IMG/VR virus record: IMGVR_UViG_3300021468_000003
Span: 1 to 62,457 of that record
DNA length: 62,457 nucleotides
From: a virus
Taxonomy: Duplodnaviria; Caudoviricetes
Strand: one strand, 5' to 3'
Shown here: positions 1-62,457 of the stretch, piece by piece
How positions within the stretch are numbered: the first letter of the stretch is position 1
How the letters are laid out: each line of letters begins with the position of its first letter
Translations under genes and position numbers: made by a program
Notes under the pieces: model-generated
What the model saw: the letters and a program-made list of their open reading frames with translations, nothing else
Databases searched by the model: none
Told to the model about the DNA's origin: nothing

Positions 1-347
1 CCCATCCTTCGGATGGGCTTCCGGCGTCCCCCAACCGGAATCCCAAAGGATTCCGGCCACTTACACCCCACCTCTCGTCCCCCACCTCACCTAACCCCTC
101 GAAATCCTTACATAAAACTTTCCCCCGATCCATCCGATCCTTCGGATCGGCTTCCGTTGCCTCAGAGAAGGTTCTCTCTGCTTGAAGGCGGGTGTTCCTG
201 AACCTTCTCCCTATGGAAAATCCAAGGCCCCGCCCCATGACGGGCGAATCGGTCATGAGTGGGCGTTAACACAACAAATGGGAGGGGCCCGCCCTTCTTC
301 AACAAGACGTTAGGAGAGGAAACCTCGATCTGCAGCAGGAGGACAGA

Positions 348-488
348 ATGGAAGAAGTGCGGATAAAGTGCAAAGGAGGAAACAGGGGAAACACGAAGAT
401 CCTTGTTGGAGGGGAGGACCTCACCAACATTTTAAGCATCCGTAGGGTTGAGGCGAGTATGGAGGTGAATGGCCTTCCGCAGTCCTGA
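348..488 (+). CDS. Small hypothetical protein (46 aa, MEEVRIKCKGG...)
   Basis: Read by hand; GGAGG RBS upstream of ATG 348; below the ORF-track cutoff. Confidence 0.45.
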   Translation: MEEVRIKCKGGNRGNTKILVGGEDLTNILSIRRVEASMEVNGLPQS

Positions 489-541
489 GTGGGTGTTGAG
501 GGCCCTGGAAAAGGAGATTGAGAGGGTGAGGAGCGCCAGCA

Positions 542-1081
542 ATGAGAAGTAGACCCTCCTGGGACGAATACTTCATGTTCATAGCCAAAGTGGTCAGCAC
601 CCGCTCCACTTGCAGCTCCCGCCCTGCTGGGGCCGTGATAGTGAAGGACAACCGCATACTGGCTACGGGGTATAACGGGGCAGTGCCTGGGGATACCCAC
701 TGCATAGATGTGGGAAACGGATTTTGCTTCAGGCGTCACATCGGCGCTTCCGACCAGGCCAAATATAGCTACTGCAAAGCCTCCCATGCTGAGGCCAACG
801 CCATAGTACAGGCAGCCAAGTTGGGAGTATGTGTGGATGGAGCTAAGATATACTGCACACTGGCCCCTTGTTACACCTGCTTTAAGTTGATAGTGACAGC
901 CGGAATCACACACATTTACTATGAGTTGGAGTACAGGTCGAGGGATGAGGAGCGAGACAAGTTTTGGAAACAAGTCGTGAGGAGGTCCCCTGTACAGATG
1001 ACTCAAATCGTGCTGGGCAGGGCCGTGTATGACTACATACTGAAGAGGGTGGAAGGCGTCACCTCAAAGAGGAGGTTGTGA
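542..1081 (+). CDS. dCMP deaminase (ComEB/cytidine deaminase family)
   Basis: RPSWDEYFM, RSTC, ATGYNG, HAEANAI and PCxxC zinc motifs. Confidence 0.92.
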   Translation: MRSRPSWDEYFMFIAKVVSTRSTCSSRPAGAVIVKDNRILATGYNGAVPGDTHCIDVGNGFCFRRHIGASDQAKYSYCKASHAEANAIVQAAKLGVCVDGAKIYCTLAPCYTCFKLIVTAGITHIYYELEYRSRDEERDKFWKQVVRRSPVQMTQIVLGRAVYDYILKRVEGVTSKRRL

Positions 1082-1082
1082 G

Positions 1083-1694
1083 ATGAAGCGTTACTTGGAA
1101 GACGTGGAGCCTAGGGATATCCTCTACAACTTCTTGGAAGGGAACAAGCCTTACAAAGTCGTGGAGGTGCGTAAGGATAGGGTGTTGGTTGAGAGTGAGG
1201 ATGGGAGGTACGCTCTTGTGGAGAAAAATGGTTGTGCGGAGGTAGTGCCGCATTTTCTCTATACGCCTGTAGAAGTCCTTGACCCGAGGAACTTGCCGGA
1301 GAGGCCCTGGAAGCCCCGCAAGGGGGAGTGGGTGTGGGTGAAAGGCAAGGAATGGCGCACCTGGGCATTGCGAAGGTTCAAGGGGATGGACAAGGAGGGG
1401 GTCTACGTCTGCACCAACGTCTATGACAGCGGAACGGAGTTGTTCTATGAGGTAGCCCCCTTTAAAGGCAAGTTACCGCCACGGCCTTGGAAGCCTAAGA
1501 AGGGTGAGTGGGTGTGGGCAAAAAGACCGAAAACTGGTTGGGTGTTAGCTAAGTTTGTATCAAGGAATCCCCACAATGAGGACTATTTGTACTGGTGCAT
1601 CCTTCAGGAAAAACCTGGCAAGTTAGCATTTAGTGAGGTAGCCCCCTTCAAAGGGGAGTTGCCACCTGGGTTGGAGGATGAAGATGCCGAGTAA
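1083..1694 (+). CDS. Hypothetical protein with a duplicated C-terminal domain
   Basis: RPWKPxKGEWVW...EVAPFKGxLPP occurs twice; RBS present. Confidence 0.75.
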   Translation: MKRYLEDVEPRDILYNFLEGNKPYKVVEVRKDRVLVESEDGRYALVEKNGCAEVVPHFLYTPVEVLDPRNLPERPWKPRKGEWVWVKGKEWRTWALRRFKGMDKEGVYVCTNVYDSGTELFYEVAPFKGKLPPRPWKPKKGEWVWAKRPKTGWVLAKFVSRNPHNEDYLYWCILQEKPGKLAFSEVAPFKGELPPGLEDEDAE

Positions 1695-1929
1695 GAAATG
1701 GTTTTATGAGTTTTACTGCGAGAACTGCGGGAACGTTCTCGCAACTGCAGAGCACAGCTCCATTCACCTAGTACTGGGGTTTGAGACCCTGTGCCAAGAG
1801 TGCGGCACTTCCTGTGGCAGTAGCCACATTTTCAATACTGGAGTCAGAAAGGTCTGTCTACAGCGGAAGCCCAACTTCAAATGGTATAATCCCTTCACCT
1901 GGGGCTATGAGAGGGAGGTGGAGGAGTGA
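1678..1929 (+). CDS. Zn-ribbon hypothetical protein
   Basis: CENC...CQEC pairs; packed in the operon. Confidence 0.65.
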   Translation: MKMPSKKWFYEFYCENCGNVLATAEHSSIHLVLGFETLCQECGTSCGSSHIFNTGVRKVCLQRKPNFKWYNPFTWGYEREVEE

Positions 1930-2132
1930 GAGGCTTAATGAAGATAGATGATGACAAGTGGATACGACCAGACAAAATTGAGGCCGTTTGGCTCAGTCCT
2001 GCTCCTTGGAGATGGGGGTTTTCGATATCTGGCCGTTGGATAATGGGAGGGGAGTTTGCTGACAGGGAAAGTGCAATGGAGTGGTTCACCAGAACCTGGG
2101 GTGAGAATCGGCCAGTTGAGGAGTGGATGTAG
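1926..2132 (+). CDS. Hypothetical protein
   Basis: GTGA start/stop overlap; GGAGG RBS. Confidence 0.6.
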   Translation: MRGLMKIDDDKWIRPDKIEAVWLSPAPWRWGFSISGRWIMGGEFADRESAMEWFTRTWGENRPVEEWM

Positions 2133-2153
2133 ACATCTAAGGGTGTGGCTTGA

Positions 2154-2179
2154 AGCTTTTTGTTTGTGCACAAATTGCT
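2154..2179. promoter_or_regulatory. 26-bp palindromic motif, copy 1 (degenerate)
   Basis: AGCTTTTTG-tttgtgca-CAAATTGCT directly upstream of the RBS of the 2196 gene. Confidence 0.55.
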
Positions 2180-2195
2180 AAGGGAAGGAGAGAAG

Positions 2196-2429
2196 ATGAG
2201 GGAAGAGGTGAGGTGGTTCGCTGAAAGGATGGAGGAGGTCCTTAAGGAGAACGACTATAAAGGCGGTTGGGAGAATATGGAGCTCTTGGATTTGTTCTGG
2301 AATCTTTCAAGTGAAGTTCGTGAGCTTGAGGCCGCCTTGTGGTATGGAGATGGGGATGTTGTGAAGGAGTGTTGTGACGTAGCCAACTACGCCATGATGA
2401 TTGCAGATAAGGTGAGGGGGAGGAAATGA
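2196..2429 (+). CDS. MazG-like all-alpha nucleotide pyrophosphohydrolase-family protein
   Basis: EVRELE...KECCDVANYAMMIAD acidic motif; start moved to ATG 2196 after the RBS. Confidence 0.6.
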   Translation: MREEVRWFAERMEEVLKENDYKGGWENMELLDLFWNLSSEVRELEAALWYGDGDVVKECCDVANYAMMIADKVRGRK

Positions 2430-2848
2430 GAACACAGGAAGAAATAATGGCAAGGATAGAGCAGAGAAAAGATAAAGACCCACTCGGATTTGAATTTCCA
2501 CATTATCTAAGCAGGCTTGACTATGAGCATGCAAAACCCTATCTAAAACCCGAAACAACGAAAGAAGAATGGGACAAAGTCCGAAAAGGATTTGAAAACA
2601 TTCGTCAAGAGATGATTGATTATATGCCTTTTGCTTGGGAGAAAGCCAATAGCAAGAGAGGCATATCTGCTAGTAGGTCAATACATCATTACATTGCGTG
2701 GTTGTGGTTGGAAGGCGAGTGGCCTGATGATGAGATTGATGTTCTTGAAAACTATAGTTATTACGGGAAGGACGAACTTAGGAAGATATGTGAATATTTG
2801 GGGTTAGACCCTGATAAGTTTGATGATGGGATAAGAGAGAATTGGTGA
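2426..2848 (+). CDS. Hypothetical protein
   Basis: 140-aa ORF with ATGA overlap and RBS. Confidence 0.75.
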   Translation: MRTQEEIMARIEQRKDKDPLGFEFPHYLSRLDYEHAKPYLKPETTKEEWDKVRKGFENIRQEMIDYMPFAWEKANSKRGISASRSIHHYIAWLWLEGEWPDDEIDVLENYSYYGKDELRKICEYLGLDPDKFDDGIRENW

Positions 2849-2861
2849 AGGAGGAAGAAAG

Positions 2862-3092
2862 ATGAAAAATGAAGATTGGCAATGGCCTCATGAAGATTAC
2901 ACAGAGTATCTTGATGAGGAAGCGAAGGTAGAGATATATGTAGACCCTTCCGTGGAAGAAGATGGAGATGGGTCATTAGAGCGCCCATTCAAGCGGTTAA
3001 ATAAAGCACTAGAGAAAGGGTGGTCACTCCCAGAGGGGAGATGGCCAATGTATCTTATCAAGAATAGTAGTTGGGGAATTGGGCAAGGTTGA
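2862..3092 (+). CDS. Hypothetical protein with a DUF1565-like motif
   Basis: IYVDPS...GDGSLERPF motif. Confidence 0.55.
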   Translation: MKNEDWQWPHEDYTEYLDEEAKVEIYVDPSVEEDGDGSLERPFKRLNKALEKGWSLPEGRWPMYLIKNSSWGIGQG

Positions 3093-3103
3093 GAGAGGAG
3101 AAG

Positions 3104-3406
3104 ATGGTGACCATTGAATTTCAGAAGCAAAGAGAAGCCTCGGCAGAGGACTTGTCGAAGGTAAAGACATTCAAGAAGCTAGTCATCTACAAAGACGACG
3201 CTAACAAGATCGTCTTCAGCAACTTGGCCCTAGCCACCGCCAGGCGGGAAGGAGAGAAACTCGTGATCGAGGTTGTGGCCAAGAAAATAAAGCTCCTGAC
3301 TATTGAGGAACGCAGGTGCGATGTTTGTGGGAGAACAACAGGAACGTTCGAGACAACAAAGGACGGAACGATCTGCACGAAGTGCAAGGAGGCACTATGG
3401 ACGTGA
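3104..3406 (+). CDS. Hypothetical protein with C-terminal Zn ribbon
   Basis: CDVC...CTKC; ATG 3104 follows a GAGGAG RBS. Confidence 0.65.
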   Translation: MVTIEFQKQREASAEDLSKVKTFKKLVIYKDDANKIVFSNLALATARREGEKLVIEVVAKKIKLLTIEERRCDVCGRTTGTFETTKDGTICTKCKEALWT

Positions 3407-3858
3407 AGATGATTCGGACGGAGAAGTTATATAGGCTGCTGCCTGCGCAGAAAACCCTTCCTTGGGGATTACGCTGGCTCAAGCCTTGGGTGTTGCGCAT
3501 CCTAGACTGGTTGAAACAGTACGATGACAGGGTACGTCAGGCGGAAGTTGTGACCTACACCATCAAAGAGGACGAGGTGTACAATCTCGTGATGAAAGCC
3601 TGGGAGGAGGCCAAGTTCACCTGGCACGCAAGCATCAGGTTCCTCTTGATCGGGACCAAACAATGGAAAGAGTTGACGGGGAGCTTGCCGGAGGCATAGG
3701 GAGCTTTTACCCTCGAAAAGGGAGGTTTCACTCTCGAGAAGGGAGTACCTTGGCAATTCCTCGGTTTGAAGGTGATCGTGGTGCCTTGGATGGACGGGGT
3801 CGTAGTGTTGCCGGAGGTAAGTGAGTTTTGCTTGGGTTGTGAGAGGAGGTGCAAATGA
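3397..3858 (+). pseudogene. Hypothetical gene interrupted by an in-frame TAG at 3697-3699
   Basis: Frame stays open 52 codons past the TAG (GAFTLEKG...GLKVIVVPWMDGVVVLPE...) and ends in an ATGA overlap with the next gene. Confidence 0.6.
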
Positions 3859-4298
3859 ACGAAGAGAAAGCTGTCAATGAGGCACTAGCTCTTATACAGG
3901 CATTGGAGAGTGGAGAAAGAAAGGCCCTTGATAAATGCGAGCAAGCCTCTTACTACTGCAAGAAAGCTGGCAACAACTTCCTGGTTTACTTTTTCAATAT
4001 CCCAATCAAGAACAGATTGATCTGGAGAAGGTTGCGAGAGCGACATGGAGTGGAGTGTGTATATGATCTAGATGAATTTGATAGGGTGGAGAGAAAGCTA
4101 AAAGCTAAAGTAAGAAAAGCATTAGCACAATTCATTAAAAGGTCAGGGGTTAAGAGTTTGACGTTCTTCGTAAATGGAGATTTGGATGGGCAAAAAGAGT
4201 TCATGCAAAAATTTGGTTTAGATGATTATCAAGCGTTAGTTTGCTATGAGGCTCTGAGAGCCTGGAAATGGTTGAATAGAGGGTTTTTTGAGGACTAG
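3855..4298 (+). CDS. Hypothetical protein
   Basis: GGAGG RBS, ATG 3855, 147 aa. Confidence 0.7.
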   Translation: MNEEKAVNEALALIQALESGERKALDKCEQASYYCKKAGNNFLVYFFNIPIKNRLIWRRLRERHGVECVYDLDEFDRVERKLKAKVRKALAQFIKRSGVKSLTFFVNGDLDGQKEFMQKFGLDDYQALVCYEALRAWKWLNRGFFED

Positions 4299-4314
4299 GT
4301 AGAAAGGAGCAAGG

Positions 4315-4608
4315 ATGAACGAGGAAATGTTTCAGTGGCTAAAGGAGTTCGCTCCGAAGGCCTGGGATTTGGCAGTGCGTCAAGTGTGGATTGATGCGTT
4401 GGAGATGACGGCGGCCTTCGGCTTCTTCTTGTCTATTTTTATCTTGGCGCTGTTGAGAGGAAGAAGGAAGAGTTTTGATGAAATTACGTTTGCATCCTTA
4501 GCGGTTCTTGGAGTCCTCGGCTTTATCTTTGCGCTCCTCTTCTTTTTCGAGGCCCTCCCAAGGATGCTGAATCCAGAGTTCTACGCTTTGTTGGAGTTGA
4601 AGCCATGA
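4315..4608 (+). CDS. Membrane protein with two predicted TM helices
   Basis: Two hydrophobic stretches; C-terminal LNPEFYAL. Confidence 0.7.
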   Translation: MNEEMFQWLKEFAPKAWDLAVRQVWIDALEMTAAFGFFLSIFILALLRGRRKSFDEITFASLAVLGVLGFIFALLFFFEALPRMLNPEFYALLELKP

Positions 4609-4910
4609 CAAATGTTGATGATGTTGCAGGTGTTGTCCTGGAGCTGAAGGACGGGCGCAAAGTCAAGTGCAGTGTGCTAAGAGTGTACAAGATGGTGAGG
4701 GAGGTCATTCGCCACGAGGGAGCAGAACACATTTCTCTGGAGTTTTTGACCCTTCCTCCGACGATCGAGATCCCCGAGAAGTGCAGTCTGTGCCCCTATT
4801 CAACGTGGACGGGCCCTTTCTTGGTTTGCGGTCATGAGGAGTTGAGAGGGCGTGACGTCTGGGGCCTGGAGCGCCCTCCTTTGGAATGTCCGTTGAGGAG
4901 GAAGAGGTAA
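4605..4910 (+). CDS. Cys-rich hypothetical protein
   Basis: IPEKCSLCP...CGH...ECPL; ATGA overlap. Confidence 0.65.
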   Translation: MTNVDDVAGVVLELKDGRKVKCSVLRVYKMVREVIRHEGAEHISLEFLTLPPTIEIPEKCSLCPYSTWTGPFLVCGHEELRGRDVWGLERPPLECPLRRKR

Positions 4911-5129
4911 ATGAAGATAAGACGCACAATCACGGTGAGGTTGACTCCTGAGGAGGAGTTTTGGATCGTTGTGGAGTGGTGTAGGAAGCGAAGAGAGGCA
5001 GTTGAGGCTGTGCTTAGGAACGATCGCATTCGCTGACCGTTTCCGGCTGAGTGCAAGGAGTTTCCTTGCGACACTCTTTATTGCAATGCAGATGTTTGTG
5101 AGAATGGGTTTGCTTATAGAATGTCATAG
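4911..5129 (+). CDS. Small Cys-rich protein with an in-frame TGA at 5034-5036 (selenoprotein candidate or pseudogene)
   Basis: MKIRRTITV...RIR*PFPAECKEFPCDTLYCNADVCENGFAYRMS; RBS upstream; hairpin 12 nt after the TGA. Confidence 0.5.
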
Positions 5130-5138
5130 GAGGAAGAG

Positions 5139-5363
5139 ATGGCTAAGGCTTTCATTTGTGAGAAGTGTGGAGAGGTAGAGAGAATGGCATCATTCAACTA
5201 CCTTATCACAAGGAATGTTTGTGGGTTGCATGTAGTAAGAATCGACGCAATCTCTCCTTCTGAACCCGATTACTGCAGGAAGTGCTGGATCGAGGTATTG
5301 GAGGTCATCCTAGAAAGGTTGAAGAGAGGAGAAGGGATTGAGTTCAAAGGAATGGAGGATTGA
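5139..5363 (+). CDS. Zn-finger hypothetical protein
   Basis: CEKC...CRKC; RBS. Confidence 0.7.
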   Translation: MAKAFICEKCGEVERMASFNYLITRNVCGLHVVRIDAISPSEPDYCRKCWIEVLEVILERLKRGEGIEFKGMED

Positions 5364-5695
5364 CGATGAAAAAGTTGATTATTGTTGCTGTTGTCTATGG
5401 AGTGTTGTGCTCCTGCGGGCTTGCAGAGAATATGGCTTTGAGGAAGCGGGTCCTGGAGGACCCGATGACTTCCGCCAGGGCGAGAGAAGCGATCAAGAAA
5501 GGGAGAATCTTTGTTGGAATGACGAGGGACGAGCTCCTAGCGAGTTGGGGGCCCGCCAAGTGGTGGTCGCCCTGCTCCAGGAAGTTCACGCTCGGCGGGG
5601 AGGAGTATGAGACTCTTGACTTCTCCTCAATCCACGACTGTTCCATTGTGGTGTACCTAAAGGAAGGGAGGGTAATTGGATGGAAACAAAATTAA
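5360..5695 (+). CDS. Exported or lipoprotein, SmpA/OmlA(BamE)-like motif
   Basis: Signal-like N-terminus with LCSC; GMTRDELLASWGP motif. Confidence 0.55.
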   Translation: MTMKKLIIVAVVYGVLCSCGLAENMALRKRVLEDPMTSARAREAIKKGRIFVGMTRDELLASWGPAKWWSPCSRKFTLGGEEYETLDFSSIHDCSIVVYLKEGRVIGWKQN

Positions 5696-5718
5696 CTGTT
5701 GGTGAAGAAGGAGGAAAC

Positions 5719-5898
5719 ATGGAAAAGAAGAAGGTTACCCCGAAAGGGCGAGGAATCGAGTTCAAAGTTGTAAGCGCTCCGATGAAGGACATTGAGCACA
5801 AACTTAACCTTTTGACGAAGACCCACGAAGTGGAGGTGGTCGGCACCTCTGTGGTGGGCAACCACCTCGTGGTGTTGTGTGAGGTGAGGAAAAAATGA
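5719..5898 (+). CDS. Hypothetical protein
   Basis: GGAGG RBS before MEKKKV; ATGA overlap with the next gene. Confidence 0.6.
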   Translation: MEKKKVTPKGRGIEFKVVSAPMKDIEHKLNLLTKTHEVEVVGTSVVGNHLVVLCEVRKK

Positions 5899-6704
5899 AA
5901 ATCTTCTACCATGACGCAGACCTTGATGGGAAGTGTAGTGCTGCCGTAGTGAGGAGGTATGCGCCGAAGGCAGAGTGCGTGGGCGTTGACTATGGGAGGC
6001 CCTTCCCTTGGGAAGCGGTACACCCAGGAGAGACGGTGTACCTCGTAGACTTTCATTTGCCCCCTGAGGGGATGTTAAGGCTTTGGAAGATGGCGAACCT
6101 TGTGTGGATTGACCATCACAAGTCCGCCCTGGAGTGGGCCTGTCGAGTGGACTTCTGGCCGCCTGGACTCCGCTCCCTGGGCAGCGCCGCTTGTAAGTTG
6201 TGCTGGAAGTGGCTGTTCATCGGCCCCGTCCCTCTCGCTGTCGAACTCATCTCTAGGTTCGATGTGTGGGATGTGGATGAGGACGTCCTTGCTTTCAACT
6301 ACGGCCTCGATGCTCATGACCCCACCCCAGAGGATGAGGTGTGGCCCGAGCTCTTCGCCGGCCCTGATCTGGTGCACAAGTTCATGGAGGAGGGACGCAG
6401 CATCCTGAGATGGGTGCGCACCTTCTGCAAGCGGTACGCCACCTCCTTCCAACGGCGGGCTTACTGGGAGGGGTTGGACATCATCGAGGTGAATGTGGGC
6501 CTCATGAACTCCCTCTTGGCTGATGTCTGCGAGGACGCTGACGTGTATGCCTTTGTTGTGCGTGGCCCAAAGGGGTGGAAAGTGAACCTCAGGTCAGAGC
6601 GTGTTGATGTAAGCAAGTTGGCCTCCCGCTTCGGGGGCGGAGGTCATGAGAGAGCTGCGGGCTTCTGGTGTAAGGAGCTCCCGTGGGAGGGGATGTACGT
6701 CTGA
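5895..6704 (+). CDS. DHH/DHHA1 family phosphoesterase
   Basis: HxxDLDG, VDF, IDHH and GGGGHxxAAG motifs. Confidence 0.9.
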   Translation: MKIFYHDADLDGKCSAAVVRRYAPKAECVGVDYGRPFPWEAVHPGETVYLVDFHLPPEGMLRLWKMANLVWIDHHKSALEWACRVDFWPPGLRSLGSAACKLCWKWLFIGPVPLAVELISRFDVWDVDEDVLAFNYGLDAHDPTPEDEVWPELFAGPDLVHKFMEEGRSILRWVRTFCKRYATSFQRRAYWEGLDIIEVNVGLMNSLLADVCEDADVYAFVVRGPKGWKVNLRSERVDVSKLASRFGGGGHERAAGFWCKELPWEGMYV

Positions 6705-6715
6705 GAGGGGTAACT

Positions 6716-6928
6716 ATGGAGAAAGGCTGGACAACTGACAACGAGAAGAAGTTCCTTGATGGACTTGGGACTGGGAAGTGGAAGAAGGGGTGGGGCCCCT
6801 CAAGGAGGGAGCTCCTCCGGAGGTATCTCGAAAGCCTGGAAGGACGGGTGCGATGGGGCGGAGTTGACAAACGTGCGGTGGAGGAGTACGCCCGCTCCCT
6901 CTTGGAGGAGTGCAATGCCGAGGAATAA
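6716..6928 (+). CDS. Hypothetical protein
   Basis: RBS plus ATG 6716. Confidence 0.6.
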   Translation: MEKGWTTDNEKKFLDGLGTGKWKKGWGPSRRELLRRYLESLEGRVRWGGVDKRAVEEYARSLLEECNAEE

Positions 6929-7298
6929 GGAGTTCCTCTCTTGCGTGAAGGACGTCTTCGGCAAGGAGTGGCGAGCCCGCCTTGAGTTCGAGTACACCCT
7001 CCTCGGGGTCGATGGCCTTGCGAGGAAGTGGGGCTTCCACTCTAACACAGTGCGTCGCTGGCTACGGAGGGAGGGCCTCCTCAAAGAGGGGCGCTGGGCG
7101 GTGAGGGGGATGTGTGTGGAGGAGATGGTGCGGGCCCTCGGAGGGGTTGGGGGCTTCCTCGAGAGAGGGGTCTCAGCAAAGAGGCTGGGGACGCTCCTCG
7201 GTCTTGGGAACACTGTTGTGAAGAGGTTGATAGTGGGGGAAGGATATGAGTACGACCCGAAAAGAAGAATATGGCGAAAATCCAATGACGTTCGTTGA
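6915..7298 (+). CDS. Putative helix-turn-helix DNA-binding protein
   Basis: LARKWGFHSNTVRRWL and SAKRLGTLLGLGNTVV HTH-like segments. Confidence 0.55.
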   Translation: MPRNKEFLSCVKDVFGKEWRARLEFEYTLLGVDGLARKWGFHSNTVRRWLRREGLLKEGRWAVRGMCVEEMVRALGGVGGFLERGVSAKRLGTLLGLGNTVVKRLIVGEGYEYDPKRRIWRKSNDVR

Positions 7299-7929
7299 TT
7301 ATCTCGTGCGCTTTTTCAAGCCTTACAAGGATCGCCCCAGGTTGCGGGAAGAGGTCGAGGAGGCGCTTGACCGCATTTTCGCAAACGGCGCCCCTGCTGG
7401 GGAGGGAATGTGCGTCCTCGATGAGTGCAAGAAGTGAAGTGGGTAATGCCCCGTGGGTGCGGGGAGAAAGGAGAGAAGATGACGAGGGAAGGATTTTTTC
7501 TCTGTGTGTTGTTAACATTCAGCGGGGTTGCTGTTTGCAGCGGAATGGGGTTCGTGGCTGACTTCCTCTGTTGGCTTTTAGGAGTGGAGAAGTGGCAACT
7601 GCTCGTTGGCAGCACCCTCGGTATGGTGGCGACTTTTCTTGTTGGTTGTGTAGCTTTGGGGGAGGATGTATGAAGTGTGATAAGTGTGGTGGAGAGATGA
7701 AAGTCCTCTACTCTGCGTTGGAGAAGGGAATGTATAAGGAAAAGACCTTGTGGGCTTGTCCGAGGTGCGGGAGAAGGAGGACGGAAAAGCGGGAGTGGGA
7801 AGATGAGCGCTTTGTTGTGGATGGGGCCTTCCTAAGGGCTATTTGTAAGTTCGCAAAAGCGAGGAGGGGCGTTGTAATGTGTGAAGCGAGAGGGGTGACT
7901 TGCAAGTTCCAGTGTGTGAGGAGGTGGAA

Positions 7930-8334
7930 ATGAACCTTCTCTTAGCGGCCCTCTGCCTCTTAGGCGTGGTGCAAGGGATGGACGTGACTGTGACCGCCTA
8001 TACGTCGAGCGTGAGGGAGTGTGATGGTGACCCCTGGGTGACGGCGAGTGGGTACCGGCTGAGGAGGGGCGATGCTGTAGTTGCGGTAAGTCGTGACCTA
8101 GAGGCCGCAGGCCTGAAGATGGGCACCTGGCTCTACTTGGCCCTCCCGCAGGGAGAAGGGTGGTTCCGTGTAGAAGATAGGATGCACCCCCGATGGAGGA
8201 AGCGTGTCGATGTGTGGATGGGCACCTCCCGCAGAGATGCGCTCGCTTTCGGGAAGAGGAGGGGCCGTATCTACTTCATCGTAGGTGCTGATGAGCAATT
8301 TGTTCACGCACATTTTGCTAAGGAAGGAGGTTGA
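7930..8334 (+). CDS. 3D-domain (MltA-like) peptidoglycan protein with signal peptide
   Basis: VTAY, TASG, VAVSRD, VEDR, RVDVW motifs. Confidence 0.85.
   Translation: MNLLLAALCLLGVVQGMDVTVTAYTSSVRECDGDPWVTASGYRLRRGDAVVAVSRDLEAAGLKMGTWLYLALPQGEGWFRVEDRMHPRWRKRVDVWMGTSRRDALAFGKRRGRIYFIVGADEQFVHAHFAKEGG
8294..8319. promoter_or_regulatory. 26-bp palindromic motif, copy 2
   Basis: AGCAATTTG-ttcacgca-CATTTTGCT directly before the RBS of the AdoMetDC gene. Confidence 0.6.
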
Positions 8335-8335
8335 A

Positions 8336-8695
8336 ATGTTCTACAGGTTATGTTTGGACTGCAGAAACGGGAAGGAGGGAGCCTTGAGTGATCGTGAACT
8401 CTGCGAGCGGTTCATGGACGCCCTCGTGAAGGTGCTGGATGTGAAGGAGGTTGGCCGTGTGGTATGTGAAGTTGGCGGCCCCGCCTGGAATGGGCTCCCG
8501 CCTGGGGTGAGTATTGCCTCCCTCTACGTGGAGAGCGGCTCCCAGCTGCACACTTGGCCCGAAGATGGGAAGTTCTACCTTGACGTGACGTCGTGCAAGC
8601 GCTTCGCTGGTGGGCCCGTAGTTGCATTAGTTGAGAATTGGTTCGGGGCTGAAGTCGAAGTGAGGTTCGCCTCAAGTGAGGTCCTTGATAGCTGA
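8336..8695 (+). CDS. speD: S-adenosylmethionine decarboxylase proenzyme-like protein
   Basis: GVS...ES(G)SQLHTWPE...YLDVTSC pyruvoyl-enzyme signature. Confidence 0.8.
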   Translation: MFYRLCLDCRNGKEGALSDRELCERFMDALVKVLDVKEVGRVVCEVGGPAWNGLPPGVSIASLYVESGSQLHTWPEDGKFYLDVTSCKRFAGGPVVALVENWFGAEVEVRFASSEVLDS

Positions 8696-9298
8696 GGGGT
8701 CTGTGTAAAAGACATGGTTCCCGAACCTCCCTAGACGATGGAGCTTGAGCCACCACCCGTGGGGCTTGAATGAGGTTGCGTGGTAGTAAAGTGGCCGCCC
8801 CACAAAATCTTCGAAAAGGTCAAGGTAAATGTTTGTGGCGATGCCAAAGTGTTCCTGCCAAATGGTGTCTTTGGTGCGCCACCTCCTTATCATTGCCTTC
8901 ACCCTCGGCTTCGATGAAAAACATGTGAACTGGTTTGGGGCCAACATCACTCCTCTCCACCCAACCCCGAAGTACCTCTTCCTCACCTCTACTCTGTTCC
9001 TCACCGTAAGTCCCACTCCTACCTTACTCTCCCAAGGCTCGCCCTCTGCTTCTCCGATCAACAACATTGTAAGCAGCTCGAGGTCACTGTATCTGTTGAA
9101 AACCGCCGTTTGTTTGTCGCACACCCTCCCCTTCATGGCACGCTCCAACCTAGACGCTGAAAGCTCGATATATTGGATGGCATCGTTGACTTCTTGAGTT
9201 GGCTCTTTGAGCTTGGTGGACGCAGTTGCGAGCCTGCGGCAGGCGAGTCTGAGCATTTGGGCCGTGTTCCCGACATGGTGTTTTTCTTCCTGCTTCAT
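8672..9298 (-). CDS. Endolysin, SleB/Hydrolase_2 cell-wall hydrolase
   Basis: LLTMLLIGEAEGE, VRNRV, PNQFTCF, LYYH, FGNHVFY. Confidence 0.85.
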   Translation of the reverse strand: MKQEEKHHVGNTAQMLRLACRRLATASTKLKEPTQEVNDAIQYIELSASRLERAMKGRVCDKQTAVFNRYSDLELLTMLLIGEAEGEPWESKVGVGLTVRNRVEVRKRYFGVGWRGVMLAPNQFTCFSSKPRVKAMIRRWRTKDTIWQEHFGIATNIYLDLFEDFVGRPLYYHATSFKPHGWWLKLHRLGRFGNHVFYTDPSAIKDLT

Positions 9299-9645
9299 CC
9301 CTCCCTCTCAACATCTACGGAAGCAATGTTTAACTTTGTGAGGATTGCCTGTACCATTCCTTTGACAGCGCAGATGTCTCCTTTCAGTTCCTTCCTTGTT
9401 GATGCGAGTTCCGTCTTCACTTCGTGTTTAAACTCCTCAAACTTTTCCTCAAGCCTATTTATTGTTTGGTCTCTCATCTCTAAATCCTTCTCGTGTAAGG
9501 CTTCAACTTTCTCTTGCATGTCTGCACATGCTCTCCTCATGTTTTTGCAGTCTTCCTTGAAGACAAATGTCCTCTTGAGAAGAGCTGCAACTGTGATAAA
9601 AACTGAAACGATTCCTATTGCTCCAGTAACGACCCAGTCTACCAT
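9295..9645 (-). CDS. Membrane-anchored coiled-coil protein in the lysis cassette
   Basis: N-terminal TM helix plus coiled coil; adjacent to the endolysin. Confidence 0.65.
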   Translation of the reverse strand: MVDWVVTGAIGIVSVFITVAALLKRTFVFKEDCKNMRRACADMQEKVEALHEKDLEMRDQTINRLEEKFEEFKHEVKTELASTRKELKGDICAVKGMVQAILTKLNIASVDVEREG

Positions 9646-9646
9646 T

Positions 9647-9811
9647 TTACTTCTTACCTGCCTGGTTTGCTAGTTTGTAATAGCCAAGCGCTGTAATCGC
9701 TATATACATCCAGTCCTGTGCTGTTATCTTTCCTGTTCCGCAGAGTATACTTCCAGCTATAAGAACCAGGATAGTGACCCAAAACTTGCGAAGATGTTTT
9801 GTCCAGTGCAT
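9647..9811 (-). CDS. Holin-like protein (54 aa, two TM helices)
   Basis: MHWTKHLRKFWVTILVLIAG...WMYIAITALGYYKLANQAGKK read by hand; RBS; basic C-terminus. Confidence 0.65.
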   Translation of the reverse strand: MHWTKHLRKFWVTILVLIAGSILCGTGKITAQDWMYIAITALGYYKLANQAGKK

Positions 9812-9812
9812 T

Positions 9813-10028
9813 TCAACCTCCAAAACGGATGATGACCCCGATCATGAACCCTACAATAAATTCAACGACGTCGCCTACGGTTGCAACGGGGTTTTCCGGT
9901 TCCTTGACCTCGTAAATTGTGTAACCGATGACGATGATGATGCCCAAATAAAACGGGATGATTGCAGCCAACGCCCCCAGGGTAGCGTGCCCCACTGATC
10001 GCTTGTCATCAAACAGATATGTCTTCAC
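9813..10028 (-). CDS. Small membrane protein
   Basis: GTG start after GAGG; hydrophobic segments. Confidence 0.55.
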   Translation of the reverse strand: MKTYLFDDKRSVGHATLGALAAIIPFYLGIIIVIGYTIYEVKEPENPVATVGDVVEFIVGFMIGVIIRFGG

Positions 10029-10275
10029 TTCCTCTCTCCATCTCTTGACGCATCTTTCCTTCGAGGTGGGCAATCTCCCTCTTCAAGTGTTCCCTTGCGA
10101 GGTAGTAGGCCATCTGAGCTAAGGAGTTGTCCACGTAGACTCCCTGCACTTCGCCCTCAAGCCTGATTTCTGCCTCCCCTTTGGTGGTTTCGAACTTCCT
10201 GAGTTGTTCGTACAGCCTCTGTATGTCTTTCTCTTCTCCGCAATTGCTACATCTTGCTATGCTTACATTTTTCAT
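10009..10275 (-). CDS. Hypothetical protein
   Basis: ORF with RBS and ATGA overlap. Confidence 0.6.
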   Translation of the reverse strand: MKNVSIARCSNCGEEKDIQRLYEQLRKFETTKGEAEIRLEGEVQGVYVDNSLAQMAYYLAREHLKREIAHLEGKMRQEMERGSEDISV

Positions 10276-10511
10276 TGCTCATCTCCTGTAGTTTTGTGGT
10301 TTAATCCAAAGAAACTTATCACTTTAGAAGCTACATTTTCTATTTCATCAACGTAACATTTAGGACAAGTTATTGCCATATTTACACAATCACCACAATG
10401 ACCTTTGGATTCTGCATCCTCCTTTAGTTCCTCCCATTTTTCTTTCCAATTCTCTAAAGTAAAACCGTCATAAGTCAAAAGACTTGCTATTATAAGTTCT
10501 TTTAAATCCAT
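10272..10511 (-). CDS. Cys-rich hypothetical protein
   Basis: HCGDC...CPKC; start site uncertain. Confidence 0.55.
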   Translation of the reverse strand: MDLKELIIASLLTYDGFTLENWKEKWEELKEDAESKGHCGDCVNMAITCPKCYVDEIENVASKVISFFGLNHKTTGDEQ

Positions 10512-10917
10512 ATTGCTCACCACTAACTTGCTCCTCTTCGGGTTAACAGTGGGAGTATATATGTGCATGCCACCACACCCGATTTTAAGGCTATATAGCC
10601 ACCTTGGTGATTTCGGCTGTAGTACCTTCCACCACCACAGTGGTAACACCAAGGCCGTGTTCTCCCTTGTGTGGTAGGGTCGCTGGTTAGGCGTCTTTCT
10701 TTTTCTGGCACGCACTTGCTCCTTTAATGTAGACTGGCCAGTGGTTGCAAACCCACGGGACGCCGGCCTTCTGCCTCCACTGAGGGGGATTCCCGACCAC
10801 TAGGGTCTAGCCAGGCCTTTTCAATTACAAGCTCGTTTTTATCATCGTTAACTGCTTCATAATCAACGATACAAGGTTTGCCTCTTCTTCTCTTTATCTT
10901 CACCTTGTTCTCCCTGA

Positions 10918-10987
10918 TGGAGCGGGCAACCGGACGAGTTGAACGTCCACATCACCTTGGAGGATGATGCCCAACCGTGGAGCCCGC
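10918..10987 (-). tRNA. tRNA-Gly-like element with degenerate D-arm (pseudo-tRNA)
   Basis: GCGGGC/GCCCGC acceptor stem with TCCA 3' end; T-arm GGACG-TTCAACT-CGTCC; stem CATCATC/GGTGATG around a TCC-containing loop. Confidence 0.55.
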
Positions 10988-10988
10988 C

Positions 10989-11294
10989 TTAATCCTTCTT
11001 CTGTAACAACCCAGCCACTATTGGCAATGCTATCTGCACCAGTTGTAACCATCCTCCACCTCCTGCACTACCAACTATGCCTGCAATCACGTTCATTACG
11101 TCCTTGACTTGTAGCTCACCGAGGTTGATACCTTGCTGATCCAGCAACTTGGCAATGGCGCTCAAGTCCAGTCCTTGCGGCTGGGCATAGAACTGTTGCT
11201 CACCAATCTTGATAGACCTGACTTGAGCTTCATCAGGAATATCCAACTGAGTCGAAATCACATGTGTAATTGTTATTTGTGCTTCTTGAGCCAT
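10989..11294 (-). CDS. Hypothetical protein
   Basis: ORF with RBS in the late operon. Confidence 0.7.
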   Translation of the reverse strand: MAQEAQITITHVISTQLDIPDEAQVRSIKIGEQQFYAQPQGLDLSAIAKLLDQQGINLGELQVKDVMNVIAGIVGSAGGGGWLQLVQIALPIVAGLLQKKD

Positions 11295-11605
11295 TATACC
11301 TCCCTCACAACTAAATGAAACTTATCCCAGACAATCCCATCAGTATTTGCTGAATCATACACCACAAGCCACACAACGTAGTGACCTTCTTCAAGCCCAA
11401 CACCCCCTAGATCTAGGACAACTTCACCTGTGGTTGATGGAGTAGTCCAGTCAAACGCTGAAGGATAATCCTGGGAGCTTATGGTTGTGTCATCCACAAC
11501 AAGTTCCATCTTCGTCACTGACGACAGATCGACAGCTTCGTCATCTGCCTTCAGTAACAGGTTTATCTCATTATCACGGTCATTATAGACTATCTCAGTT
11601 ATCAT
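11294..11605 (-). CDS. Putative virion protein (BppU N-terminal-like)
   Basis: AVDLS...GEVVLDL...GHY pattern; position among fibre genes. Confidence 0.55.
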   Translation of the reverse strand: MITEIVYNDRDNEINLLLKADDEAVDLSSVTKMELVVDDTTISSQDYPSAFDWTTPSTTGEVVLDLGGVGLEEGHYVVWLVVYDSANTDGIVWDKFHLVVREV

Positions 11606-11614
11606 AATTCACCC

Positions 11615-12421
11615 TTAGTCTAAGCTCACGTCGAAGTCTCCAGCAGCAAATCTGTACGTGTCGCCATCTCCCACTGACTGGTCGGTGACTCCATTATCGT
11701 AGAAGAGCATGTTACCTGCCGAGGATGCGTCAACGAGAGCTGTTGCTACTATTGTCCCCCAAGAACCTCCTGATGCAGGACCGAGGTCTATGTTGTCGTC
11801 GTTGTCTGTTGTGCCTCCGCTGGCTGTTCCCCAAGTTGGCGCTGAACCTCCGTTTGGGTTGACTAACTTTCTTGCATAACCATTTCCTGATGGCTCAGTA
11901 ATGGTAGAACCTGTGTCATTGTCACTAATCGTAGCAGTTGTAAGCGCAACATATGTAGATGGAGCAGAATATGACTGGTTGCGGAAAGCAAAGTCAAGGA
12001 GCTTATTAGCAAGGTAATCTGAGATATACCCGCTGCTGAACTCAACGTAGACTTCCCCTGATGCAACAGATGGGGTATTCCCGTTTACAACAGTCTTAGA
12101 TGAAGCTAGAGACCCGTGGGCAAGCATGTTCCCACTTGTTGCTGCATCAAAAAGTGCCCAGTGGGTGATTGTGCCCCAGTCTCCTGTCGCTTGGTCAAAT
12201 GTCACGTCTGCATTTTGTGTGACTCTCCTAGAAGAGGCTGCCCCAAAGGTTATCGCTTTTCTACTATACCCGTTTCCTGATGGCTCCGCCAAACCGGAGG
12301 CATCATCCAGTGGGTCAGCTGTTGACAGCCCCAAGTAAACAGTGGTTGGAGGACTGTAAGCGTCCTGATTGAGGACATGATTTAGGAGTTTATCTTCAAG
12401 GTAATTGGCTATAGATCCCAT
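11615..12421 (-). CDS. Virion fibre/structural protein made of two tandem homologous domains
   Basis: YL..KLL...EPSGNGY.RK...WGTI...DA...GNML repeated twice. Confidence 0.75.
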   Translation of the reverse strand: MGSIANYLEDKLLNHVLNQDAYSPPTTVYLGLSTADPLDDASGLAEPSGNGYSRKAITFGAASSRRVTQNADVTFDQATGDWGTITHWALFDAATSGNMLAHGSLASSKTVVNGNTPSVASGEVYVEFSSGYISDYLANKLLDFAFRNQSYSAPSTYVALTTATISDNDTGSTITEPSGNGYARKLVNPNGGSAPTWGTASGGTTDNDDNIDLGPASGGSWGTIVATALVDASSAGNMLFYDNGVTDQSVGDGDTYRFAAGDFDVSLD

Positions 12422-12422
12422 C

Positions 12423-13484
12423 TTAAATCTCCTCTATCGTTCTTGTCTGAGTTAAGGATTCTATCGTTCTTGTTTGAGTTAAGGATTCAATTGTTGTATC
12501 TATAATTAAGCCCAATCCTGTTGTAACCAGGTTGATTGCGCTTGTTAGTGTTTGTGCATCTATGTCAGCAGTTGCCTGTTTGAGGACGGCTAAAAGTGCC
12601 TCTGATGTGGTTGTCTCTGCTTGGATGGATGCGGTTAGCAAGTGAATAATCGTGAGTGCTGCTTCGGCTGTAGCTGTCGAAACTGCGATCTGCGCTTGTC
12701 CTAGTTTCACGATCACAAGATCAACGTCATTTGAGGTAGCTGTAGCAACTTGGATGGATGCTGAAAGAGAGTAGAGAAGCCCCAAAATAGCTGAACTCGT
12801 GATTATTTGTGCTTGGACGTCCGCTTGGCCTGTACGTGTGACCGCAAGGATTGGTTCTGATGAAGTTGTTTGTGCCAGGACGTTGGCAATAGCTGTTATT
12901 ATCCCTGCAATTGAAAGCTCTACTGAGTCAGAGGCAAATGTCTGAGCGTTGATGACTGCTGCTAATTCTCTGATGACGTTCAGACCGGCGGTGCTTGTAG
13001 TTGTTTCTGCTAAGATGTTTGCAACACCAGTAACCAGTCCACTGACAAGCAGTTCTACATCGTCTGGAGTAGCTGTTTGTGTTTGGATGTCTACTACAAC
13101 ACCTCTTATAATTTCAAGAAGTGCTGATGATGTTGTGCTTTGGCTGAGAATGCTTGCTAGAGCTGTTCGCAGGATGTTCAATGCAATAGTCGATGTATTC
13201 GAAACAGCTTGAATGTCTGCGATAGCTGTTAGAAGCAGGCTCAGATCTGGAGTTGAAGTTGCTGTTTGTGTTTGAATCGAAGCTGATAACTTCCTCAGAA
13301 CAGCTAAGACAGCGTCATTTGTGTCTGTTGAAGCTTGGATATCTGCACTTCCAGTTATTACCCCTCCTCCAGCCTCCTCATAATACGTCTTTACCTGCCC
13401 CCAGACAAGGCTGTACCCATCAGGAGGTTCTTCGTCCTGTCGTATGAGTTGTCCCCAAGCTAATATGTAATCAACGTAAGCCAT
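12423..13484 (-). CDS. Ala/Thr/Ile-rich repeat virion protein
   Basis: About 22-26-aa repeats (A.IQ.QT.TS...L); 27-nt tandem repeat near the C-terminus (IESLTQTRT x2). Confidence 0.75.
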   Translation of the reverse strand: MAYVDYILAWGQLIRQDEEPPDGYSLVWGQVKTYYEEAGGGVITGSADIQASTDTNDAVLAVLRKLSASIQTQTATSTPDLSLLLTAIADIQAVSNTSTIALNILRTALASILSQSTTSSALLEIIRGVVVDIQTQTATPDDVELLVSGLVTGVANILAETTTSTAGLNVIRELAAVINAQTFASDSVELSIAGIITAIANVLAQTTSSEPILAVTRTGQADVQAQIITSSAILGLLYSLSASIQVATATSNDVDLVIVKLGQAQIAVSTATAEAALTIIHLLTASIQAETTTSEALLAVLKQATADIDAQTLTSAINLVTTGLGLIIDTTIESLTQTRTIESLTQTRTIEEI

Positions 13485-15061
13485 TAGCTAACATCCACTT
13501 TTGGGTCTAGTGCCACGTAACACCCGCTGGTGTTGTATTTCTTGAGCTTAATTTTAAAGTAGACTGTTCCAGCTTGAGCTGGATTTACAGTAATCGACAG
13601 ATCATGCCAACCATCGTCGTCATATACAGAAGGATTGGCAGTTGCATACGCTCTATGTGCCCCGCTCGATTCGTCTAAATACCAAGCCTCCACTTCAAGG
13701 TCTGTTGCATCAAGACTCATATTTACAGGATAGAACTTCCAAGTGTATGTCTTTGAACCGGAGGCTTGATAACGTTGCTCAGTATATTCTAACGGCATGT
13801 TAGACGAACAGTTAGAACTAGGACTCAATTTGATAAATGTTGATGCTCCAGATGGTGGATCAATTGTTGCTGTCTCATCCAAGTTGTATATCTCCCCTCG
13901 TCCATCCCACCAATGAAACTTATCACTGTCGCCGTTATACCCAGATATTGCTATATAGCCCTGTTTCCAAGTATCATAATCGTCTGACCCTGCGTTTAGG
14001 TCAACCTTATTAGTACTGTTCAGGAGTACATTTTCTCCATGTACACAACCTATCGAATAAGCATGTCTAGCAATATCTGCCCCTGCAAAAGGTTGAATCC
14101 TACCGAAAGTGCAATTCTTGAGTCGTATGTTACATCCAGTAGTTATGCCGTAAGAAGTAATTCCGCTCTTGGCTTGCAAATGCACATTTTCCAATTCAAC
14201 CGTAATTGACCAATTTGTATAAAACGACAAAGCCCCTAAGTATCTTGCGGTGTCGGAAAAATCGTAACCATAGATCTTTTTAGCTATAAGCCCTCTTTGT
14301 TGCGAGTATGTTAGGATGCCATCAGCAGTATCAAAAACACAGTTGATGCATTTGTTGGGAAAGCCTCTTTGATAAAAAATTCTGTTTGTGACGTTCCTAG
14401 CTCTGAAGTTGTATAATTGCCAATATGGCTCCTCAAATCTGAAAATATTAGCTATAGACCCTCCTCCATCTAACACTGGTCTTGGATTATTATCACTATC
14501 CCATCCAGATGGAGCTGTAGGACGATCATCATAAAACTCAGATTTAAGCTCGATGGTATATTGGTCACCAGAAGCAATGTTGTTTGGCAACGGAAAATCA
14601 AGATAAATCTTGTCGTTAGTGGCATCAAACCAGATAACCCTTCTACTCAGACCATTATTATTACCGGATGTAAACGTAACTGTAGCACCCAGCCAGTAGT
14701 TGTCATTTTCTGTTAAGGCAGAATCAACAAATTGCCATTGTGCATTATTGAAACCAAGGTTATCCGTGCCTGATGGAACACTATCAACTGTGTAACCGGT
14801 ATGTGTGACCTTTATCGGCCACCCAATCAAAAGATGTGGGTATTTGATATTTCCAGCATTGGCTGGTTGTATTACTCCAGATAAGCTAATATTGCTACTT
14901 AGGTTCCTAGTCCAGATAATGTATCTAGCAGACTCCGAAGATGGATTGTTGGGCGCTTGATCGCAGGCATAATCAATGTCATTATAAGGGTTAGATGAGC
15001 TACCATCTCCGTTGCTTGATTGGCTAGTATCCACAAACTTGTGTGTTCCAGTAAGTGCCAT
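13484..15061 (-). CDS. Putative receptor-binding or beta-helix virion protein
   Basis: FVD...GDGSSSNPY motif; AT-rich; beta-rich composition. Confidence 0.65.
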   Translation of the reverse strand: MALTGTHKFVDTSQSSNGDGSSSNPYNDIDYACDQAPNNPSSESARYIIWTRNLSSNISLSGVIQPANAGNIKYPHLLIGWPIKVTHTGYTVDSVPSGTDNLGFNNAQWQFVDSALTENDNYWLGATVTFTSGNNNGLSRRVIWFDATNDKIYLDFPLPNNIASGDQYTIELKSEFYDDRPTAPSGWDSDNNPRPVLDGGGSIANIFRFEEPYWQLYNFRARNVTNRIFYQRGFPNKCINCVFDTADGILTYSQQRGLIAKKIYGYDFSDTARYLGALSFYTNWSITVELENVHLQAKSGITSYGITTGCNIRLKNCTFGRIQPFAGADIARHAYSIGCVHGENVLLNSTNKVDLNAGSDDYDTWKQGYIAISGYNGDSDKFHWWDGRGEIYNLDETATIDPPSGASTFIKLSPSSNCSSNMPLEYTEQRYQASGSKTYTWKFYPVNMSLDATDLEVEAWYLDESSGAHRAYATANPSVYDDDGWHDLSITVNPAQAGTVYFKIKLKKYNTSGCYVALDPKVDVS

Positions 15062-15528
15062 TAGTCATCTACCTCAATGAATTTCTTGGTTAACACTACT
15101 TCCTTTACTTCGTCAAAGCTCTTTGCCTTTAGTTTATCCATCACTAGCTTGTACATCTTGTCAAAGGCGAAAACCGAGTTTCCAAAACGTTTATCATACC
15201 AAGCCTTAAGCCCGCTATCATCAATGGTTGTCTTGTTTGATCTAATGTACTGAACCATTTCACTGATGATCTGCCTATATTCATCACCCAGTTCATCTCG
15301 GATGTCCTCATTAAGAGGGTTGTCCTCAAAGGCTTGCTGAACACCAAGTTCAGCTAGAAATAGTGCCTTCATCTCTTCCATCCAGTCACTAGGTGGAGAT
15401 TCATCGCCTTCGGTGTAGGGATGGTAGAACGTTCTGTTTGCAATATTGCCGTTGTCCCTTGCTTCCAAGTCGTATCTCCAAAGCCTTCCTTCATGCTCAT
15501 AACTTTCCCCTGTTATCTTGTATGCCAT
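15061..15528 (-). CDS. Hypothetical protein
   Basis: 155-aa ORF with RBS. Confidence 0.7.
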   Translation of the reverse strand: MAYKITGESYEHEGRLWRYDLEARDNGNIANRTFYHPYTEGDESPPSDWMEEMKALFLAELGVQQAFEDNPLNEDIRDELGDEYRQIISEMVQYIRSNKTTIDDSGLKAWYDKRFGNSVFAFDKMYKLVMDKLKAKSFDEVKEVVLTKKFIEVDD

Positions 15529-15538
15529 GTTATCCTCC

Positions 15539-15865
15539 CTATTTCACTCCTGTCCCTGATGGTTTCTCTGGTGCTAGCCAGTCTGAGTTATAGAAAACAC
15601 CGGCATCTGTTCTTATTGACTCGCCAAAGTCATTGTATGCGGATGCTCTAATGAGAACTAGCTGGTGGTCTGGTACTGTGAGTGTGTAGGTGGTTACGTT
15701 GCCTACGTCTGTACCAGCATCCCACGTTTGGCCGTTGTCGGTCGAGATATAGAGCTTGTACCCTGTTGCTCCCTCGGATGCGTCCCACTGAAGGGTTATG
15801 TCTGCTGCTGATGCAAACGAAACAAAACTGAAAGCTAAAATTGTAAATAGTAGAATCTTCCTCAT
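15539..15865 (-). CDS. Secreted fibronectin type III-like protein
   Basis: Signal peptide ending ASA; TLQWDAS...GYKLY...VGNVTTYT...AYN..GES. Confidence 0.8.
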   Translation of the reverse strand: MRKILLFTILAFSFVSFASAADITLQWDASEGATGYKLYISTDNGQTWDAGTDVGNVTTYTLTVPDHQLVLIRASAYNDFGESIRTDAGVFYNSDWLAPEKPSGTGVK

Positions 15866-15866
15866 C

Positions 15867-15968
15867 TTATCCTCCTAGTACATCCTCTGCATATGCCACC
15901 CTTTCCCATCCCACCACAGGCAACAGCAAAAGCATCATCAAGGTTACGAGAAAAAACACTCTCTTCAT
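15867..15968 (-). CDS. 33-aa ORF that is almost entirely signal peptide
   Basis: MKRVFFLVTLMMLLLLPVVGWERVAYA/EDVLGG; GGAGG RBS. Confidence 0.55.
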   Translation of the reverse strand: MKRVFFLVTLMMLLLLPVVGWERVAYAEDVLGG

Positions 15969-15981
15969 TCAAGCCTCCACG

Positions 15982-16007
15982 AGCAAATTGTCAGCAAACA
16001 AATTGCT
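15982..16007. promoter_or_regulatory. 26-bp palindromic motif, copy 3
   Basis: AGCAAATTG-tcagcaaa-CAAATTGCT upstream of the RBS of the 15968 ORF. Confidence 0.6.
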
Positions 16008-16485
16008 ACGGATAATAAACATCAAACACAATCGTAATAGTTGCCTTCTTCGAGTCTCCCATGTTGGAGAGGGAGATTGTCATGCTGTCCCAAACATGAG
16101 TCCAGTCAAGGTAGATGCTGGTTGTGGTACTGTTACTTAAGTTTGTTCCCTGTCCGCCTGTAAGAATCTCTCTTCCATTGCTATCAGTTATGCTTAAATC
16201 AAAGTTATCATTGGGAGTGTCTGTTCCATCTGGATCAACAACCACACAGCTATGACCAGCTATGTCCAGCATTCCCAGGTCTCTGATAGTGATGGAGGCG
16301 TCACCTGAGCCGTCAGATGTGGCCTCAAGCTCCAGCTTATACCTACGGGTGTTCCGATAATGATGAAGCCCGTCCGCTGGGTCTGAGGGACTCCACGTCC
16401 CACTCGCTACCGTGTAGTTGCTCATAAAAGCGTAACATGGGGTTACTAAAAGTACCAGTAAGATCAGTGTTAGAAGTTTTTTCAT
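16006..16485 (-). CDS. Secreted hypothetical protein
   Basis: Signal peptide MKKLLTLILLVLLVTPCYA. Confidence 0.7.
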   Translation of the reverse strand: MKKLLTLILLVLLVTPCYAFMSNYTVASGTWSPSDPADGLHHYRNTRRYKLELEATSDGSGDASITIRDLGMLDIAGHSCVVVDPDGTDTPNDNFDLSITDSNGREILTGGQGTNLSNSTTTSIYLDWTHVWDSMTISLSNMGDSKKATITIVFDVYYP

Positions 16486-16497
16486 TTTACTCTCCTG

Positions 16498-17541
16498 TTA
16501 ATAACTGTTACTTGACTTAAATGTTATACCTTTTGTACTGTCTATAATGGGTTTTGCGCAAGCTCCATAACTAAGGTTACCAACGATAACGCCATTACTT
16601 ATACGCTTAGCGTCGTTATGTATAGCGCTAATGATACTACTGGGATCACTATTGTGAAAGTCATTCCCGGTAATGTTTAATCCCAAGACTGTTCCCTCAA
16701 GATATATAGCATGTGGCTTTCCGTAAAAGTTGAAAAAGTTATTACGGATGTTAAACTGAACAACTACTGATGTTGGTAAACTTCGTATTGCTACTGCGTC
16801 TTGCTTTGCTATGCATGTCTCACAATGGTTGGATACGAAGTTGATAAGATCACCACGATCTACAGTTAAAATATCACCGTACATATTTCCGGCGTTGGCA
16901 AAGTTATTATGTGTTATCCAGATAGAATACTTGCCCTGACTATCTAAGTAAATGGCACAGTTCTTACAATCAATGATACGGTTGTTGGTTATGTGTGTGC
17001 CGTCAGCATTGCCCACAAGAATACCAATATTAACACGCCTGATCGTATTGTGCTCTATTACTGAACATTGGCCACTTTCTTGAAGAACAATTGCTTTATC
17101 TAAGTAGGCGAAACCGCAATCATGAATCTTAACCATGCGTACATAGCCTGATGATACGATTCCTTTTGCTTTATAGCATGTCTTACTCCCCTTGAAGAAT
17201 ATTCCATCAATCTCTACAGCCCCTTTGCCAACTAATGTTACAATGGCGTTTGACCTTGCCCATAAAACAACACCAAACTTGTTATCTAGATTGAGATCTC
17301 TACCAAAGACTGGTGTTTCTGCTTTGAGGACATAACCTCCAGGTAGATTAATTGGCGTTTTTATTTCATATATCCCATCCTTGATAGTTATGCAACCGCT
17401 GTTGCCTAAAAAGGTGACAGCATTGTTTACTTTCTCGCCAATGTCACCCCCGGGCATATCGTTAGCACAGATAACAGCAGCAGTACTTATAATTGGCAAT
17501 AATAAGAGTACTAACATAAGGACAAATATTTTCTTTTTCAT
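16498..17541 (-). CDS. Pectin-lyase-like right-handed beta-helix protein with signal peptide
   Basis: I..N.I repeats; DGIYEIKTPI; N-terminal signal peptide. Confidence 0.75.
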   Translation of the reverse strand: MKKKIFVLMLVLLLLPIISTAAVICANDMPGGDIGEKVNNAVTFLGNSGCITIKDGIYEIKTPINLPGGYVLKAETPVFGRDLNLDNKFGVVLWARSNAIVTLVGKGAVEIDGIFFKGSKTCYKAKGIVSSGYVRMVKIHDCGFAYLDKAIVLQESGQCSVIEHNTIRRVNIGILVGNADGTHITNNRIIDCKNCAIYLDSQGKYSIWITHNNFANAGNMYGDILTVDRGDLINFVSNHCETCIAKQDAVAIRSLPTSVVVQFNIRNNFFNFYGKPHAIYLEGTVLGLNITGNDFHNSDPSSIISAIHNDAKRISNGVIVGNLSYGACAKPIIDSTKGITFKSSNSY

Positions 17542-17542
17542 G

Positions 17543-17752
17543 CTATCTCCTTAATGTTGAATGCAAGATATATGCTACAACCTTCAAGATTTCCTTCAAG
17601 ATTGTCTTAAGATCATTTAATGATGTAACGTTGCTGTCTACCCATTCATCTATATCACCGGGTGAAAGTGTCACAAGATGTTTCAACATTGAGCTTTTAT
17701 CAATGCTTTCTCTAACCTTCTGTTGCGGTGTTGCCCTGATATCAAGTCGCAT
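17543..17752 (-). CDS. Hypothetical protein
   Basis: Overlapping ORF in the tail operon. Confidence 0.6.
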   Translation of the reverse strand: MRLDIRATPQQKVRESIDKSSMLKHLVTLSPGDIDEWVDSNVTSLNDLKTILKEILKVVAYILHSTLRR

Positions 17753-18137
17753 TGATAGTTACCTCTTCGTCTAGGTAAGGCCAGCACTCAAAAGTTATCG
17801 TGTAAGTGCCTACTGTGTCCGCTGTGAATACCAGCTCTCCATCGTCTATGGTTAAAGATTCCCCCTCGCAGGTTGCTGTAGCTCCAGACGGAATGTTGGT
17901 TATGGTTGCCTCGTCTGTGCCATCGGCAGTGATAGTTGTTTTATCTACGCTGAGGTCCATTGATGGTCTAGGCTCCACAGCTCCACTAACAATATAATAA
18001 AGAGCATCCGAATAATGTCCGAGGATGACTTCTGTATTGGTATTTTGTGTTAACTCATATTCCATTGCGCCCTTTGAACAAGTGGCAATTTTCAATATCT
18101 CTCCTGTTGTTTTATCATAAAAAGTATAGTCTGGCAT
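17742..18137 (-). CDS. Tail-associated protein with Ig-like C-terminus
   Basis: YDKTTGEIL; KTTITADGTDEATIT; follows the tail tip gene. Confidence 0.65.
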   Translation of the reverse strand: MPDYTFYDKTTGEILKIATCSKGAMEYELTQNTNTEVILGHYSDALYYIVSGAVEPRPSMDLSVDKTTITADGTDEATITNIPSGATATCEGESLTIDDGELVFTADTVGTYTITFECWPYLDEEVTINAT

Positions 18138-18139
18138 AA

Positions 18140-21100
18140 TTACCTCAAGTATGTTTGCACAAGCAATCCCCGCTCACGTACCTTAGTAGGCAAGCCATTA
18201 TCGGGTTTTACTTTAACATAATAAGTTTGTGTTCCACTACTAGCTCCTGTGAAGCTAACGCAAATAGCCATATTATCTACATATGTATATGTAGAACTCC
18301 ACTTTAAAGAACTTCCTTCGTAAATCCTAAAAAACCCTGGAATTCCACTCACTTTACTGCTGAAGACTATATGAACTTCACCTCCTTTTGGTTGTACACT
18401 AACACTTTGCACAGTTGTCCATGAACCTGTAGGGCAGTCTATTTGTCCATGAGTATAAGCCCCAGACACAACTGTTATGTTGTCTTCTTTAACATGTAAA
18501 GTACCTATAGTGGCATCATCTATCTGAGCGCTTTCAGTAATAAGAGCCTCAGTTTGAATCAGTTGCGTAGCCGTTATTGTACCTGTATATATGTTACCAC
18601 CATCTATCTTCGTGATATCGCTAGAGTGTCCCCATCCGGCACTTAGTGAGTCGATCTTTCTTAAATACAGATTGTCAAATCCTGCGTGTCCACTTGATCC
18701 AGAGCCTTGCACGAAAAACCCAATGAATTTAGTTCCAGAAGGGATTGTATAAGTACCACTTAAGGAAGTCCACCCTGTAGAAGTTGTCTGTACTGTATAG
18801 GAGGTTATATAACTCTTATTTTTGTTAAAACGGGCTAGTCCTAAGCGGGCAGTACATCCTGAAGCAAAAGCGTCTCCACCAAACTCAAAAACGTCCCCTT
18901 CATTAACCTCAAAATAATGACGTGTTTCTGATGTTGGTCCCTCAGCATTATATGACGTCTTAGTAGATCCAGAAAGCAATAGTCTAAGGTAACGATTGCT
19001 CCCACTACCTCCCGACGTTATGACACTGGCTGCTGACTTATTTGTCCACCAGTCAGGGTCAGTGCTATCCTCAAGTCCTGGATTCACAAGTAAGTTTGCT
19101 AAAGGCAAAACCCCTGGAGTGTAATCATCTAAGTTGGAAGCACCACTACCACCTGTAATGTTGACTTCGCCTTCAATTTCAAGCGTGGTGCCGTTCCAAC
19201 TAAGCTTAGGATCGCTAGAACCTCCTAAGTAGAAGGTTCCGTCTCCGAGGTAGAATTTTGACCCTGCTGAAGAGCCCCAGTTTCCACTCTGCAAAGTCCC
19301 TGCTGTTATAACTCCAGCATTAGGATTGATGTCAGATAATTTAGTTACATCTATCTTGCTGGCAGTTACAGCTCCTGCATCAAGTTTTTCTGTAGTCACA
19401 GCTAACGCATCTAACTTGTCTGTTGTGACTGCACCAGATTGTATTTTTTCTGCTGTGACAGCATTAGCGTCTATTTTGTCTGCTGTAACGGCTCCTGCTG
19501 CTATTTTCTGAGAAGTCACAGCATTTGCATCGATCTTGTCGGCAATGACTGCTCCAGCAGCTATCTTGCCAGAAGTTATAGCTCCGGCTGCTATCTTAGG
19601 ACTCTCGATAGCTCCATCGCTTATCTTAGTTGTTGTAATTGCGCCGGTTGCAACCTTGACTTCGGTGACCGCATTGTCTACCAGTTTTTGAGATGTTATA
19701 AGTTCATCTTCTAAATCATCAGTATCGACCCTCAGTAACTTTCCACTTACTACATTCGAGAATTCACTCACATTTCCACTATTATCGACAGACTTAGCCC
19801 AATAATAGTAAGTATTCCTATCCCCTGGGGTGTAAACAAATCTCGTTGTAGAGGTAGAGCCAATCTTTGTAGCAGTTGATGAATTATTTGTTGAGTTTTT
19901 GTATATGTCAAAATGATCTAAGTCATATTCTCCTCCGTGGGAAATGTTTATTCTGATAGCTGAGAAAAATTCAGTGAGAGTGATGCTAGGGGCTGAAGGG
20001 GCTGTAGAATCTTTAGCTGAGGTTATAGTAACCATTGTGGTCCAATTAGTAGCATTTCCACCTCTATCTACCGCTCGTACATACACTCCGTATTCTGTGT
20101 TTGGCTTCACTTCCCACAGGTAGCTTGTCTCAAACGTGGAGTAGTGAGAGGTGTAGCCAGACCCAGAAGGCTCCTTTACCAAGCGCACATCATAGTGATG
20201 AAAGTCGTCAGAGTTTTCAGCGTTGTTATTCCACTCAGCCCGCACGAAGACGTGGTCAGTACCATCGTCCGCAATTTCGCTGAACGTGCTGAGACTCAGT
20301 CCTGTAGGTTGCTGTAGTGAGCAAGATGATGTGTCAATGTCTACGTCGTCATAAGCTGCATTTTCGCTGTAAACTCCAGCCCTGTCAACAGCCTTTATCC
20401 AGAATCTTATCGTGTCATTTGTCGTGTCCTCAACGTACCAGCTTGCTGTAGTGCCTGTTGCATGTTCAATGATGACTGTAGCACTGTCCCAGTCAGTTCC
20501 ACCTTTCCTTATCTCATAATGATCCAGGTCTATGTCGTCTATGGCTGTCCAAGTGAACTTGACATTGCGGGTTACCGAGTCGAAGACTCCGCTGAACGAA
20601 GTAACATCTGATGGTGGTGCGTATTCGCCTTGGATTGTGATAGTGGCTGTGTTGCCTGTAAGCTCTTTCGGCCCCTGTCCAAGCTGTACAACATACACCT
20701 TATACTGGTGATCCAATGTGAGATATTGTGGGCCGATGACAAAGTGCATCGTGTCAGCCTGTCCTACAAACACTGGATCGTCTCCGCTGGTCAAGTCCTC
20801 AAGCCAAATGTGCCAGCTATAATGCTCAATCGAAATTGATGGGTGCCAGGTAACGGCCAGGTTACTTGCATAAGTCCCATCAGGACTGAAACTGAGGAAC
20901 TCATGAAGGTAGACTTTCGTAGCCTCTTGGTAGTCAACATCCCAAGTAGGCGCTTCAAAGACGTAGCCCGTATCCGTGTAAATGTCTTCAATGTACTCAA
21001 CGCAGGTTATCTTCTTGTCTAAATCTGCTCCTCTCGAAATGTTGACAACTGTGTAAGGCTTCCGATAGCTGTCTTGCTCCCCAAAAGCATACCTCTCATA

Positions 21101-23782
21101 CTGCTCCGGTGTGGATGACCAGGAAGAGGAAACTGTCAACTTCGAGAGCCATTCTACAGGCTCTTCTCCCTCCACTACCTGGATTCTAGTAATTAAAAAC
21201 TCAGATAATGAAGATGTAGAACTAGCCAATATCACTTCTAATTTCATCTTTACGGCGTTACTAGGAGAGGTAAACGTATGATCTTGGTGTTCCCAATCAC
21301 TAGAATCCACATTAAATACTTTAAAACTAGATCCTACCAACACATCCGAGGCGTCATAGAAATAGAGGTTAAACTTCGCTATTCCGTCTTCTCCAGACAC
21401 CAATTTTGTCCAAACATTTAAATTATAGGATGTAGAAGCTAATATAGAAACATAGTCAGTAGTTATGAGCTTACAATAGTCTGTATTGGTGCCTTTAACC
21501 TTATATGTGTGAGCATCCTCTCGCCACCACGGATTATCTCCTCCACTTTCATCCTGGCTGGTAGCATAGACTTCCCTTGTGGTCGGAGATCCTACATCTG
21601 TTCTTGTCCATCCGTCAGGAGTCTGGGTTCCTACGCTGTCACGCTCAAAATTACCATTGACTATGAGGTTATTCTTGTAATCCAGTTGCGTAACCGTCTT
21701 CTCTTCGATAGAGTCATCATTATGGAGAACGGCTATGACATTTGTGCTTCCAAGCACAGGCACTACATCATGGTCAACTGTAACTGTGGTGGATGTTGCC
21801 TCCACTACCCTTCCGCCATGTCCATACTTGGGAACATCATGCTGGATGTAGATTCTGTCTCCGACTTGGCAGGCGAGCGCCTGGATGTCAACCTCAAACT
21901 CGCAGGTGCGCACAAGCCACTTAGTGCTGTTGAGATGGAAAGCTGCTTCTCTTATAGCTTGGGTTCTCCTCGTGCAGCCAATAAGCCTCATGCTCTGCTT
22001 GTTGTCAGGCTCATCAGCGTCGTTGTAGTCGTCCGTGTAGACGGCTACTGTTTGCCTCGTGTAACCTCTGTCCTCGTCAATGTAGGTGACTTCGATGGCG
22101 TTGGCTCGATCTTTCTTCTGCAGGAAGGTTTCCTTGAAAGTGCCTGCTTTGATATCTGCCATTGTGAACATCTGCACTGGGGTGGAGGGCTTGTCTACGA
22201 TGACGCTGTACTGAGTGCCTTTGCGGACAGGAACCGCCCTTCCCGCTTTGCATATCGTGAGCAACGCTTCCCAAAGCGTCATCTGGGAGTCGATGTAAAT
22301 ATTGAGCTCAAAGCGAGTCTCCCCTTGGACAGTTTCATCGCAGTAGGACGCCCACGCCTCAAACGCATCATAGTCAATGCGGGTGTGATCTATCCCTCCC
22401 CCGTAAGTCTCGTTGACGAGGAGATCGTAAGCTGCCCAAGCTGGGTTCGATGCGCTTCTGCTCTCCCATGAGGACGTGGAGGGGTTATAGACCTGGACTG
22501 TTGACCTGGTTGCCTTGACTGTGAACGTTGGTTCCGCCCCGCTCAACTGATCCGTAGCGAGGGCCCGCACAGCATACTTTGCTATGCCTGGGTAGATGAG
22601 GGAACGCTTGATAATCTCCGTCATCGCCGTCCAGTAAATAGCTGTCCTCTCCCTTGCTGAGCTTGACTCGGTGTTCGTCCGCTGCACCCTCACTTCGTAC
22701 TGATCTGCAGATGGGGTGTCAAAAGTAACTGTCCGTGACAACCGCTTCGTCGTAGCTCCGCTTATTGTGTAGGAGCCTTGCGTAGTCCAGGTTGACGTGC
22801 CTTTGACTCGATATTGCACTTGAAACGAAGCTGAGCGACTGTCCAGCCCTCCTTGGTCATTTGCGTAGTAGCATCCGTAGGGGGCTATAATGTGCAGCTT
22901 GATCTTTTCAACCGCATTTCCATCTGTCTCGTAGGTGACAGGGGAGCCGTAGTTTAGCTTTGTGCCAAACGTCTGCTGCGTGGCCACTTCATTGAAGCCT
23001 GGAATGACGCTGTCGCTGTTGGTACCCAGCCTGGTGTAGCTAGTGACCCCGTGATAGTAGCTTTCTGGTTGTCCATTTATCTCAATATCGGTCAGCGAGT
23101 CAACTTCATGTCCAGCCACAGCCACAAGCACATTGAGGTACTGCTTGTCGCCGTCTACATCTACGACTTTGGAGATGATTTGGCCTGCGATTCGCATTGT
23201 GCCGTAGAGGACGGGGATGGGGTTGCCTTGGGTGTTGAGGTTGCGAAGGACGTTCCATGAGTATGTAGGGGACTCGTTCCAAGCATCATGGCCTATCCTT
23301 GGGATGTCTGGTTTAGGGGCTGGAGCAATGGCGTTAATTATCATAGCCCCCATGACCCCGATTAGCCCTTTCATTACCATAGTAGCAGCTGTAGCTCCTA
23401 TGGCACTGGTAAGTCCTATAGCTCCAGCTAACGGGGCAGCTGCTATGTGAGCTATAAACGCAACTGCAAGCATCCCTACAAGGCGAAGTATCTTTTTCCC
23501 GCCTCCCCCGCCTGCAACCAGTGGGCATACGGCAATGAAGTCTCCAGGATAAACCTCAACATCGCTCCAGTCCCTCACAACTCTGCCATTCACTGACGCT
23601 ACAAGCTCTACATCAGCTAAAACTGGCAAGTACCCAGTGTAGTAGTCTATCCCCTTCCCTGGTTGCCAGTCTTTCCTTAGGATAGTCCTATCATAAGGCT
23701 TGAACGGATTCAAGATGGTGACGACTGTCACAGGCTCAGCCGTGGCCTTGAGCTTATCTATCGGAACCAGAGCATTTTGCAT
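18140..23782 (-). CDS. Tail tip / central fibre protein (lambda gpI+gpJ-like) with FN3, CBM-like domains and 10-aa repeats
   Basis: PIPVLYG, YPGIA, QVGDRI gpJ motifs; NLIVNGNFE and NLLVNPGLE CBM-like starts; GAVTxxKI repeats. Confidence 0.9.
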   Translation of the reverse strand: MQNALVPIDKLKATAEPVTVVTILNPFKPYDRTILRKDWQPGKGIDYYTGYLPVLADVELVASVNGRVVRDWSDVEVYPGDFIAVCPLVAGGGGGKKILRLVGMLAVAFIAHIAAAPLAGAIGLTSAIGATAATMVMKGLIGVMGAMIINAIAPAPKPDIPRIGHDAWNESPTYSWNVLRNLNTQGNPIPVLYGTMRIAGQIISKVVDVDGDKQYLNVLVAVAGHEVDSLTDIEINGQPESYYHGVTSYTRLGTNSDSVIPGFNEVATQQTFGTKLNYGSPVTYETDGNAVEKIKLHIIAPYGCYYANDQGGLDSRSASFQVQYRVKGTSTWTTQGSYTISGATTKRLSRTVTFDTPSADQYEVRVQRTNTESSSARERTAIYWTAMTEIIKRSLIYPGIAKYAVRALATDQLSGAEPTFTVKATRSTVQVYNPSTSSWESRSASNPAWAAYDLLVNETYGGGIDHTRIDYDAFEAWASYCDETVQGETRFELNIYIDSQMTLWEALLTICKAGRAVPVRKGTQYSVIVDKPSTPVQMFTMADIKAGTFKETFLQKKDRANAIEVTYIDEDRGYTRQTVAVYTDDYNDADEPDNKQSMRLIGCTRRTQAIREAAFHLNSTKWLVRTCEFEVDIQALACQVGDRIYIQHDVPKYGHGGRVVEATSTTVTVDHDVVPVLGSTNVIAVLHNDDSIEEKTVTQLDYKNNLIVNGNFERDSVGTQTPDGWTRTDVGSPTTREVYATSQDESGGDNPWWREDAHTYKVKGTNTDYCKLITTDYVSILASTSYNLNVWTKLVSGEDGIAKFNLYFYDASDVLVGSSFKVFNVDSSDWEHQDHTFTSPSNAVKMKLEVILASSTSSLSEFLITRIQVVEGEEPVEWLSKLTVSSSWSSTPEQYERYAFGEQDSYRKPYTVVNISRGADLDKKITCVEYIEDIYTDTGYVFEAPTWDVDYQEATKVYLHEFLSFSPDGTYASNLAVTWHPSISIEHYSWHIWLEDLTSGDDPVFVGQADTMHFVIGPQYLTLDHQYKVYVVQLGQGPKELTGNTATITIQGEYAPPSDVTSFSGVFDSVTRNVKFTWTAIDDIDLDHYEIRKGGTDWDSATVIIEHATGTTASWYVEDTTNDTIRFWIKAVDRAGVYSENAAYDDVDIDTSSCSLQQPTGLSLSTFSEIADDGTDHVFVRAEWNNNAENSDDFHHYDVRLVKEPSGSGYTSHYSTFETSYLWEVKPNTEYGVYVRAVDRGGNATNWTTMVTITSAKDSTAPSAPSITLTEFFSAIRINISHGGEYDLDHFDIYKNSTNNSSTATKIGSTSTTRFVYTPGDRNTYYYWAKSVDNSGNVSEFSNVVSGKLLRVDTDDLEDELITSQKLVDNAVTEVKVATGAITTTKISDGAIESPKIAAGAITSGKIAAGAVIADKIDANAVTSQKIAAGAVTADKIDANAVTAEKIQSGAVTTDKLDALAVTTEKLDAGAVTASKIDVTKLSDINPNAGVITAGTLQSGNWGSSAGSKFYLGDGTFYLGGSSDPKLSWNGTTLEIEGEVNITGGSGASNLDDYTPGVLPLANLLVNPGLEDSTDPDWWTNKSAASVITSGGSGSNRYLRLLLSGSTKTSYNAEGPTSETRHYFEVNEGDVFEFGGDAFASGCTARLGLARFNKNKSYITSYTVQTTSTGWTSLSGTYTIPSGTKFIGFFVQGSGSSGHAGFDNLYLRKIDSLSAGWGHSSDITKIDGGNIYTGTITATQLIQTEALITESAQIDDATIGTLHVKEDNITVVSGAYTHGQIDCPTGSWTTVQSVSVQPKGGEVHIVFSSKVSGIPGFFRIYEGSSLKWSSTYTYVDNMAICVSFTGASSGTQTYYVKVKPDNGLPTKVRERGLLVQTYLR

Positions 23783-24179
23783 ATTTGAAAAAGCCTACTA
23801 TCTTCCTTCGCCACAACGGACTGTTTACTTCGCTTATAATTGCGTTTGTTTTTTCCAACGTGTGGATGAACTTGCCTTCGCCTACATAGACTCCGCAGTG
23901 GTTCACAAACTTTGGGTGGTTACGAATAACTACGAGGCATGGAGCCTCTGGCTCTTTCAACTCCACCCACTCCTCATCCCCACCATTCCTAGCTGCTGCA
24001 ACATGCTTGCTTATCTCCTCCCCAACTCTAGCACATTCAAAAGCTCCGATGTTGTAGTCAGGCAGCTCAACCCCGAATCTTCGGAACACCTCTCTGGTGA
24101 GGCCCCAACAATCATACTCTTCAGGCCCCCGTCCACCATCTACAAACTTAGCCCCTATGAGGTCATGGAGTCTTTGCAT
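23754..24179 (-). CDS. NlpC/P60 tail assembly protein (gpK-like)
   Basis: GRGPEEYDCWGL...NHCGVYVGEGKFIH. Confidence 0.9.
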   Translation of the reverse strand: MQRLHDLIGAKFVDGGRGPEEYDCWGLTREVFRRFGVELPDYNIGAFECARVGEEISKHVAAARNGGDEEWVELKEPEAPCLVVIRNHPKFVNHCGVYVGEGKFIHTLEKTNAIISEVNSPLWRRKIVGFFKYAKCSGSDR

Positions 24180-24783
24180 AGACACCTCCCGTTGGAATGC
24201 CAGGAAACCCGCCGAACCGATGCTCATTTCCCAGCTCCATGCACCTCTCAAAAGTCCGATCGCACTCCGTCTCATCTCCTTCATACCCACAAAGCGCACC
24301 CTTAAACTCTTTGTATCTGCAATGGTCTTTGAGAAATCTTTGGCGTGGACAACGGGTCAACAACGGATTCTCCGCCCCAAGTGTAAACCTCACCCACATC
24401 TGGTCAACTGAGCAACCTATGACCTCGAACGTTTCCTCAAACTCTGGATCGCTCAAGTCAAGGTGATCGCTGTGAACTACTCTGATGGTGACCGAAGCTC
24501 CGAGTCCACCCTGAGAGTCGTCGAGGTACTGTTGGAGAACTCTTGTGACATTCCCAACTCTTATCGTAACATTCGGAAGCTGCCCTTTTGCGTCCTCTTG
24601 GACATCGTCAATGTCAAAGGGAAACGCATACCACGTCTCCCCATTCCACTCAATATCTTCTGTGTTCCTTACTAGCCTGATGGGGTCGACTCCCTCGAAG
24701 TTGATCTCCAGCAACACAAGGAAAGCCCCAGTACTGTCCAGCTTGTTTTTCTCCAGTATGGCTGCACTAGACAATGTCAACAT
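24163..24783 (-). CDS. Minor tail protein (gpL-like)
   Basis: C...C.Y.G...CD.T...C...N..RFGGFPGI. Confidence 0.88.
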   Translation of the reverse strand: MLTLSSAAILEKNKLDSTGAFLVLLEINFEGVDPIRLVRNTEDIEWNGETWYAFPFDIDDVQEDAKGQLPNVTIRVGNVTRVLQQYLDDSQGGLGASVTIRVVHSDHLDLSDPEFEETFEVIGCSVDQMWVRFTLGAENPLLTRCPRQRFLKDHCRYKEFKGALCGYEGDETECDRTFERCMELGNEHRFGGFPGIPTGGVYAKTP

Positions 24784-25125
24784 CTATACTTCCTCCAACT
24801 CACAAGACATTTCCCAGTACCTATTTTTCTTGACTAGGGCCGGCCTCTTCACAAACCTCACTATCTTTGTGTCTCCACTGACGGGGTGCTCCCAGTTGAA
24901 CTTTCCCGTTGTTCCTTGCGTACTTATAAAGGAGGACATCGTCGTAAAATCAGCATCTGTCAACCCTTTATAGACGACGCCCCACTTCTTCGGGTCTTTC
25001 GTGAACCTCCTCCTCGTAATCACGTACCCAGCGTCTGTGGGCGTCCGCAGGTCTGCAACCCCCAGTCCTTCTTCCTTAAACGGGTACGCAAGGACTCCAC
25101 TCGACAATGTAGGAAAGTCTGCCAT
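24784..25125 (-). CDS. Distal tail protein (gpM-like)
   Basis: Position after tape measure; FNWEHP...VRF. Confidence 0.75.
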   Translation of the reverse strand: MADFPTLSSGVLAYPFKEEGLGVADLRTPTDAGYVITRRRFTKDPKKWGVVYKGLTDADFTTMSSFISTQGTTGKFNWEHPVSGDTKIVRFVKRPALVKKNRYWEMSCELEEV

Positions 25126-27272
25126 TATACTCCTCCACCTTTCAACGCCTGGCTGTAAGGCCCGTGTGAGATAAGGTCTTCCATCATGATGTCTATAACC
25201 ATGCCTCTGACGTCTAGGCGAACCTGGGCCTCAGCATTTTTCTCTGTGCCCTTATTTTCGATGTTAACGATTACATTCCCTGGTTCCGCAGTACCTCCAA
25301 GAGGAACAACTGCCTCTGGGCCGGCCTCTCCCATGATGTAGCCTCTGCCGCTCCTTTGCCCAACTCCAACGACTGGCTCATTGATGACCCCTCCTGAGGC
25401 GAAGTGATAAGTCCACTCTCCTGTACCCGCTGTTGGGGTGAAGCTCTCCCCTCCACCGGCCCCACCTCCAGAGAAAATCTTGCCAAAGATGCCTCCGAAG
25501 ATCCCTTCTTCCCAACTTTCCCCAGCAATCACCTTCATCAGCCCACTAGCAAGGAGGCGAGCAAACATTCTTTGGATGGCGTCCGTGAAGTTATCAACCA
25601 TGTCCCCGAACTTCAGGTTCATTGCGTCAAAAAAGAAGTCCTCAAAGGCCCTCTCCATATTCTGCGCAATGTCTTTCGCCATCTCCTCCATCATCTTCCC
25701 CGTCTTGTTGAGCTCCTCTGCGAGCTTGTTCAACTTGAGCTTGTTCAGCTGCTCTGCGAGCTTCGCCTGCTCTTCTGTATACTCCCCAAGGGTGGCTTTG
25801 CGGAGAACATCGAGGTCATATAAGTCTTTTTGGACAGCAAGTTGCTCTTCCGTATTTTTTGTAACTTTCGCAATCTCTAACTTCAACTTCAGCGTTGTCT
25901 CAAGCCTATCATACTCCTCCCTCGCAGCCTCTGCAATTTGTTGGTGTTGCCGCTTGATGATGGCTACCATGTCAAGAGCATGTTCTTTCTTCTTTTTATC
26001 AGCGTCACTCGCTAGGCTAACTATTGACTTAAGCCTCCACTTCCCAAGCTCGGTTTTTGTGTAGTCTTCTGGAGTCTTGCCTATCGTGATCTGTCTCATC
26101 CCAGGCAACTCCTCTGCGCCTGGAACTGTTATTCCTCTCAGCCCTCCCTTCAACGAGGCAAGGTCTTTCAAGTCTTGCTCGCTGACTCCATAAATCTTCG
26201 CAAGCTGTCTCCTCAAGTTTTCCTTGGTAGGTTTTGCCCAGGGTAGGAGCTCACCCTGGCTGCTCCGTAGCATTGCTCCACTTGGGAGTTTTGATGGAAG
26301 TGTTAGGATTGCCTTGGTGATGGCAAGCATGTTCTCAGCTATGGAGGCCCACGTATGAGCTAGTTTTTGGAACTCAGGAGAAGAGAGGAACCTGGTGAGA
26401 TCTGTGAGAGCGAGCTTTAGGTTATTGAAGAACGACTCAAATGACTGGCCGAGGGTCTGTTCGAAGACTTGTTTGAGGTTTGTGAGGACTCCGCCCCATG
26501 TTCTCTTTATATCTTCTGACGACTCCTGGAAGGCCCTAAGTCTAGACATGATGTAAGCGAAAAGCTCATCAGCTTTCCCCTGGAGGTTCTTGATGACTGT
26601 CTTATCCATTCCCAACGCAGTCGCAATAAGCGTATTTTTTGCTGTAATCGTCCCCTTAAGCATGGCCCGCATTTCCTCAGCCATCATGTTCAGCGGAATC
26701 CCCATTGAAGTTGCTGCTTGAGACATCGCAACTACGAACTCTTTTACTTGACGAATGGAGAAACCTTCAGCAAGTGCGTGTGGAAGGGCTTGCTGGAACA
26801 TTGTTACTAACTGTTGGTAAGTAGCGGCGGTTTCCTTGTTTGCTTTTAACAACTCCTTTGAGACGCTTATTGCAATCTCCTGTGCAGCGTTTAGCTTCTC
26901 CCTGCCCTCAAGCTCCCTCCCAGTAGCATCAATGATCTCTGTCTGAGCTGCAATAACTGCCCCGATTCCTACCTTCGCCTGCTCCAGGGTCTTGTTGAAC
27001 TCAATTCCTGTTTTGACAAGGGCCTCAATTCCCCTTATCATCTGTCTAGCTGCCCAGACACCAGCAATCGCTGTGAGCGTTCTCTGCAGCCTTCCCAACG
27101 TCTTATGCACAGCATCCATGGATCGGTTGAGGCTTTTTGACGATGCTTCCATCTGCTTAAGGGAGCGAGTGCCCTTGTGTCCAAGGGTGTCTAGCATCTT
27201 CCCAAGTTGGGTGACGCTGACTTCTGCGTTTTTCCCATCAACTATGAGTTTGAACTTTATGTCTTTTGCCAT
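25125..27272 (-). CDS. Tape measure protein
   Basis: 715-aa helical protein; C-terminal FASGG...GEAGPEAVVPL. Confidence 0.9.
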   Translation of the reverse strand: MAKDIKFKLIVDGKNAEVSVTQLGKMLDTLGHKGTRSLKQMEASSKSLNRSMDAVHKTLGRLQRTLTAIAGVWAARQMIRGIEALVKTGIEFNKTLEQAKVGIGAVIAAQTEIIDATGRELEGREKLNAAQEIAISVSKELLKANKETAATYQQLVTMFQQALPHALAEGFSIRQVKEFVVAMSQAATSMGIPLNMMAEEMRAMLKGTITAKNTLIATALGMDKTVIKNLQGKADELFAYIMSRLRAFQESSEDIKRTWGGVLTNLKQVFEQTLGQSFESFFNNLKLALTDLTRFLSSPEFQKLAHTWASIAENMLAITKAILTLPSKLPSGAMLRSSQGELLPWAKPTKENLRRQLAKIYGVSEQDLKDLASLKGGLRGITVPGAEELPGMRQITIGKTPEDYTKTELGKWRLKSIVSLASDADKKKKEHALDMVAIIKRQHQQIAEAAREEYDRLETTLKLKLEIAKVTKNTEEQLAVQKDLYDLDVLRKATLGEYTEEQAKLAEQLNKLKLNKLAEELNKTGKMMEEMAKDIAQNMERAFEDFFFDAMNLKFGDMVDNFTDAIQRMFARLLASGLMKVIAGESWEEGIFGGIFGKIFSGGGAGGGESFTPTAGTGEWTYHFASGGVINEPVVGVGQRSGRGYIMGEAGPEAVVPLGGTAEPGNVIVNIENKGTEKNAEAQVRLDVRGMVIDIMMEDLISHGPYSQALKGGGV

Positions 27273-27887
27273 CTATCTCACCGATCAAGTATGTTACTTT
27301 CTGGAGAACCTCAAGCTCGTCTTCGACCTCGAGAAGCCTCGCAACCTCTAGGATGCCCTGCGTCGAGGGCCCCATTGGGTCCGGCCCAAGGGTTTGCAAC
27401 ACTTCCCAAGCCTCAACGTTCGCTTGTCTGATGCCTGGCCAACACTTCTCGCAAGGCGTAGGTTTTCCTCTCTCAGCGAAAAACTCCCTACATTTCGGGC
27501 ACCAGAACTTAGTCTCACGCTTCTCCCTTATCCACCTTGCGAGCTCTTGGAGTTTTTTAGGTCTTCTTCAAACTCCTTCTCGTACTTTTCCTTAAGCATC
27601 CCTGCTTTCTCACTTATAAACTCCCGAAGGGGGTCGTTGTCGAAGATAGCTTCTCGCACGTCCCCATCAGCTTCGATCCCCTCGAAGTCTTCAAGCGTGT
27701 AATTGAAGATCTCGAACGCAATCGCCGCTTCATCGTAGTCATCGACAACCCTGTCTCCAACGACTACCTTCTTCCTGTACTTATTCATGATCTTTGCGAC
27801 TTGCGAGTGGTAGATAGGGCGGACTTTCACTCGCACACCGTCGCAAACATCAAACCAGACTCCCTCTTTATACCTCTTTAGCTTCAT
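27238..27887 (-). CDS. Tail assembly chaperone G (27528-27887) plus -1 frameshift extension GT (to 27238)
   Basis: A-AAA-AAC slippery heptamer at 27558-27552; the -1 frame is open for about 104 codons (CPKC...CEKC) up to the tape measure start. Confidence 0.8.
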
Positions 27888-27895
27888 GTCTCCTC

Positions 27896-28309
27896 CTATT
27901 CAAGGACTAGCGGCCCAAATCCAAGGATTGAGTAGGTGACGCTTGCTACTCCTGCCTTGTCATGTTTGATGCTGACAACGTTTATGTAGCATCCTGCGTC
28001 AGGGTCACTATCAGTATCTGGTGTCCAATAGGAGTTTTGGTCAATGTAGAACTTTATATCCGTAATTTTTGTTGCTGAGAGGGCTTTGCTCTGGAGCTCC
28101 GCTTGTCCATTCGTGTCTGCGGGGTCATAATGCCCTTCAGCACTGCCCGTCCACCGCTGGAACCCAGGCATACTCTTTCCCCACACACTTCCAAAAGCCG
28201 TAACATCAATCTCGTCCATGTTGATGTCTATCGACCAGTTTGTCAGGTTCGCAACCAAGTTGGTTCCGAGTTTAACTGAGGCATATCGCCCCATCAATGG
28301 ATCACCCAT
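27896..28309 (-). CDS. Major tail (tube) protein
   Basis: NWSIDINMDEIDVTAFGS...WTGSAEG; position before the chaperone. Confidence 0.8.
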   Translation of the reverse strand: MGDPLMGRYASVKLGTNLVANLTNWSIDINMDEIDVTAFGSVWGKSMPGFQRWTGSAEGHYDPADTNGQAELQSKALSATKITDIKFYIDQNSYWTPDTDSDPDAGCYINVVSIKHDKAGVASVTYSILGFGPLVLE

Positions 28310-29018
28310 TTTCTTCCTCCTCTTCAAGCCTCTTCAGAAGCTTGATGATGTTTTCCGTGGTTTTCAGTTTGCTAATCAAAAGGTTGATGAGCCAAACATT
28401 TCTGTCGATCACAATTTCTCTAATGTGGCCTATGTCGTAGGCTGTTATGACCTTCAAGGAAAAGCCTGCTGAAGTGGCCTTCCTCGTGAAGTATGTGTCT
28501 TCGCCTCTGCGGATAACTCGCTCATTCTCCTGAACTTCGCATATCTGGAACCAGGGTTGCTCCACCTCGAAGAAGACCTCAGCCTTGACTGTGAGGCATC
28601 CACATCCAACGGCGGAGGCGTCAACAAGGTCTCCGAAGTCGTAATCCCTGAAGGGAGTGAGGAGCTTATCGTCGGCGTCGCCCCAGATAAGGGGGTCGTG
28701 AGGCGGATACCCTCGGTAGCACACGATCCCGCAAAGGTCGGCGCCTTTCTCCTCAATAACCTCAACCATATCCCACAGGGCGTTCTCCGGATAAACCATA
28801 TCAGCGTCAAGAAAAGCTATGTGTGTCGCCCCTCTGGAGAGGGCTGCCTCAACTTGCTTTTCCCTCTTCTCAGCTATGTCCCCGCCTCTCGGTGTGTCTA
28901 GGAGTATGATGTCTGGCCTCTTCATCGCAAACATAGATAGGTGCGTGTATGAGTGGATGTAAGGCCACGTAAGAGGTTGGGCTATAGCTAAGAGAATGTG
29001 TTCAGGCCACTCTTTCAT
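28302..29018 (-). CDS. Glycosyltransferase (GT-A / GT2-like)
   Basis: THIAFLDADM (DxD), GCGCLTVKAEVF, GEDTYF, GH. Confidence 0.8.
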   Translation of the reverse strand: MKEWPEHILLAIAQPLTWPYIHSYTHLSMFAMKRPDIILLDTPRGGDIAEKREKQVEAALSRGATHIAFLDADMVYPENALWDMVEVIEEKGADLCGIVCYRGYPPHDPLIWGDADDKLLTPFRDYDFGDLVDASAVGCGCLTVKAEVFFEVEQPWFQICEVQENERVIRRGEDTYFTRKATSAGFSLKVITAYDIGHIREIVIDRNVWLINLLISKLKTTENIIKLLKRLEEEEENG

Positions 29019-29452
29019 GGGTTGCCCCTTTCAAAAGTGTAAAGTACAGTTATTTCTATTTCAAAGAACCCGAAGCCTTGTTGTTGAAGGTGAAACCATC
29101 CTTCGTCAGTCGAAAGGCTCACAAGCGTAGTCTCTCCTTTGTAGGTGTTGTCATCTGAGTCAAGCGCCGTAATAACATCATCAATGATGTCGCAGAGCGC
29201 AGATTCTGGGTCACTGCTGTTCTGAGAATAGCCCCTGATCTTGATGTGGAGGGTCGAGTAAACGCTCCCTCCGAGGGTGTCCTCGAACTCCTCGTTCCCG
29301 CCCAAGACCATGAGGACAGGAAAATGCTCTTCTGTGTCCCAAAAAAGCATCTTCCTCTCCACACGCTGGACATCGGTGTTGTACCCATTGGCGGTGGATA
29401 TTGTTCCTAGGAGGGTCTTGTACGCTTCCAGAATTGTGTTTCTCTTGCTCAT
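29015..29452 (-). CDS. Tail terminator-like protein
   Basis: ISTANGYNTDV motif; position in the gene order. Confidence 0.7.
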   Translation of the reverse strand: MSKRNTILEAYKTLLGTISTANGYNTDVQRVERKMLFWDTEEHFPVLMVLGGNEEFEDTLGGSVYSTLHIKIRGYSQNSSDPESALCDIIDDVITALDSDDNTYKGETTLVSLSTDEGWFHLQQQGFGFFEIEITVLYTFERGNP

Positions 29453-30021
29453 AATCTCCTCCCCTCCACGCCGGCCTCAATTGCAGCTTCCCATAACTCT
29501 TGGAAGAGGCCGGAGCTAAACATATCGTCAAGTGCAGGTTGTAGGAACGGCCTGGCTTTTATCTGCATTAGCCTCATGAAAGGGCTGACCCAAACGGGAA
29601 AGGGGAACGGCGGGCCGAAGTACCCAAAGGCGTGGGTCTGCATCCTTATATGCCCCTTCACTGACTGGGCTTTCGTCAGCCCAAATTCATGGACGTTGGC
29701 ATAGGGAACTTTCGGATGCCCTCCAACACCGGAGCCAAAGTCGGCTATCAACTTTCCTCCGTAGAACCTCGCATTTGTCCTCCCTATCGAAGCTCGCAAC
29801 CTCCCACTGCGGGAGTGCAGCCTATTAGGGTCAAGCGGGATGTTCCTTGCAAACCTGCTTCCTGAGAGGCCCGCAATATACCAGTTCTTCGCTCTGTCTA
29901 CCGCAAAGTCAAGGGACTTGTTAAGCGCAACTTTCATGTTATGCCTGATGGTGCGGTTCGCAAGCCTCAGGTTCCTAATAATCTTTCTCGTTGTAAACGT
30001 CGGCTCAAGTTTTATCTTCAT
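29449..30021 (-). CDS. Neck / tail completion protein
   Basis: RSGRLRASI, YANVHEFG, ARPFLQPA. Confidence 0.75.
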   Translation of the reverse strand: MKIKLEPTFTTRKIIRNLRLANRTIRHNMKVALNKSLDFAVDRAKNWYIAGLSGSRFARNIPLDPNRLHSRSGRLRASIGRTNARFYGGKLIADFGSGVGGHPKVPYANVHEFGLTKAQSVKGHIRMQTHAFGYFGPPFPFPVWVSPFMRLMQIKARPFLQPALDDMFSSGLFQELWEAAIEAGVEGRRL

Positions 30022-30335
30022 TAGTAGCTAAACGCTGCCTCAATATGATGGAAATTTCCCTTCCTATCAAGGAATCTGTCAAACGCAATTATAGGGTAGT
30101 CTTCCCCGTCAATCTCGACAAAGCAATCCGTGAGGTCAACATCGGAGAAGAGGAAGAAGAGGCCCCGTGGCACGGAAAGTTCATTTGTTATAGATCCTAC
30201 TCGACGCTGGGCCTCGACGTCTGTTCCTTCGAGCCAAACGTCGTAGTCGCCAATCTCACTCTTCCCGAATGACCCAGAGCCTGTGCTCGTCTTCCTCTTT
30301 AAGGTTACTCTTGCGTTGGTGAAACCCACTTCCAC
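30021..30335 (-). CDS. Head closure-like protein
   Basis: Position and size. Confidence 0.55.
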   Translation of the reverse strand: MEVGFTNARVTLKRKTSTGSGSFGKSEIGDYDVWLEGTDVEAQRRVGSITNELSVPRGLFFLFSDVDLTDCFVEIDGEDYPIIAFDRFLDRKGNFHHIEAAFSY

Positions 30336-30634
30336 CTCTCCACGTCGTAGTTGTCGATGTCGTCGGGGTCGGCCGCCAAGGAGCCTGCGCCAACAACGGA
30401 GCAGTACTCCTTGTACAGCCTATCGTATTTCTCGAACTTAGCAGAGAGTTCCTCATACATCCTCCCCATGCGGTAGGTTGGGAGGAACTTTTTACGGAGG
30501 ATGTCAAAGACCTTCATTCCAGCGTACTTGACTTCGTCGTCATCATAGTTGCTGAGGATGGCAGTCTTCTCCGTCTCACTAAGCTCATCGAGGGCTTCAC
30601 TTCCAACTTCAAGAATAAGTGTCAACTCATCCAT
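30305..30634 (-). CDS. Head-tail adaptor-like protein
   Basis: Immediately follows the capsid gene; size. Confidence 0.55.
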   Translation of the reverse strand: MDELTLILEVGSEALDELSETEKTAILSNYDDDEVKYAGMKVFDILRKKFLPTYRMGRMYEELSAKFEKYDRLYKEYCSVVGAGSLAADPDDIDNYDVERWKWVSPTQE

Positions 30635-30636
30635 GA

Positions 30637-31575
30637 TTAACTCGTAAGGTTGTAAGCATAAACTCCAAGGTCAGTTGCCAACACCACAAGCTGGGACTTC
30701 ACCGATGCCTCAATGCGGAGGGCGTCGTTGAGGTGTGGCATCGGGATTCTTCTGGTGATGATGTTGTTTCCGCCACGGCCTCTGTAGGTGATGTGGTATG
30801 CTGCTGCTGGCTTGAACTTGCTTGGTCTATCAGGGACGTAGTACAGCAGCATAGAGCCGTTGACCATGTAGTCAGTACCACCGCTGTTGATGGCGTTTGC
30901 GATGTAAATCTTGTCGAGCTCAAATAGCTTAGCCAAGAGGCCGACTGTGACAACCTTGTCGTTGGTTGTCTTCATTCTGTCCATGATATGGGTGTTGCCT
31001 TTGAGGGCTCGGAAGACATCGGCAGCAATGATTGCTCTGTTGGGCGCAAACCCAGTAACTTTCTCGATTTCCTCTGCCCAGGTCATCACCTTGTCGACGG
31101 GATCGACGTCACTTACACCTGAAGTTTTCGCATCCCACTTGGACGCTGTTTCATTGTGGTCTGTCCCCCATACACCCGTTGTGAGGATGGAGTTTACCAC
31201 GTTCTGCAAGAGCACCCTTCGAAGTCGCTGCATCACAAAGTCAACTGCATCGTTCACGGGGTCGAAGGGGTTGTCGTACTCGTTTGCATCGTCTTTGGTG
31301 ATGTCATAGTGGAAGGCGAACTCTTCGAGGGTGTAGAGCTGCTTATCGACCTCGTATCCTTCCCCCACGCTCTCGGTCGCTCCGATCCTCTTATAGTCGT
31401 TCACCGTTCCAATGCGAATCCAGTCAGCCTTGTTGTACTTTGCAATGTATCCAGAGAGCTGCCTGGAGTTTACCTTCGGGAATACTTGGAAAGCGTCAAA
31501 TTCGTTATCCAACAAATATTTGTTCGCCACGTTGGAGACGAACTTTGGTCTTATCTGATCGTACCAGTGTGCCAT
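30637..31575 (-). CDS. Major capsid protein
   Basis: 312 aa; follows the protease and decoration genes; lambda-E-like C-terminal DLGVYAYN. Confidence 0.8.
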   Translation of the reverse strand: MAHWYDQIRPKFVSNVANKYLLDNEFDAFQVFPKVNSRQLSGYIAKYNKADWIRIGTVNDYKRIGATESVGEGYEVDKQLYTLEEFAFHYDITKDDANEYDNPFDPVNDAVDFVMQRLRRVLLQNVVNSILTTGVWGTDHNETASKWDAKTSGVSDVDPVDKVMTWAEEIEKVTGFAPNRAIIAADVFRALKGNTHIMDRMKTTNDKVVTVGLLAKLFELDKIYIANAINSGGTDYMVNGSMLLYYVPDRPSKFKPAAAYHITYRGRGGNNIITRRIPMPHLNDALRIEASVKSQLVVLATDLGVYAYNLTS

Positions 31576-31588
31576 TATCTACCTCCTT

Positions 31589-31939
31589 TTATCCGTACAG
31601 AAGAACTTTGATTGTGCCTGTTCCGGAAGACTTGGCTTCCTTCGCAATTGCCCTGATGATGTGGGAGCCGATTGTCGCTTTCACAAGGCGCCCATTAGCA
31701 GCTCCGGTCAGGGGGTCCTCAACAGCGATTGCTGTCGAAGCATTGACTTCAGCTTCGCACTCTCCGCTGATGATTATCTCACTTGCTTCCCCTGCTGGTC
31801 TCCCCTGGGAGACGATGCCGTAGACAAAGTCCCCAGTAGACGCAGTCAACACTCCATCAAGTCCAACTGCAAACCCTTCTTTATCCTCCAAGGAGGCAGA
31901 CGTATTTACTACGCTTGTCTTTCTTAAATTCTTCTCCAT
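31589..31939 (-). CDS. Head decoration / cement protein
   Basis: Small G/A-rich protein between protease and capsid. Confidence 0.7.
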   Translation of the reverse strand: MEKNLRKTSVVNTSASLEDKEGFAVGLDGVLTASTGDFVYGIVSQGRPAGEASEIIISGECEAEVNASTAIAVEDPLTGAANGRLVKATIGSHIIRAIAKEAKSSGTGTIKVLLYG

Positions 31940-31940
31940 A

Positions 31941-33608
31941 TTACTTCCTCCTCATTGCTCTCATTTTCTCAAGTTCGATGACAGCCTCATGGCGCTGCAA
32001 GCCGTGCTCCTCAGCGTACTTCTCGACTTCCTCGTCACTGTAGTCGTCATCCTTCGGCTCGCTTACCTCAGTAGAGCCTTTCTGTGCGCCAAGGTCGTTA
32101 ATGACAGCCTGGAGCCTTGCGATCTCGTCAGCAATGGTGTCGATGGTTTCTTGTTCAACTTTGCCAAAGAGCGGAACCAGCATCTTGGCTGCATCCTCTC
32201 CGATTTTGGCTGTCATGTCCTTCCTAAACATTGTTTTCTGAAGCTCCATGATCCTCTTCTCAGTCACAGAGAAAGCCTCTCTCTTTCCTTCCTCGACCAG
32301 CTCTTTTGCCAGGTCAGGATACTTCTCCATCAAAATTTCTTTCGTGAGCTTATCACTCATTTCTTTTCCTCCTTCATCTTCTTTGATAATGCTTTCAAAT
32401 GAACCTAGTCTGTCAATCATGCCGACAGCGAGGGCTGCACGTCCAACGAGGACACCGCCCTGTCCAAAGTTATCAAGTACATACTTCTTATCGACGCCCC
32501 TGTTTTCAGCGACGGCTTCGACGAAAACATCTGCAATTGCGTCGAGGGTCTTGCGGACTTCGTCCTTCCCTTCCTTTGTGTTGATATCCGGCCTTTTGCG
32601 TGGGGCGTTGGAGCTTACGATTTCGACTGTGTCATCTTCTCGCTTGCGGAACGTAGCAACAACGCCTATACTCCCAACGAGGGCGGTCTCATCAGCTACG
32701 ATTTCACTCGCTGCGGAGGCAAGCCAGTACGCCGCTGATGCTGCAGAACCCTCAACGTAGGCGATAATCGGCTTTTTCTCCGCTCCCTGCTTGATGATCT
32801 TCGCTAACTCGTTGATCCCAGTGACTTGCCCACCAGGGGAATCGAACTTAAGGATCACCTTTTTGACGTTTGGGTCCTCGATGGCCTTGTTGATGGACTT
32901 CGCCAGCTTCCCTGTAGAGGTTGCCCCGCTTATCTCGGTGAAGAGGTTCGCATAGCGAAAGATCGGGCCTCTCACAGGGATCACTCCTACATCATCCCTC
33001 AACTCGAACCCTCCTCCATCTTCACCAACCTTCACAGCGAGGGCTTCTGGGTCCCCATTTCTCATCACAATGTCATACATTGTTTGGAGCCACGAAGGCT
33101 CAATAAGCCAGGGATCAGCAGCCATTGCGCCGATTGCTGAGGTCTTGATTGTAGCCCTGTGAGCTTGGAGGTGGTCGATGACATGTTGGGGCGCTTTCTT
33201 TCCGCTGCGGGCGCCATTCGCTTCAGACCACGCAGCCTTCAACCCTCCAGTGTGGAGTAGAAGTTCCCCGTCAACCCATATCCCATCATCATCTTTCTTA
33301 GTCCCACCCTTGACCCAATGGTGCGGATACTTCCACGTGGACTTCTTTCCTTCTTCTCCCATATCAGCGAAAGCCTGGCGAGGGAGCGCTGTCTTATCGA
33401 CTTCGCTCCACCGAGGCTCATTGTCCGCTGTCTTGCTATTGTGTCTGAATGCCATAGTCATATCTCCTTTTCTATCCTTGAGCTGTGCATTGCAGATGGC
33501 GTAACGCTGCTTTCTATCAGGATACTCCCGCTTCATTACCTCATCTGCCATGCACCGCTTAAGGAAGTCGTCTTTTTTCTCTCCTTTCCTAGGCTTCGGA
33601 ATCGGCAC
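31941..33608 (-). CDS. S49 (SppA/ClpP-like) prohead protease with N-terminal extensions and C-terminal scaffold
   Basis: DSPGG, AASAAYWLAS, GSIGV; GTG start at 33608 after GGAGG. Confidence 0.9.
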   Translation of the reverse strand: MPIPKPRKGEKKDDFLKRCMADEVMKREYPDRKQRYAICNAQLKDRKGDMTMAFRHNSKTADNEPRWSEVDKTALPRQAFADMGEEGKKSTWKYPHHWVKGGTKKDDDGIWVDGELLLHTGGLKAAWSEANGARSGKKAPQHVIDHLQAHRATIKTSAIGAMAADPWLIEPSWLQTMYDIVMRNGDPEALAVKVGEDGGGFELRDDVGVIPVRGPIFRYANLFTEISGATSTGKLAKSINKAIEDPNVKKVILKFDSPGGQVTGINELAKIIKQGAEKKPIIAYVEGSAASAAYWLASAASEIVADETALVGSIGVVATFRKREDDTVEIVSSNAPRKRPDINTKEGKDEVRKTLDAIADVFVEAVAENRGVDKKYVLDNFGQGGVLVGRAALAVGMIDRLGSFESIIKEDEGGKEMSDKLTKEILMEKYPDLAKELVEEGKREAFSVTEKRIMELQKTMFRKDMTAKIGEDAAKMLVPLFGKVEQETIDTIADEIARLQAVINDLGAQKGSTEVSEPKDDDYSDEEVEKYAEEHGLQRHEAVIELEKMRAMRRK

Positions 33609-34866
33609 TCCACCCTCCTGCTTGCAAAAACGGTTCGATGTCCTTGATCTGATCCTCATCATCCTCATAAGGGAGGTCAGCAATTGCTAGGAGAGCTTTC
33701 TCCATCGGGACAGTTGGGGTAATCACGCCGGTTTTGACGAGTCGAGCGACGAAAGATGCAAGATCTGCAAGGTCTGCGACGTTGGTTGAGGAGAAGCTGA
33801 TTTGTGGCGGGGTGATGTTGTTGTATTCGCAGATTTTAGCGATGATCTGGTTGTTTATGGTTTCCTCAATAGACCTGATGTACGCATCGCAGGCGGAAAG
33901 GAAAACTCGAATCATGGCTTCGATGTTCCCCTTGGAGGTGAGGGAGGAGGCACCTCCAGCGAGAAAGCTCTCTAGCAATCCTGCTGCCATTTCTGAGTTG
34001 TAGCGCTGGATAATGTCTGTTGTATTTATTGACGAAGTCCCGTCACTCCGCACGAGAGAGAATTGCCACCCTGCTGGGATGACGAGACCCTGTTGATTGT
34101 CTTTCCGGACGTTGCCGACTACGTCCACCGCCCAGTCAAGTGTAGCAGCAACGGCCGGATCGTAGTGAGGGGAGGACTCATCAGCCGCAGTAAAGTCGAA
34201 CCCCTCGGGGGCCTGGAGGAGAGGGAGGCCAGTTAGGTCTCTGTCAACTCCTGTAGCCTCGGCGGCTTCACAGGAGATTTTGTAGTAGTAAGGCTTGTAT
34301 AGGTGCCTGAGGAGGCTGATCCCATAGGGGGAGCGCCCCTCCTTGAGGAAGATGTGATGCACACATTTTTTGTACGGAATTTCGTGAGTGCCATCCGTTG
34401 CCTGCTGTACGACCTTGCCTTTGGAGTTGTTGATGGCGCTGATCGTGGGCTGGTGCAGGGGAATGACATCTTTTAGGATGACCTTCCCGTCCTCGACCGT
34501 CCAGACCCTTTCGCCGATGTAGAACCCGTAGGTGAAGGCTGAGGTGATGTCTTCGATGAGGCCCGTGATCCCCCCAGGGAGGGCCTCAAGCTGGGGGAGG
34601 ATGAAATCAACGTTCTCGCCGTCAATGTCAATAGCGACCCGCTTTATAACATTCTTGATTGAGAGTATGAGCCCTCCGACAATGGGCTCGTTTCTCTCCA
34701 TAACTCGAAACTTGTCGAGGCCATCGGGTGGAGAGAGGTCGTCCATGAACTCAAGATCAGGGAGACCAGATTGTTGCTCGTCATAGCCAGGCGACCCGTA
34801 GATGCGGCGGGATACGTTCTTGTCTTTGGATGTTGTCTTGCGACTGAAGATTTTTAGAAGTTTCAT
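33589..34866 (-). CDS. Portal protein (DUF935/Mu gp29-like)
   Basis: Follows terminase; PYGISLLRHLY, DRDLTGLP. Confidence 0.82.
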   Translation of the reverse strand: MKLLKIFSRKTTSKDKNVSRRIYGSPGYDEQQSGLPDLEFMDDLSPPDGLDKFRVMERNEPIVGGLILSIKNVIKRVAIDIDGENVDFILPQLEALPGGITGLIEDITSAFTYGFYIGERVWTVEDGKVILKDVIPLHQPTISAINNSKGKVVQQATDGTHEIPYKKCVHHIFLKEGRSPYGISLLRHLYKPYYYKISCEAAEATGVDRDLTGLPLLQAPEGFDFTAADESSPHYDPAVAATLDWAVDVVGNVRKDNQQGLVIPAGWQFSLVRSDGTSSINTTDIIQRYNSEMAAGLLESFLAGGASSLTSKGNIEAMIRVFLSACDAYIRSIEETINNQIIAKICEYNNITPPQISFSSTNVADLADLASFVARLVKTGVITPTVPMEKALLAIADLPYEDDEDQIKDIEPFLQAGGWSADSEA

Positions 34867-34879
34867 GCTCCCCTTTTTG

Positions 34880-34905
34880 AGCAATTTGTCGGCGTGCAAA
34901 TTGCT
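34880..34905. promoter_or_regulatory. 26-bp palindromic motif, copy 4 (perfect arms)
   Basis: AGCAATTTG-tcggcgtg-CAAATTGCT just upstream of the portal RBS. Confidence 0.65.
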
Positions 34906-34975
34906 CACCAATGAAAGATTTTATAGGTCTACTGGGAGCATACATAAAAATGGAGGGGTTGTCAAGGCTTTTATT

Positions 34976-37498
34976 TTACACGATAAATTTCCGGTATTTC
35001 CCAAACTTGTGGCTTCGTTTCTTGGTGTGGAGTCTACGAAAAATGGACACAGCCTTGGCAGGGACGTTCCTACAAGCTGTGAGAGCGAGGAAGTTCTCAA
35101 CAGCCTCCGTCATCATCATGGCGTCGGCATAATCGGGGGAGAAACCTAGGCGGGCTTTGAATGCGATTTTGTCCTCCATCGCTATTGGGCCTTTTGAATA
35201 GTCAAAGCGAAGGTTCGCAAGCTCTTTCTTCAGCCTCTCCGGAGGGTCAACGGGGAAGTTGTAGGTGGGGAAGTTCTTATGGAGCTTATAGTAGTTCTCC
35301 GCTCGTTTGTCCTTGTACATGAGCTGATGATGGGCTTTTTCAGGCCCTACAAAGCCGAGGACAGGGAAGCGGTTGAGCTTCGCCAGGTTCGAGTAGGTAC
35401 CTGCGCCAAGCCCGTGGGCGTCAATGACTGCACAAAACGGACGGTTGATATACATGGTTCTCCAGATTCTCTCAACTTCATCAGCAACGAAGGTGGGGTC
35501 AGTCTTATAAAACTCATCCCACCGAACAAAAGAGTTGCCTATGCGGTGACAGAAGACACAGACGTCCGGCCCTCCTCCGGCAACGTCCACACTGAGGATA
35601 ACTGGGCCCTCTGTCATGGAGCGCTGAGTTGCTACGACTTTGTCGTAGACCTCTGGAGCCACAACGACGCTCTCATTGACGTCAATTGGCAGCCCCAAGA
35701 CCTTCGCCCTGTACATCGGAGAGTCTTTGCCGTAAATGTGGATAATTGTTTGGATGAACTCCTCATCGACGAGTGGGGAGTCCATGACGTTGTAGAAGAG
35801 AACCTTGAAGTCCTTTCCTTTCCCTTCAGGGTCGGAAATGACATCGTAGTAGAACCCTCCGGTGGAGACGGGGTTGGAGATGAGGAGGATGTAGGAGTTC
35901 TTATCGGTCATTGTGCCCACGAGGGCGGTGAAGACGGGATCAGGCACACCACTGTTGCCTGTCCAGTAGGCAACTCCGTTCCGTCGCACATAGATAGTAT
36001 GATGAGGTTCAGTTGAAACGCACCAAATTCTTCCTTTATAATGAATTGGTTTTATGTTGTGTTGCCTCACTTTAAAATCAGTAGAGGAGTTTGAAACTAT
36101 TGACACTACATAGTCATTATCTGAAGTTGTAGCAAAATGGTCTTTGATGAATTTTACTTGTCCTTTAATATTTCTTCTCGTTATTGTTGAGTACAGTCCG
36201 CACTTGATTGCCACTTCTTGAATATCGTCAGCAAGTTGTTTTGACATAGTATATATTATATGTCTGTTTTCAGTTTGAGTGTAACCGTCGCCTTTTATCA
36301 ATGCTGCTAGCAACATAAACAAGTATTTTTTATCAAGATTCTTTACGTATAATGGGATTTGTTTGTTTTTCGCTCCTTTTCCACAAGCAAGCAACTCGTT
36401 GTATAGTTGACTACAGTAAATTTTGATGTCGTTGTTGTGGATAGAGTACTTGTATCCTAGCCTATCTAACAGATTGCAAATAGCAGTTCTGCCTTGTTCA
36501 TCTGCTTGTGTTATTCCCACGTATCTATCTTGGATCAAGTAGCCCTCAGAGATATACCAACCAAGCAATTGGCACCAATCACTCAACTCTACAGGTTTTG
36601 GCGGATAGTATTTTCTTGGAGTTCTGTATTCCTTGAGTATGTACAGTTTCTCGTCTTTCCCTTTAAAATTGACTGTTTTAGGAATAAGCCAAGGAGTCTT
36701 CTTTGAGATGTCAAACTCACACATTTCTTGTATTCTGATTCCTGTGTTTCGCTTGGCTCTAGTATTACGTCTTCTGAAGACGACATTGTGGTGAGGAGAA
36801 AACATGAAACTCATGGTTCTGGACTTGTAATAGTACATGAGACCATCGTAATCTTCGTATTTGAAGATTCCTGTGATTGGCTTGTATTCAGCTTCCTCAG
36901 TTAGTGGATCCATTGTGAGGACTTTATGGTAAGTTTGGATTGAGTCAATTGTTTGCCAACCGTAGTCAGTAAGTATCTCAGTTTTATCGTCGAAGCAAGC
37001 CTCGTCCACCTCAATGAGGATTGAGGGAGCATGGAAGCCCGCAAGAGTATCATTGAGTTCCCTCTTATCCTTGCTAACTGTCCTCGCAGTTGCATACCAC
37101 TCACGGAAGCCCTCGACGTACAGCCTCCCCTTCACACGCTTGAACAACTTCGCAAGCCGGCACCTCTTCAACCAGGTGTCGATCTCCGACCAAAGGACGT
37201 CATTCAGCTGTTTTGCTGTGGGAGCGGTCGTGGGGACTTTTGCGAAGGGATGCGTAGTGAGGAACCAGAGGATGAGGATGGCGGAGACTGCGGTCTTTCC
37301 TATTCCACCACCTGCTGAGACGCATACATACCTGTTTTTAACGAGATGATGGGCAATCTCCTCCTGTTGCCAGGTCAACCCTGAGAGTTTGAGGCCCTCG
37401 AAGGAGATGTATCTGTTTGCCCAGCCGACGGGGTCATCCCTGTACTGCTGTGAAATCTCATTTACTATCTTTAACGTCTTTCTTTGTTTTTGATTCAC
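34976..37498 (-). CDS. terL: Terminase large subunit containing an intein
   Basis: AGGGIGKT Walker A, EVDEA Walker B, ISNP, SVDVAGGG nuclease motif, SPDYADA. Confidence 0.93.
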   Translation of the reverse strand: MNQKQRKTLKIVNEISQQYRDDPVGWANRYISFEGLKLSGLTWQQEEIAHHLVKNRYVCVSAGGGIGKTAVSAILILWFLTTHPFAKVPTTAPTAKQLNDVLWSEIDTWLKRCRLAKLFKRVKGRLYVEGFREWYATARTVSKDKRELNDTLAGFHAPSILIEVDEACFDDKTEILTDYGWQTIDSIQTYHKVLTMDPLTEEAEYKPITGIFKYEDYDGLMYYYKSRTMSFMFSPHHNVVFRRRNTRAKRNTGIRIQEMCEFDISKKTPWLIPKTVNFKGKDEKLYILKEYRTPRKYYPPKPVELSDWCQLLGWYISEGYLIQDRYVGITQADEQGRTAICNLLDRLGYKYSIHNNDIKIYCSQLYNELLACGKGAKNKQIPLYVKNLDKKYLFMLLAALIKGDGYTQTENRHIIYTMSKQLADDIQEVAIKCGLYSTITRRNIKGQVKFIKDHFATTSDNDYVVSIVSNSSTDFKVRQHNIKPIHYKGRIWCVSTEPHHTIYVRRNGVAYWTGNSGVPDPVFTALVGTMTDKNSYILLISNPVSTGGFYYDVISDPEGKGKDFKVLFYNVMDSPLVDEEFIQTIIHIYGKDSPMYRAKVLGLPIDVNESVVVAPEVYDKVVATQRSMTEGPVILSVDVAGGGPDVCVFCHRIGNSFVRWDEFYKTDPTFVADEVERIWRTMYINRPFCAVIDAHGLGAGTYSNLAKLNRFPVLGFVGPEKAHHQLMYKDKRAENYYKLHKNFPTYNFPVDPPERLKKELANLRFDYSKGPIAMEDKIAFKARLGFSPDYADAMMMTEAVENFLALTACRNVPAKAVSIFRRLHTKKRSHKFGKYRKFIV
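35954..36997 (-). mobile_element. Intein with LAGLIDADG homing endonuclease (348 aa)
   Basis: Begins CFDDKTEILT right after DEA; ends YWTGN before Ser; LGWYISEG and LIKGDG blocks; AT-rich insert. Confidence 0.93.
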
Positions 37499-37898
37499 TC
37501 GTTACCTCTCGCCACAGCTTATCCAAGTCATCTTCCTCTTCCTCTTTTCTCCCCTCTTTCAGCAGCTTCAGGTCAAATTGGAGGATGCCGAGGGCAGCCT
37601 TGAGGGCGGATGTTTCGTCGTCAGCTGTATCTACAGTAGCTGATAGGCGGTTGAGGGCTTTCCTGATTCTTGCTTTCGACGCCATCCGCTGCTCCTCCTC
37701 AAATTCGACGTCAACGGCTTCACTGATTTGCTTCCTTGCTTCAGGAAACTCCCGCATGAGCCTTGCGAAGGAGCCAGGCTCGAGGTCAAGTTCATCCTCA
37801 ATGGAGAGGAAATCGCCGAAGCGAAGATAAAACTGAGCGATCTTCTTCAAGAAGTTTTCATCGTTTTGTATGGCGTCAACAAACTCGTTGTAGTCCAT
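37458..37898 (-). CDS. Putative terminase small subunit
   Basis: Helical protein directly upstream of terL; ATG 37898 after GGAGG. Confidence 0.6.
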   Translation of the reverse strand: MDYNEFVDAIQNDENFLKKIAQFYLRFGDFLSIEDELDLEPGSFARLMREFPEARKQISEAVDVEFEEEQRMASKARIRKALNRLSATVDTADDETSALKAALGILQFDLKLLKEGRKEEEEDDLDKLWREVTSESKTKKDVKDSK

Positions 37899-38265
37899 TT
37901 GCAGCCTCCGAAAGCAGGAAGTCCATGATGGTTTTTGCAGGCACGACAGGCGCTGAGGGGTGGATCTCCTTCCAAAGGTCTTTCTCCAAAGCAAAAACCC
38001 TGTGCTGCATTCCTGTGAGAATGGGGGAGTAGCAAAAGACCTCGCAGTCCTCCATAAAAGGACGGTGGATGTTCTCAACCCACCACTCAGCAGTCTTTGG
38101 CAATCTGGGATCTCTCTTCATGTCTACGAACCACGCAGCGGGGGCAACTGGGATGGCGCCTGCGACAAGCACCCTCCTGCAGATGAGTTCAATTTCATCA
38201 AGTGAGCGGAGCTTCGCCCTGGGATTCGTAGTGTTGATCTGTCCGCTCACGTACACTTTTATCAT
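37876..38265 (-). CDS. DUF4406 / nucleoside deoxyribosyltransferase-like protein
   Basis: KVYVSG...P..P...MEDCEV pattern. Confidence 0.5.
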   Translation of the reverse strand: MIKVYVSGQINTTNPRAKLRSLDEIELICRRVLVAGAIPVAPAAWFVDMKRDPRLPKTAEWWVENIHRPFMEDCEVFCYSPILTGMQHRVFALEKDLWKEIHPSAPVVPAKTIMDFLLSEAANGLQRVC

Positions 38266-38623
38266 AGAAAGCCCTCCGGATTTTCTCCAGTGCCCAGAAC
38301 GTGGGAGTGATGCCCGATTCGGGGCATGGGATTACTTCAACGTTATCAATTTTGCGGAGCCCTGTCAAGGACAGGTTTAACCAATTTGCAATGAACGGGA
38401 CGATGGCGTCCCTCGGGAGCTCCATACTGAATATGCCGGACGCCCCCACCCTTCGCCAATATGGGTCGTTTGGGTCAAGGTCGGGGATGGACGAATCAAT
38501 AAGGGCACGGACGACCTTTGAAATGTTCATCCCTGTCAAACGACTCACCTTCTCCAGCTTCATCAACTGCTCCTCCGTAACAGCGAAACTCAAGGTTTTT
38601 GCGTAGTTCTTTTTCTTCTTCAT
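38198..38623 (-). CDS. Ribbon-helix-helix DNA-binding protein
   Basis: LSFAVTEEQLMKLEKVSRLTGMNISKVVRALI. Confidence 0.65.
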   Translation of the reverse strand: MKKKKNYAKTLSFAVTEEQLMKLEKVSRLTGMNISKVVRALIDSSIPDLDPNDPYWRRVGASGIFSMELPRDAIVPFIANWLNLSLTGLRKIDNVEVIPCPESGITPTFWALEKIRRAFYDKSVRERTDQHYESQGEAPLT

Positions 38624-39048
38624 AAGTCCTCCTCATAGGAATCAAGGATTTTTTTGTCAAGTTCGTTTATGATGTTTGCTATGTCCTTCGTGAATGCTTT
38701 CTTTTTGGCGGTGATATTAAACACCCTCTCATTGATCGTGAAGTCGAAGTCATGGTGCTTGCTTATGTTTGGGGTGATGGAGACAACTTTCGAGTACTGA
38801 TCTAGGTAGGAGAGAAACTCACCCACGGTGGCACTCTTCTTCAACGCCCACTCCACCTTCACAAGGTTCACCCCAAAAATCTTCCAGATCTTCAACTTCC
38901 AAGCCTCATCCTGCGGATAGCACCCGTTTGCGAGGATTGTTCTCATGAGATCGCTAAGCGAGACATTGTGCCTCTCTGCTTGTTCCTTAAGGGATGTATA
39001 AAGGGTCGCTGGGACCCTCAAAGAAATCTTCCTCTCTCCTCTTCTCAC
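38620..39048 (-). CDS. Ribbon-helix-helix DNA-binding protein
   Basis: ISLRVPATLYTSLKEQAERHNVSLSDLMRTIL. Confidence 0.7.
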   Translation of the reverse strand: MRRGERKISLRVPATLYTSLKEQAERHNVSLSDLMRTILANGCYPQDEAWKLKIWKIFGVNLVKVEWALKKSATVGEFLSYLDQYSKVVSITPNISKHHDFDFTINERVFNITAKKKAFTKDIANIINELDKKILDSYEEDL

Positions 39049-39367
39049 TTTCTCCTCCTCTTAAGTTCTCGTCGATTGTAGCGATGAGGTGCTTGAGGGC
39101 AATCGAGATGTTGAGGCCCTCCCTCGTCAAGCGGTACTTCAACTTCCCTCTGTCGTCACGGAATCTCTCAGATAGGCCGTAAAACTCAAGGTCGTAGGGA
39201 ATGTAGCTGATCCCCATCTCAATGAGTTCCTGGGCAGTCACAGGCTCGTCTGAGATGATGAGGAGCGGGCGCATAAACTTGTCACTTAGCAGCTTCTTGA
39301 GGAAGCGCACACTCTTGTCATCTTTATTCCGCAACCAAATACTTTTTGCCTTCTTTGACTTCAACAT
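38987..39367 (-). CDS. Winged-helix-like protein
   Basis: LEFYGL...KYRLTREG; start uncertain. Confidence 0.45.
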   Translation of the reverse strand: MLKSKKAKSIWLRNKDDKSVRFLKKLLSDKFMRPLLIISDEPVTAQELIEMGISYIPYDLEFYGLSERFRDDRGKLKYRLTREGLNISIALKHLIATIDENLRGGESEKRREEDFFEGPSDPLYIP

Positions 39368-40478
39368 GGGCATCCCCCAAGTCTGAGAGCAGCTCAAGGA
39401 GTTCTTTGAACTGGTCTCTTGTTATTTCTGTGTGAAAAGTGCGGATGAGGTCTGCAAGAGGGAGGCGCCCTCCCCTTGCGCTCAACAACTGCACTGTCTT
39501 GTATGCGTAATGTGCTAGCTTGTTTGGAGACGAGAGAATGAAGGCGATGCGCATCTTCCTCTCGATTCCATCAAACATCTCCACAGAGGTCTCAATGTCG
39601 CTGACGTCCACAACCAACCTCTTGTCTGCGAGAGCTAGCAGAGCTGCAATCTTGAGAACGTGGGTCTTGACTTTGCGCTCCTGATAGGCGACGAGGCGGT
39701 GGTCCTGGGAGGCGTCAATCTCCTGTGAGATGTACCAATCCCTATAGAAGTCCTCTGCTGTCCTGCTTATCTCGATCTCGTTGTAAAGCTCCCCCATCCA
39801 CAACAGGTGCTCGATGAGCCTTTCCCTCGCTTTGAGCTGTGCGTCTGTAAGGGAGGGCGAGGGCTCCTTTCCTCGTTTCTTGTCCTCGTAGATAATGATC
39901 GTGCGGGCAAGGAAGCCGGTGGAGTTCATGTCAGAGACTACGTTTTCCCCAAACCACTCAGGCACGGCTGCTCCAATCAAGTTGAAATAGGGGTTCGTGA
40001 CCTCGAAGACTCCAGCGTTCTTTGTCTTGTAAATGAGGACGTCGTCCTTGTCCCAGATGTTCACGAGGAACTTCACCATGTCCACGCCAGAGGCGAGGAG
40101 CACGTTTAGTTCAGAGGCGACGTATGTGATGGAGGAGTGCCTGAACATCTTCCCCTTGACCTCGATCTGTTTTTCAAGCTCACACATCTCCATTATTATC
40201 TTTTCCTTAAGGACTGAGTCCTCGAAGACATTGTATCCCGCTTCCTTGAGGAGCCTCATCCCGATGGAGAGGGATGTGGACTTCGCACAGACACCTGGAG
40301 GCGCCACGAGGACGACGTACAAGTTGAGGAAGAGCTTGAAGAACCCTCGGTCGATCCACAACCGCTTCTCTGCTGCGCCCGCAAGGGTGGACATTGCCAC
40401 CCAGAGGTGCATGACCTCCGGCGTCTCGTTTCCTTCTGTATAAAAAAGGTAGTCTTCTACAAACTTCGGGTATTTCAT
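39324..40478 (-). CDS. DUF3987-like replicative helicase / ATPase
   Basis: NLYVVLVAPPGVCAKSTS, SELN, GFLARTI; adjacent to PolA. Confidence 0.75.
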   Translation of the reverse strand: MKYPKFVEDYLFYTEGNETPEVMHLWVAMSTLAGAAEKRLWIDRGFFKLFLNLYVVLVAPPGVCAKSTSLSIGMRLLKEAGYNVFEDSVLKEKIIMEMCELEKQIEVKGKMFRHSSITYVASELNVLLASGVDMVKFLVNIWDKDDVLIYKTKNAGVFEVTNPYFNLIGAAVPEWFGENVVSDMNSTGFLARTIIIYEDKKRGKEPSPSLTDAQLKARERLIEHLLWMGELYNEIEISRTAEDFYRDWYISQEIDASQDHRLVAYQERKVKTHVLKIAALLALADKRLVVDVSDIETSVEMFDGIERKMRIAFILSSPNKLAHYAYKTVQLLSARGGRLPLADLIRTFHTEITRDQFKELLELLSDLGDAHVEVKEGKKYLVAE

Positions 40479-42793
40479 ACCTTGAGCTCATTGTAGACTT
40501 TTTCTATATCGTTCAAGTCTTTGACCTCTTTGAGTGTACCCCAGGAGTAGCCGAGCTCGAAATCGAGGGGTACTACGAATGTGAGGCCGTTGACTGTTAT
40601 AGGGACTTCAACCAGCTTCTTCATTGCATACATGCACTTTATGATGGTTTCAAGGTCATCGTCTACTTGGCAGAGGATGGAGTCGTAGACTGAGAGACGA
40701 AACTCCCAGGAAGGGAGATCCTCTTCGTAAATGCGTATCAACCCCTCGTTGAGGTAGTCCGCAGCAGTGGACTGGGGTTCTGCTGCGATGGCCTCACGGA
40801 ACGTTTTGTCGTTGAGGGGCCCGAAGAACTGGATTACTCTGCCAAAGACAGTGCGGATCACCCTTTCCCTCTTGACTTGCCTCTCTACCCGCTGCTGCCA
40901 CTCCCTCAGACCAGGCCGAATCTCGTAGTACCTTGCTTGGAGCTCCGCAGCTTCTCTTTCGGAGCAACCGAGGATAGCAGCCATTAGGCGCTTCCCTAGG
41001 CGGTAATGTGTGCCGTGCGCTATGCGTTTCGCTGTGTAGCGGTGGGTGGCTTTATCAACTTTGTCGTAAGGGATATGGAAGAGGAGTGCCGCTGTCTCTG
41101 TGTGAAGGTCTGTCTCATCAAACTTTCGCAACCATTCCTCATTACCGCTAAGCGCAGCGACAATGCGGGCCTCCACTTGGGAGAGGTCGGCCTGAATGAA
41201 AATTTTGCCCTCATCAGCCTTGTAGAAGGTGCGAGTTTCTTTAGGGATGTTTAGCAAGTTTTTCCCTGAGCCTGTGATGCTTTCTGAGGACGCAAACCTG
41301 CCGGTGTAAGTGCCGTGGATCTTCAGTGCTGTTCGTATCCTTATGTCGGGGTCGTACTTGAGGTTGTAGAAGTCTCGCTTCTTCTTTGTTTCCCTGAGCT
41401 TTCTTATGAGACCAATGTGCAGCTTGAAGGGTGTCGGCATCCTCTCCAACTTCTGGAGCTTCTCATCATTTGTCGTAACCTTCCCATGTTTCTTTTGCAC
41501 GGGGAGCTGCCAGTCCTTGTAGATGAGCTTCTTGAGCTGAACGTGAGAATTTGTGTTGACATCGCCTATTGTTTGCTCCTTGATTGTTTCAAGGACTTCG
41601 ATTGCCCGCTCATTTTTCTTGCGGAACTCTTCAATGGCGTACAGATCGAGTTTTGTGCCCCGAACCATAGCGAAGAGGCAGGGGCGGATGAGGGACATCA
41701 TGCGGTTGTAAGCCTTGCGGGTGCCCCACTCATCTATCTCTCGCTGTTGAACTTCCATTATCTCGTATGTCAAGCAGCAGTCCTTCCCGCAGTAGATGTA
41801 GAGGGAGTCCCAGTCGACGGCGCCCCTCTTCACATCTTTCAGATAGTCCTTGACATCTTCGCCTTCCTTCAGGTCCTTCCAGTAGGGCTCGTTTGTGTAG
41901 ATGGAGGCGCAGAACGCTAGGGACTTGAGGAGCGTAGGGTAGATTGCGTGCTGGGCCAGCATGGTGTCGCAGTAGATGTTATTGTTGAGGATTTTGTAGT
42001 AGTAAGCGTTGTGCATACAGTCAAAGAGGGCGTTGTGGAAGACCTTGGGTGTGGAGGAGGCACAGAAGCGGGAGAGTTGGCGGAGGACAATCGGGTGGCG
42101 GAGGAGCTCCTTGGAAAGAACAAAGGCTTCTTTCTTGGAGGTCGCCATGCCATAGGCAACCATCACCGGCCCAGTTGTCTCGATGTCGCACACCACAGAA
42201 GAGGGGTAGTCTGTGAGGTTGTGAAGGAGTTTCAGAGCCTCGGTCTCGTTCGTAACAGTGCGAATGTTGCGCTCAGGATAAAGAATCTCTGGGAATTTGG
42301 ACTCACGGGCAGCCTTCTTCAAATCAAGGATGCAGATAGGCTCGAAGCGTCCGTTCCCCCTTATGATGTTCCCTGGGTGGATGATGGGGAGGACTTTGAG
42401 ACCTGGGACGAGGGTGCAAGGGAGGATGGCACCACGATACTTCGTAATTTGGGGACGGTTTGTGAGGACGTTCAGCGCCTTTGCACCTACAGCGATGACA
42501 AGGTTGAGACCTTCGGCCTTCAGTCGCTCCAGGTCCTCGGCTAGTTGCCTCCGGCCTTCAGCAATCACTTCCTGGGACAGGGTGTCATATCTGTTCTTGA
42601 ACGGACGCTTGTGGACAGTGTTCGTCACGAAGCACTCATGCCACTTGAGGCCAGCGAAACGGAACCACTTCCGAAGAATCTGTCCCTCGTACCCAATGAA
42701 AGGCTTGCCCCTGCGGTCTTCCTCTTCCCCAGGCGCCTCGCCGACGACGCAAATCTTAGCTGGGTTTTGTGGGACCTGTTGGATTAGGCGCAT
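40475..42793 (-). CDS. Family A DNA polymerase with N-terminal uracil-DNA-glycosylase-like domain
   Basis: VVGEAPG...PFIG...TN...HP UDG motifs; DIET, FHNALFD exonuclease motifs; TGRFAS, DLSQVEAR, KRIAHGTHY, VYDS polymerase motifs. Confidence 0.92.
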   Translation of the reverse strand: MRLIQQVPQNPAKICVVGEAPGEEEDRRGKPFIGYEGQILRKWFRFAGLKWHECFVTNTVHKRPFKNRYDTLSQEVIAEGRRQLAEDLERLKAEGLNLVIAVGAKALNVLTNRPQITKYRGAILPCTLVPGLKVLPIIHPGNIIRGNGRFEPICILDLKKAARESKFPEILYPERNIRTVTNETEALKLLHNLTDYPSSVVCDIETTGPVMVAYGMATSKKEAFVLSKELLRHPIVLRQLSRFCASSTPKVFHNALFDCMHNAYYYKILNNNIYCDTMLAQHAIYPTLLKSLAFCASIYTNEPYWKDLKEGEDVKDYLKDVKRGAVDWDSLYIYCGKDCCLTYEIMEVQQREIDEWGTRKAYNRMMSLIRPCLFAMVRGTKLDLYAIEEFRKKNERAIEVLETIKEQTIGDVNTNSHVQLKKLIYKDWQLPVQKKHGKVTTNDEKLQKLERMPTPFKLHIGLIRKLRETKKKRDFYNLKYDPDIRIRTALKIHGTYTGRFASSESITGSGKNLLNIPKETRTFYKADEGKIFIQADLSQVEARIVAALSGNEEWLRKFDETDLHTETAALLFHIPYDKVDKATHRYTAKRIAHGTHYRLGKRLMAAILGCSEREAAELQARYYEIRPGLREWQQRVERQVKRERVIRTVFGRVIQFFGPLNDKTFREAIAAEPQSTAADYLNEGLIRIYEEDLPSWEFRLSVYDSILCQVDDDLETIIKCMYAMKKLVEVPITVNGLTFVVPLDFELGYSWGTLKEVKDLNDIEKVYNELKV

Positions 42794-44058
42794 TTTTTCT
42801 CCTCGATGTAAGCAATTGTTGCTGAGATGCTTTTGTTGTAATGACGTTCGAGCTTTTCGCAGCCGATGAACTGCCTGTTGGTGTCGTAACACGCTCGGAT
42901 AGTGGAGCCACTCCCGCAGAAGACGTCGAGGACGGTGTCGCCTGGGGAGGAGAATGTCTGGATAATGTCGATGATGAGGGCCTCCGGCTTTTGAGCAGCG
43001 TGAAAGCGCTTGCCTGCTGGAGGAGGTGGGTAGGTGAAGATGTTGGAACGGCCTTGTTTGGTGAGACGGGCGTCAGGGGTAGTGTATGCGTACAGGGCGA
43101 TTTCGGCGGCACACCCGACACGGAGGGTTGATTGAATTGACCGCCCCGTTGCCCCCGATTTGACCCATATCAACGGCACCCTTGGAACGTAGAACCCTGC
43201 ACGTTCAGCCATGACACACACGGCCTCATACAATTGATATGACGTCCACAAAACCATGTACCGCCCGTCACGAAGGACACGGCGGAAATGGGGCATACAT
43301 GCCTTCAGCAGGGCGACGATGTCAGCCTGCTCGTCTTCGTACGCTTCCTCCGGAGAGGCGACAACATCATCCAAGTTGATGCCATACGGTGGATCAGTGA
43401 GTACTAGATCCACCGAGGCATCGTCGAGGGTGGAGAGGAAGGAGACGGCATCCCCTAGGCGATAGTTCGCCAGAAGGCCCTCGAAGTCAATTTTAGCTTT
43501 CGCAGCCTTCGCCTTCTCAACTGCACCGAGTATCTTCTTTTTTTCTTCAGCATCCATCCTGCGAACAGCTTCACTCACGGAGGTTGCGTCCTTAACAAGC
43601 TCCTCGTTGTCAGCGATCTTCAGGAGCCGACTAACCATAGCAGGGTCTTTGCCCAGGAGTTTCGCTGTGTCCTTCACAGTCCAACCGCCAGTGTGTCCTG
43701 GGACGGGGCGCCCCTTCTCTTCGACGCCCCTCTCATGGATAGCTTTGACCAACCGAGCGATTTCGACGGGCTTCAGGTCCGAGCGTTGGATGTTCTCTTC
43801 GAGCTGGGCCACGAGGTCGTCGATGCCCTCCCTCAAGATGAAGTGTTTTCCCTCCTCCAGGTAGGTTAGTCCGAGGTACTCGGTGAGGGCAATGAAGCGA
43901 CTGCGGCCCGCTCTCACAATGTAGGAGTCCCCGACTTTCTCCACAAGGATTGGCTGTAAAAGCCCGACGTTCTTGATGGAGAGGGCCAGGTCTCCAATTC
44001 CTTCTCGCTCTTCCCTGAAGTCGCTTTCGAAGATAAATTGCTCAGCTGGTACACGCAT
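42784..44058 (-). CDS. ParB-like N-terminal domain fused to N4/N6 DNA methyltransferase
   Basis: SIKNVGLLQPILV...AGRSR; TDPPYG; QKP; LDVFCGSGST. Confidence 0.9.
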   Translation of the reverse strand: MRVPAEQFIFESDFREEREGIGDLALSIKNVGLLQPILVEKVGDSYIVRAGRSRFIALTEYLGLTYLEEGKHFILREGIDDLVAQLEENIQRSDLKPVEIARLVKAIHERGVEEKGRPVPGHTGGWTVKDTAKLLGKDPAMVSRLLKIADNEELVKDATSVSEAVRRMDAEEKKKILGAVEKAKAAKAKIDFEGLLANYRLGDAVSFLSTLDDASVDLVLTDPPYGINLDDVVASPEEAYEDEQADIVALLKACMPHFRRVLRDGRYMVLWTSYQLYEAVCVMAERAGFYVPRVPLIWVKSGATGRSIQSTLRVGCAAEIALYAYTTPDARLTKQGRSNIFTYPPPPAGKRFHAAQKPEALIIDIIQTFSSPGDTVLDVFCGSGSTIRACYDTNRQFIGCEKLERHYNKSISATIAYIEEKKCA

Positions 44059-44062
44059 CTCC

Positions 44063-44428
44063 TTACTCCATCGCCGTCAAGTTCTTAATTTCGTTGCGCA
44101 TTTCCCCTTCGTACTCTCGCTGGCGGACGTCGAGGATAGCCTCGAGCCCCTCGAAGTCCTGGGTGTCAAGCTGCTTGCCACTTTCAATGCCTGCGGCTTC
44201 GGCGTACTGCTTCACTTTCCAGGTGACGGAGAGGACGACGTTGTCAAAAAGTTTTCGTCCTTCGTACTCACCCTCGATGACAACCCACTCCATCTTGAGC
44301 ATCGGCTTCCCTGTGGTGCTTTCCACGAGGGTGCATTTGTCTAACCGAGCAGGATATTGTCCTGCTGGAAGGGGATCGAAACCGCTTTGGACTTCGGCTA
44401 AATCGTAGTCTAAGTTGATAATAGTCAT
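44063..44428 (-). CDS. DUF669-like single-stranded DNA-binding protein
   Basis: FDPLPAGQY...GKPMLKMEW...GRKLFD...RNEIK. Confidence 0.8.
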   Translation of the reverse strand: MTIINLDYDLAEVQSGFDPLPAGQYPARLDKCTLVESTTGKPMLKMEWVVIEGEYEGRKLFDNVVLSVTWKVKQYAEAAGIESGKQLDTQDFEGLEAILDVRQREYEGEMRNEIKNLTAME

Positions 44429-44443
44429 AACTGGCCTCCTTTC

Positions 44444-45250
44444 TTACGCCTCCGGCGGCGTCCATGTTGGTTCAGGAAGCTCCCTGCCGAGGGAGGCTTC
44501 CAGATAAGGTTTCATTTTCTCATACGTCGGATTTTCAATGTCAGGTAAGAGCGCCTGGGAGCCTGTGGCGGTGCGTGGGTCTGGGATGCTGCGGAGAACC
44601 CTCGTGACTTTTGGTTTGTTGCGGGTGCCGCTGACCCTCGTCTCCAAGCGCAAGTACTCATTCACCATCGAAGGGATGCGGTCCTTGGATTGGCCAGGGA
44701 CGAGGAGCTGCCTCACAAACTCCCCCGTGACCTCATCCTTTGATGTGTACTCATGTCCGATGATGATAACGTTGCACTTCGCTCCCTTGGATTTGAGGGT
44801 AAGGATGAGGGAGAGCATCTCATTGAGGAAGACACCCCAGTCTTGGATCTGGAGCTGCTCCCTCCCCACCTTTCGACGGACGTAGTCCAAGAGGAACTCC
44901 GACGCCCTTGAAGTGTTGTCGAGGATGAGCGTGGAGTCCTTGGGCATCCGCAAGGCAAGGCGTTCGACAAGTTTCTTCACCTTGAGCCAGGCAGATTGCT
45001 TGATGAAGGCTTTCCCACAGATTTGGACGAAGTCCTCATCTTCCGTTGGCCCTTCGTCTATCTGGATGACGTCGAAATCAAAGTCCAAGTCGTACTTCGC
45101 CCGAAGGGACTTGACACTCTTGAGCCCGTCGTCCAGGTCGATGAAGAAGGGCTGTGGGAACTGTGAGGCAAGGACGGTCTTCCCTACCTTTGGTGGGCCC
45201 CACAACACTACAATGTACCGTTCAAACTTCATTTCACTCAGTTTCGCCAT
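44444..45250 (-). CDS. Sak4-like AAA recombination ATPase
   Basis: WGPPKVGKT, FIDLDDG, LILDN, IIGHE. Confidence 0.8.
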   Translation of the reverse strand: MAKLSEMKFERYIVVLWGPPKVGKTVLASQFPQPFFIDLDDGLKSVKSLRAKYDLDFDFDVIQIDEGPTEDEDFVQICGKAFIKQSAWLKVKKLVERLALRMPKDSTLILDNTSRASEFLLDYVRRKVGREQLQIQDWGVFLNEMLSLILTLKSKGAKCNVIIIGHEYTSKDEVTGEFVRQLLVPGQSKDRIPSMVNEYLRLETRVSGTRNKPKVTRVLRSIPDPRTATGSQALLPDIENPTYEKMKPYLEASLGRELPEPTWTPPEA

Positions 45251-45431
45251 CTTCTTCCTCCCCTCTGACAAAGATGGTGTCGCCCTCGTAAGCGAAGGAG
45301 ACGGCGGCGACCTCTCGGCCACACTCCCTACAGACATAGACCTTCGTCTGCGTGGGGAAGCTCCCGTTCTTCCCTTCAAACACGATTTTCTTCCGCTTTA
45401 CATACATGCTTCCTCCGCAGACGCAAATCAC
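45234..45431 (-). CDS. Zn-ribbon small protein
   Basis: CVCGG...CRECG; overlaps both neighbours. Confidence 0.6.
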   Translation of the reverse strand: MICVCGGSMYVKRKKIVFEGKNGSFPTQTKVYVCRECGREVAAVSFAYEGDTIFVRGEEEDGETE

Positions 45432-46192
45432 CAGTCCAGCTCCTTCTGCTCACGAGAGATGTTGTAGCACCTATCAATGATTAGTTGCTTTTGAGAGGGG
45501 TCGGCCTTACACAAAGGCGTGTATGGGCAGTCCCTCCCAAAGGCTTTGCACGCAAAAGGGGACTTGGGAAAGACCCCTTTCGTGGTGCACAGTGTGTAGA
45601 AGGAGAGGAGGAGCTTTGTCTCCTGTCTCCATCTCTTTAACTCATCCAAGGTAAATGTAATGAGGTAGCGGTTGACCTCCAAGCGGTGGGGGTCGAGGGA
45701 GTTGATAAGGATGCCCGCTACCTCGGAGAAGTAGACCTTCGCTCCGGCCCAGTACGAGATGAACTGATCGTTTGGTTTGAATTGGAGGTAGTAGGGCTTC
45801 GTTGTCTTGTGCTCGACGACGTAGAGCTCCCCATTTACCTTCGCAATCCCATCGAACCGCCCCCTCCACTCATGCCTGCCGATCTTGAAGGTGAAGTCTT
45901 TTTCGGCGACGAGGAGTTTGGGTGGCTTCGAGGCGACATACATGTTCAGCAGGGTGATCGCATTGATTCGGTTCTTCACCCCGTGCTGAGGAAACTCCAT
46001 GTCCTGCAAAAAAGCAAGGGCCTCTTCCTTCCCCTCCTTATGGAACTTTTCTATCGCTTTATGGATAGCCGTTCCGAAGAGCAAATCTGGATTCTTCCCA
46101 CCTCCCTTCAACACCAAGCCGAGGTCATACGCATAGTGTGCTCGTGCGAAACACAGCTTCATCTCTGCGAGGAAAGAGGAGCGAACGATCAC
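45428..46192 (-). CDS. Cas4-like PD-(D/E)XK exonuclease
   Basis: GTAIH, GRFDG, EHKT, Q..SY; one N-terminal Cys plus C-terminal C..C..C cluster. Confidence 0.85.
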   Translation of the reverse strand: MIVRSSFLAEMKLCFARAHYAYDLGLVLKGGGKNPDLLFGTAIHKAIEKFHKEGKEEALAFLQDMEFPQHGVKNRINAITLLNMYVASKPPKLLVAEKDFTFKIGRHEWRGRFDGIAKVNGELYVVEHKTTKPYYLQFKPNDQFISYWAGAKVYFSEVAGILINSLDPHRLEVNRYLITFTLDELKRWRQETKLLLSFYTLCTTKGVFPKSPFACKAFGRDCPYTPLCKADPSQKQLIIDRCYNISREQKELDW

Positions 46193-46395
46193 TCGGAGCC
46201 TCCGGCGAGGAGTTTCTTGAACAGCTCCTCGTTCTCTTTCTTCTTCTTTGACGAAACCTTGCGTTTGCGCAACGCCTTCTTCGTCTTCGCCTCCAAGGCT
46301 CGGAGCTGCTCCTCGTTGAGGGTACGCACGATTTCCTCAATGTCAGCATCTGTCATCTCATGCAAGGGCTTCTTCAGCAGGTCTTCGAACTTCAT
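46189..46395 (-). CDS. Small basic hypothetical protein
   Basis: ATGA overlaps on both sides. Confidence 0.65.
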   Translation of the reverse strand: MKFEDLLKKPLHEMTDADIEEIVRTLNEEQLRALEAKTKKALRKRKVSSKKKKENEELFKKLLAGGSE

Positions 46396-46772
46396 GACAG
46401 CAGCTCAACCACCTTGCCGAATTTGCCTGCGACGAAGGCTTTCTGCACTTCACTCATCAGGTCGGGGTTCTCCAAGAGGGAGTCACGGTTGTCCATGATG
46501 AGCTGGAGCGCCTGAGCCTTTGTGGATGTGCGGGCACCTTGGCCTGGGCGGTACGCAGCGACTGCGGCGTCAACTTCTTCTCTGTCCTTCCCCTGCTTGA
46601 AGGCTTCACGGGCGATGGCCTGTTGCTTGACTCGGAGAGCAGAATTGATGAGGTAGAGGACGCCCTGTGGGGTGTAGACCTCGATGGCCTCCTCGACATC
46701 CTTGGGCATTACCAAAGTAAATTCCCATTCGTTTCCGTCCTTTGTCTTGACGATTCCTGTTTCAGTACGCAT
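46392..46772 (-). CDS. Hypothetical protein
   Basis: AGGAGG RBS; 126 aa. Confidence 0.75.
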   Translation of the reverse strand: MRTETGIVKTKDGNEWEFTLVMPKDVEEAIEVYTPQGVLYLINSALRVKQQAIAREAFKQGKDREEVDAAVAAYRPGQGARTSTKAQALQLIMDNRDSLLENPDLMSEVQKAFVAGKFGKVVELLS

Positions 46773-46830
46773 AAAAATCCTCCTTTAAGATTTGATTTTG
46801 GGGGTTCTCCCCGTTCCGAATTGTTAACGG

Positions 46831-46858
46831 TGAGAGGGTGGGCGTTCGCACCCTCTCA
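46831..46858 (-). terminator. 10-bp hairpin just beyond the array (terminator or processing signal)
   Basis: TGAGAGGGTG-N8-CACCCTCTCA; no clear U-tract. Confidence 0.45.
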
Positions 46859-46895
46859 GGAGCGCTCCAACACAATGGGGGTTCTTTGTTTTTAA

Positions 46896-47409
46896 TGGCT
46901 CACTTATCTACTCTGGTTTCCTTAGCGCTCGTGGTTCACTTGAAACCCTTTGGTTTTCTTGCATTCAATGGTTCACTCCATAGTGATGGATTCCTTGAGG
47001 AATGTGATTCATTCGTCGCTCTTGGGTTTCTTTTGCCAGTTGATTCACTCCATTTCCCTGGTCTCCTTGTTGACAATGATTCACTTAGCGGCCTTGGTTT
47101 CCTTCATGAGCGTGGTTCGCTCGACAACGATGGTCTTTTTGCCGATAGTGGCTCACTCTCAGCCCAAGGGTTTCTGTCCTGACATGGCTCACTTTTTGCT
47201 CGTGGGTTTCTTTTGTTTGCTGGTTCACTTCCCCGAACTGGGCTTCTCGTGCACAATGGTTCACTTCTCGAAACTGGTTTTCTTGTTTTTGATGGTTCAC
47301 TTTTATAAGATGAGCTCCTTAATATGTCTGATTCACTCTTACAGAATGGATTTCTTAGATTGTGTGATTCACTTCTAAAGACTGGTTTCCTGCCTTATTG
47401 TGATTCACC
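46896..47409 (-). ncRNA. TIGR-like guide RNA array: 14 units of 36 nt (one unit 37 nt)
   Basis: Minus strand: AGTGAAYCA-N9-AGRAAMCCA-N9 repeated with unique spacers; starts 4 nt after the tas stop codon. Confidence 0.88.
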
Positions 47410-47412
47410 TTT

Positions 47413-48354
47413 TTAGTAAACCCACCCCCTTTCCTCAGGCATAATCATCCTTTCATGCCCCAAGTGTGCCACGGGGTAAACTGGGTCTGTCGGCAATCCA
47501 GCGATCGTCCGCCCTACATACCACCAGTCGGCGAGAAAGTGCTTCATTATCGCTCGCATAGCTGCGCTGTGACGGTGCGAAGGCTTCGTCTCACACCAAG
47601 GCTTCTCTATGAGCTTCCCCTGAGTGTTTCTTGTTTTGACGATGCGACGGCTGTTCTCAAGCCGCTTCTTCACCCTGTCGTAGACCTTGCGGTAGGGCCC
47701 TCGGCTCTTGACTTGGGAGTCTGCGAGAGTGTAGAGGGCTGTCCGGAGGGTCTTGTTTCCGCCGGAGGCTTCGCCTTTCGTGTACCTCTCGTGGGAGGCG
47801 CAGTGGAGTCCAGTGTACTTCCACAAGGAAGACGCATGTTTCGCTTTTTCAAGCCGGATGTACACTAAGCAGAAGGCAACCGTCATAGGCCCTACGCCTC
47901 GCACCCCAAGAGCAGCTTTCGCCAACGGGGAGTCGATGGACTTCACGAACTTCTCCACAGCCCGACTCCTCTCCCTCAACTTCAACTCGACCCCTCGGAG
48001 CTGGGCCTCGAGCCAGGCGACAGTGTCGGGGTTGAGGGAGTCGGTTTGGCGCTTGTAAGCGAGTAGCTGGTTTGCGAACTTGTTGCGCAACTTCAGGATC
48101 TGCTGGCGGTCGTCAACCAGGCGTTTTAGTTCGTCGAGGTCGGCAGGGCGGATGACAAGGTTGCCGTGACGCTGCATGTGGGCAACGGGGTGGACAACCC
48201 TGGTGTTTTCGTCTGTGTAGGTTCCACCTTGTGCTTTTGGAGTAATGCGGTCGGTGTCGAAGAGAGCTGTCCACTCCTCTAGCAAGACGTTTGAGAGGGC
48301 ACATTCGCCGTTTTGCCGCTCTTTGATTTTCTTCTTGAGAGCCTCTTTTGCCAT
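47413..48354 (-). CDS. tasH: TasH-like protein: degenerate HNH plus IS110-C-terminal/Nop-like RNA-binding domain
   Basis: DRITPKAQGG...EN...H..AH HNH-like N-terminus; coiled coil; GVRGVGP, SSLWKYTGL, GNKTLRTAL, AAMR..MKHFL; no DEDD RuvC; adjacent array. Confidence 0.8.
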   Translation of the reverse strand: MAKEALKKKIKERQNGECALSNVLLEEWTALFDTDRITPKAQGGTYTDENTRVVHPVAHMQRHGNLVIRPADLDELKRLVDDRQQILKLRNKFANQLLAYKRQTDSLNPDTVAWLEAQLRGVELKLRERSRAVEKFVKSIDSPLAKAALGVRGVGPMTVAFCLVYIRLEKAKHASSLWKYTGLHCASHERYTKGEASGGNKTLRTALYTLADSQVKSRGPYRKVYDRVKKRLENSRRIVKTRNTQGKLIEKPWCETKPSHRHSAAMRAIMKHFLADWWYVGRTIAGLPTDPVYPVAHLGHERMIMPEERGWVY

Positions 48355-48366
48355 GACTTCTCCTTT

Positions 48367-50196
48367 CTAGTACCTGATGATAAGGTTGCCTGAACGCTCC
48401 ACCTCGATGGCGTCCATCACTTTAAGGAAGGTCGCTTTCCCAAGGACGTTCTGGGCCACCTTTTGCTTTGCGAGGATGTCCTCCCTCGTGCAGATGCCCA
48501 TTTTCCAGAGAGACTCCGCCCTCTTTCTCCCAATTCCTGGCAACCTGACGAGATCAATGAGCTTCGCAGGAACGCCGGACTTAAGCATCATCTCTAGCAC
48601 CTCCGTGTACTCTTTGTTGAGGCCCGCAATCCGCAGGGCGGCGCAAATCCGCTCTACATCGGCGAGGAACCCGAAGACCACGGTGGAGACGAAGTCCGTG
48701 ACGGGCTTTCCTGAAAGCCAGTGGTAGATTGCGGTTGCGAGGATTGTCTGCGCTCCGTAGGGGAGTTTGATGACGTCCTTGAGGGTGTCAGGGATGAAGG
48801 TGTCGTACGCCAGCGAAGGGATGTTGGCGAATGCTTTTGCAATGAGGGTTGGGGCAGTTGGCTTCGAGCTCAAGTTTGCCTTCAGGTGGTACAGGTCTAT
48901 GGGGTCCACGTACATGAGGGCAGCGGCTCGGCCCACAGAAGAGACTGTGGGGAAGTCCTTAGGCCCACGGACGATCCCGTATTTGCGCAGGAGCTCCATT
49001 GCCTCAGCGGGGGCATCCCCAAGCAGATCCTGGTGGGCCGCAAGAGTGGAGTCGAGGAAGTTGGAGATGTCATGCGCATCCATCCCCTCACGGGCGATAA
49101 ACGACACAAGGTGGAAGTATATCCTCCTCGGGAGGACGCTCTTCACCTCTGGCACGTTCATTACCTCTTCACGCATCTTCTCAAAGTACCAGTCCATGAA
49201 GATGTAGTAGACCACGCCCTTCTCACTGAGGCCGTATCTGCCGATTCTCCCTGCCTCTTGTTTGATGTCAGCTGGGTCGACGAGGGTGGGGCCTCGGTGG
49301 CCGCCCACAATGACGCCCACGTCTGCCGGCAAGTTGACACCGTACGCTAGGGTGGAGGTTGAGACCATCACCCGCAAGCGGCGCTCCCTGAAGGCCTCCT
49401 CGTAGGATGCTCGCTTCTCCTTCGGCACCTTACTGTAGTGAAAGGGGCAGTCCAGCACCTCTGCGAGCCTCCTTCCCGTTCCTATGGAGTGGACGAAGAT
49501 GAGGAACTGGGAGCCTGGATGGCGGTTGAGGATGCGAGCTATCTCCTCAGTCGCCTTTGCCAAGAAGCCCCAGTTCGTATCCGGCGCTCGGATGAAGTGA
49601 TGCTCCTGGATGACGGGGCGCCAGTCTGTTTTGACGACTCTCGTGGGCTTGGAGTTGAGACGTGTGAGCCAGGAGCCGAGCTCATCTGCGTTTGGGATTG
49701 TTGCGGAGAGGAAGATGATGCGGGCCTCAGGGTTGATTTGGGCGAATCTCGTTAGGCCGATCTCAAAGGCGTCCCCTCGTCCATACATGGAGAGCATGTG
49801 CGATTCGTCGCTGACGAGGGTGCCGATGGAGCGGAGCCAGCGCCTCGCTCCTCTCGTCTTCGAGTCCAAACACTCCGTGGTCATGAGAATGAGCTGCTCA
49901 TTGACAGTGACGCCTGGGCGGGAGTGATCACTTGTGAAGGCGACTCGCTTGTAAGGGACGTCTGCCCAGGAGTGGAGTTTTTCGTTTGTGAGGGCTTTCA
50001 GGGGGCTAAGGTAGAGGGCCTTGCGCCCGCCCTCGAGGGTGGGGAGCATGAACTGCTCAGCGACGATTGTCTTCCCGCTTGAGGTAGGAGCAAGGACTAC
50101 GAGGTTGCAGTTCTCCTCTACAAAGGGCCACGTTAGGCGCTGCAGTGGGTTGTAGGTCAGGCCTTTTGCTTTATGATAGTTAAGCATCTCGTTCAT
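48367..50196 (-). CDS. Ski2/Hel308-like SF2 DExH helicase
   Basis: APTSSGKT, PLKAL, DESH, SAT, WRPV, TSTLAYGVNLPA, QEAGRIGR; C-terminal HhH LPGIGRKRA. Confidence 0.9.
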   Translation of the reverse strand: MNEMLNYHKAKGLTYNPLQRLTWPFVEENCNLVVLAPTSSGKTIVAEQFMLPTLEGGRKALYLSPLKALTNEKLHSWADVPYKRVAFTSDHSRPGVTVNEQLILMTTECLDSKTRGARRWLRSIGTLVSDESHMLSMYGRGDAFEIGLTRFAQINPEARIIFLSATIPNADELGSWLTRLNSKPTRVVKTDWRPVIQEHHFIRAPDTNWGFLAKATEEIARILNRHPGSQFLIFVHSIGTGRRLAEVLDCPFHYSKVPKEKRASYEEAFRERRLRVMVSTSTLAYGVNLPADVGVIVGGHRGPTLVDPADIKQEAGRIGRYGLSEKGVVYYIFMDWYFEKMREEVMNVPEVKSVLPRRIYFHLVSFIAREGMDAHDISNFLDSTLAAHQDLLGDAPAEAMELLRKYGIVRGPKDFPTVSSVGRAAALMYVDPIDLYHLKANLSSKPTAPTLIAKAFANIPSLAYDTFIPDTLKDVIKLPYGAQTILATAIYHWLSGKPVTDFVSTVVFGFLADVERICAALRIAGLNKEYTEVLEMMLKSGVPAKLIDLVRLPGIGRKRAESLWKMGICTREDILAKQKVAQNVLGKATFLKVMDAIEVERSGNLIIRY

Positions 50197-50378
50197 TTAT
50201 CCCTCCAAGCAGGTTCGTAGCAAGAAGATGGCATCTTCAATCACTCTCACAGCAATATGGTCAGCTATGACCTGATTGACGTCCATCTTTCCTTCATTAT
50301 TCCACTCAAGCATTTCTTCGTAAACAGCTTGTCTTAGGCTTTCTCTTATGTAGGAAACCTCGCTCATTTGTGTTCCTC

Positions 50379-50633
50379 CTACCAAATAACAAGTTGATCT
50401 ATGGTGAAGACCCTGCAATAGTATCGTTGTTGAAGCAACTCTATATAGTCCAGCAGGTCTTCTCTGTCGAGTCGTCTAAGGCCCTTCTCTACGAGAATCG
50501 TTGCGCCTTTTACGCCACGCAGCTTCTCCAGACCCGTCACATACCTCCATCTCTCCCGTGGGATGCCTAGCTTCCCTGTAAGGAAGTGGGCTCTCTCAAG
50601 AGAGGACGCCACAACGAAAATATAAGGGTTCAT
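50379..50633 (-). CDS. Hypothetical protein
   Basis: AGGAGG RBS. Confidence 0.6.
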   Translation of the reverse strand: MNPYIFVVASSLERAHFLTGKLGIPRERWRYVTGLEKLRGVKGATILVEKGLRRLDREDLLDYIELLQQRYYCRVFTIDQLVIW

Positions 50634-50644
50634 GCGTTCCTCCT

Positions 50645-50670
50645 AGCAATTTGTTCACAAACATTTTGCT
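50645..50670. promoter_or_regulatory. 26-bp palindromic motif, copy 5
   Basis: AGCAATTTG-ttcacaaa-CATTTTGCT abutting the RBS of the 50633 gene. Confidence 0.6.
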
Positions 50671-51170
50671 CAGGTGTACAACTCCACCTCCATGAGGACG
50701 TCCTCTGGAGAGTAGTTGCCGCTTTCAGCCATTTCTCGCACCTTTCTCTTCACCCTCCTCCACCAGTGGTCGGCCCGAGTATAGGGGATGCCCATCACAT
50801 CTGCTGCGTCTCGGACGCACCCCTTCTCGAAGAGGATGCGAGTGAAGCGGCGAGTCGGGCCCCACTCCTTAGGGAGAGCGACAACGAAGGTCTCGGGTGG
50901 GTGCCTCTCCTCTCCGGCGACATTCTCCACAGCTTCAGCATCGTACTCCACAAGGGAGTCGGCCTTGTACCGCCTTGCGAGGTCGATCATCCGGTTGCGG
51001 AAGGCAAAGAAGAGAAGCTGCTTGCTCACATACATGCCTCTGGCTTCGAGCTCCATCCACTTAAGCATGCACTCCTGCACTCTGTCTTCAAAGGAGAGCT
51101 GCCACAGGTTCGAGAAGGAGTTGGCGACCCGCTCGGCTATGGCGACTACTTGTTCATAGGGAACTGCCAT
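50670..51170 (-). CDS. ECF-like sigma factor
   Basis: EDRVQE...FRNRMIDLARR (region 2) and C-terminal HTH (RDAADVMGIP). Confidence 0.65.
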   Translation of the reverse strand: MAVPYEQVVAIAERVANSFSNLWQLSFEDRVQECMLKWMELEARGMYVSKQLLFFAFRNRMIDLARRYKADSLVEYDAEAVENVAGEERHPPETFVVALPKEWGPTRRFTRILFEKGCVRDAADVMGIPYTRADHWWRRVKRKVREMAESGNYSPEDVLMEVELYT

Positions 51171-51420
51171 TGAATGCCTCCTCTGAAGGGGTTACAGTTC
51201 TTGCCTCCTTCCTGCTGTGATAAAGAAATTCCTCAGTTGACTCAAGTAGTGAGACGATCTCCCTGATAACATACAAAGTAGAAAATCTCCACTTTGCAAT
51301 GTCGACCTCAGTCAGAAATTCTACAGGATTTTGCACAATGTTGGCGCACTCACTCACCTGACGCCCCTTCTCCTTCCATCTGTCAAACAAAACTTTCCTC
51401 GGGTCTACTTTGGCTTCCAC
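51154..51420 (-). CDS. Hypothetical protein
   Basis: Packed in the operon. Confidence 0.5.
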   Translation of the reverse strand: MEAKVDPRKVLFDRWKEKGRQVSECANIVQNPVEFLTEVDIAKWRFSTLYVIREIVSLLESTEEFLYHSRKEARTVTPSEEAFNGSSL

Positions 51421-51601
51421 GGCTTCACCTCCTTCTCACGGGCTATCCACCTTGCTTCTTGGTCAATGTCAATGCCTGGTCGGAGTTCTACAACAACGCA
51501 GTTCTCCGGTGCCCAGGCAAGGGCCTCGGCCTTCCGCTTGAAGATGCGGGTTGCCAGCGTCGAGACGTTACCGTCGCCTTGTGGGGTTTCAAAGAGAAAG
51601 A

Positions 51602-51940
51602 CTACGCACCACATCCAAACACCTCCCTCAAGTTCTCACAGAGCCAAGCTGCAAACTCTTTTTCATCTCTAAAGTAATGAAGCTCATACCCAAGCTGGGC
51701 CTCTTTCTGTAGAGAAGTCATCAATTCATCTTTATCTGTGGCAGAAAACGCTATCGCACTTGGACCAAAGTGTAGAGGAGTCCACTCCCAAATAGTCTCT
51801 CCAGTTCTTTGTTTGAGGAAGTGTATCCTGCTACCCCCTGACCTATAGAGTTTCACGATAACAGCCTGATAAATGCTAGGGTCAAGCAGCTCCTTCAGTT
51901 CCTCAAACGCTATGCTTTCATCTTTATCTACGATTCGCAT
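51602..51940 (-). CDS. Hypothetical protein
   Basis: GGAGG RBS. Confidence 0.6.
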   Translation of the reverse strand: MRIVDKDESIAFEELKELLDPSIYQAVIVKLYRSGGSRIHFLKQRTGETIWEWTPLHFGPSAIAFSATDKDELMTSLQKEAQLGYELHYFRDEKEFAAWLCENLREVFGCGA

Positions 51941-52191
51941 CTACAAACCTCCGTCAACCTATCTATAAGTTCATAAGCGCTCTTCCTGTAGGCGAAGAGC
52001 CCGTACTCTCCGCAGGCAACGAACCCCTCACCACCGGCCATCTTCACTGCAACCGCATATCTCCCCTCCACGGGCGGGTACTTAGCTTCCGCCTCGTATA
52101 CATAGGCATGGGCCACCTCCCCTCGGCGGAGGCAAGCCTTAGTCACATAGTGCTCCTCGCCCTTTCGGGCGATCACGTACAAACTAATCAT
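51928..52191 (-). CDS. Hypothetical protein
   Basis: AGGAGG RBS. Confidence 0.6.
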   Translation of the reverse strand: MISLYVIARKGEEHYVTKACLRRGEVAHAYVYEAEAKYPPVEGRYAVAVKMAGGEGFVACGEYGLFAYRKSAYELIDRLTEVCRCES

Positions 52192-52203
52192 CTTTTCCTC
52201 CTT

Positions 52204-52980
52204 TCACACTCTAGCTAGGTAGCTCCAATCAGTCGTCATTACCTTTGCTATCATCATCTCCATCCCTTCGGAGAAGGACTCCGCCACTGAGCGTTTGCGC
52301 CCCCAGAGGGCCTCCTTCGACCGGCTAACAACTGCACGCTTCAAGTTAAAATCGGTGATTCCGCAGGAAGAGCAGACCTCAACAACTGCCTCTTCGAGCT
52401 CTGCCACCTTCTTTCCACGCCTCCTCCTCTCTTCGACGGCCTCCTCCAAAGGGGCGTCCACGAAGTCCTTATCAAGCAGTTTTACTACCGTCTCGACGAG
52501 GGACGGCGACTTTAGGTTGTACTCCATGAAGGAGAAGGCGATTGTCAGGAGGTAGGACTCGTATCCGCAGGAGCGGGCAAGCTCCTTTTCCTCCATACTC
52601 GGCACCTCTGCGAGCTTGTGCATGTAGAGGTTGTAGAGCTTCGTTGCCTTGTCCTTGATGTTGTCCCCTTTTTCGATGTTGAAGATGATGGGGAGCTCCC
52701 TCACCCAGCGAGGGGCGACGATGCAAGGGACTTCGACGTCCCCTCCCTTAGACTTGTGCAAGCCAGCAAGGCGGTGTTGACCGTCCACAACCTCGAAGGT
52801 GCCATCCTCCCCAGGGACGACAAGCAGGGGGATGAGGAAGCCGTAGAAGATGCTCCCGCTTAGCTTGTTCACCAGCGTCACTGACAAGTTTCGCTGGAAG
52901 GGCGAGTTCTTGAGTAAGTGCCTCGGGATGAGGCGAAATTCCAGTTCTACGCCTTGCCTGGGTTCTTTAAACTTCATCAT
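52204..52980 (-). CDS. ParB/Srx-like domain protein
   Basis: PFQR...GFLIPLLVV...EVVDGQHRL. Confidence 0.75.
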   Translation of the reverse strand: MMKFKEPRQGVELEFRLIPRHLLKNSPFQRNLSVTLVNKLSGSIFYGFLIPLLVVPGEDGTFEVVDGQHRLAGLHKSKGGDVEVPCIVAPRWVRELPIIFNIEKGDNIKDKATKLYNLYMHKLAEVPSMEEKELARSCGYESYLLTIAFSFMEYNLKSPSLVETVVKLLDKDFVDAPLEEAVEERRRRGKKVAELEEAVVEVCSSCGITDFNLKRAVVSRSKEALWGRKRSVAESFSEGMEMMIAKVMTTDWSYLARV

Positions 52981-53173
52981 CACCTCCCGTTATTCTGTCA
53001 AAACATTCCTCACAAAGGCCACTTATCAGATACTCTCTGCGACCAGCTTCAGAGTAGCAATGGTCAAGCGCAGGCCTTCCGCATTGGATACATACTCCCG
53101 CAGCTATTGCTTCCCTTCGAGATTGTCCGAAAATCTCCTCACTTAGTTTTTCCTTTAGATCGTTGAACTTCAT
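52967..53173 (-). CDS. Zn-finger small protein
   Basis: CIQC...EYLISGLCEECFD. Confidence 0.65.
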   Translation of the reverse strand: MKFNDLKEKLSEEIFGQSRREAIAAGVCIQCGRPALDHCYSEAGRREYLISGLCEECFDRITGGDDEV

Positions 53174-53558
53174 CTTTTACCTCCTTCCAAAGAGAGGGTA
53201 AATTCCTTTCTCCTATAGGTCGAGCTAAGAGAATCTTCTCTGCAACGCACCTAAGCTGTTGGTAAAGTGAACCCTCCATCCAACAGATGCCGTGCCTCTC
53301 TCCATATTCACAATAAGCACATTCAACGCCCCTACAAACTTTGATATGAATACACCAGGGGCAGATCGAGGAGTCGATGGGAAGGGGTGCCCCCGACCTT
53401 CCTTCCATCATTCCGTTAATAGAATTGAATACCATTTTTACGTCATACTCATCCCACTCCTCAAGCTCCCTCTTGTCTTCCTCTGTGAAATACGCAGGAC
53501 AGTTGAGGAGCTCGGCCTTCTTTTCCATCCACCTTATTAGTACCTTTCGTTCATACAT
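53139..53558 (-). CDS. Cys-rich paralogue family A, member 1
   Basis: KKAE...YFTEED..EL..W...DSSICPWC...C..C.YGERHG.C. Confidence 0.75.
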   Translation of the reverse strand: MYERKVLIRWMEKKAELLNCPAYFTEEDKRELEEWDEYDVKMVFNSINGMMEGRSGAPLPIDSSICPWCIHIKVCRGVECAYCEYGERHGICWMEGSLYQQLRCVAEKILLARPIGERNLPSLWKEVKDEVQRSKGKTK

Positions 53559-53561
53559 GCT

Positions 53562-53858
53562 TCATTCCTCCTTCCCAGGCATGGGAGTGTCCCCCATCAC
53601 CTGTTTCCATAGACGCTCGAGGGAGGCCTTGCTTTTCTTCCTCTTGCGAGCAGGCGTCATCTTCACCGGCATCCTCACATCATTCTCCCGCATGAAGAGC
53701 TTCTTCTCCAAGGCCAGCCTGCGCTCTTCGAGGGAGCGAACGACTGTCCACCAGCGGAGAGAGCGGCGGCGCAAAACCCCTATGTGGACGTCCAGCGCCT
53801 TAGCCTTGGCTCGAAGCCTTACTTCTTTGCGCCGCAACCTCTTTATCTCATCTCTCAT
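53562..53858 (-). CDS. Basic coiled-coil hypothetical protein
   Basis: RBS; ATGA overlap. Confidence 0.55.
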   Translation of the reverse strand: MRDEIKRLRRKEVRLRAKAKALDVHIGVLRRRSLRWWTVVRSLEERRLALEKKLFMRENDVRMPVKMTPARKRKKSKASLERLWKQVMGDTPMPGKEE

Positions 53859-54142
53859 TTCTTTCCTCCAAGCATTGCCTCAGCAAAGGACTCGATCACG
53901 TTCTTTCCCTCTGCTGCCATCCCGCTTACAATGAATGTGCGGATGACTGTAGTGAAGAGTTTGAGGATGTCAGCGTCCTCCCTCAGGACGCCCAGCTCCC
54001 TTAACTTCTCCAACTGCGTCGTAAACCCTGCGAGCAGACTTGCAGGGACGGGAACGGGGACTTCTACAAACGGGCCCTCTGCCCAGTCCTTTGGCTTCGA
54101 TGAGGCCATGAAGACCCCTTGAAGAAATGTTGCGCTGTCCAT
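53855..54142 (-). CDS. Hypothetical protein
   Basis: AGGAGG RBS before MDSAT. Confidence 0.6.
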   Translation of the reverse strand: MDSATFLQGVFMASSKPKDWAEGPFVEVPVPVPASLLAGFTTQLEKLRELGVLREDADILKLFTTVIRTFIVSGMAAEGKNVIESFAEAMLGGKK

Positions 54143-54153
54143 TTTCTCCTCCT

Positions 54154-54357
54154 TTACACGATTATTCTTGATTCGCCGGTCTTGTGGACCTCGCCAGTGA
54201 GAGGAGCTCCGCATTTGCAGTACCCAAGGTTGATGACGGCGTTGTCTACTTTCCACAACTCCTCCCCCAAGACCCAACCTTCGAAGTTGAAGATGAGGCC
54301 CTCGTAAACGGCTTTCGTCTCTTCACACCTAGGGCAGAACACGACTAAGTAGGCCAT
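54154..54357 (-). CDS. Zn-ribbon hypothetical protein
   Basis: CPRC...CKCG. Confidence 0.6.
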   Translation of the reverse strand: MAYLVVFCPRCEETKAVYEGLIFNFEGWVLGEELWKVDNAVINLGYCKCGAPLTGEVHKTGESRIIV

Positions 54358-54358
54358 T

Positions 54359-54871
54359 CTACACCTCCCCTTCTGCTGCGTTTCTGAACCACTGGTACTT
54401 TTCCTTGTATGCCTCCCAAGTGTCGTCAGTCACGAACTTCTGGATGGGGGAGTCTGGAGGAAAAATGAAGAACCTTCTGACTACGACATCCTGCCCTACC
54501 ATCATCACATCGCTCCCTTTGAAGACAACAGGAACTATGCCTCCTTGGACTACGACCTTCAGTTCCTCTCTGGCCCTATAAAAAGGGAAGATGTGTATCC
54601 CCAGACTCATGTCTATTTGCTTGAAGATCCAGTCCTCCAACCCAGGCAGTTCCCTGACACAAAGACCAAGTTCCACGTCCTGCCGCTTCACTGGCGCAGA
54701 AACTTCTACAACGCCACTCCACGTAAGGAGGGAGCAAAGTTTCAAAGTGTACTTGGAGTTGTAAAAGTACGAGTAAACGCCATTTTCCTTGAAGAAGAAT
54801 TCTTTGTACCCGACAAGGAGGTCATGCTCTACCTTGCCGAAGACGCCGTGACAATAGATTTTTAAGCACAT
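54359..54871 (-). CDS. Paralogue family B, member 1 (MCLKI...)
   Basis: Similar to the 56128-56655 product. Confidence 0.7.
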   Translation of the reverse strand: MCLKIYCHGVFGKVEHDLLVGYKEFFFKENGVYSYFYNSKYTLKLCSLLTWSGVVEVSAPVKRQDVELGLCVRELPGLEDWIFKQIDMSLGIHIFPFYRAREELKVVVQGGIVPVVFKGSDVMMVGQDVVVRRFFIFPPDSPIQKFVTDDTWEAYKEKYQWFRNAAEGEV

Positions 54872-54882
54872 TTTTACCTCCT

Positions 54883-55215
54883 TCACAAAGCATATCCACT
54901 CACTCTAAATTTCTCTATCCCCCAAATCGCATTGAAGAATATTGTTTCACCCCAAAAGTGACGTTCACTCTCCACCAGGATTTTTGCTCTCCGGCAGGGC
55001 CAACCAGTCCACTGCTCACCTAGAACACTGGCATACACCCTAAACCTTTCCGTCTCAGGGACTACTGCATCAAACAGGAACTGCTCTTCGCCGCCAACGT
55101 CAACAGCCCACTTCACTTTGAGATAGGACCTCCCTGACCATGAGACCTTGGGCTCTACGTCTACTACCTTCGCACTAAACCAAGCTGGTTTCTTCACGAC
55201 TTCTAATGGTTCCAT
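54883..55215 (-). CDS. Degenerate DUF669/SSB-like protein
   Basis: AKVVDVE...SGRSYLKVKW...LFD resembles the 44063-44428 product. Confidence 0.5.
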   Translation of the reverse strand: MEPLEVVKKPAWFSAKVVDVEPKVSWSGRSYLKVKWAVDVGGEEQFLFDAVVPETERFRVYASVLGEQWTGWPCRRAKILVESERHFWGETIFFNAIWGIEKFRVSGYAL

Positions 55216-55218
55216 TTT

Positions 55219-55461
55219 TCACCTCCTCGTCCTCACCAACTTTCCTCCTACACACTCCCCCTTCTCATTGAAAGTATCCACGGAAAGGATGAGGTTCTCC
55301 CCGTCGGAGGAGCCCTCGATCCTGCAAGCGAGGAAGCTCTTCCCCTCACTTCGTTGATAGATGTTCAGAAGGAAGCCTCCGTCCTTCCCCTTCGGGCCAA
55401 ACGTTACCAGGGACTTGCGCCCGTCCACGTGGGCTTTTGCCCACCAGTTTCTCGTCGCCAT
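55219..55461 (-). CDS. Hypothetical protein
   Basis: RBS; RNWW...DGRKS...GPKGKDGG. Confidence 0.65.
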   Translation of the reverse strand: MATRNWWAKAHVDGRKSLVTFGPKGKDGGFLLNIYQRSEGKSFLACRIEGSSDGENLILSVDTFNEKGECVGGKLVRTRR

Positions 55462-55473
55462 ACATGCCTCCTT

Positions 55474-55680
55474 TCACTCTATGACCCTGACTACGACGCC
55501 ACCCTTCACCTCTACTTTCGCATACCAGCGGTGGGGCTGTGGGTAGTGAGGGCCTTCAACAAATTCTATCCCATCTGTCGTGGGAGGAAACGGGCCAGGG
55601 CTCCAGACCTCCACCCGCTCCCCCTTCTTCACGGCTTCCCTTAACGCTTTCTTCGACTTGAAATTAGGTCTCACGTACAT
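55474..55680 (-). CDS. Hypothetical protein
   Basis: FKSKKALREAV...EGPHYPQPHRWYA. Confidence 0.7.
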   Translation of the reverse strand: MYVRPNFKSKKALREAVKKGERVEVWSPGPFPPTTDGIEFVEGPHYPQPHRWYAKVEVKGGVVVRVIE

Positions 55681-55909
55681 TTTCCACCTCCAACCGGATT
55701 TCACCGTCTTCCTTCAAGTGTACCTCAGCCTTTCTGGTGCCGAGGTAACAAAAGAATTGTCCGTAGCATGTGCCTACGAAGACTCCATCCATGAGGATAA
55801 CGAGTCTGTACCCGTGGCACACAGTTGCCTCAACCCTGCTGTTTGGGTCGTAAAGAAGCATTTTGTCTCTATCAAAGATAAGAGTTGCGTCCATCTCTTC
55901 AAACTTCAT
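55664..55909 (-). CDS. Paralogue family C, member 1
   Basis: Similar to the adjacent 55899-56147 product. Confidence 0.6.
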   Translation of the reverse strand: MKFEEMDATLIFDRDKMLLYDPNSRVEATVCHGYRLVILMDGVFVGTCYGQFFCYLGTRKAEVHLKEDGEIRLEVENVRET

Positions 55910-56147
55910 TTCCTACCTCCTTTACCTCGACGAGAGCCCCGTCCTCGATGAGCTTGATCTCGACCTCCCGAAGGAACAGCGCCAGGTAATAGCACCCACC
56001 AAACACCGAGCCTATCCGTTGCCCGTAGTGCGAAAGGAAGAGCGCCTTTGGATGGGCGACTGTTGCACTCACTCCTCCATAGTTAAGAGTCAGTTTTTTG
56101 TTGTCGTAAATAAGGATACCGTCTCCTTTAAACTTCACCTCGACCAC
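55899..56147 (-). CDS. Paralogue family C, member 2
   Basis: LIYD.KKL...V.ATV.H...EDG shared with 55664-55909. Confidence 0.6.
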   Translation of the reverse strand: MVEVKFKGDGILIYDNKKLTLNYGGVSATVAHPKALFLSHYGQRIGSVFGGCYYLALFLREVEIKLIEDGALVEVKEVGNEV

Positions 56148-56655
56148 CTCCTTCCTTTAGTATCTTGACAAGTCTTTCATACTTCTCTTCTTGCCGAGCA
56201 GTCCCTTCTGGCTCCAGCCATTTCTCCACTAAGCTGGGGTGAAGCACAGTCACTTTCCTGACAATCAAGCTGCTTCCGCCTAAAAGGATGTCCTCAGGGA
56301 AGACAGCTACAAGGACCTCGTCCGCTGACAAAGTCTTGACTACCCATTCCTTGTCACTGTCTACTCTGTATGGGGAGACATGCATCCCGAGCCTAGGCAA
56401 GGATAAAAAGAAATACTTCTGGCTGCCTCTTACATGAAAAGGGTAGGACTCTGTTTTGACTACTGTCTCTATTCCCTGCTCGACTAAATCTGCTTCAACT
56501 TCAACTCCAAACGAGAGCTCTCGAAGCTTATATGGTCCCCTGGAAGATAGGTAGAACGGGAAGAGCATTCCTTTCCCCCACCAGAAGGACTTCCGTCCAA
56601 TCAGATAGTTGTCCTGAAGTCCATAGATTCCGCCAACCTTGATTTTTAAACACAT
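56128..56655 (-). CDS. Paralogue family B, member 2 (MCLKI...)
   Basis: ATG 56655 after GGAGG. Confidence 0.7.
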   Translation of the reverse strand: MCLKIKVGGIYGLQDNYLIGRKSFWWGKGMLFPFYLSSRGPYKLRELSFGVEVEADLVEQGIETVVKTESYPFHVRGSQKYFFLSLPRLGMHVSPYRVDSDKEWVVKTLSADEVLVAVFPEDILLGGSSLIVRKVTVLHPSLVEKWLEPEGTARQEEKYERLVKILKEGGGRGEV

Positions 56656-56657
56656 CT

Positions 56658-56993
56658 CTACCTCCTCTCCGGCCTCGTCACTCCTACGGCCCCCACCACG
56701 TTTCCTTGGGAGTCCCGCAGGAGCTCTCCTGGTTGATAAAAATCCTCCCGCTCTGGGCACGCAGAGACGACAAGTCCGCTGACGACGTAGGCGACCCCCT
56801 CAACCTTGGGAGGGACGCCGTCTAGGGAGTGGTACGTCGTGGAGAAGATCGGCACGCCCTCAGGTGTCTCACCAACCTTCTCCCTCCGGACTGCGACCCT
56901 CGTAGGAGGGGGCTCAGGCGGAAGCTCTGCAACGAGCCTCCCTGCTTCGTCGTACAACTTCAGTTTATGGGGACACTTATTGATTAGCCGCAT
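56658..56993 (-). CDS. Phage hypothetical protein
   Basis: INKCPH...GVPP...YVVSGLV. Confidence 0.7.
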   Translation of the reverse strand: MRLINKCPHKLKLYDEAGRLVAELPPEPPPTRVAVRREKVGETPEGVPIFSTTYHSLDGVPPKVEGVAYVVSGLVVSACPEREDFYQPGELLRDSQGNVVGAVGVTRPERR

Positions 56994-57407
56994 TTAACAC
57001 CTCCTCACCATCGTCACATAACACTCCCCGCTCTCCACAGGAAAGCCGGCGTCTCTCAGCGCCTCCACCAACTTGTCCACCTTCTTGTAGTGCTCCTCTT
57101 CTGAAGAGCCCCACGTGGACACTGTCACCTTGCTCATTCCCCCAGGAGCATTTGTGACCAAGACATTCCCTCCAGGGAGGGCAAGATAGTTAGAGTAGGA
57201 CTCCTCCTCGAGGAGGGACACTGTTAGTCCAGGAACGACCTCCACAGCTTTTGCAAGCTCGATCGAGTAAGTGGAGGGCGCAAACTCTCTGTAGATTTCG
57301 TGGCCCTCGTAGAAGACCTTCAGCTCAGTAACTTCCTTCTCACGTACCGTAGGAAGTTCGTCCAACGGCTTGTCAATGTAAACGTGAGTTTTGAAAGACT
57401 GAATCAT
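56994..57407 (-). CDS. Hypothetical protein
   Basis: AGGAGG RBS. Confidence 0.7.
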   Translation of the reverse strand: MIQSFKTHVYIDKPLDELPTVREKEVTELKVFYEGHEIYREFAPSTYSIELAKAVEVVPGLTVSLLEEESYSNYLALPGGNVLVTNAPGGMSKVTVSTWGSSEEEHYKKVDKLVEALRDAGFPVESGECYVTMVRRC

Positions 57408-57410
57408 TTT

Positions 57411-57719
57411 CTACCTCCTTTCTCCTGTTTGCAAGAAACTACCACTCTTATCCAAGGCTTGGGATAGCGCCCAGAAAATCGTGTCGCACAAATACTCCCA
57501 AAGCCCGCCGTCCTCATCTGCGAGCTGCAAGTCAAAGTCAAGCGGGGCGTCCTTCGGAATCCAGACCTCGAATGGCTTCCAGCTGACATACATGCCGCTG
57601 GCATTCATCATATGGTAGGCATTGCGACACACCCAGGCATCGCCGTCGTCCTCTATCTCCCACTCGGCGTCTATCCCTGAGCCGTGGGGAAGGGCCTCTT
57701 TCAGCTGCTCTTTAGTCAT
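57411..57719 (-). CDS. Hypothetical protein
   Basis: LPHGSGID motif; RBS. Confidence 0.7.
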   Translation of the reverse strand: MTKEQLKEALPHGSGIDAEWEIEDDGDAWVCRNAYHMMNASGMYVSWKPFEVWIPKDAPLDFDLQLADEDGGLWEYLCDTIFWALSQALDKSGSFLQTGERR

Positions 57720-57735
57720 CTTGCACCTCCTCTCC

Positions 57736-57951
57736 TTAGTACTGTGATCCATGTCGCAGGGGACACCAGGACGGAATTCTCTTTCCGTTTACTACCCGAT
57801 GTCTCCAATGATACTTGTCATCTCCGTGGATGCGAGCAGGAAGAGCGTCAGAGTGCCCACAGACTAGTCTCGCCCCTCCCTCAGTGAAGGCTCCACTGTG
57901 AGTTAAATGCCTACAATCTAGGCAGCTTCTGATTTCTATTTCTACTCTCAT
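57736..57951 (-). CDS. Cys-rich small protein
   Basis: SCLDC...CGH...IPSWCPL; similar to the 4605-4910 C-terminus. Confidence 0.6.
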   Translation of the reverse strand: MRVEIEIRSCLDCRHLTHSGAFTEGGARLVCGHSDALPARIHGDDKYHWRHRVVNGKRIPSWCPLRHGSQY

Positions 57952-58742
57952 TTGTTCACCTCCTTCCATTTCCTTGCGACTTCGTCTTCCCCGACCCACT
58001 CGACGAACGAGCCGGTAGGACAGACAACGCTTGTTACCTGGTAGTGGTCGCTTGCAGCAGAGGCGCATTTTCCGTGCCTTGCGGCATACCTGCACCAGCT
58101 GCATTGGGAGAACGACGCTAGGCACCACGGGGAGATGGCGGAGTCGTCCATTCTCCCTTCCTCGACGGCAGCGTCGATTTCTTTGTGAACGGCGATGATG
58201 AGATGGAGCGGCCACCTCCGGAGGTCTTGTTCGTCCTCTGGAGTGAAGAGGGAAGGCCACCTCTCCGGCTCCTCGAGCCCCTCTGCGAGCTCCTCTGCCT
58301 GCCACTTCGCAAAGGCCACCAGCGCCTCGAGCTCCCTCTCTACGTCTACGCCTGCCTCCTCCAAAGAGGCCTCCCACAGCTCGTCTATGTCTTCCTCAAT
58401 CAGATCCTCGAGGACGTCAGCTTCCCCTCTGGAGAGGATGAGGCCGTAAGTGTTGTTGTCCTTGAAGGAGTCGCACCTCCCGTGCCTCTCTCCGTATCTA
58501 CAGTTACTGCAGACGCTCCCCAGCGCTTGACACCAGGGACAGATGCTTGCATCTCCAAAGTCACCGCTGGAGATGTTTGAGTTGATTAAAAAGAAAGCAG
58601 CTTCCACCCTGAAAGGGGGCCACTCCCTCAACTCCCTTTCGTCCTCTTCCGTGAAGTAGAGAGCGCCACCCCAAGGCCTCAGGGCCTCGGCTTTCTTCTT
58701 CATGAACACGATCAATGCTTCTCGCATTTCCTCAACCTTCAT
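57948..58742 (-). CDS. Cys-rich paralogue family A, member 2 (two tandem domains)
   Basis: FTxEDE..L..WP...D.S..(C/S)PWC...C..CRY..RHG.C occurs twice. Confidence 0.8.
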   Translation of the reverse strand: MKVEEMREALIVFMKKKAEALRPWGGALYFTEEDERELREWPPFRVEAAFFLINSNISSGDFGDASICPWCQALGSVCSNCRYGERHGRCDSFKDNNTYGLILSRGEADVLEDLIEEDIDELWEASLEEAGVDVERELEALVAFAKWQAEELAEGLEEPERWPSLFTPEDEQDLRRWPLHLIIAVHKEIDAAVEEGRMDDSAISPWCLASFSQCSWCRYAARHGKCASAASDHYQVTSVVCPTGSFVEWVGEDEVARKWKEVNK

Positions 58743-59103
58743 TTTGCACCTCCTCTTTTGCCTGGCTCCACAGGGAGATGAGAACATCCCTCCCCACTTC
58801 GAGGACAATCGAGCCAGTAAGGGCTTTGATGATTAGACCATAGGAGTTGCTGTTGTCTCCGACGGCGCAGACTCCGTGCCTGTGGCCGTACCCGCAGCTC
58901 TCGCAACTCCCGAAGTAAAGGGCACACCACGGACACCAGTCACAGTCGTTCTCCCCAGAAGTTCGGCTGAGCTTCTGGAAGGCGAATTCAACGTCGTCCT
59001 CAGACCACCCCGCAATCTCTTCCTTGTCCTCGTAATTGAAGTATTCCTCTGGAGGGACGAGGTTGTTCGTCAGCCTGGAGATTTCCTCGGCCTTCCTCCT
59101 CAT
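58732..59103 (-). CDS. Cys-rich paralogue family A, member 3
   Basis: RKAE...YFNYED...CPWC...CESCGYGHRHGVC. Confidence 0.75.
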   Translation of the reverse strand: MRRKAEEISRLTNNLVPPEEYFNYEDKEEIAGWSEDDVEFAFQKLSRTSGENDCDWCPWCALYFGSCESCGYGHRHGVCAVGDNSNSYGLIIKALTGSIVLEVGRDVLISLWSQAKEEVQNEG

Positions 59104-59137
59104 AAAGAGGATGATGGCTTTTCTTTTCTCCTCTTTT

Positions 59138-59452
59138 CTACTTCACTCTCCTATACAGGAGAGCTCCTCCTCCTCCCGTAAAGTATTCACTGACCCCGAT
59201 CCACTCACCGTCTGGGTCACTCACAAAATCCTTTCCCTGGTAGACCTCATCATTCACTACCAGGAAGAGACGGCCATACCCAACATCCTCGAAGAGGGCA
59301 ACAGAGTCTTCTGAGGACGAGCTTGCTTCCATCAAGAGACGGGGCTTCCCTATCCTTTCCCACTCTTCAAGTTTGATGAATCTGTTTACAAGGACACATT
59401 GGATGCTGGACACCTCATTGATTTTTTCTAACAACTTCTCTTTGGTAGCCAT
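59138..59452 (-). CDS. Hypothetical protein
   Basis: AAGGAGG RBS. Confidence 0.6.
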   Translation of the reverse strand: MATKEKLLEKINEVSSIQCVLVNRFIKLEEWERIGKPRLLMEASSSSEDSVALFEDVGYGRLFLVVNDEVYQGKDFVSDPDGEWIGVSEYFTGGGGALLYRRVK

Positions 59453-59466
59453 TTTTCTTCCTCCTT

Positions 59467-59492
59467 AGCAATTTGCACGCAAACAATTTGCT
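59467..59492. promoter_or_regulatory. 26-bp palindromic motif, copy 6
   Basis: AGCAATTTG-cacgcaaa-CAATTTGCT abutting the RBS of the 59452 gene. Confidence 0.62.
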
Positions 59493-59502
59493 TCCGCCGA
59501 GC

Positions 59503-59661
59503 TTACATGGCTATGACAACGGCCACCCTGCCTTGGACGAAAGCCTTCACCTTACACCGCCCAGCGAAAAGCCACTGCACAAAAGCGATGACTCTGTCGA
59601 GCTCCTCTGGAGAACAGGCGATTCTTGCCCGCTCTCCTTCGTTCAAAGCTAGCAGTTTCAT
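59503..59661 (-). CDS. Small hypothetical protein (52 aa)
   Basis: AGGAGG RBS; read by hand. Confidence 0.5.
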   Translation of the reverse strand: MKLLALNEGERARIACSPEELDRVIAFVQWLFAGRCKVKAFVQGRVAVVIAM

Positions 59662-59718
59662 CTTGCACCTCCTTTCTCGGACGCCTGCCTAAGAAGGGCG
59701 TCTTCTTCTTCCTCCCTC

Positions 59719-60039
59719 CTACACCGCCAAGGCCTTCTTCAACTGATGGAGAAGGTCAACCTTGTTAACCTTGCCTGCGGCGGCCAGCCTCAGCAGTTCG
59801 TCGATCTCCCGTTGCTTGTGGGGGCGCCTGCCGACGCCTTTGGCTCTCGGCTTCCCTCTCGTGGGGAGCACCGTCACAGGCGACAACTCCCTCTCGAGGG
59901 CCTCTTTCTCTTTCCAAAGCTCCGTGAATTCCCGCCTCCAGGCGGAGAGGATTTCCTCTGCCTTCTTGATGCGGGTACCCAACTCAACCATTTTTCTGTC
60001 AAGTTCCTCAATCCTTTCACTTTTGACTTTTTTGTTCAT
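59719..60039 (-). CDS. Coiled-coil basic protein, first gene of the leftward arm
   Basis: AGGAGG RBS. Confidence 0.7.
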   Translation of the reverse strand: MNKKVKSERIEELDRKMVELGTRIKKAEEILSAWRREFTELWKEKEALERELSPVTVLPTRGKPRAKGVGRRPHKQREIDELLRLAAAGKVNKVDLLHQLKKALAV

Positions 60040-60159
60040 CTTTGCCTCCTTTCTCCCGCCTCAGCGGGCTTCTGCTGGCCATACATAGCCAGCGGGCTTG
60101 CTCCCCGTCTGCATACATGCCGAGGGGCTTCCGGCTTGCATACATAGGCAGGGAAGCGG

Positions 60160-60351
60160 TTATTAGGTTGTTACAATATTCTAATGTTAGATTATTGACG
60201 GATTGAGATAGTAGAATGTTGTGATAAGTCAATAGTCTAATATTAGGATATTGTAAGATTGTAGTATTGAAATGTTGTAATATTAAAATGTTGCAATATT
60301 GGCGTGTTGCAATATTAGAGGATTGTAGTATTAGATTATTGGCATGTTGTA
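60160..60351. repeat. Degenerate 8-nt periodic tract (24 units, approximately NTRTTRNR)
   Basis: e.g. atattgta-agattgta-gtattgaa-atgttgta-atattaaa-atgttgca; phase kept throughout. Confidence 0.75.
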
Positions 60352-60711
60352 ATGGGGACGGGATGCAAGGTTTATGCCAAAACGGACGGTTTACCAAAAC
60401 TAAACTTTTGTTTAGCGCTGGTAAACTATGAAAATTTTTTCCATTTTTCGGAAAATCTTTTCTTTCCATATATTTTTTCCTTAGTCTTTTATTCTTTTAA
60501 CGTGAAAATAACATATATTTCGCTATTGGCGCAAGCAGAAAATGCTAGTCAAATCAAGTGTTTGCTAGGCAAAGTTAAGATAGATTAGCTATTTTTTATG
60601 TGCGATTAGTCAATTTTTATGAGAAATTGACTATTTTTACAGAAAAATCAGATTTTGTTAGGTTTTGTTGGATATTTCAGAAAAATCAAGCAAAACTTCG
60701 GATATTTTGCC

Positions 60712-60741
60712 TTGACTATATTAAAAATGATATGATATAAC
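60712..60741 (+). promoter_or_regulatory. Sigma70-type promoter
   Basis: TTGACT, 18-nt spacer, TATAAC with extended -10 TG; AT-rich upstream. Confidence 0.6.
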
Positions 60742-60829
60742 ACAAGCAACAATTGAGTTTGTTCTTTGAAAACTAAATATCGAAGCAAGCGCTTACTAGT
60801 TGGCGCAAGGCTAGAAAGCGAGGATAGCT

Positions 60830-61027
60830 ATGGACAAATTATCAGAAGAATATGCAATAATCTTTAAAAAGGATTATCGCAAATATGGGTATAGTCAAGT
60901 ATATTCAGGATTTGACGCTATTCTAGTTCGTTTGTACGAGAGTGAACCGGACTACGTTGTCTTTGCTATTCCGACGTGGGATAGTGAAGAAATCTATTTG
61001 ATTGAGAAAGCTATGGACATTCATTAA
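60830..61027 (+). CDS. Hypothetical early protein
   Basis: GAGG RBS downstream of the promoter. Confidence 0.65.
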   Translation: MDKLSEEYAIIFKKDYRKYGYSQVYSGFDAILVRLYESEPDYVVFAIPTWDSEEIYLIEKAMDIH

Positions 61028-61092
61028 TTAACTTTATTAGTTGCCTTGCGCTGGTTAGTAAGCGCTTGCACTCACGGAAGGGAGCGGATGTT

Positions 61093-61440
61093 ATGAGTAA
61101 AGAAAAAATAACTTTGACAAAAGATCAGACTGAGCAATGGAAAAAGCATCGGGCAAAAGTTATCAATGACTTGCTTGAAAACATTGACGTTTCTGGCGAA
61201 CTTGCTTACTTTGTTGAAGTAGGGATCACACGAGCACTTGACCAGCGATACAGTACTGCTGAGACAAAGCTCAAACTCATGGACGCTGACGGATTTCCTA
61301 AGCTAGCTGATCTGATCCCTAAGGGGAGTGAAAAGACTCAATTAATTCGTGAATTGCTTCCGAAGCTTCCGCAATTCACGGAAGATATGCTTAAGAAATT
61401 GGATACTGAGCAATTACGAAAACTTAAGGAAAATCTGTAA
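61093..61440 (+). CDS. Hypothetical early protein
   Basis: ATG 61093 after GGGAG. Confidence 0.7.
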   Translation: MSKEKITLTKDQTEQWKKHRAKVINDLLENIDVSGELAYFVEVGITRALDQRYSTAETKLKLMDADGFPKLADLIPKGSEKTQLIRELLPKLPQFTEDMLKKLDTEQLRKLKENL

Positions 61441-61465
61441 ATTTTAACAAGTGAGTGCAAGCGCC

Positions 61466-61500
61466 AAGGCCAAGGACCGATGTCCTTGGCCTTTTTATTT
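61466..61500 (+). terminator. Rho-independent terminator
   Basis: AAGGCCAAGGAC-cgat-GTCCTTGGCCTT followed by a T-run. Confidence 0.85.
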
Positions 61501-61981
61501 GGTCAAAAATCCCGCTTGTTTTCCGTTTCTGCGGTGTTTCTTGCCTTATCTGGTATCTTTCCCTGGGGACGTCCCCAAGGCAAAAATGGGCGATTTTTCC
61601 TTATGTTTTTAATGGTAGTTTGCAAGTCTTGTGCCGGGAAATCCTACCTAGTTAATTGGTAGGAATTAAAAGATTTTGTGAGTACGGTTCAGAATTTCGA
61701 TTTGAAAATGAGTGCCGTTCAACGCATGCAAGAAATGTGCCAAAATTTGTGATATGCAAGAAACGTGCCAAAAAATTTTTCCAGTAATTCCAACGACTTA
61801 CAATCCCTACTATATTACTAATTTGGCATATAAGGTTTTGCGGATTTTTTCGCACTCTCTCGCTAACCTGCTGATTTTTCAGGGAAAAATGTGCGATGAC
61901 GTCGTAAGTAGTTAGAAATACTAGAAAAGCATGATTTTCTTAATGATTCCGCAAGGTTGCGTGTCGGACAAATGAACGGGA

Positions 61982-62090
61982 TTTTGTGAATAATTTCGGG
62001 CACTTACAGATTTGCGGCTCGAAAACTTTTCCTAATGATTTCGGGTACTTAGCTGACCATGATTTTCCTTGTAATTTCGGGCACTTAGCT
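61982..62090. repeat. Three direct repeats of TTTT...ATTTCGGGYACTTA
   Basis: Copies near 61982, 62027 and 62063 in non-coding terminal DNA. Confidence 0.7.
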
Positions 62091-62457
62091 AGTGTCAAAA
62101 TTTTGACATAGTGACCGTCTGGTCATTTAAAATTTTTCTCGAAAAATCGGGCATTTGCGATGGGTATAAAAAAATTTAATACTTGCCGTTTTTTCGCATC
62201 ATATGTTTTGGCCTTTTATTTTTTCTTTAGTAATTCCGCAGACTTATGAAGAATTGCAAAATATTTGCAAAAAAGGTTCAAGTCACTGTTGCAATTTGCA
62301 ATATCGGGTTGGGGGAGCTACCCCTCCACGCAACTCCCCGAAATTACTCGGAATCAAAAAAATCGGAACAAAGTTCCGATTTTCTTACGAAAACGGATTG
62401 TCGCACGACCTGACCCCACGGCGGGGGTAGGGGGCACCCCTCCCTTGGGGGGATTTT

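Follow-up and report, generated by a model that had tools for sequence, protein, structure and literature searches.

A probable dual-repeat TIGR-TasH system among the replication and recombination genes of an uncultured tailed phage

The stretch of DNA analysed here over its whole length (62,457 nucleotides; hereafter the window) carries on its minus strand, at 47413..48354, a gene for a 313-aa TIGR-associated HNH-Nop protein, recognised from the list of open reading frames (ORFs), phmmer and Foldseek and called tasH in what follows. Its ATG (48354-48352, minus strand) lies 5 nt past the Shine-Dalgarno sequence AAGGAG at 48360-48365, the gap between the stop codon of the upstream helicase gene and the tasH start measures 12 nt, and the tasH stop codon (47415-47413) is followed directly, on the same strand, by an array in which 8-nt spacers separate two alternating kinds of 10-nt repeat. 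As judged from PHROG-type gene matches across the 62-kb genome, gene and array sit in the DNA replication/recombination gene block of an uncultured tailed phage, with a helicase on one side, an exonuclease on the other, and Sak4, SSB, a ParB-methyltransferase and a polymerase also nearby. The window holds a single copy of the tasH locus, and neither an inverted nor a direct repeat pair flanks the gene; no tRNA genes were found in the carrier phage stretch, and promoter and terminator prediction gave no useful call at the locus. The cultured phages nearest to the carrier share at most 32% identity with it in the major capsid protein and at most 31% in the polymerase, and a survey of 185,579 species genomes returned only two TasH relatives, both on MAG contigs.

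Over its full length the protein is homologous to SpTasH, the TasH from Salicola phage CGphi29 that has been characterised by biochemistry and structure; 159 of 308 residues are identical. Searching PDB sequences with phmmer matched TasH (21kl/9vzx/9w02-04) at E 2.1e-99, query residues 8-312 aligning with chain residues 3-308, and TasR (9mty) at E 2.8e-11; tblastn over 50,697 phage records returned two with at least 80% coverage, both of them CGphi29 at 51.8% identity, and 714 family proteins out of 2160 candidates reach E<=1e-3. The AF2 model of TasH (pLDDT 90.3, pTM 0.84), when compared with the PDB by Foldseek, superposes on the TasH-tigRNA-DNA structures (TM 0.90 to 9w04_B), TasH chains occupying ranks 1-9 (TM 0.68-0.90) and being followed by TasR (9mty; E 5e-9, TM 0.53), ISCro4 and IS621 (the latter two at E about 1e-5). 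The first-pass annotation of this DNA had proposed a Nop/IS110-like C-terminus joined to an HNH-like N-terminus in the architecture of a TIGR-TasH system, and had named an AlphaFold/Foldseek comparison as the check for a Nop fold. That comparison has now been run and finds the fold; the two-part domain layout is borne out by the TasH, IS621 and ISCro4 matches together with those of the N-terminus to Cas9 HNH domains, and the TIGR-TasH architecture by the full-length homology and the adjoining dual-repeat array.

Could the gene nevertheless encode an IS110-family transposase, with the repeats forming a transposon-associated or bridge-RNA sequence? Pfam Transposase_20 does match TasH residues 151-221 (E 2.8e-4) just above threshold (21.7 bits against a cut-off of 21.3), PHROG 4285, labelled 'transposase', matches at E 9.6e-29, PHROG 2199 likewise bears that label, and IS621 and ISCro4 appear among the structural neighbours. 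The IS110 match is, however, confined to the Nop part of the protein, Pfam matched no DEDD/RuvC domain family, the N-terminus adopts an HNH fold by Foldseek, and the TasH match is stronger by ~90 orders of magnitude. Moreover, 15 tandem 36-nt units are not one two-loop bridge RNA, and the solitary locus has no inverted or direct ends around it. Fold and domain content have thus already refuted the transposase reading, to which we assign practically no probability.

The nuclease domain of TasH, of the HNH (beta-beta-alpha-metal) type, covers about residues 1-66 (48157..48354, minus strand), with strands at 33-36 and 51-54 and a helix at 56-62 in the model, and the N-terminal ~70 residues match the HNH domains of Cas9 and Gme over ~60-77 columns (Foldseek probability 0.95-1.0). 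The HNH positions D33, R36, N50, H59 and H63 are the same in 31 of 31 aligned homologues and identical in SpTasH, an invariance that argues for selection on the active site and on which the reading of TasH as a putatively active nuclease is founded. Arg36 occupies what we take to be the position of the first His in canonical HNH enzymes. This substitution would suit a TIGR-Tas system in which the protein has lost DNA cleavage and serves as an RNA-guided DNA binder or repressor, as has been shown of TasA and dead TasR; bioRxiv 10.64898/2026.09.09.750476 documents RNA-guided repression for Tas proteins that lack a nuclease. Yet the alignment places the same Arg at this position in SpTasH, an active and, according to passages of PMC12045711, HNH-dependent nuclease; taken with the five positions found in all 31 homologues, this makes the loss of cleavage improbable and speaks for the nuclease.

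The HNH domain is followed by a coiled-coil dimerisation region (about residues 71-139; 47938..48144, minus strand) built of helices 71-101 and 109-139 (pLDDT 96-98), its role in dimerisation being taken from excerpts of PMC12045711 and PMC13421893. Beyond it lies a Nop (IS110-type RNA-binding) domain (about residues 143-313; 47416..47928, minus strand), matched by Transposase_20 and PHROG 4285, which includes a C-terminal loop with Y293 and H300. These two residues correspond to Y289 and H296 of SpTasH, the tyrosine being present in all 31 homologues and the histidine in 20 of them; R282 and R309 are also found in 31/31 aligned homologues. In SpTasH, Y289 and H296 constitute the tigRNA-processing pair (PMC13421893), and a C-terminal Tyr/His processing pair is reported for dual-repeat systems in bioRxiv 10.64898/2026.09.09.750476. 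Four residues that reportedly aid processing in SpTasH are changed here (K180 to C, R286 to D, E292 to A and K293 to H). Because H300 is present in only 20/31 relatives, autonomous processing by TasH is not certain.

The dual-repeat TIGR array (46870..47410, minus strand), delimited by motif scan and column information, contains 15 units of 36 nt (37 nt in unit 13), 14 of them regular and the terminal one degenerate. In each unit an edge-type repeat, RAGTGARYCA, precedes spacer A and a loop-type repeat, AAGRARMCCA, precedes spacer B, both spacers measuring 8 nt; edge and loop are assigned by analogy with the CGphi29 array. The motif AGTGARYCA-N9-AGRARMCCA, allowed at most two mismatches, occurs 15 times in the window, each time on the minus strand and in 36-nt phase within 46878-47409; 100 dinucleotide shuffles had 0.10 matches on average and never more than one. 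Thirteen units run in exact phase from 47410; unit 13 has a spacer B longer by one base, two further units come after it, and in the last of these, unit 15 (46905-46870), the loop repeat is degenerate. The base preceding each 9-mer is constrained as well (R before the first repeat in 15/15 units, A before the second in 12/15), and column information reaches 1-2 bits in the repeats and 0.03-0.48 bits in the spacers; the units are therefore composed of 10+8+10+8 nt and not of 9+9+9+9. Both repeats start with (R/A)AG and end in YCA/CCA, as they do in the arrays of relatives, and these motifs may be called boxes by analogy with the description in parts of PMC12045711.

Much of what the first-pass annotation had read from the letters survives this closer dissection: the repeats lie on the minus strand in 36-nt phase, the array starts 4 nt past the stop codon (the first repeat is at the fourth base after 47415-47413), the one 10-nt spacer that it noticed is spacer B of unit 13, and the repeats end in a YCA box. 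Its 14 units have become 15, and the array end has shifted from 46896 to near 46870, because two units follow unit 13; of its 9+9+9+9 layout the 36-nt period stands, the repeat and spacer lengths having been replaced by those given above. In PMC12045711 (Faure et al. 2025), TIGR arrays are defined as two distinct alternating repeats of 8-12 nt with variable spacers of ~8-9 nt, occurring about 5-15 times, a description that the present array fits. The predicted RNA structure of the array is unremarkable (z -1.08), as expected for a dual-repeat and not a stem-loop array, an Rfam search gave no match at E<=1, and Tandem Repeats Finder caught only 2.8 of the 15 copies. CRISPR-Cas was considered and rejected: such a system would have cas genes and a single repeat of ~25-36 nt, its spacers being about as long as the repeat, in place of the two alternating 10-nt repeats and 8-nt spacers seen here. 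A scan of 30 neighbouring ORFs gave a single Cas-labelled match, phrog_1706 ('CRISPR/Cas system associated'), which at E 2.5e-6 is weak and third-ranked and falls on the ORF at 45428-46192; this ORF has a better score for phrog_1218 exonuclease (E 4.5e-16), and we read its product as a PD-(D/E)XK exonuclease. A 36-nt periodicity elsewhere in the window (25647-25812) was likewise rejected as a second array; it belongs to the coiled-coil coding sequence of the tape measure gene.

Given that 36 nt make 12 codons and that a 142-aa antisense ORF (46950-47378, plus strand) spans about 12 units, might the periodic region be a translated 12-residue repeat protein, the outcome that had been named at the outset as refuting the TIGR-Tas proposal, or else a chance low-complexity tract? 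The antisense ORF is not conserved: in a sister phage array ORFs reach no more than 71 aa, and a 37-nt unit breaks the frame in mid-array. Spacer columns carry near-zero information whereas repeat columns are fixed, none of the three array ORFs tested has a Pfam family, and after tasH homologues the same repeat pair recurs with wholly different spacers, while the number of motif matches far exceeds its chance level. A coding or fortuitous origin of the periodicity is thus scarcely credible, and the region is treated below as a TIGR array.

Two further elements are seen at the 3' side. The letters at 46859..46869 (minus strand), which are identical in the sister phage, possibly represent a terminal edge repeat degenerate at its 3' end: the 5' half fits the edge repeat and the 3' half does not, and the fit needs a longer last spacer. 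A GC-rich hairpin with a 10-bp stem and no U-tract is predicted directly after the array (46831..46858, minus strand) and is conserved in the sister phage; the fold of 46800-46905 (minus strand) has an energy of -34.5 kcal/mol (z -3.03), which none of 200 shuffles equalled. No intrinsic terminator was called on the minus strand after the array, and the hairpin is possibly a transcript-end or stabilising structure.

A 36-nt-period array adjoins the gene in 24 of 28 distinct relatives' loci according to the array detector, and a 25th relative with an array (locus L011) has short arrays, seen by eye. Between close relatives the content of the array varies. The sister phage, with a TasH 96% identical and flanks 93% identical, has only seven of the 15 units in common with the window, in collinear order, and three other metagenome runs display unit-sized skips and replacements, with a minority allele in a source-like run. 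Across the sister phage and the other metagenomes, units are swapped, lost or gained at internal positions.

Where, then, might the guides be directed? In the window, with the array masked, the 15 guides were matched as spacer A joined across a gap of 0-2 to the reverse complement of spacer B, and in the opposite geometry as well, and no self-target with 0-1 mismatch emerged; sites with two mismatches numbered 8, where 200 mispaired controls gave 2.1 +/- 1.4 and never as many as 8, and those with three mismatches 22 against 21.5 expected, which is no excess. The sister phage offers no better match at the eight sites, and the two-mismatch excess is a weak, unexplained signal. The 41,228-bp sister record contains no site with 0-1 mismatch for the guides of either array. 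A cross-target search of 197,972 bases with 188 guides, drawn from 22 loci as well as the window and the sister record (24 sources in all), yielded one perfect match, of an L024 guide to an AT-rich, intergenic site in L017, and five matches with one mismatch, compared with no perfect and 1-6 one-mismatch matches in five mispaired controls. Over tasH genes the guide matches numbered 1 and 13, in line with 0.47 and 9.9 in controls, and an L021 guide lying 1-2 mismatches from a conserved tasH site in seven genes was rejected as chance. Hence no natural target was found for any guide in the window, the sister record or the relatives' loci.

A speculative and rather unlikely reading of these data is that the array forms a hypervariable cassette locus, in which internal units or single spacers are replaced, lost and gained between co-circulating strains with no polarity of the CRISPR kind, either because the 10-nt repeats recombine or by the action of an unknown writer, and whose guides are aimed at kin phages, the phage's own genome being protected because homologous sites differ by two or more bases. 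Such a cassette would fit the partial sharing of units with the sister phage, the skips, replacements and minority allele among metagenomes, and the eight near-self sites where 2.1 were expected.

Taken together, there is little doubt that the locus is a dual-repeat TIGR-TasH system carried by an uncultured tailed phage in its replication/recombination gene block. Processing into 36-nt RNAs and DNA cleavage we infer from homology. The tasH gene would be co-transcribed with the upstream helicase gene, and the array would be transcribed by read-through from tasH. By the precedent of SpTasH, a TasH dimer would bind the precursor and cut inside each edge repeat by means of Tyr293 and His300 of the C-terminal loop, yielding about 14-15 different 36-nt tigRNAs, each expected to carry spacer A, the loop repeat and spacer B between two half edge repeats. 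If the biochemistry of SpTasH and TasR applies, the two 8-nt spacers would base-pair to neighbouring stretches of the target on opposite strands, ~16 bp altogether and independently of a PAM, whereupon the two HNH domains would cut both strands. As to the biological role, the likeliest one, at a guess prompted by the rapid turnover of spacers between near-identical phages, would be in conflicts with kin phages or other mobile elements.

What is the significance of one more such locus? It is clearly a new example of a known family, TIGR-Tas (2025), and not a new kind of system, and its occurrence here is not surprising, because a large-scale catalogue of the family already counts 20,096 tas loci and, among the arrays, 4,126 of the dual-repeat type (bioRxiv 10.64898/2026.09.09.750476). 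Its use is a practical one: this TasH shares only 52% identity with the one TasH characterised so far but keeps its guide geometry, and so could be employed as an orthologue in biochemistry or editing. The locus is also one of the cases in which the surrounding phage contig is long (62 kb) and both a sister genome and variants from the population can be compared. Spacer targets and the gain of spacers by arrays are named among the open questions of the field in sections of PMC12045711 and bioRxiv 10.64898/2026.09.09.750476, and the strain series of phage, sister and variants could help to approach both. Annotation pipelines would call tasH a 'transposase' and overlook the array.

Several known systems invite comparison. 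The box C/D snoRNPs (archaeal and eukaryotic Nop5/Nop56/58) also combine a Nop domain with coiled-coil dimerisation, and their guides place two short antisense elements between motifs of the box C/D-like kind (both according to PMC12045711). They differ in guiding RNA methylation via fibrillarin and L7Ae and in using K-turns, and no Nop5/Nop56/58 chain is among the matches listed from the PDB fold search of the TasH model. The IS110-family bridge-RNA recombinases IS621 and ISCro4 have the Nop-type RNA-binding domain in common with TasH, but their DEDD/RuvC recombinase domain, single structured bridge RNA and mobile-element ends have no counterpart here. TaTasR (Thermoproteota TIGR-TasR, 9MTY) shares Nop domain and coiled coil with TasH and, in the account given by portions of PMC12045711, a dual-repeat array, 36-nt tigRNAs and tandem-spacer targeting. 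In contrast to the present system, it has RuvC in place of HNH, 9-nt spacers and repeats starting with UG instead of AAG, and those same portions describe it as not processing its own guide. SpTIGR-TasH of CGphi29 (NC_020844; 9W02-9W04, 9VZX, 21KL), finally, is placed between the genes for the major head protein and the head-tail adaptor, whereas the present locus is in the replication module; its array ends in a hairpin with a T-run, which the hairpin here lacks, and the two proteins differ in the four accessory processing residues. Nevertheless, both have the same domain order (HNH, coiled coil, Nop) and the Tyr/His processing pair, and each gene is followed directly, on its own strand, by an array with 10-nt repeats, 8-nt spacers, a 36-nt period and a near-identical repeat consensus (of the AAGYGARYCA and AAGRMAMCCA types).

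A strictly periodic tract on the minus strand starts three bases past the TAA stop of the ORF at 47413-48354, here called tasH, and, when laid out in 36-nt rows, runs in exact phase from 47410 for 13 units. One spacer of unit 13 is longer by a base, as the first-pass annotation had noticed. After unit 13 come two more units, of which the final one has a degenerate second repeat; this brings the end of the array to 46870. The dual-spacer array originally proposed thus stands in its existence, phase and strand, but it contains 15 units rather than 14 and ends at about 46870 instead of 46896. Searched across the 62,457-base window, the motif AGTGARYCA-N9-AGRARMCCA (two or fewer mismatches) has 15 matches, every one in this tract and on the minus strand, whereas 100 dinucleotide shuffles averaged 0.10 matches and never exceeded 1. 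Array columns carry 1-2 bits in the repeat blocks and 0.03-0.48 bits in the variable blocks, and there is constraint on the base preceding each 9-mer as well, which is R in 15/15 units for the first repeat and A in 12/15 for the second. The units are thus best parsed as a 10-nt repeat, an 8-nt spacer, a 10-nt repeat and an 8-nt spacer, which replaces the 9+9 layout first assumed. Tandem Repeats Finder recovered only 2.8 copies and an Rfam search of the array found nothing, supporting the expectation that standard finders would overlook it.

Could the periodicity instead reflect a translated 12-aa repeat protein? A 142-aa antisense ORF does overlie the array; in the sister phage record G001, however, the longest ORF across the array is cut to 71 aa, the reading frame is broken by a 37-nt unit, and a Pfam search of the ORFs over the array found no family, all of which argues against a coding repeat. 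The RNA of the guide array folds without unusual structure (z -1.08), as would be expected of an array of the dual-repeat, not the stem-loop, kind. On its 3' side lies a GC-rich 10-bp hairpin without a U-tract (46831-46858, z -3.03), and terminator prediction after the array made no call. The tape measure gene (25125-27272, minus strand) also contains a 36-nt periodicity, at 25647-25812, but this is a coiled-coil coding repeat and was rejected as a second array.

The tasH product, of 313 aa, matches PHROG families labelled 'transposase' and, barely over threshold, Pfam Transposase_20, the IS110 C-terminal domain (residues 151-221, E 2.8e-4). A PDB sequence search retrieves TasH of Salicola phage CGphi29 (SpTasH) over residues 8-312 with E 2.1e-99, the pairwise comparison giving 159 identities in 308 aligned positions, and TasR (9mty) with E 2.8e-11. 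When an AlphaFold2 model made from 31 homologues (pLDDT 90.3, pTM 0.84) was compared with the PDB by Foldseek, nine TasH chains came top (best 9w04_B, E 1.5e-33, TM 0.90), followed by TasR, ISCro4 and IS621, and the first ~70 residues matched the HNH domains of Cas9 and Gme; the Nop/IS110-like fold and the HNH-like N-terminus read from the sequence are both borne out. PMC13421893 reports Y289/H296 as the SpTasH pair cleaving pre-tigRNA. Y289 corresponds to Y293 here, invariant in 31/31 homologues, and H296 to H300, kept in 20/31, the remaining homologues having G, N, T, S or E in that alignment column. SpTasH residues R278, R305 and H268 are retained in the window protein and K180, R286, E292 and K293 are altered; in the HNH part, D33, R36, N50, H59 and H63 are invariant (31/31 homologues).

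PHROG scans of 30 window ORFs place tasH and its array (46870-48354), all on the minus strand, after a helicase (48367-50196) and, with two small unknown ORFs in between, before an exonuclease (45428-46192), a Sak4-like annealase (44444-45379), an SSB (44063-44428), a ParB-methyltransferase (42784-44058), a DNA polymerase (40475-42892) and a primase (39324-40478). Terminase, portal, protease, major head protein, tape measure and central tail fibre genes lie downstream of these replication genes, also on the minus strand. None of the 30 ORFs was recognized as an integrase, and no tRNA was found in the window; the permuted tmRNA that ARAGORN calls at 45542-46227 (+), antisense to the exonuclease, is likely a false positive. 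In the gene at 42784-44058, which lies 2.8 kb beyond the array on its downstream side, a ParB-like N-terminus is fused to a DNA methyltransferase; the ParB association in the literature was described for TasA operons rather than for TasH, and the fusion gene here is not adjacent to tasH or the array. In the large terminase ORF (34976-37498, minus, 840 aa), terminase matches are split between residues 2-120 and 516-797, and phrog_5902 (function unknown) matches in two stretches within the first ~170 residues, best at 39-167, which suggests an inserted or fused element. GC skew is strongly positive in the left 8 kb (region 1-11000), among the plus-strand genes at the left end are a dCMP deaminase and a DHH phosphoesterase, GC falls to 38% in the last 2 kb (60001-62000), and no terminal repeats of the window were found. 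Cultured phages are all distant (capsid protein at most 32% identical, polymerase at most 31%). In 185,579 species genomes, TasH relatives were confined to two MAG contigs, so that the clade looks essentially viral or metagenomic.

Of 2160 candidates from a public protein search with TasH, 714 are homologues at E<=1e-3; the best 120 of these all have E<=5.8e-108 and are named 'hypothetical protein' at most. Four viral and 25 metagenome loci (two duplicates) plus CGphi29 formed a set of 28 distinct loci, and a lag-36 detector found an array adjoining the gene in 24 of them, the consensus units of the relatives' arrays all being 10+8+10+8 and built from the same repeat types. In L011, which the detector missed, short arrays can be made out by eye, and of the three other misses two are contig-end fragments. 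Compared with L010, whose tasH is 99.5% identical, L011 has most of its downstream array replaced at 1059-2745 by ~1.7 kb with an ORF bearing a ParB/Srx-like motif; two array units remain. Arrays flank the gene on both sides in many relatives; the window array is only downstream, because tasH begins 12 nt past the helicase stop. A related contig of the public metagenome run X2 has 223 extra letters between that stop and the tasH start (window 48354-48367), which may be an upstream array as in many relatives.

Over 20-62.4 kb of the window the sister record is collinear, with 85-96% of nucleotides identical (93% over tasH), and its array, too, has 15 units. Seven units are common at >=15/16 spacer identity (W2, 3, 6, 7, 9, 10 and 15, numbered along the window array), W14 has an identical spacer A and a spacer B matching at 4/8, and seven window units have no counterpart. 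As the common units keep their order and are interleaved with replaced ones, turnover has no polarity. It is equally fast in other close pairs: with tasH 99.9% identical, 30/30 spacers are identical, at 98% one is common, and at 96.4% none is (7 vs 14). Contigs of four public runs, whose alleles show presence only, contain an exact 72-nt (two-unit) skip and several unit-sized replacements at the locus, and the source-like run among them has a second array allele, the assembly breaking there at 46986-47181. When 46870-47410 is compared with locus L002 (3972-4513) and runs X1-X4, internal units prove to be replaced, lost or gained among near-identical phages.

What might the guides recognize? 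Since the cuts leave 3' overhangs (PMC12045711 section 7), the target should read spacer A, then the reverse complement of spacer B. The search along these lines that the first-pass annotation had called for was run on the window, the sister and the relatives, with gaps of 0-2 allowed. In the window, with the array masked, no guide gave a site with 0-1 mismatch in either geometry, and none gave one in the 41-kb sister record. Two-mismatch self sites numbered 8 versus 2.1 +/- 1.4 in mispaired controls (0/200 reach 8); these 16-bp predicted targets lie at 15980-15995, 21193-21210, 22905-22922, 25558-25575, 25591-25606, 27634-27649, 56070-56085 and 59479-59494, five of the eight falling within the block of tail genes (21-28 kb). 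They are no better matched in the sister phage, and three-mismatch self sites show no excess over controls. Across 188 guides (24 sources) and 197,972 local bases there were one perfect match, AT-rich, and five one-mismatch matches, against 0 and 1-6 in controls; one L021 guide nearly matches a conserved site in tasH, but no more often than chance would allow. Natural targets are reported as open in the field (bioRxiv 2026.09.09.750476 section 13).

Taken as a whole, the locus has the sequence-testable features of a dual-repeat TIGR-TasH system and does not qualify as an IS110 transposase or as CRISPR; the full-length TasH match (E 2.1e-99), the TM of 0.90 and the CGphi29-type array adjoining the gene uphold the assignment first made. 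By analogy with SpTasH, TasH would itself process the array transcript into 36-nt guides, whose two spacers would recognize a target of ~16 bp, and its HNH domain would cut both DNA strands. The locus adds to an already known family, and possibly it is already listed in published supplementary tables; it offers useful leads as a strain series for studying spacer turnover and as a second, divergent TasH orthologue. In CGphi29, the array directly follows tasH, with alternating 10-nt repeats of AAGCGAGCCA and AAGACAACCA types and 8-nt spacers, pairs of which agree with the 16 variable nucleotides per guide given for SpTIGR (PMC12045711 section 6), and its end is marked by a truncated repeat of the first type together with a hairpin bearing a T-run. 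The window repeats are close variants of both CGphi29 types.

Follow-up and report, generated by a model that had tools for sequence, protein, structure and literature searches.

A TIGR-TasH guide that resembles its phage's own recurring palindrome may be aimed at a flipped allele in related phages

The window, meaning the whole stretch of DNA analysed here, has 62,457 bp and constitutes a complete virus record. Minus-strand genes span the phage genome from approximately 60.5 kb down to 8.7 kb. The gene tasH lies in the replication module of this block, with the helicase on one side and a Cas4-like exonuclease on the other, and is followed by a TIGR array. The genes and features of the locus and its surroundings are as follows.

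From approximately 60.5 kb, head of the minus-strand block: early genes, function unassigned.
48367-50196, minus-strand block: helicase of the replication module.
Replication module: helicase, Cas4-like exonuclease, Sak4, SSB, ParB-methyltransferase, DNA polymerase and primase.
47413-48354, minus strand: tasH, 313 aa, with an N-terminal HNH domain and a Nop domain (phmmer against the PDB).
46870-47409, minus strand: TIGR array immediately following tasH, in the same orientation; 15 units, each of 36 nt except one of 37.
47194-47229, minus strand: unit 6 of the array (guide 6), spacer A at 47213-47220 and spacer B at 47195-47202.
Late minus-strand genes: terminase, portal, head and tail genes, and endolysin.

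Approximately 2.8 kb downstream of the array, and in the same gene direction, a 424-aa protein is encoded in which a ParB-like part, at the N terminus, is joined to a DNA methyltransferase (42784-44058, minus strand); ParB-like genes adjoin some TasA loci described by Faure et al. 2025 (PMC12045711). A 259-aa early protein (52204-52983, minus strand) shows a weak, sub-threshold match to the N-terminal domain of the GmrSD restriction endonuclease.

The 313-aa product of tasH matches the TasH of Salicola phage CGphi29 over residues 8-312 (phmmer against the PDB, E value of 2.1e-99), with CGphi29 TasH structures such as PDB entries 9W03 and 9W04 among the matches. The two proteins are identical at 162 of 308 aligned residues (52.6%), or 53% at full length, and the combination of HNH and Nop domains is that of SpTIGR-TasH, the CGphi29 system described by Faure et al. 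2025 (PMC12045711). Pfam returns only a weak Transposase_20 match (21.7 bits). The catalytic histidine of SpTasH, H54, aligns with H59 of the window protein, D30, R31, N45 and H58 being likewise conserved; the pre-tigRNA processing pair Y289/H296, named as such for SpTasH (PMC13421893), corresponds to Y293/H300. The H54A mutant of SpTasH is nuclease-dead (Guan 2026, preprint 10.64898/2026.08.11.744272). Conservation of H59 and of Y293/H300 indicates that the window TasH is probably an active, self-processing nuclease, and leaves a non-cutting TasH unsupported. The position of the gene differs between the two phages, tasH of CGphi29 being located among head genes rather than in the replication module. 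A search of genome_contigs for relatives of TasH found none and therefore gave no clue to the host.

Within each unit of the array, spacer A (8 nt) lies between an edge repeat of 9 nt (AGTGAACCA) and a loop repeat of 10 nt (AAGAAACCCA), and the loop repeat is followed by spacer B (8 nt) and a single purine. Both repeats resemble those of the CGphi29 array, with which the window array also shares the 36-nt unit, the 8+8-nt spacers and the position immediately after the gene. UG and CCA are both present in the edge repeat, and the loop repeat ends in CCA and starts with AAG, as does the loop repeat of CGphi29; UG and CCA are motifs defined on TasR, where CCA closing a repeat is termed box C and UG opening one is termed box D (PMC12045711). 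Judged by its gene and its repeats, the locus is a TIGR-TasH system as defined by Faure et al. 2025 (PMC12045711) and a regular member of that family, for which tigRNA processing and cleavage are predicted. Unit 13 (46942-46977) has 37 nt instead of 36, so that the register of the last two units is off by one base. Comparison of the window unit at 46940 with the unit at 11442 of contig L001 shows a spacer A (CGAGCGCT) that is common to the window and the related contig G001, and spacers B that differ, which hints that half-units can be replaced or diverge separately.

Along the plus strand, positions 47185-47229 read as an edge repeat, T, TTTGCTCG, the loop repeat, TTGTTTGC and an edge repeat. 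The minus-strand spacers of unit 6 are GCAAACAA(A) for spacer A and CGAGCAAA(A) for spacer B. The preliminary description had read these spacers correctly except for the ninth base of each, which is a conserved base of the repeat; the guide is therefore 8+8 nt, as in SpTIGR with its 16 variable nucleotides (8+8; Faure et al. 2025, PMC12045711). It had also counted 14 guides, where we count 15 units, and had cautioned that the target geometry was chosen after the fact. The geometry used here, spacer A joined without a gap to the reverse complement of spacer B to give a 16-nt target (GCAAACAATTTGCTCG for guide 6), has an independent basis, because it is the sole order that gives the published 3' overhangs (PMC12045711), and the numbering of SpTasH targets from 1 to 16 fits it (PMC13421893). 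The assignment of edge and loop repeats, and hence the pairing of spacers in each tigRNA, rests on the resemblance of the array to that of CGphi29, the last repeat of which, at the terminator, is an edge repeat. If spacer B of one unit is paired instead with spacer A of the next, just 1 of 14 pairs has a match of at least 14/16.

Guide 6 resembles a 26-bp palindrome, composed of the arms AGCAAWTTG and CAAWTTGCT around an 8-nt centre, of which the window holds six copies. These are listed with the level of their match to guide 6.

2154-2179: upstream of 2196-2429 (plus strand); 10/16.
8294-8319: upstream of 8336-8695 (plus strand), an AdoMet-decarboxylase-like gene; 10-12/16.
15982-16007: flanked by ORF 16006-16485 and the next gene of the tail region; minus-strand match 14/16, plus-strand match 13/16.
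34880-34905: upstream of the portal gene 33589-34866 (minus strand); 11-12/16.
50645-50670: upstream of gene 50379-50633 (minus strand), at the head of the replication module; 13/16 at 50657-50672 (plus strand).
59467-59492: upstream of the 104-aa early gene 59138-59452 (minus strand); 14/16 at 59479-59494 (plus strand).

The palindrome, described earlier as recurring, does so well beyond expectation: its six matches compare with 0.09 expected by chance, and six were reached in none of 100 shuffles. Copies occur among the early genes, in the replication, head and tail regions and in the block of plus-strand genes, and every one of them ends 9-16 nt ahead of a start codon, just before a GGAGG-type ribosome-binding site. 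Mismatches in the arms do not co-vary, and the centre occurs in either orientation relative to the gene; an RNA hairpin was therefore rejected, and the palindrome is treated as DNA, putatively a symmetric site for some factor. A sigma-70-like promoter is located upstream of only one of the six copies (34880-34905), and a promoter search near the TIGR array gave nothing notable. Candidates for a palindrome-binding protein were limited to two sub-threshold ribbon-helix-helix matches (RHH_3 and CopG_antitoxin) in the adjacent minus-strand ORFs 38198-38623 and 38620-39048, whose products are possible DNA-binding candidates for such a factor.

Guide 6 aligns with the palindrome in one fixed register, comprising motif positions 13-26 and two flanking bases. 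The three matches reported previously were all recovered. At 59479-59494, spacer A is matched at 8/8 and spacer B at 6/8, with mismatches at B1 and B2; the minus-strand match to the 15982 copy extends over 15980-15995, with mismatches at A3 and A4; and the 50645 copy is matched at 13/16. Matches of 13/16 are also present at 15994-16009 (plus strand) and at 36941-36956 (minus strand), the latter site being outside all palindrome copies. Three other guides have one 14/16 self match each.

27634-27649, minus strand: near-target of guide 8 (unit at 47157), mismatches at A6 and A7, spacer B 8/8.
25591-25606, plus strand: near-target of guide 10 (unit at 47085), within 25125-27272 (minus strand), a tape-measure-like gene; on the frame as read here, each of the two mismatches falls at a third codon position.
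56070-56085, plus strand: near-target of guide 12 (unit at 47013).

A scan of IMG/VR for the palindrome pattern returned 49 stretches, among which the only true relatives were G001, L079 and L094; a further contig, L067, was rejected as a relative on the basis of weak similarity (13 HSPs, approximately 40%) and a 12/16 copy in another context. A megablast search of the locus against the phage collection gave no match. G001 is a 41-kb contig that is collinear with window 19044-62445 at 81-95% identity, save for one short end block at 71%. Its TasH differs from that of the window at 11 of 313 residues, and approximately half the guides of its 15-unit array are common to both phages. Guide 6 is among those kept, with one change at A1 (ACAAACAA / CGAGCAAA), and this variant matches at 14/16 the 50645-type copy of G001 itself, a copy identical to that of the window. 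The best-matched copies thus differ (59479 and 15980 in the window, 50645-type in G001), so the link to the motif family is kept and that to one particular copy is not. The exchange of approximately half of the array, with guide 6 retained, is turnover typical of a conflict repertoire. For the other guides, the guide 10 near-target and guide 10 itself are identical in the window and G001, and a third relative (L056) has another wobble variant at this near-target; the G001 site homologous to the guide 12 near-target matches at 13/16.

The homologous palindromes at window 59467-59492 and G001 37469-37494 agree at 22/26 when one is reverse-complemented and at 19/26 when compared directly, the arms matching the reverse complement at 18/18; the other two copies common to the window and G001 are identical (26/26). 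A whole-palindrome inversion at the 59467 locus is suggested by this comparison. Elsewhere among TasH phages, a 97-kb phage contig (G008, the contig of L004 at approximately 9400-14700 and of loci L138) encodes a TasH that is 60% identical to that of the window and has TIGR mini-arrays of 2-6 units each, at least five in number and separate from one another. The same conserved element of approximately 30 nt, which starts with AAGCGTT and contains GAAGG.TG..TTCAGCAAAA, follows four of these.

The other two relatives are 95-kb phage contigs that lack TasH (G002/L079 and G003/L094). Each carries a single palindrome copy, in a locus homologous to window 15831-16467, and each of these copies matches guide 6 at 14/16. 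The halves of a perfect target are split between them, L094 having the first 14 nt followed by AC, and L079 having GCTGACAATTTGCT followed by CG; the perfect target is the two halves combined. In the window, inversion of the central 8 bp of the copy at 15982-16007 raises the minus-strand match to guide 6 from 14/16 to 16/16, whereas the same operation leaves the other five copies at no more than 13/16.

The single public run found to contain this phage (run X1) consists of DNA contigs from a hydrothermal-vent metagenome; it is probably the window's own sample and cannot count as independent of it, and chimeras may occur among its contigs. At a threshold of at least 80% likeness, extra contigs cover window 15913-16176, with four at position 15973, and most of the remaining 11.8-kb stretch has few such variants. 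With up to four variant contigs and approximately twice the surrounding depth, this segment of the tail region is hypervariable; it extends across the 15982 palindrome and the end of ORF 16006-16485 into the start of the next gene. At the near-targets 25591-25606 and 27634-27649, none of the listed differences introduces a variant letter, an observation to which no weight is given. One of these contigs (record 1 of the run, 494 nt, depth of 6.5) has among its listed differences 15992 C>T, 15993 A>C, 15996 A>T, 15997 A>G, 16009 C>T and a C inserted behind 15979, which leave it with the L079-type centre in reverse complement. Reconstructed from these differences, its allele on the gene strand reads GCGAACAATTTGCTCG, which matches at 15/16, only A3 being mismatched; further differences may lie within the 16 bp. 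This variant therefore appears to carry the flipped centre.

Matches to guide 6 thus reach at most 14/16 in the phage itself, 14/16 in the relatives and 15/16 in one reconstructed variant. No relative was found with a 16/16 target, either by exact 16-mer and flipped-allele scans of IMG/VR or in the JGI metagenomes. The flipped-allele pattern occurs nowhere in IMG/VR, and in the JGI metagenomes the left arm of the palindrome together with the 14-nt core retrieves only the G003 contig.

On our preferred reading, to which we assign a probability of roughly 0.5, co-circulating relatives carry an allele of the palindrome against which guide 6 is directed, and the phage itself is spared by two adjacent mismatches. 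Guide 6 would be part of an ordinary, probably nuclease-active TIGR-TasH system, the array being expressed and processed into tigRNAs. Its cognate 16-bp target would be an allele of the 15982 palindrome with the central 8 bp in the opposite orientation. The phage's own copy, having the other orientation, would present adjacent mismatches at spacer A positions 3-4, and in relatives or variants with the flipped form TasH would bind and cut immediately ahead of a ribosome-binding site. The resemblance to the other five copies would be a by-product of the common 9-bp arms.

Mismatch data for SpTasH are in line with such sparing. Most single mismatches strongly reduce cleavage and adjacent double mismatches abolish it (Guan 2026, preprint), and both 14/16 self sites of guide 6 carry adjacent double mismatches (A3/A4 at 15980 and B1/B2 at 59479); self would thus be spared. 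By the same token, since most single mismatches are already strongly detrimental, even the 15/16 allele may go uncut. The preliminary description had offered, as one of two options, that guide 6 targets this operator in relatives competing with the phage, self being protected by mismatches. This is the option that fits better, given the 16/16 match after the flip and the 15/16 variant, although a 16/16 allele is missing from the relatives.

The same sequence relation would result if the spacer pair had originated as a copy of the 15982 palindrome locus, whether in the phage or in one of its ancestors, and either the locus or the spacer had changed later, leaving a guide with no present target. 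The failure to find a perfect target in relatives is what such a history would leave behind, and the discussions of Faure et al. 2025 and Xu et al. 2026 treat the route of TIGR spacer acquisition as unknown. We nevertheless regard this origin as unlikely, because guide 6 is retained in two phages whose array units are otherwise approximately half exchanged, and because 14-15/16 alleles circulate in relatives, apparently also in the same sample.

A regulatory role was the other option of the preliminary description, which had proposed self-regulation by a non-cutting TasH; with H54 conserved as H59 and Y289/H296 as Y293/H300, that premise is lost. In a broader form, the guide 6 ribonucleoprotein would bind the phage's own palindromes uncut, above all at 59479-59494, and would block transcription or compete with the palindrome-binding factor. 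The location of all six palindromes 9-16 nt before a start codon and the conservation of guide 6 in G001 speak for it. So do several results on related systems: spacer A engages first, a complex of SpTasH with only the spacer A duplex having been seen, and a reporter is repressed by nuclease-dead SpTasH (Guan 2026, preprint); transcription is repressed by TasA and by dead TasR (Xu 2026, preprint). Binding without cutting at the 14/16 self sites is thus conceivable. As the purpose of guide 6, however, regulation appears improbable. TasH keeps its catalytic histidine, and among the 12 site orientations of the six copies guide 6 reaches 14/16 in just two and no more than 11 in six. The best-matched copy is not the same in the window and G001, the other three near-self guides match inside coding regions rather than at gene starts, and the 16/16 match obtained by flipping the centre would be left unexplained.

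Chance resemblance between an A/T-rich 16-mer and an A/T-rich repeated motif has more in its favour for a single match than for the pattern. A 14/16 match is common, 3.8-4.8% of random real 16-mers having one in this genome, and the caution voiced earlier that one such hit among the guides can arise by chance was to that extent justified. Matches at this level also come from three other guides and from several control geometries: the reverse complement of spacer B followed by spacer A gives at least 14/16 for 2 of 15 guides, and a 2-bp gap for 3 of 15. None of the 15 guides reaches 14/16 with a 1-bp gap, with A+B on one strand or when reversed, and a 9+9-nt geometry gives no match of at least 15/18 in the window.

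The caution does not extend to the pattern of guide 6, which has two matches of at least 14 and five of at least 13. In the shuffled-guide control that had been proposed for it, two matches of at least 14 or five of at least 13 occur in 0.045% of 20,000 shuffles of guide 6; the corresponding value is 0.2-0.37% for 20,000 real unrelated 16-mers, a null set that took in contigs chosen for holding the target or the motif. These motif-independent statistics, 0.045-0.37% per guide, amount to approximately 1-5% over 15 guides. At least four matches to palindrome copies are found for 0.01% of 20,000 real 16-mers, a statistic that was defined after the motif had been seen, which is a point in favour of coincidence. 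Among 210 re-paired guides, at least five matches of 13 or more occur in two and at least two matches of 14 or more in none. For the array as a whole, 4 of 15 guides have a self match of at least 14/16, with five matches in total; re-pairing of spacers A and B (73,533 derangements) gives P = 0.0017 for at least four guides and P = 0.00005 for at least five matches. 16-mers taken from moderately related phages have a 14/16 match in the window in 21% of cases, compared with the 3.8-4.8% of random real 16-mers.

In other TasH phages, self near-matches are found for 0 of 11 guides of CGphi29, 0 of 12 of G006, 0 of 5 of G007 and 2 of 16 of G008 (null 9.6%). They are not a general property of TasH, and the window differs from SpTIGR-TasH both in their number and in having one guide tied to a repeated palindrome. 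Coincidence also leaves unaccounted for that the flip repairs both remaining mismatches at once, in only one of the six copies, and that the variant contig moves towards guide 6 and not away from it. We therefore consider chance a poor explanation of the resemblance, hardly probable on these figures.

The exact guide 6 16-mer is present in 47 IMG/VR contigs of approximately a dozen unrelated families (counted from flanks); in none of them is it part of the palindrome, and none is similar to the window (blastn, tblastx). The exact 16-mers of the G001 variant, guide 10 and guide 12 occur in 14, 24 and 19 IMG/VR contigs, with no homologous context at the site. L172, the only contig with a tblastx match to the window (2 HSPs), was rejected as a target relative because the context of its 16-mer is unlike the window's site. 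One group of 24 related contigs (among L009-L055, GC of 0.52) holds guide 6 at 16/16, and one of its members, L022, combines the 16/16 match (5372-5387) with a 15/16 match to guide 10 (1177-1192) 4.2 kb away, in a hairpin-forming stretch that in five others matches at 14/16; none of the 210 re-paired guides reached 15/16 in this family. All 47 loci had been screened for a second match, so that one at 15/16 is unsurprising (rough estimate of 0.2-0.4), and it was judged not significant. That the true target is such an unrelated phage family, with the exact 16-mer in a conserved gene, is very improbable, since the four guide targets give 14-47 contigs each, which is chance level, and the family shows no similarity to the window.

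Targeting of a flipped allele in relatives, the reading preferred here, can be set beside three known kinds of system. Virus-borne mini-CRISPR arrays directed against related viruses are the nearest functional analogue: as described by Medvedeva et al. 2019 (PMC6858448), a short guide array is carried by a virus, and the guides are seemingly aimed at close relatives rather than the host. Those arrays rely on host Cas proteins, whereas TIGR-TasH of the window has its own effector, and the window guide matches relatives at 14-15/16 only, none perfectly. In TIGR-Tas repression (Xu et al. 2026, preprint 10.64898/2026.09.09.750476; SpTasH H54A, Guan 2026), a Tas ribonucleoprotein near a promoter or gene start silences the gene, and the palindromes of the window are likewise at gene starts. 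The repressors described there have no nuclease activity and act on fully matched targets, unlike the window TasH, which keeps its catalytic residues and has imperfect self matches.

The third comparison is with marker exclusion in T-even phages. There, a homing endonuclease of the phage cuts the allele of a relative, and the phage's own allele is immune through a few base differences. In the window, an RNA guide together with the orientation of the palindrome centre would confer specificity; the comparison concerns exclusion, not gene conversion.

According to the discussions of Faure et al. 2025 (PMC12045711) and Xu et al. 2026 (preprint, September 2026), it is not yet possible to say what TIGR spacers target in nature, because guides of 16-18 nt give many false matches and most loci lie on fragments. 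A full-text literature search found no paper reporting a natural TIGR-Tas target. The present locus provides a specific, testable candidate, singled out jointly by the complete genome of the phage, by a close relative whose array is shared in part and by variant contigs of the same sample. Tentatively, it may represent the first natural protospacer of a TIGR-Tas system, with TasH excluding co-circulating relatives at a regulatory palindrome and telling self from non-self only by the orientation of an 8-bp centre. The prediction can be tested in a plasmid assay that compares the phage's own allele with the centre-flipped one.

If true, inversion of the centre would preserve the symmetric arms and the function of the site while creating two adjacent mismatches to the guide, and would thus be a one-step escape, which would explain the several variant contigs at the 15982 locus in the sample. 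It would also support a role of TasH in competition among closely related phages, and would show how simply a palindromic site can escape a dual-spacer guide.
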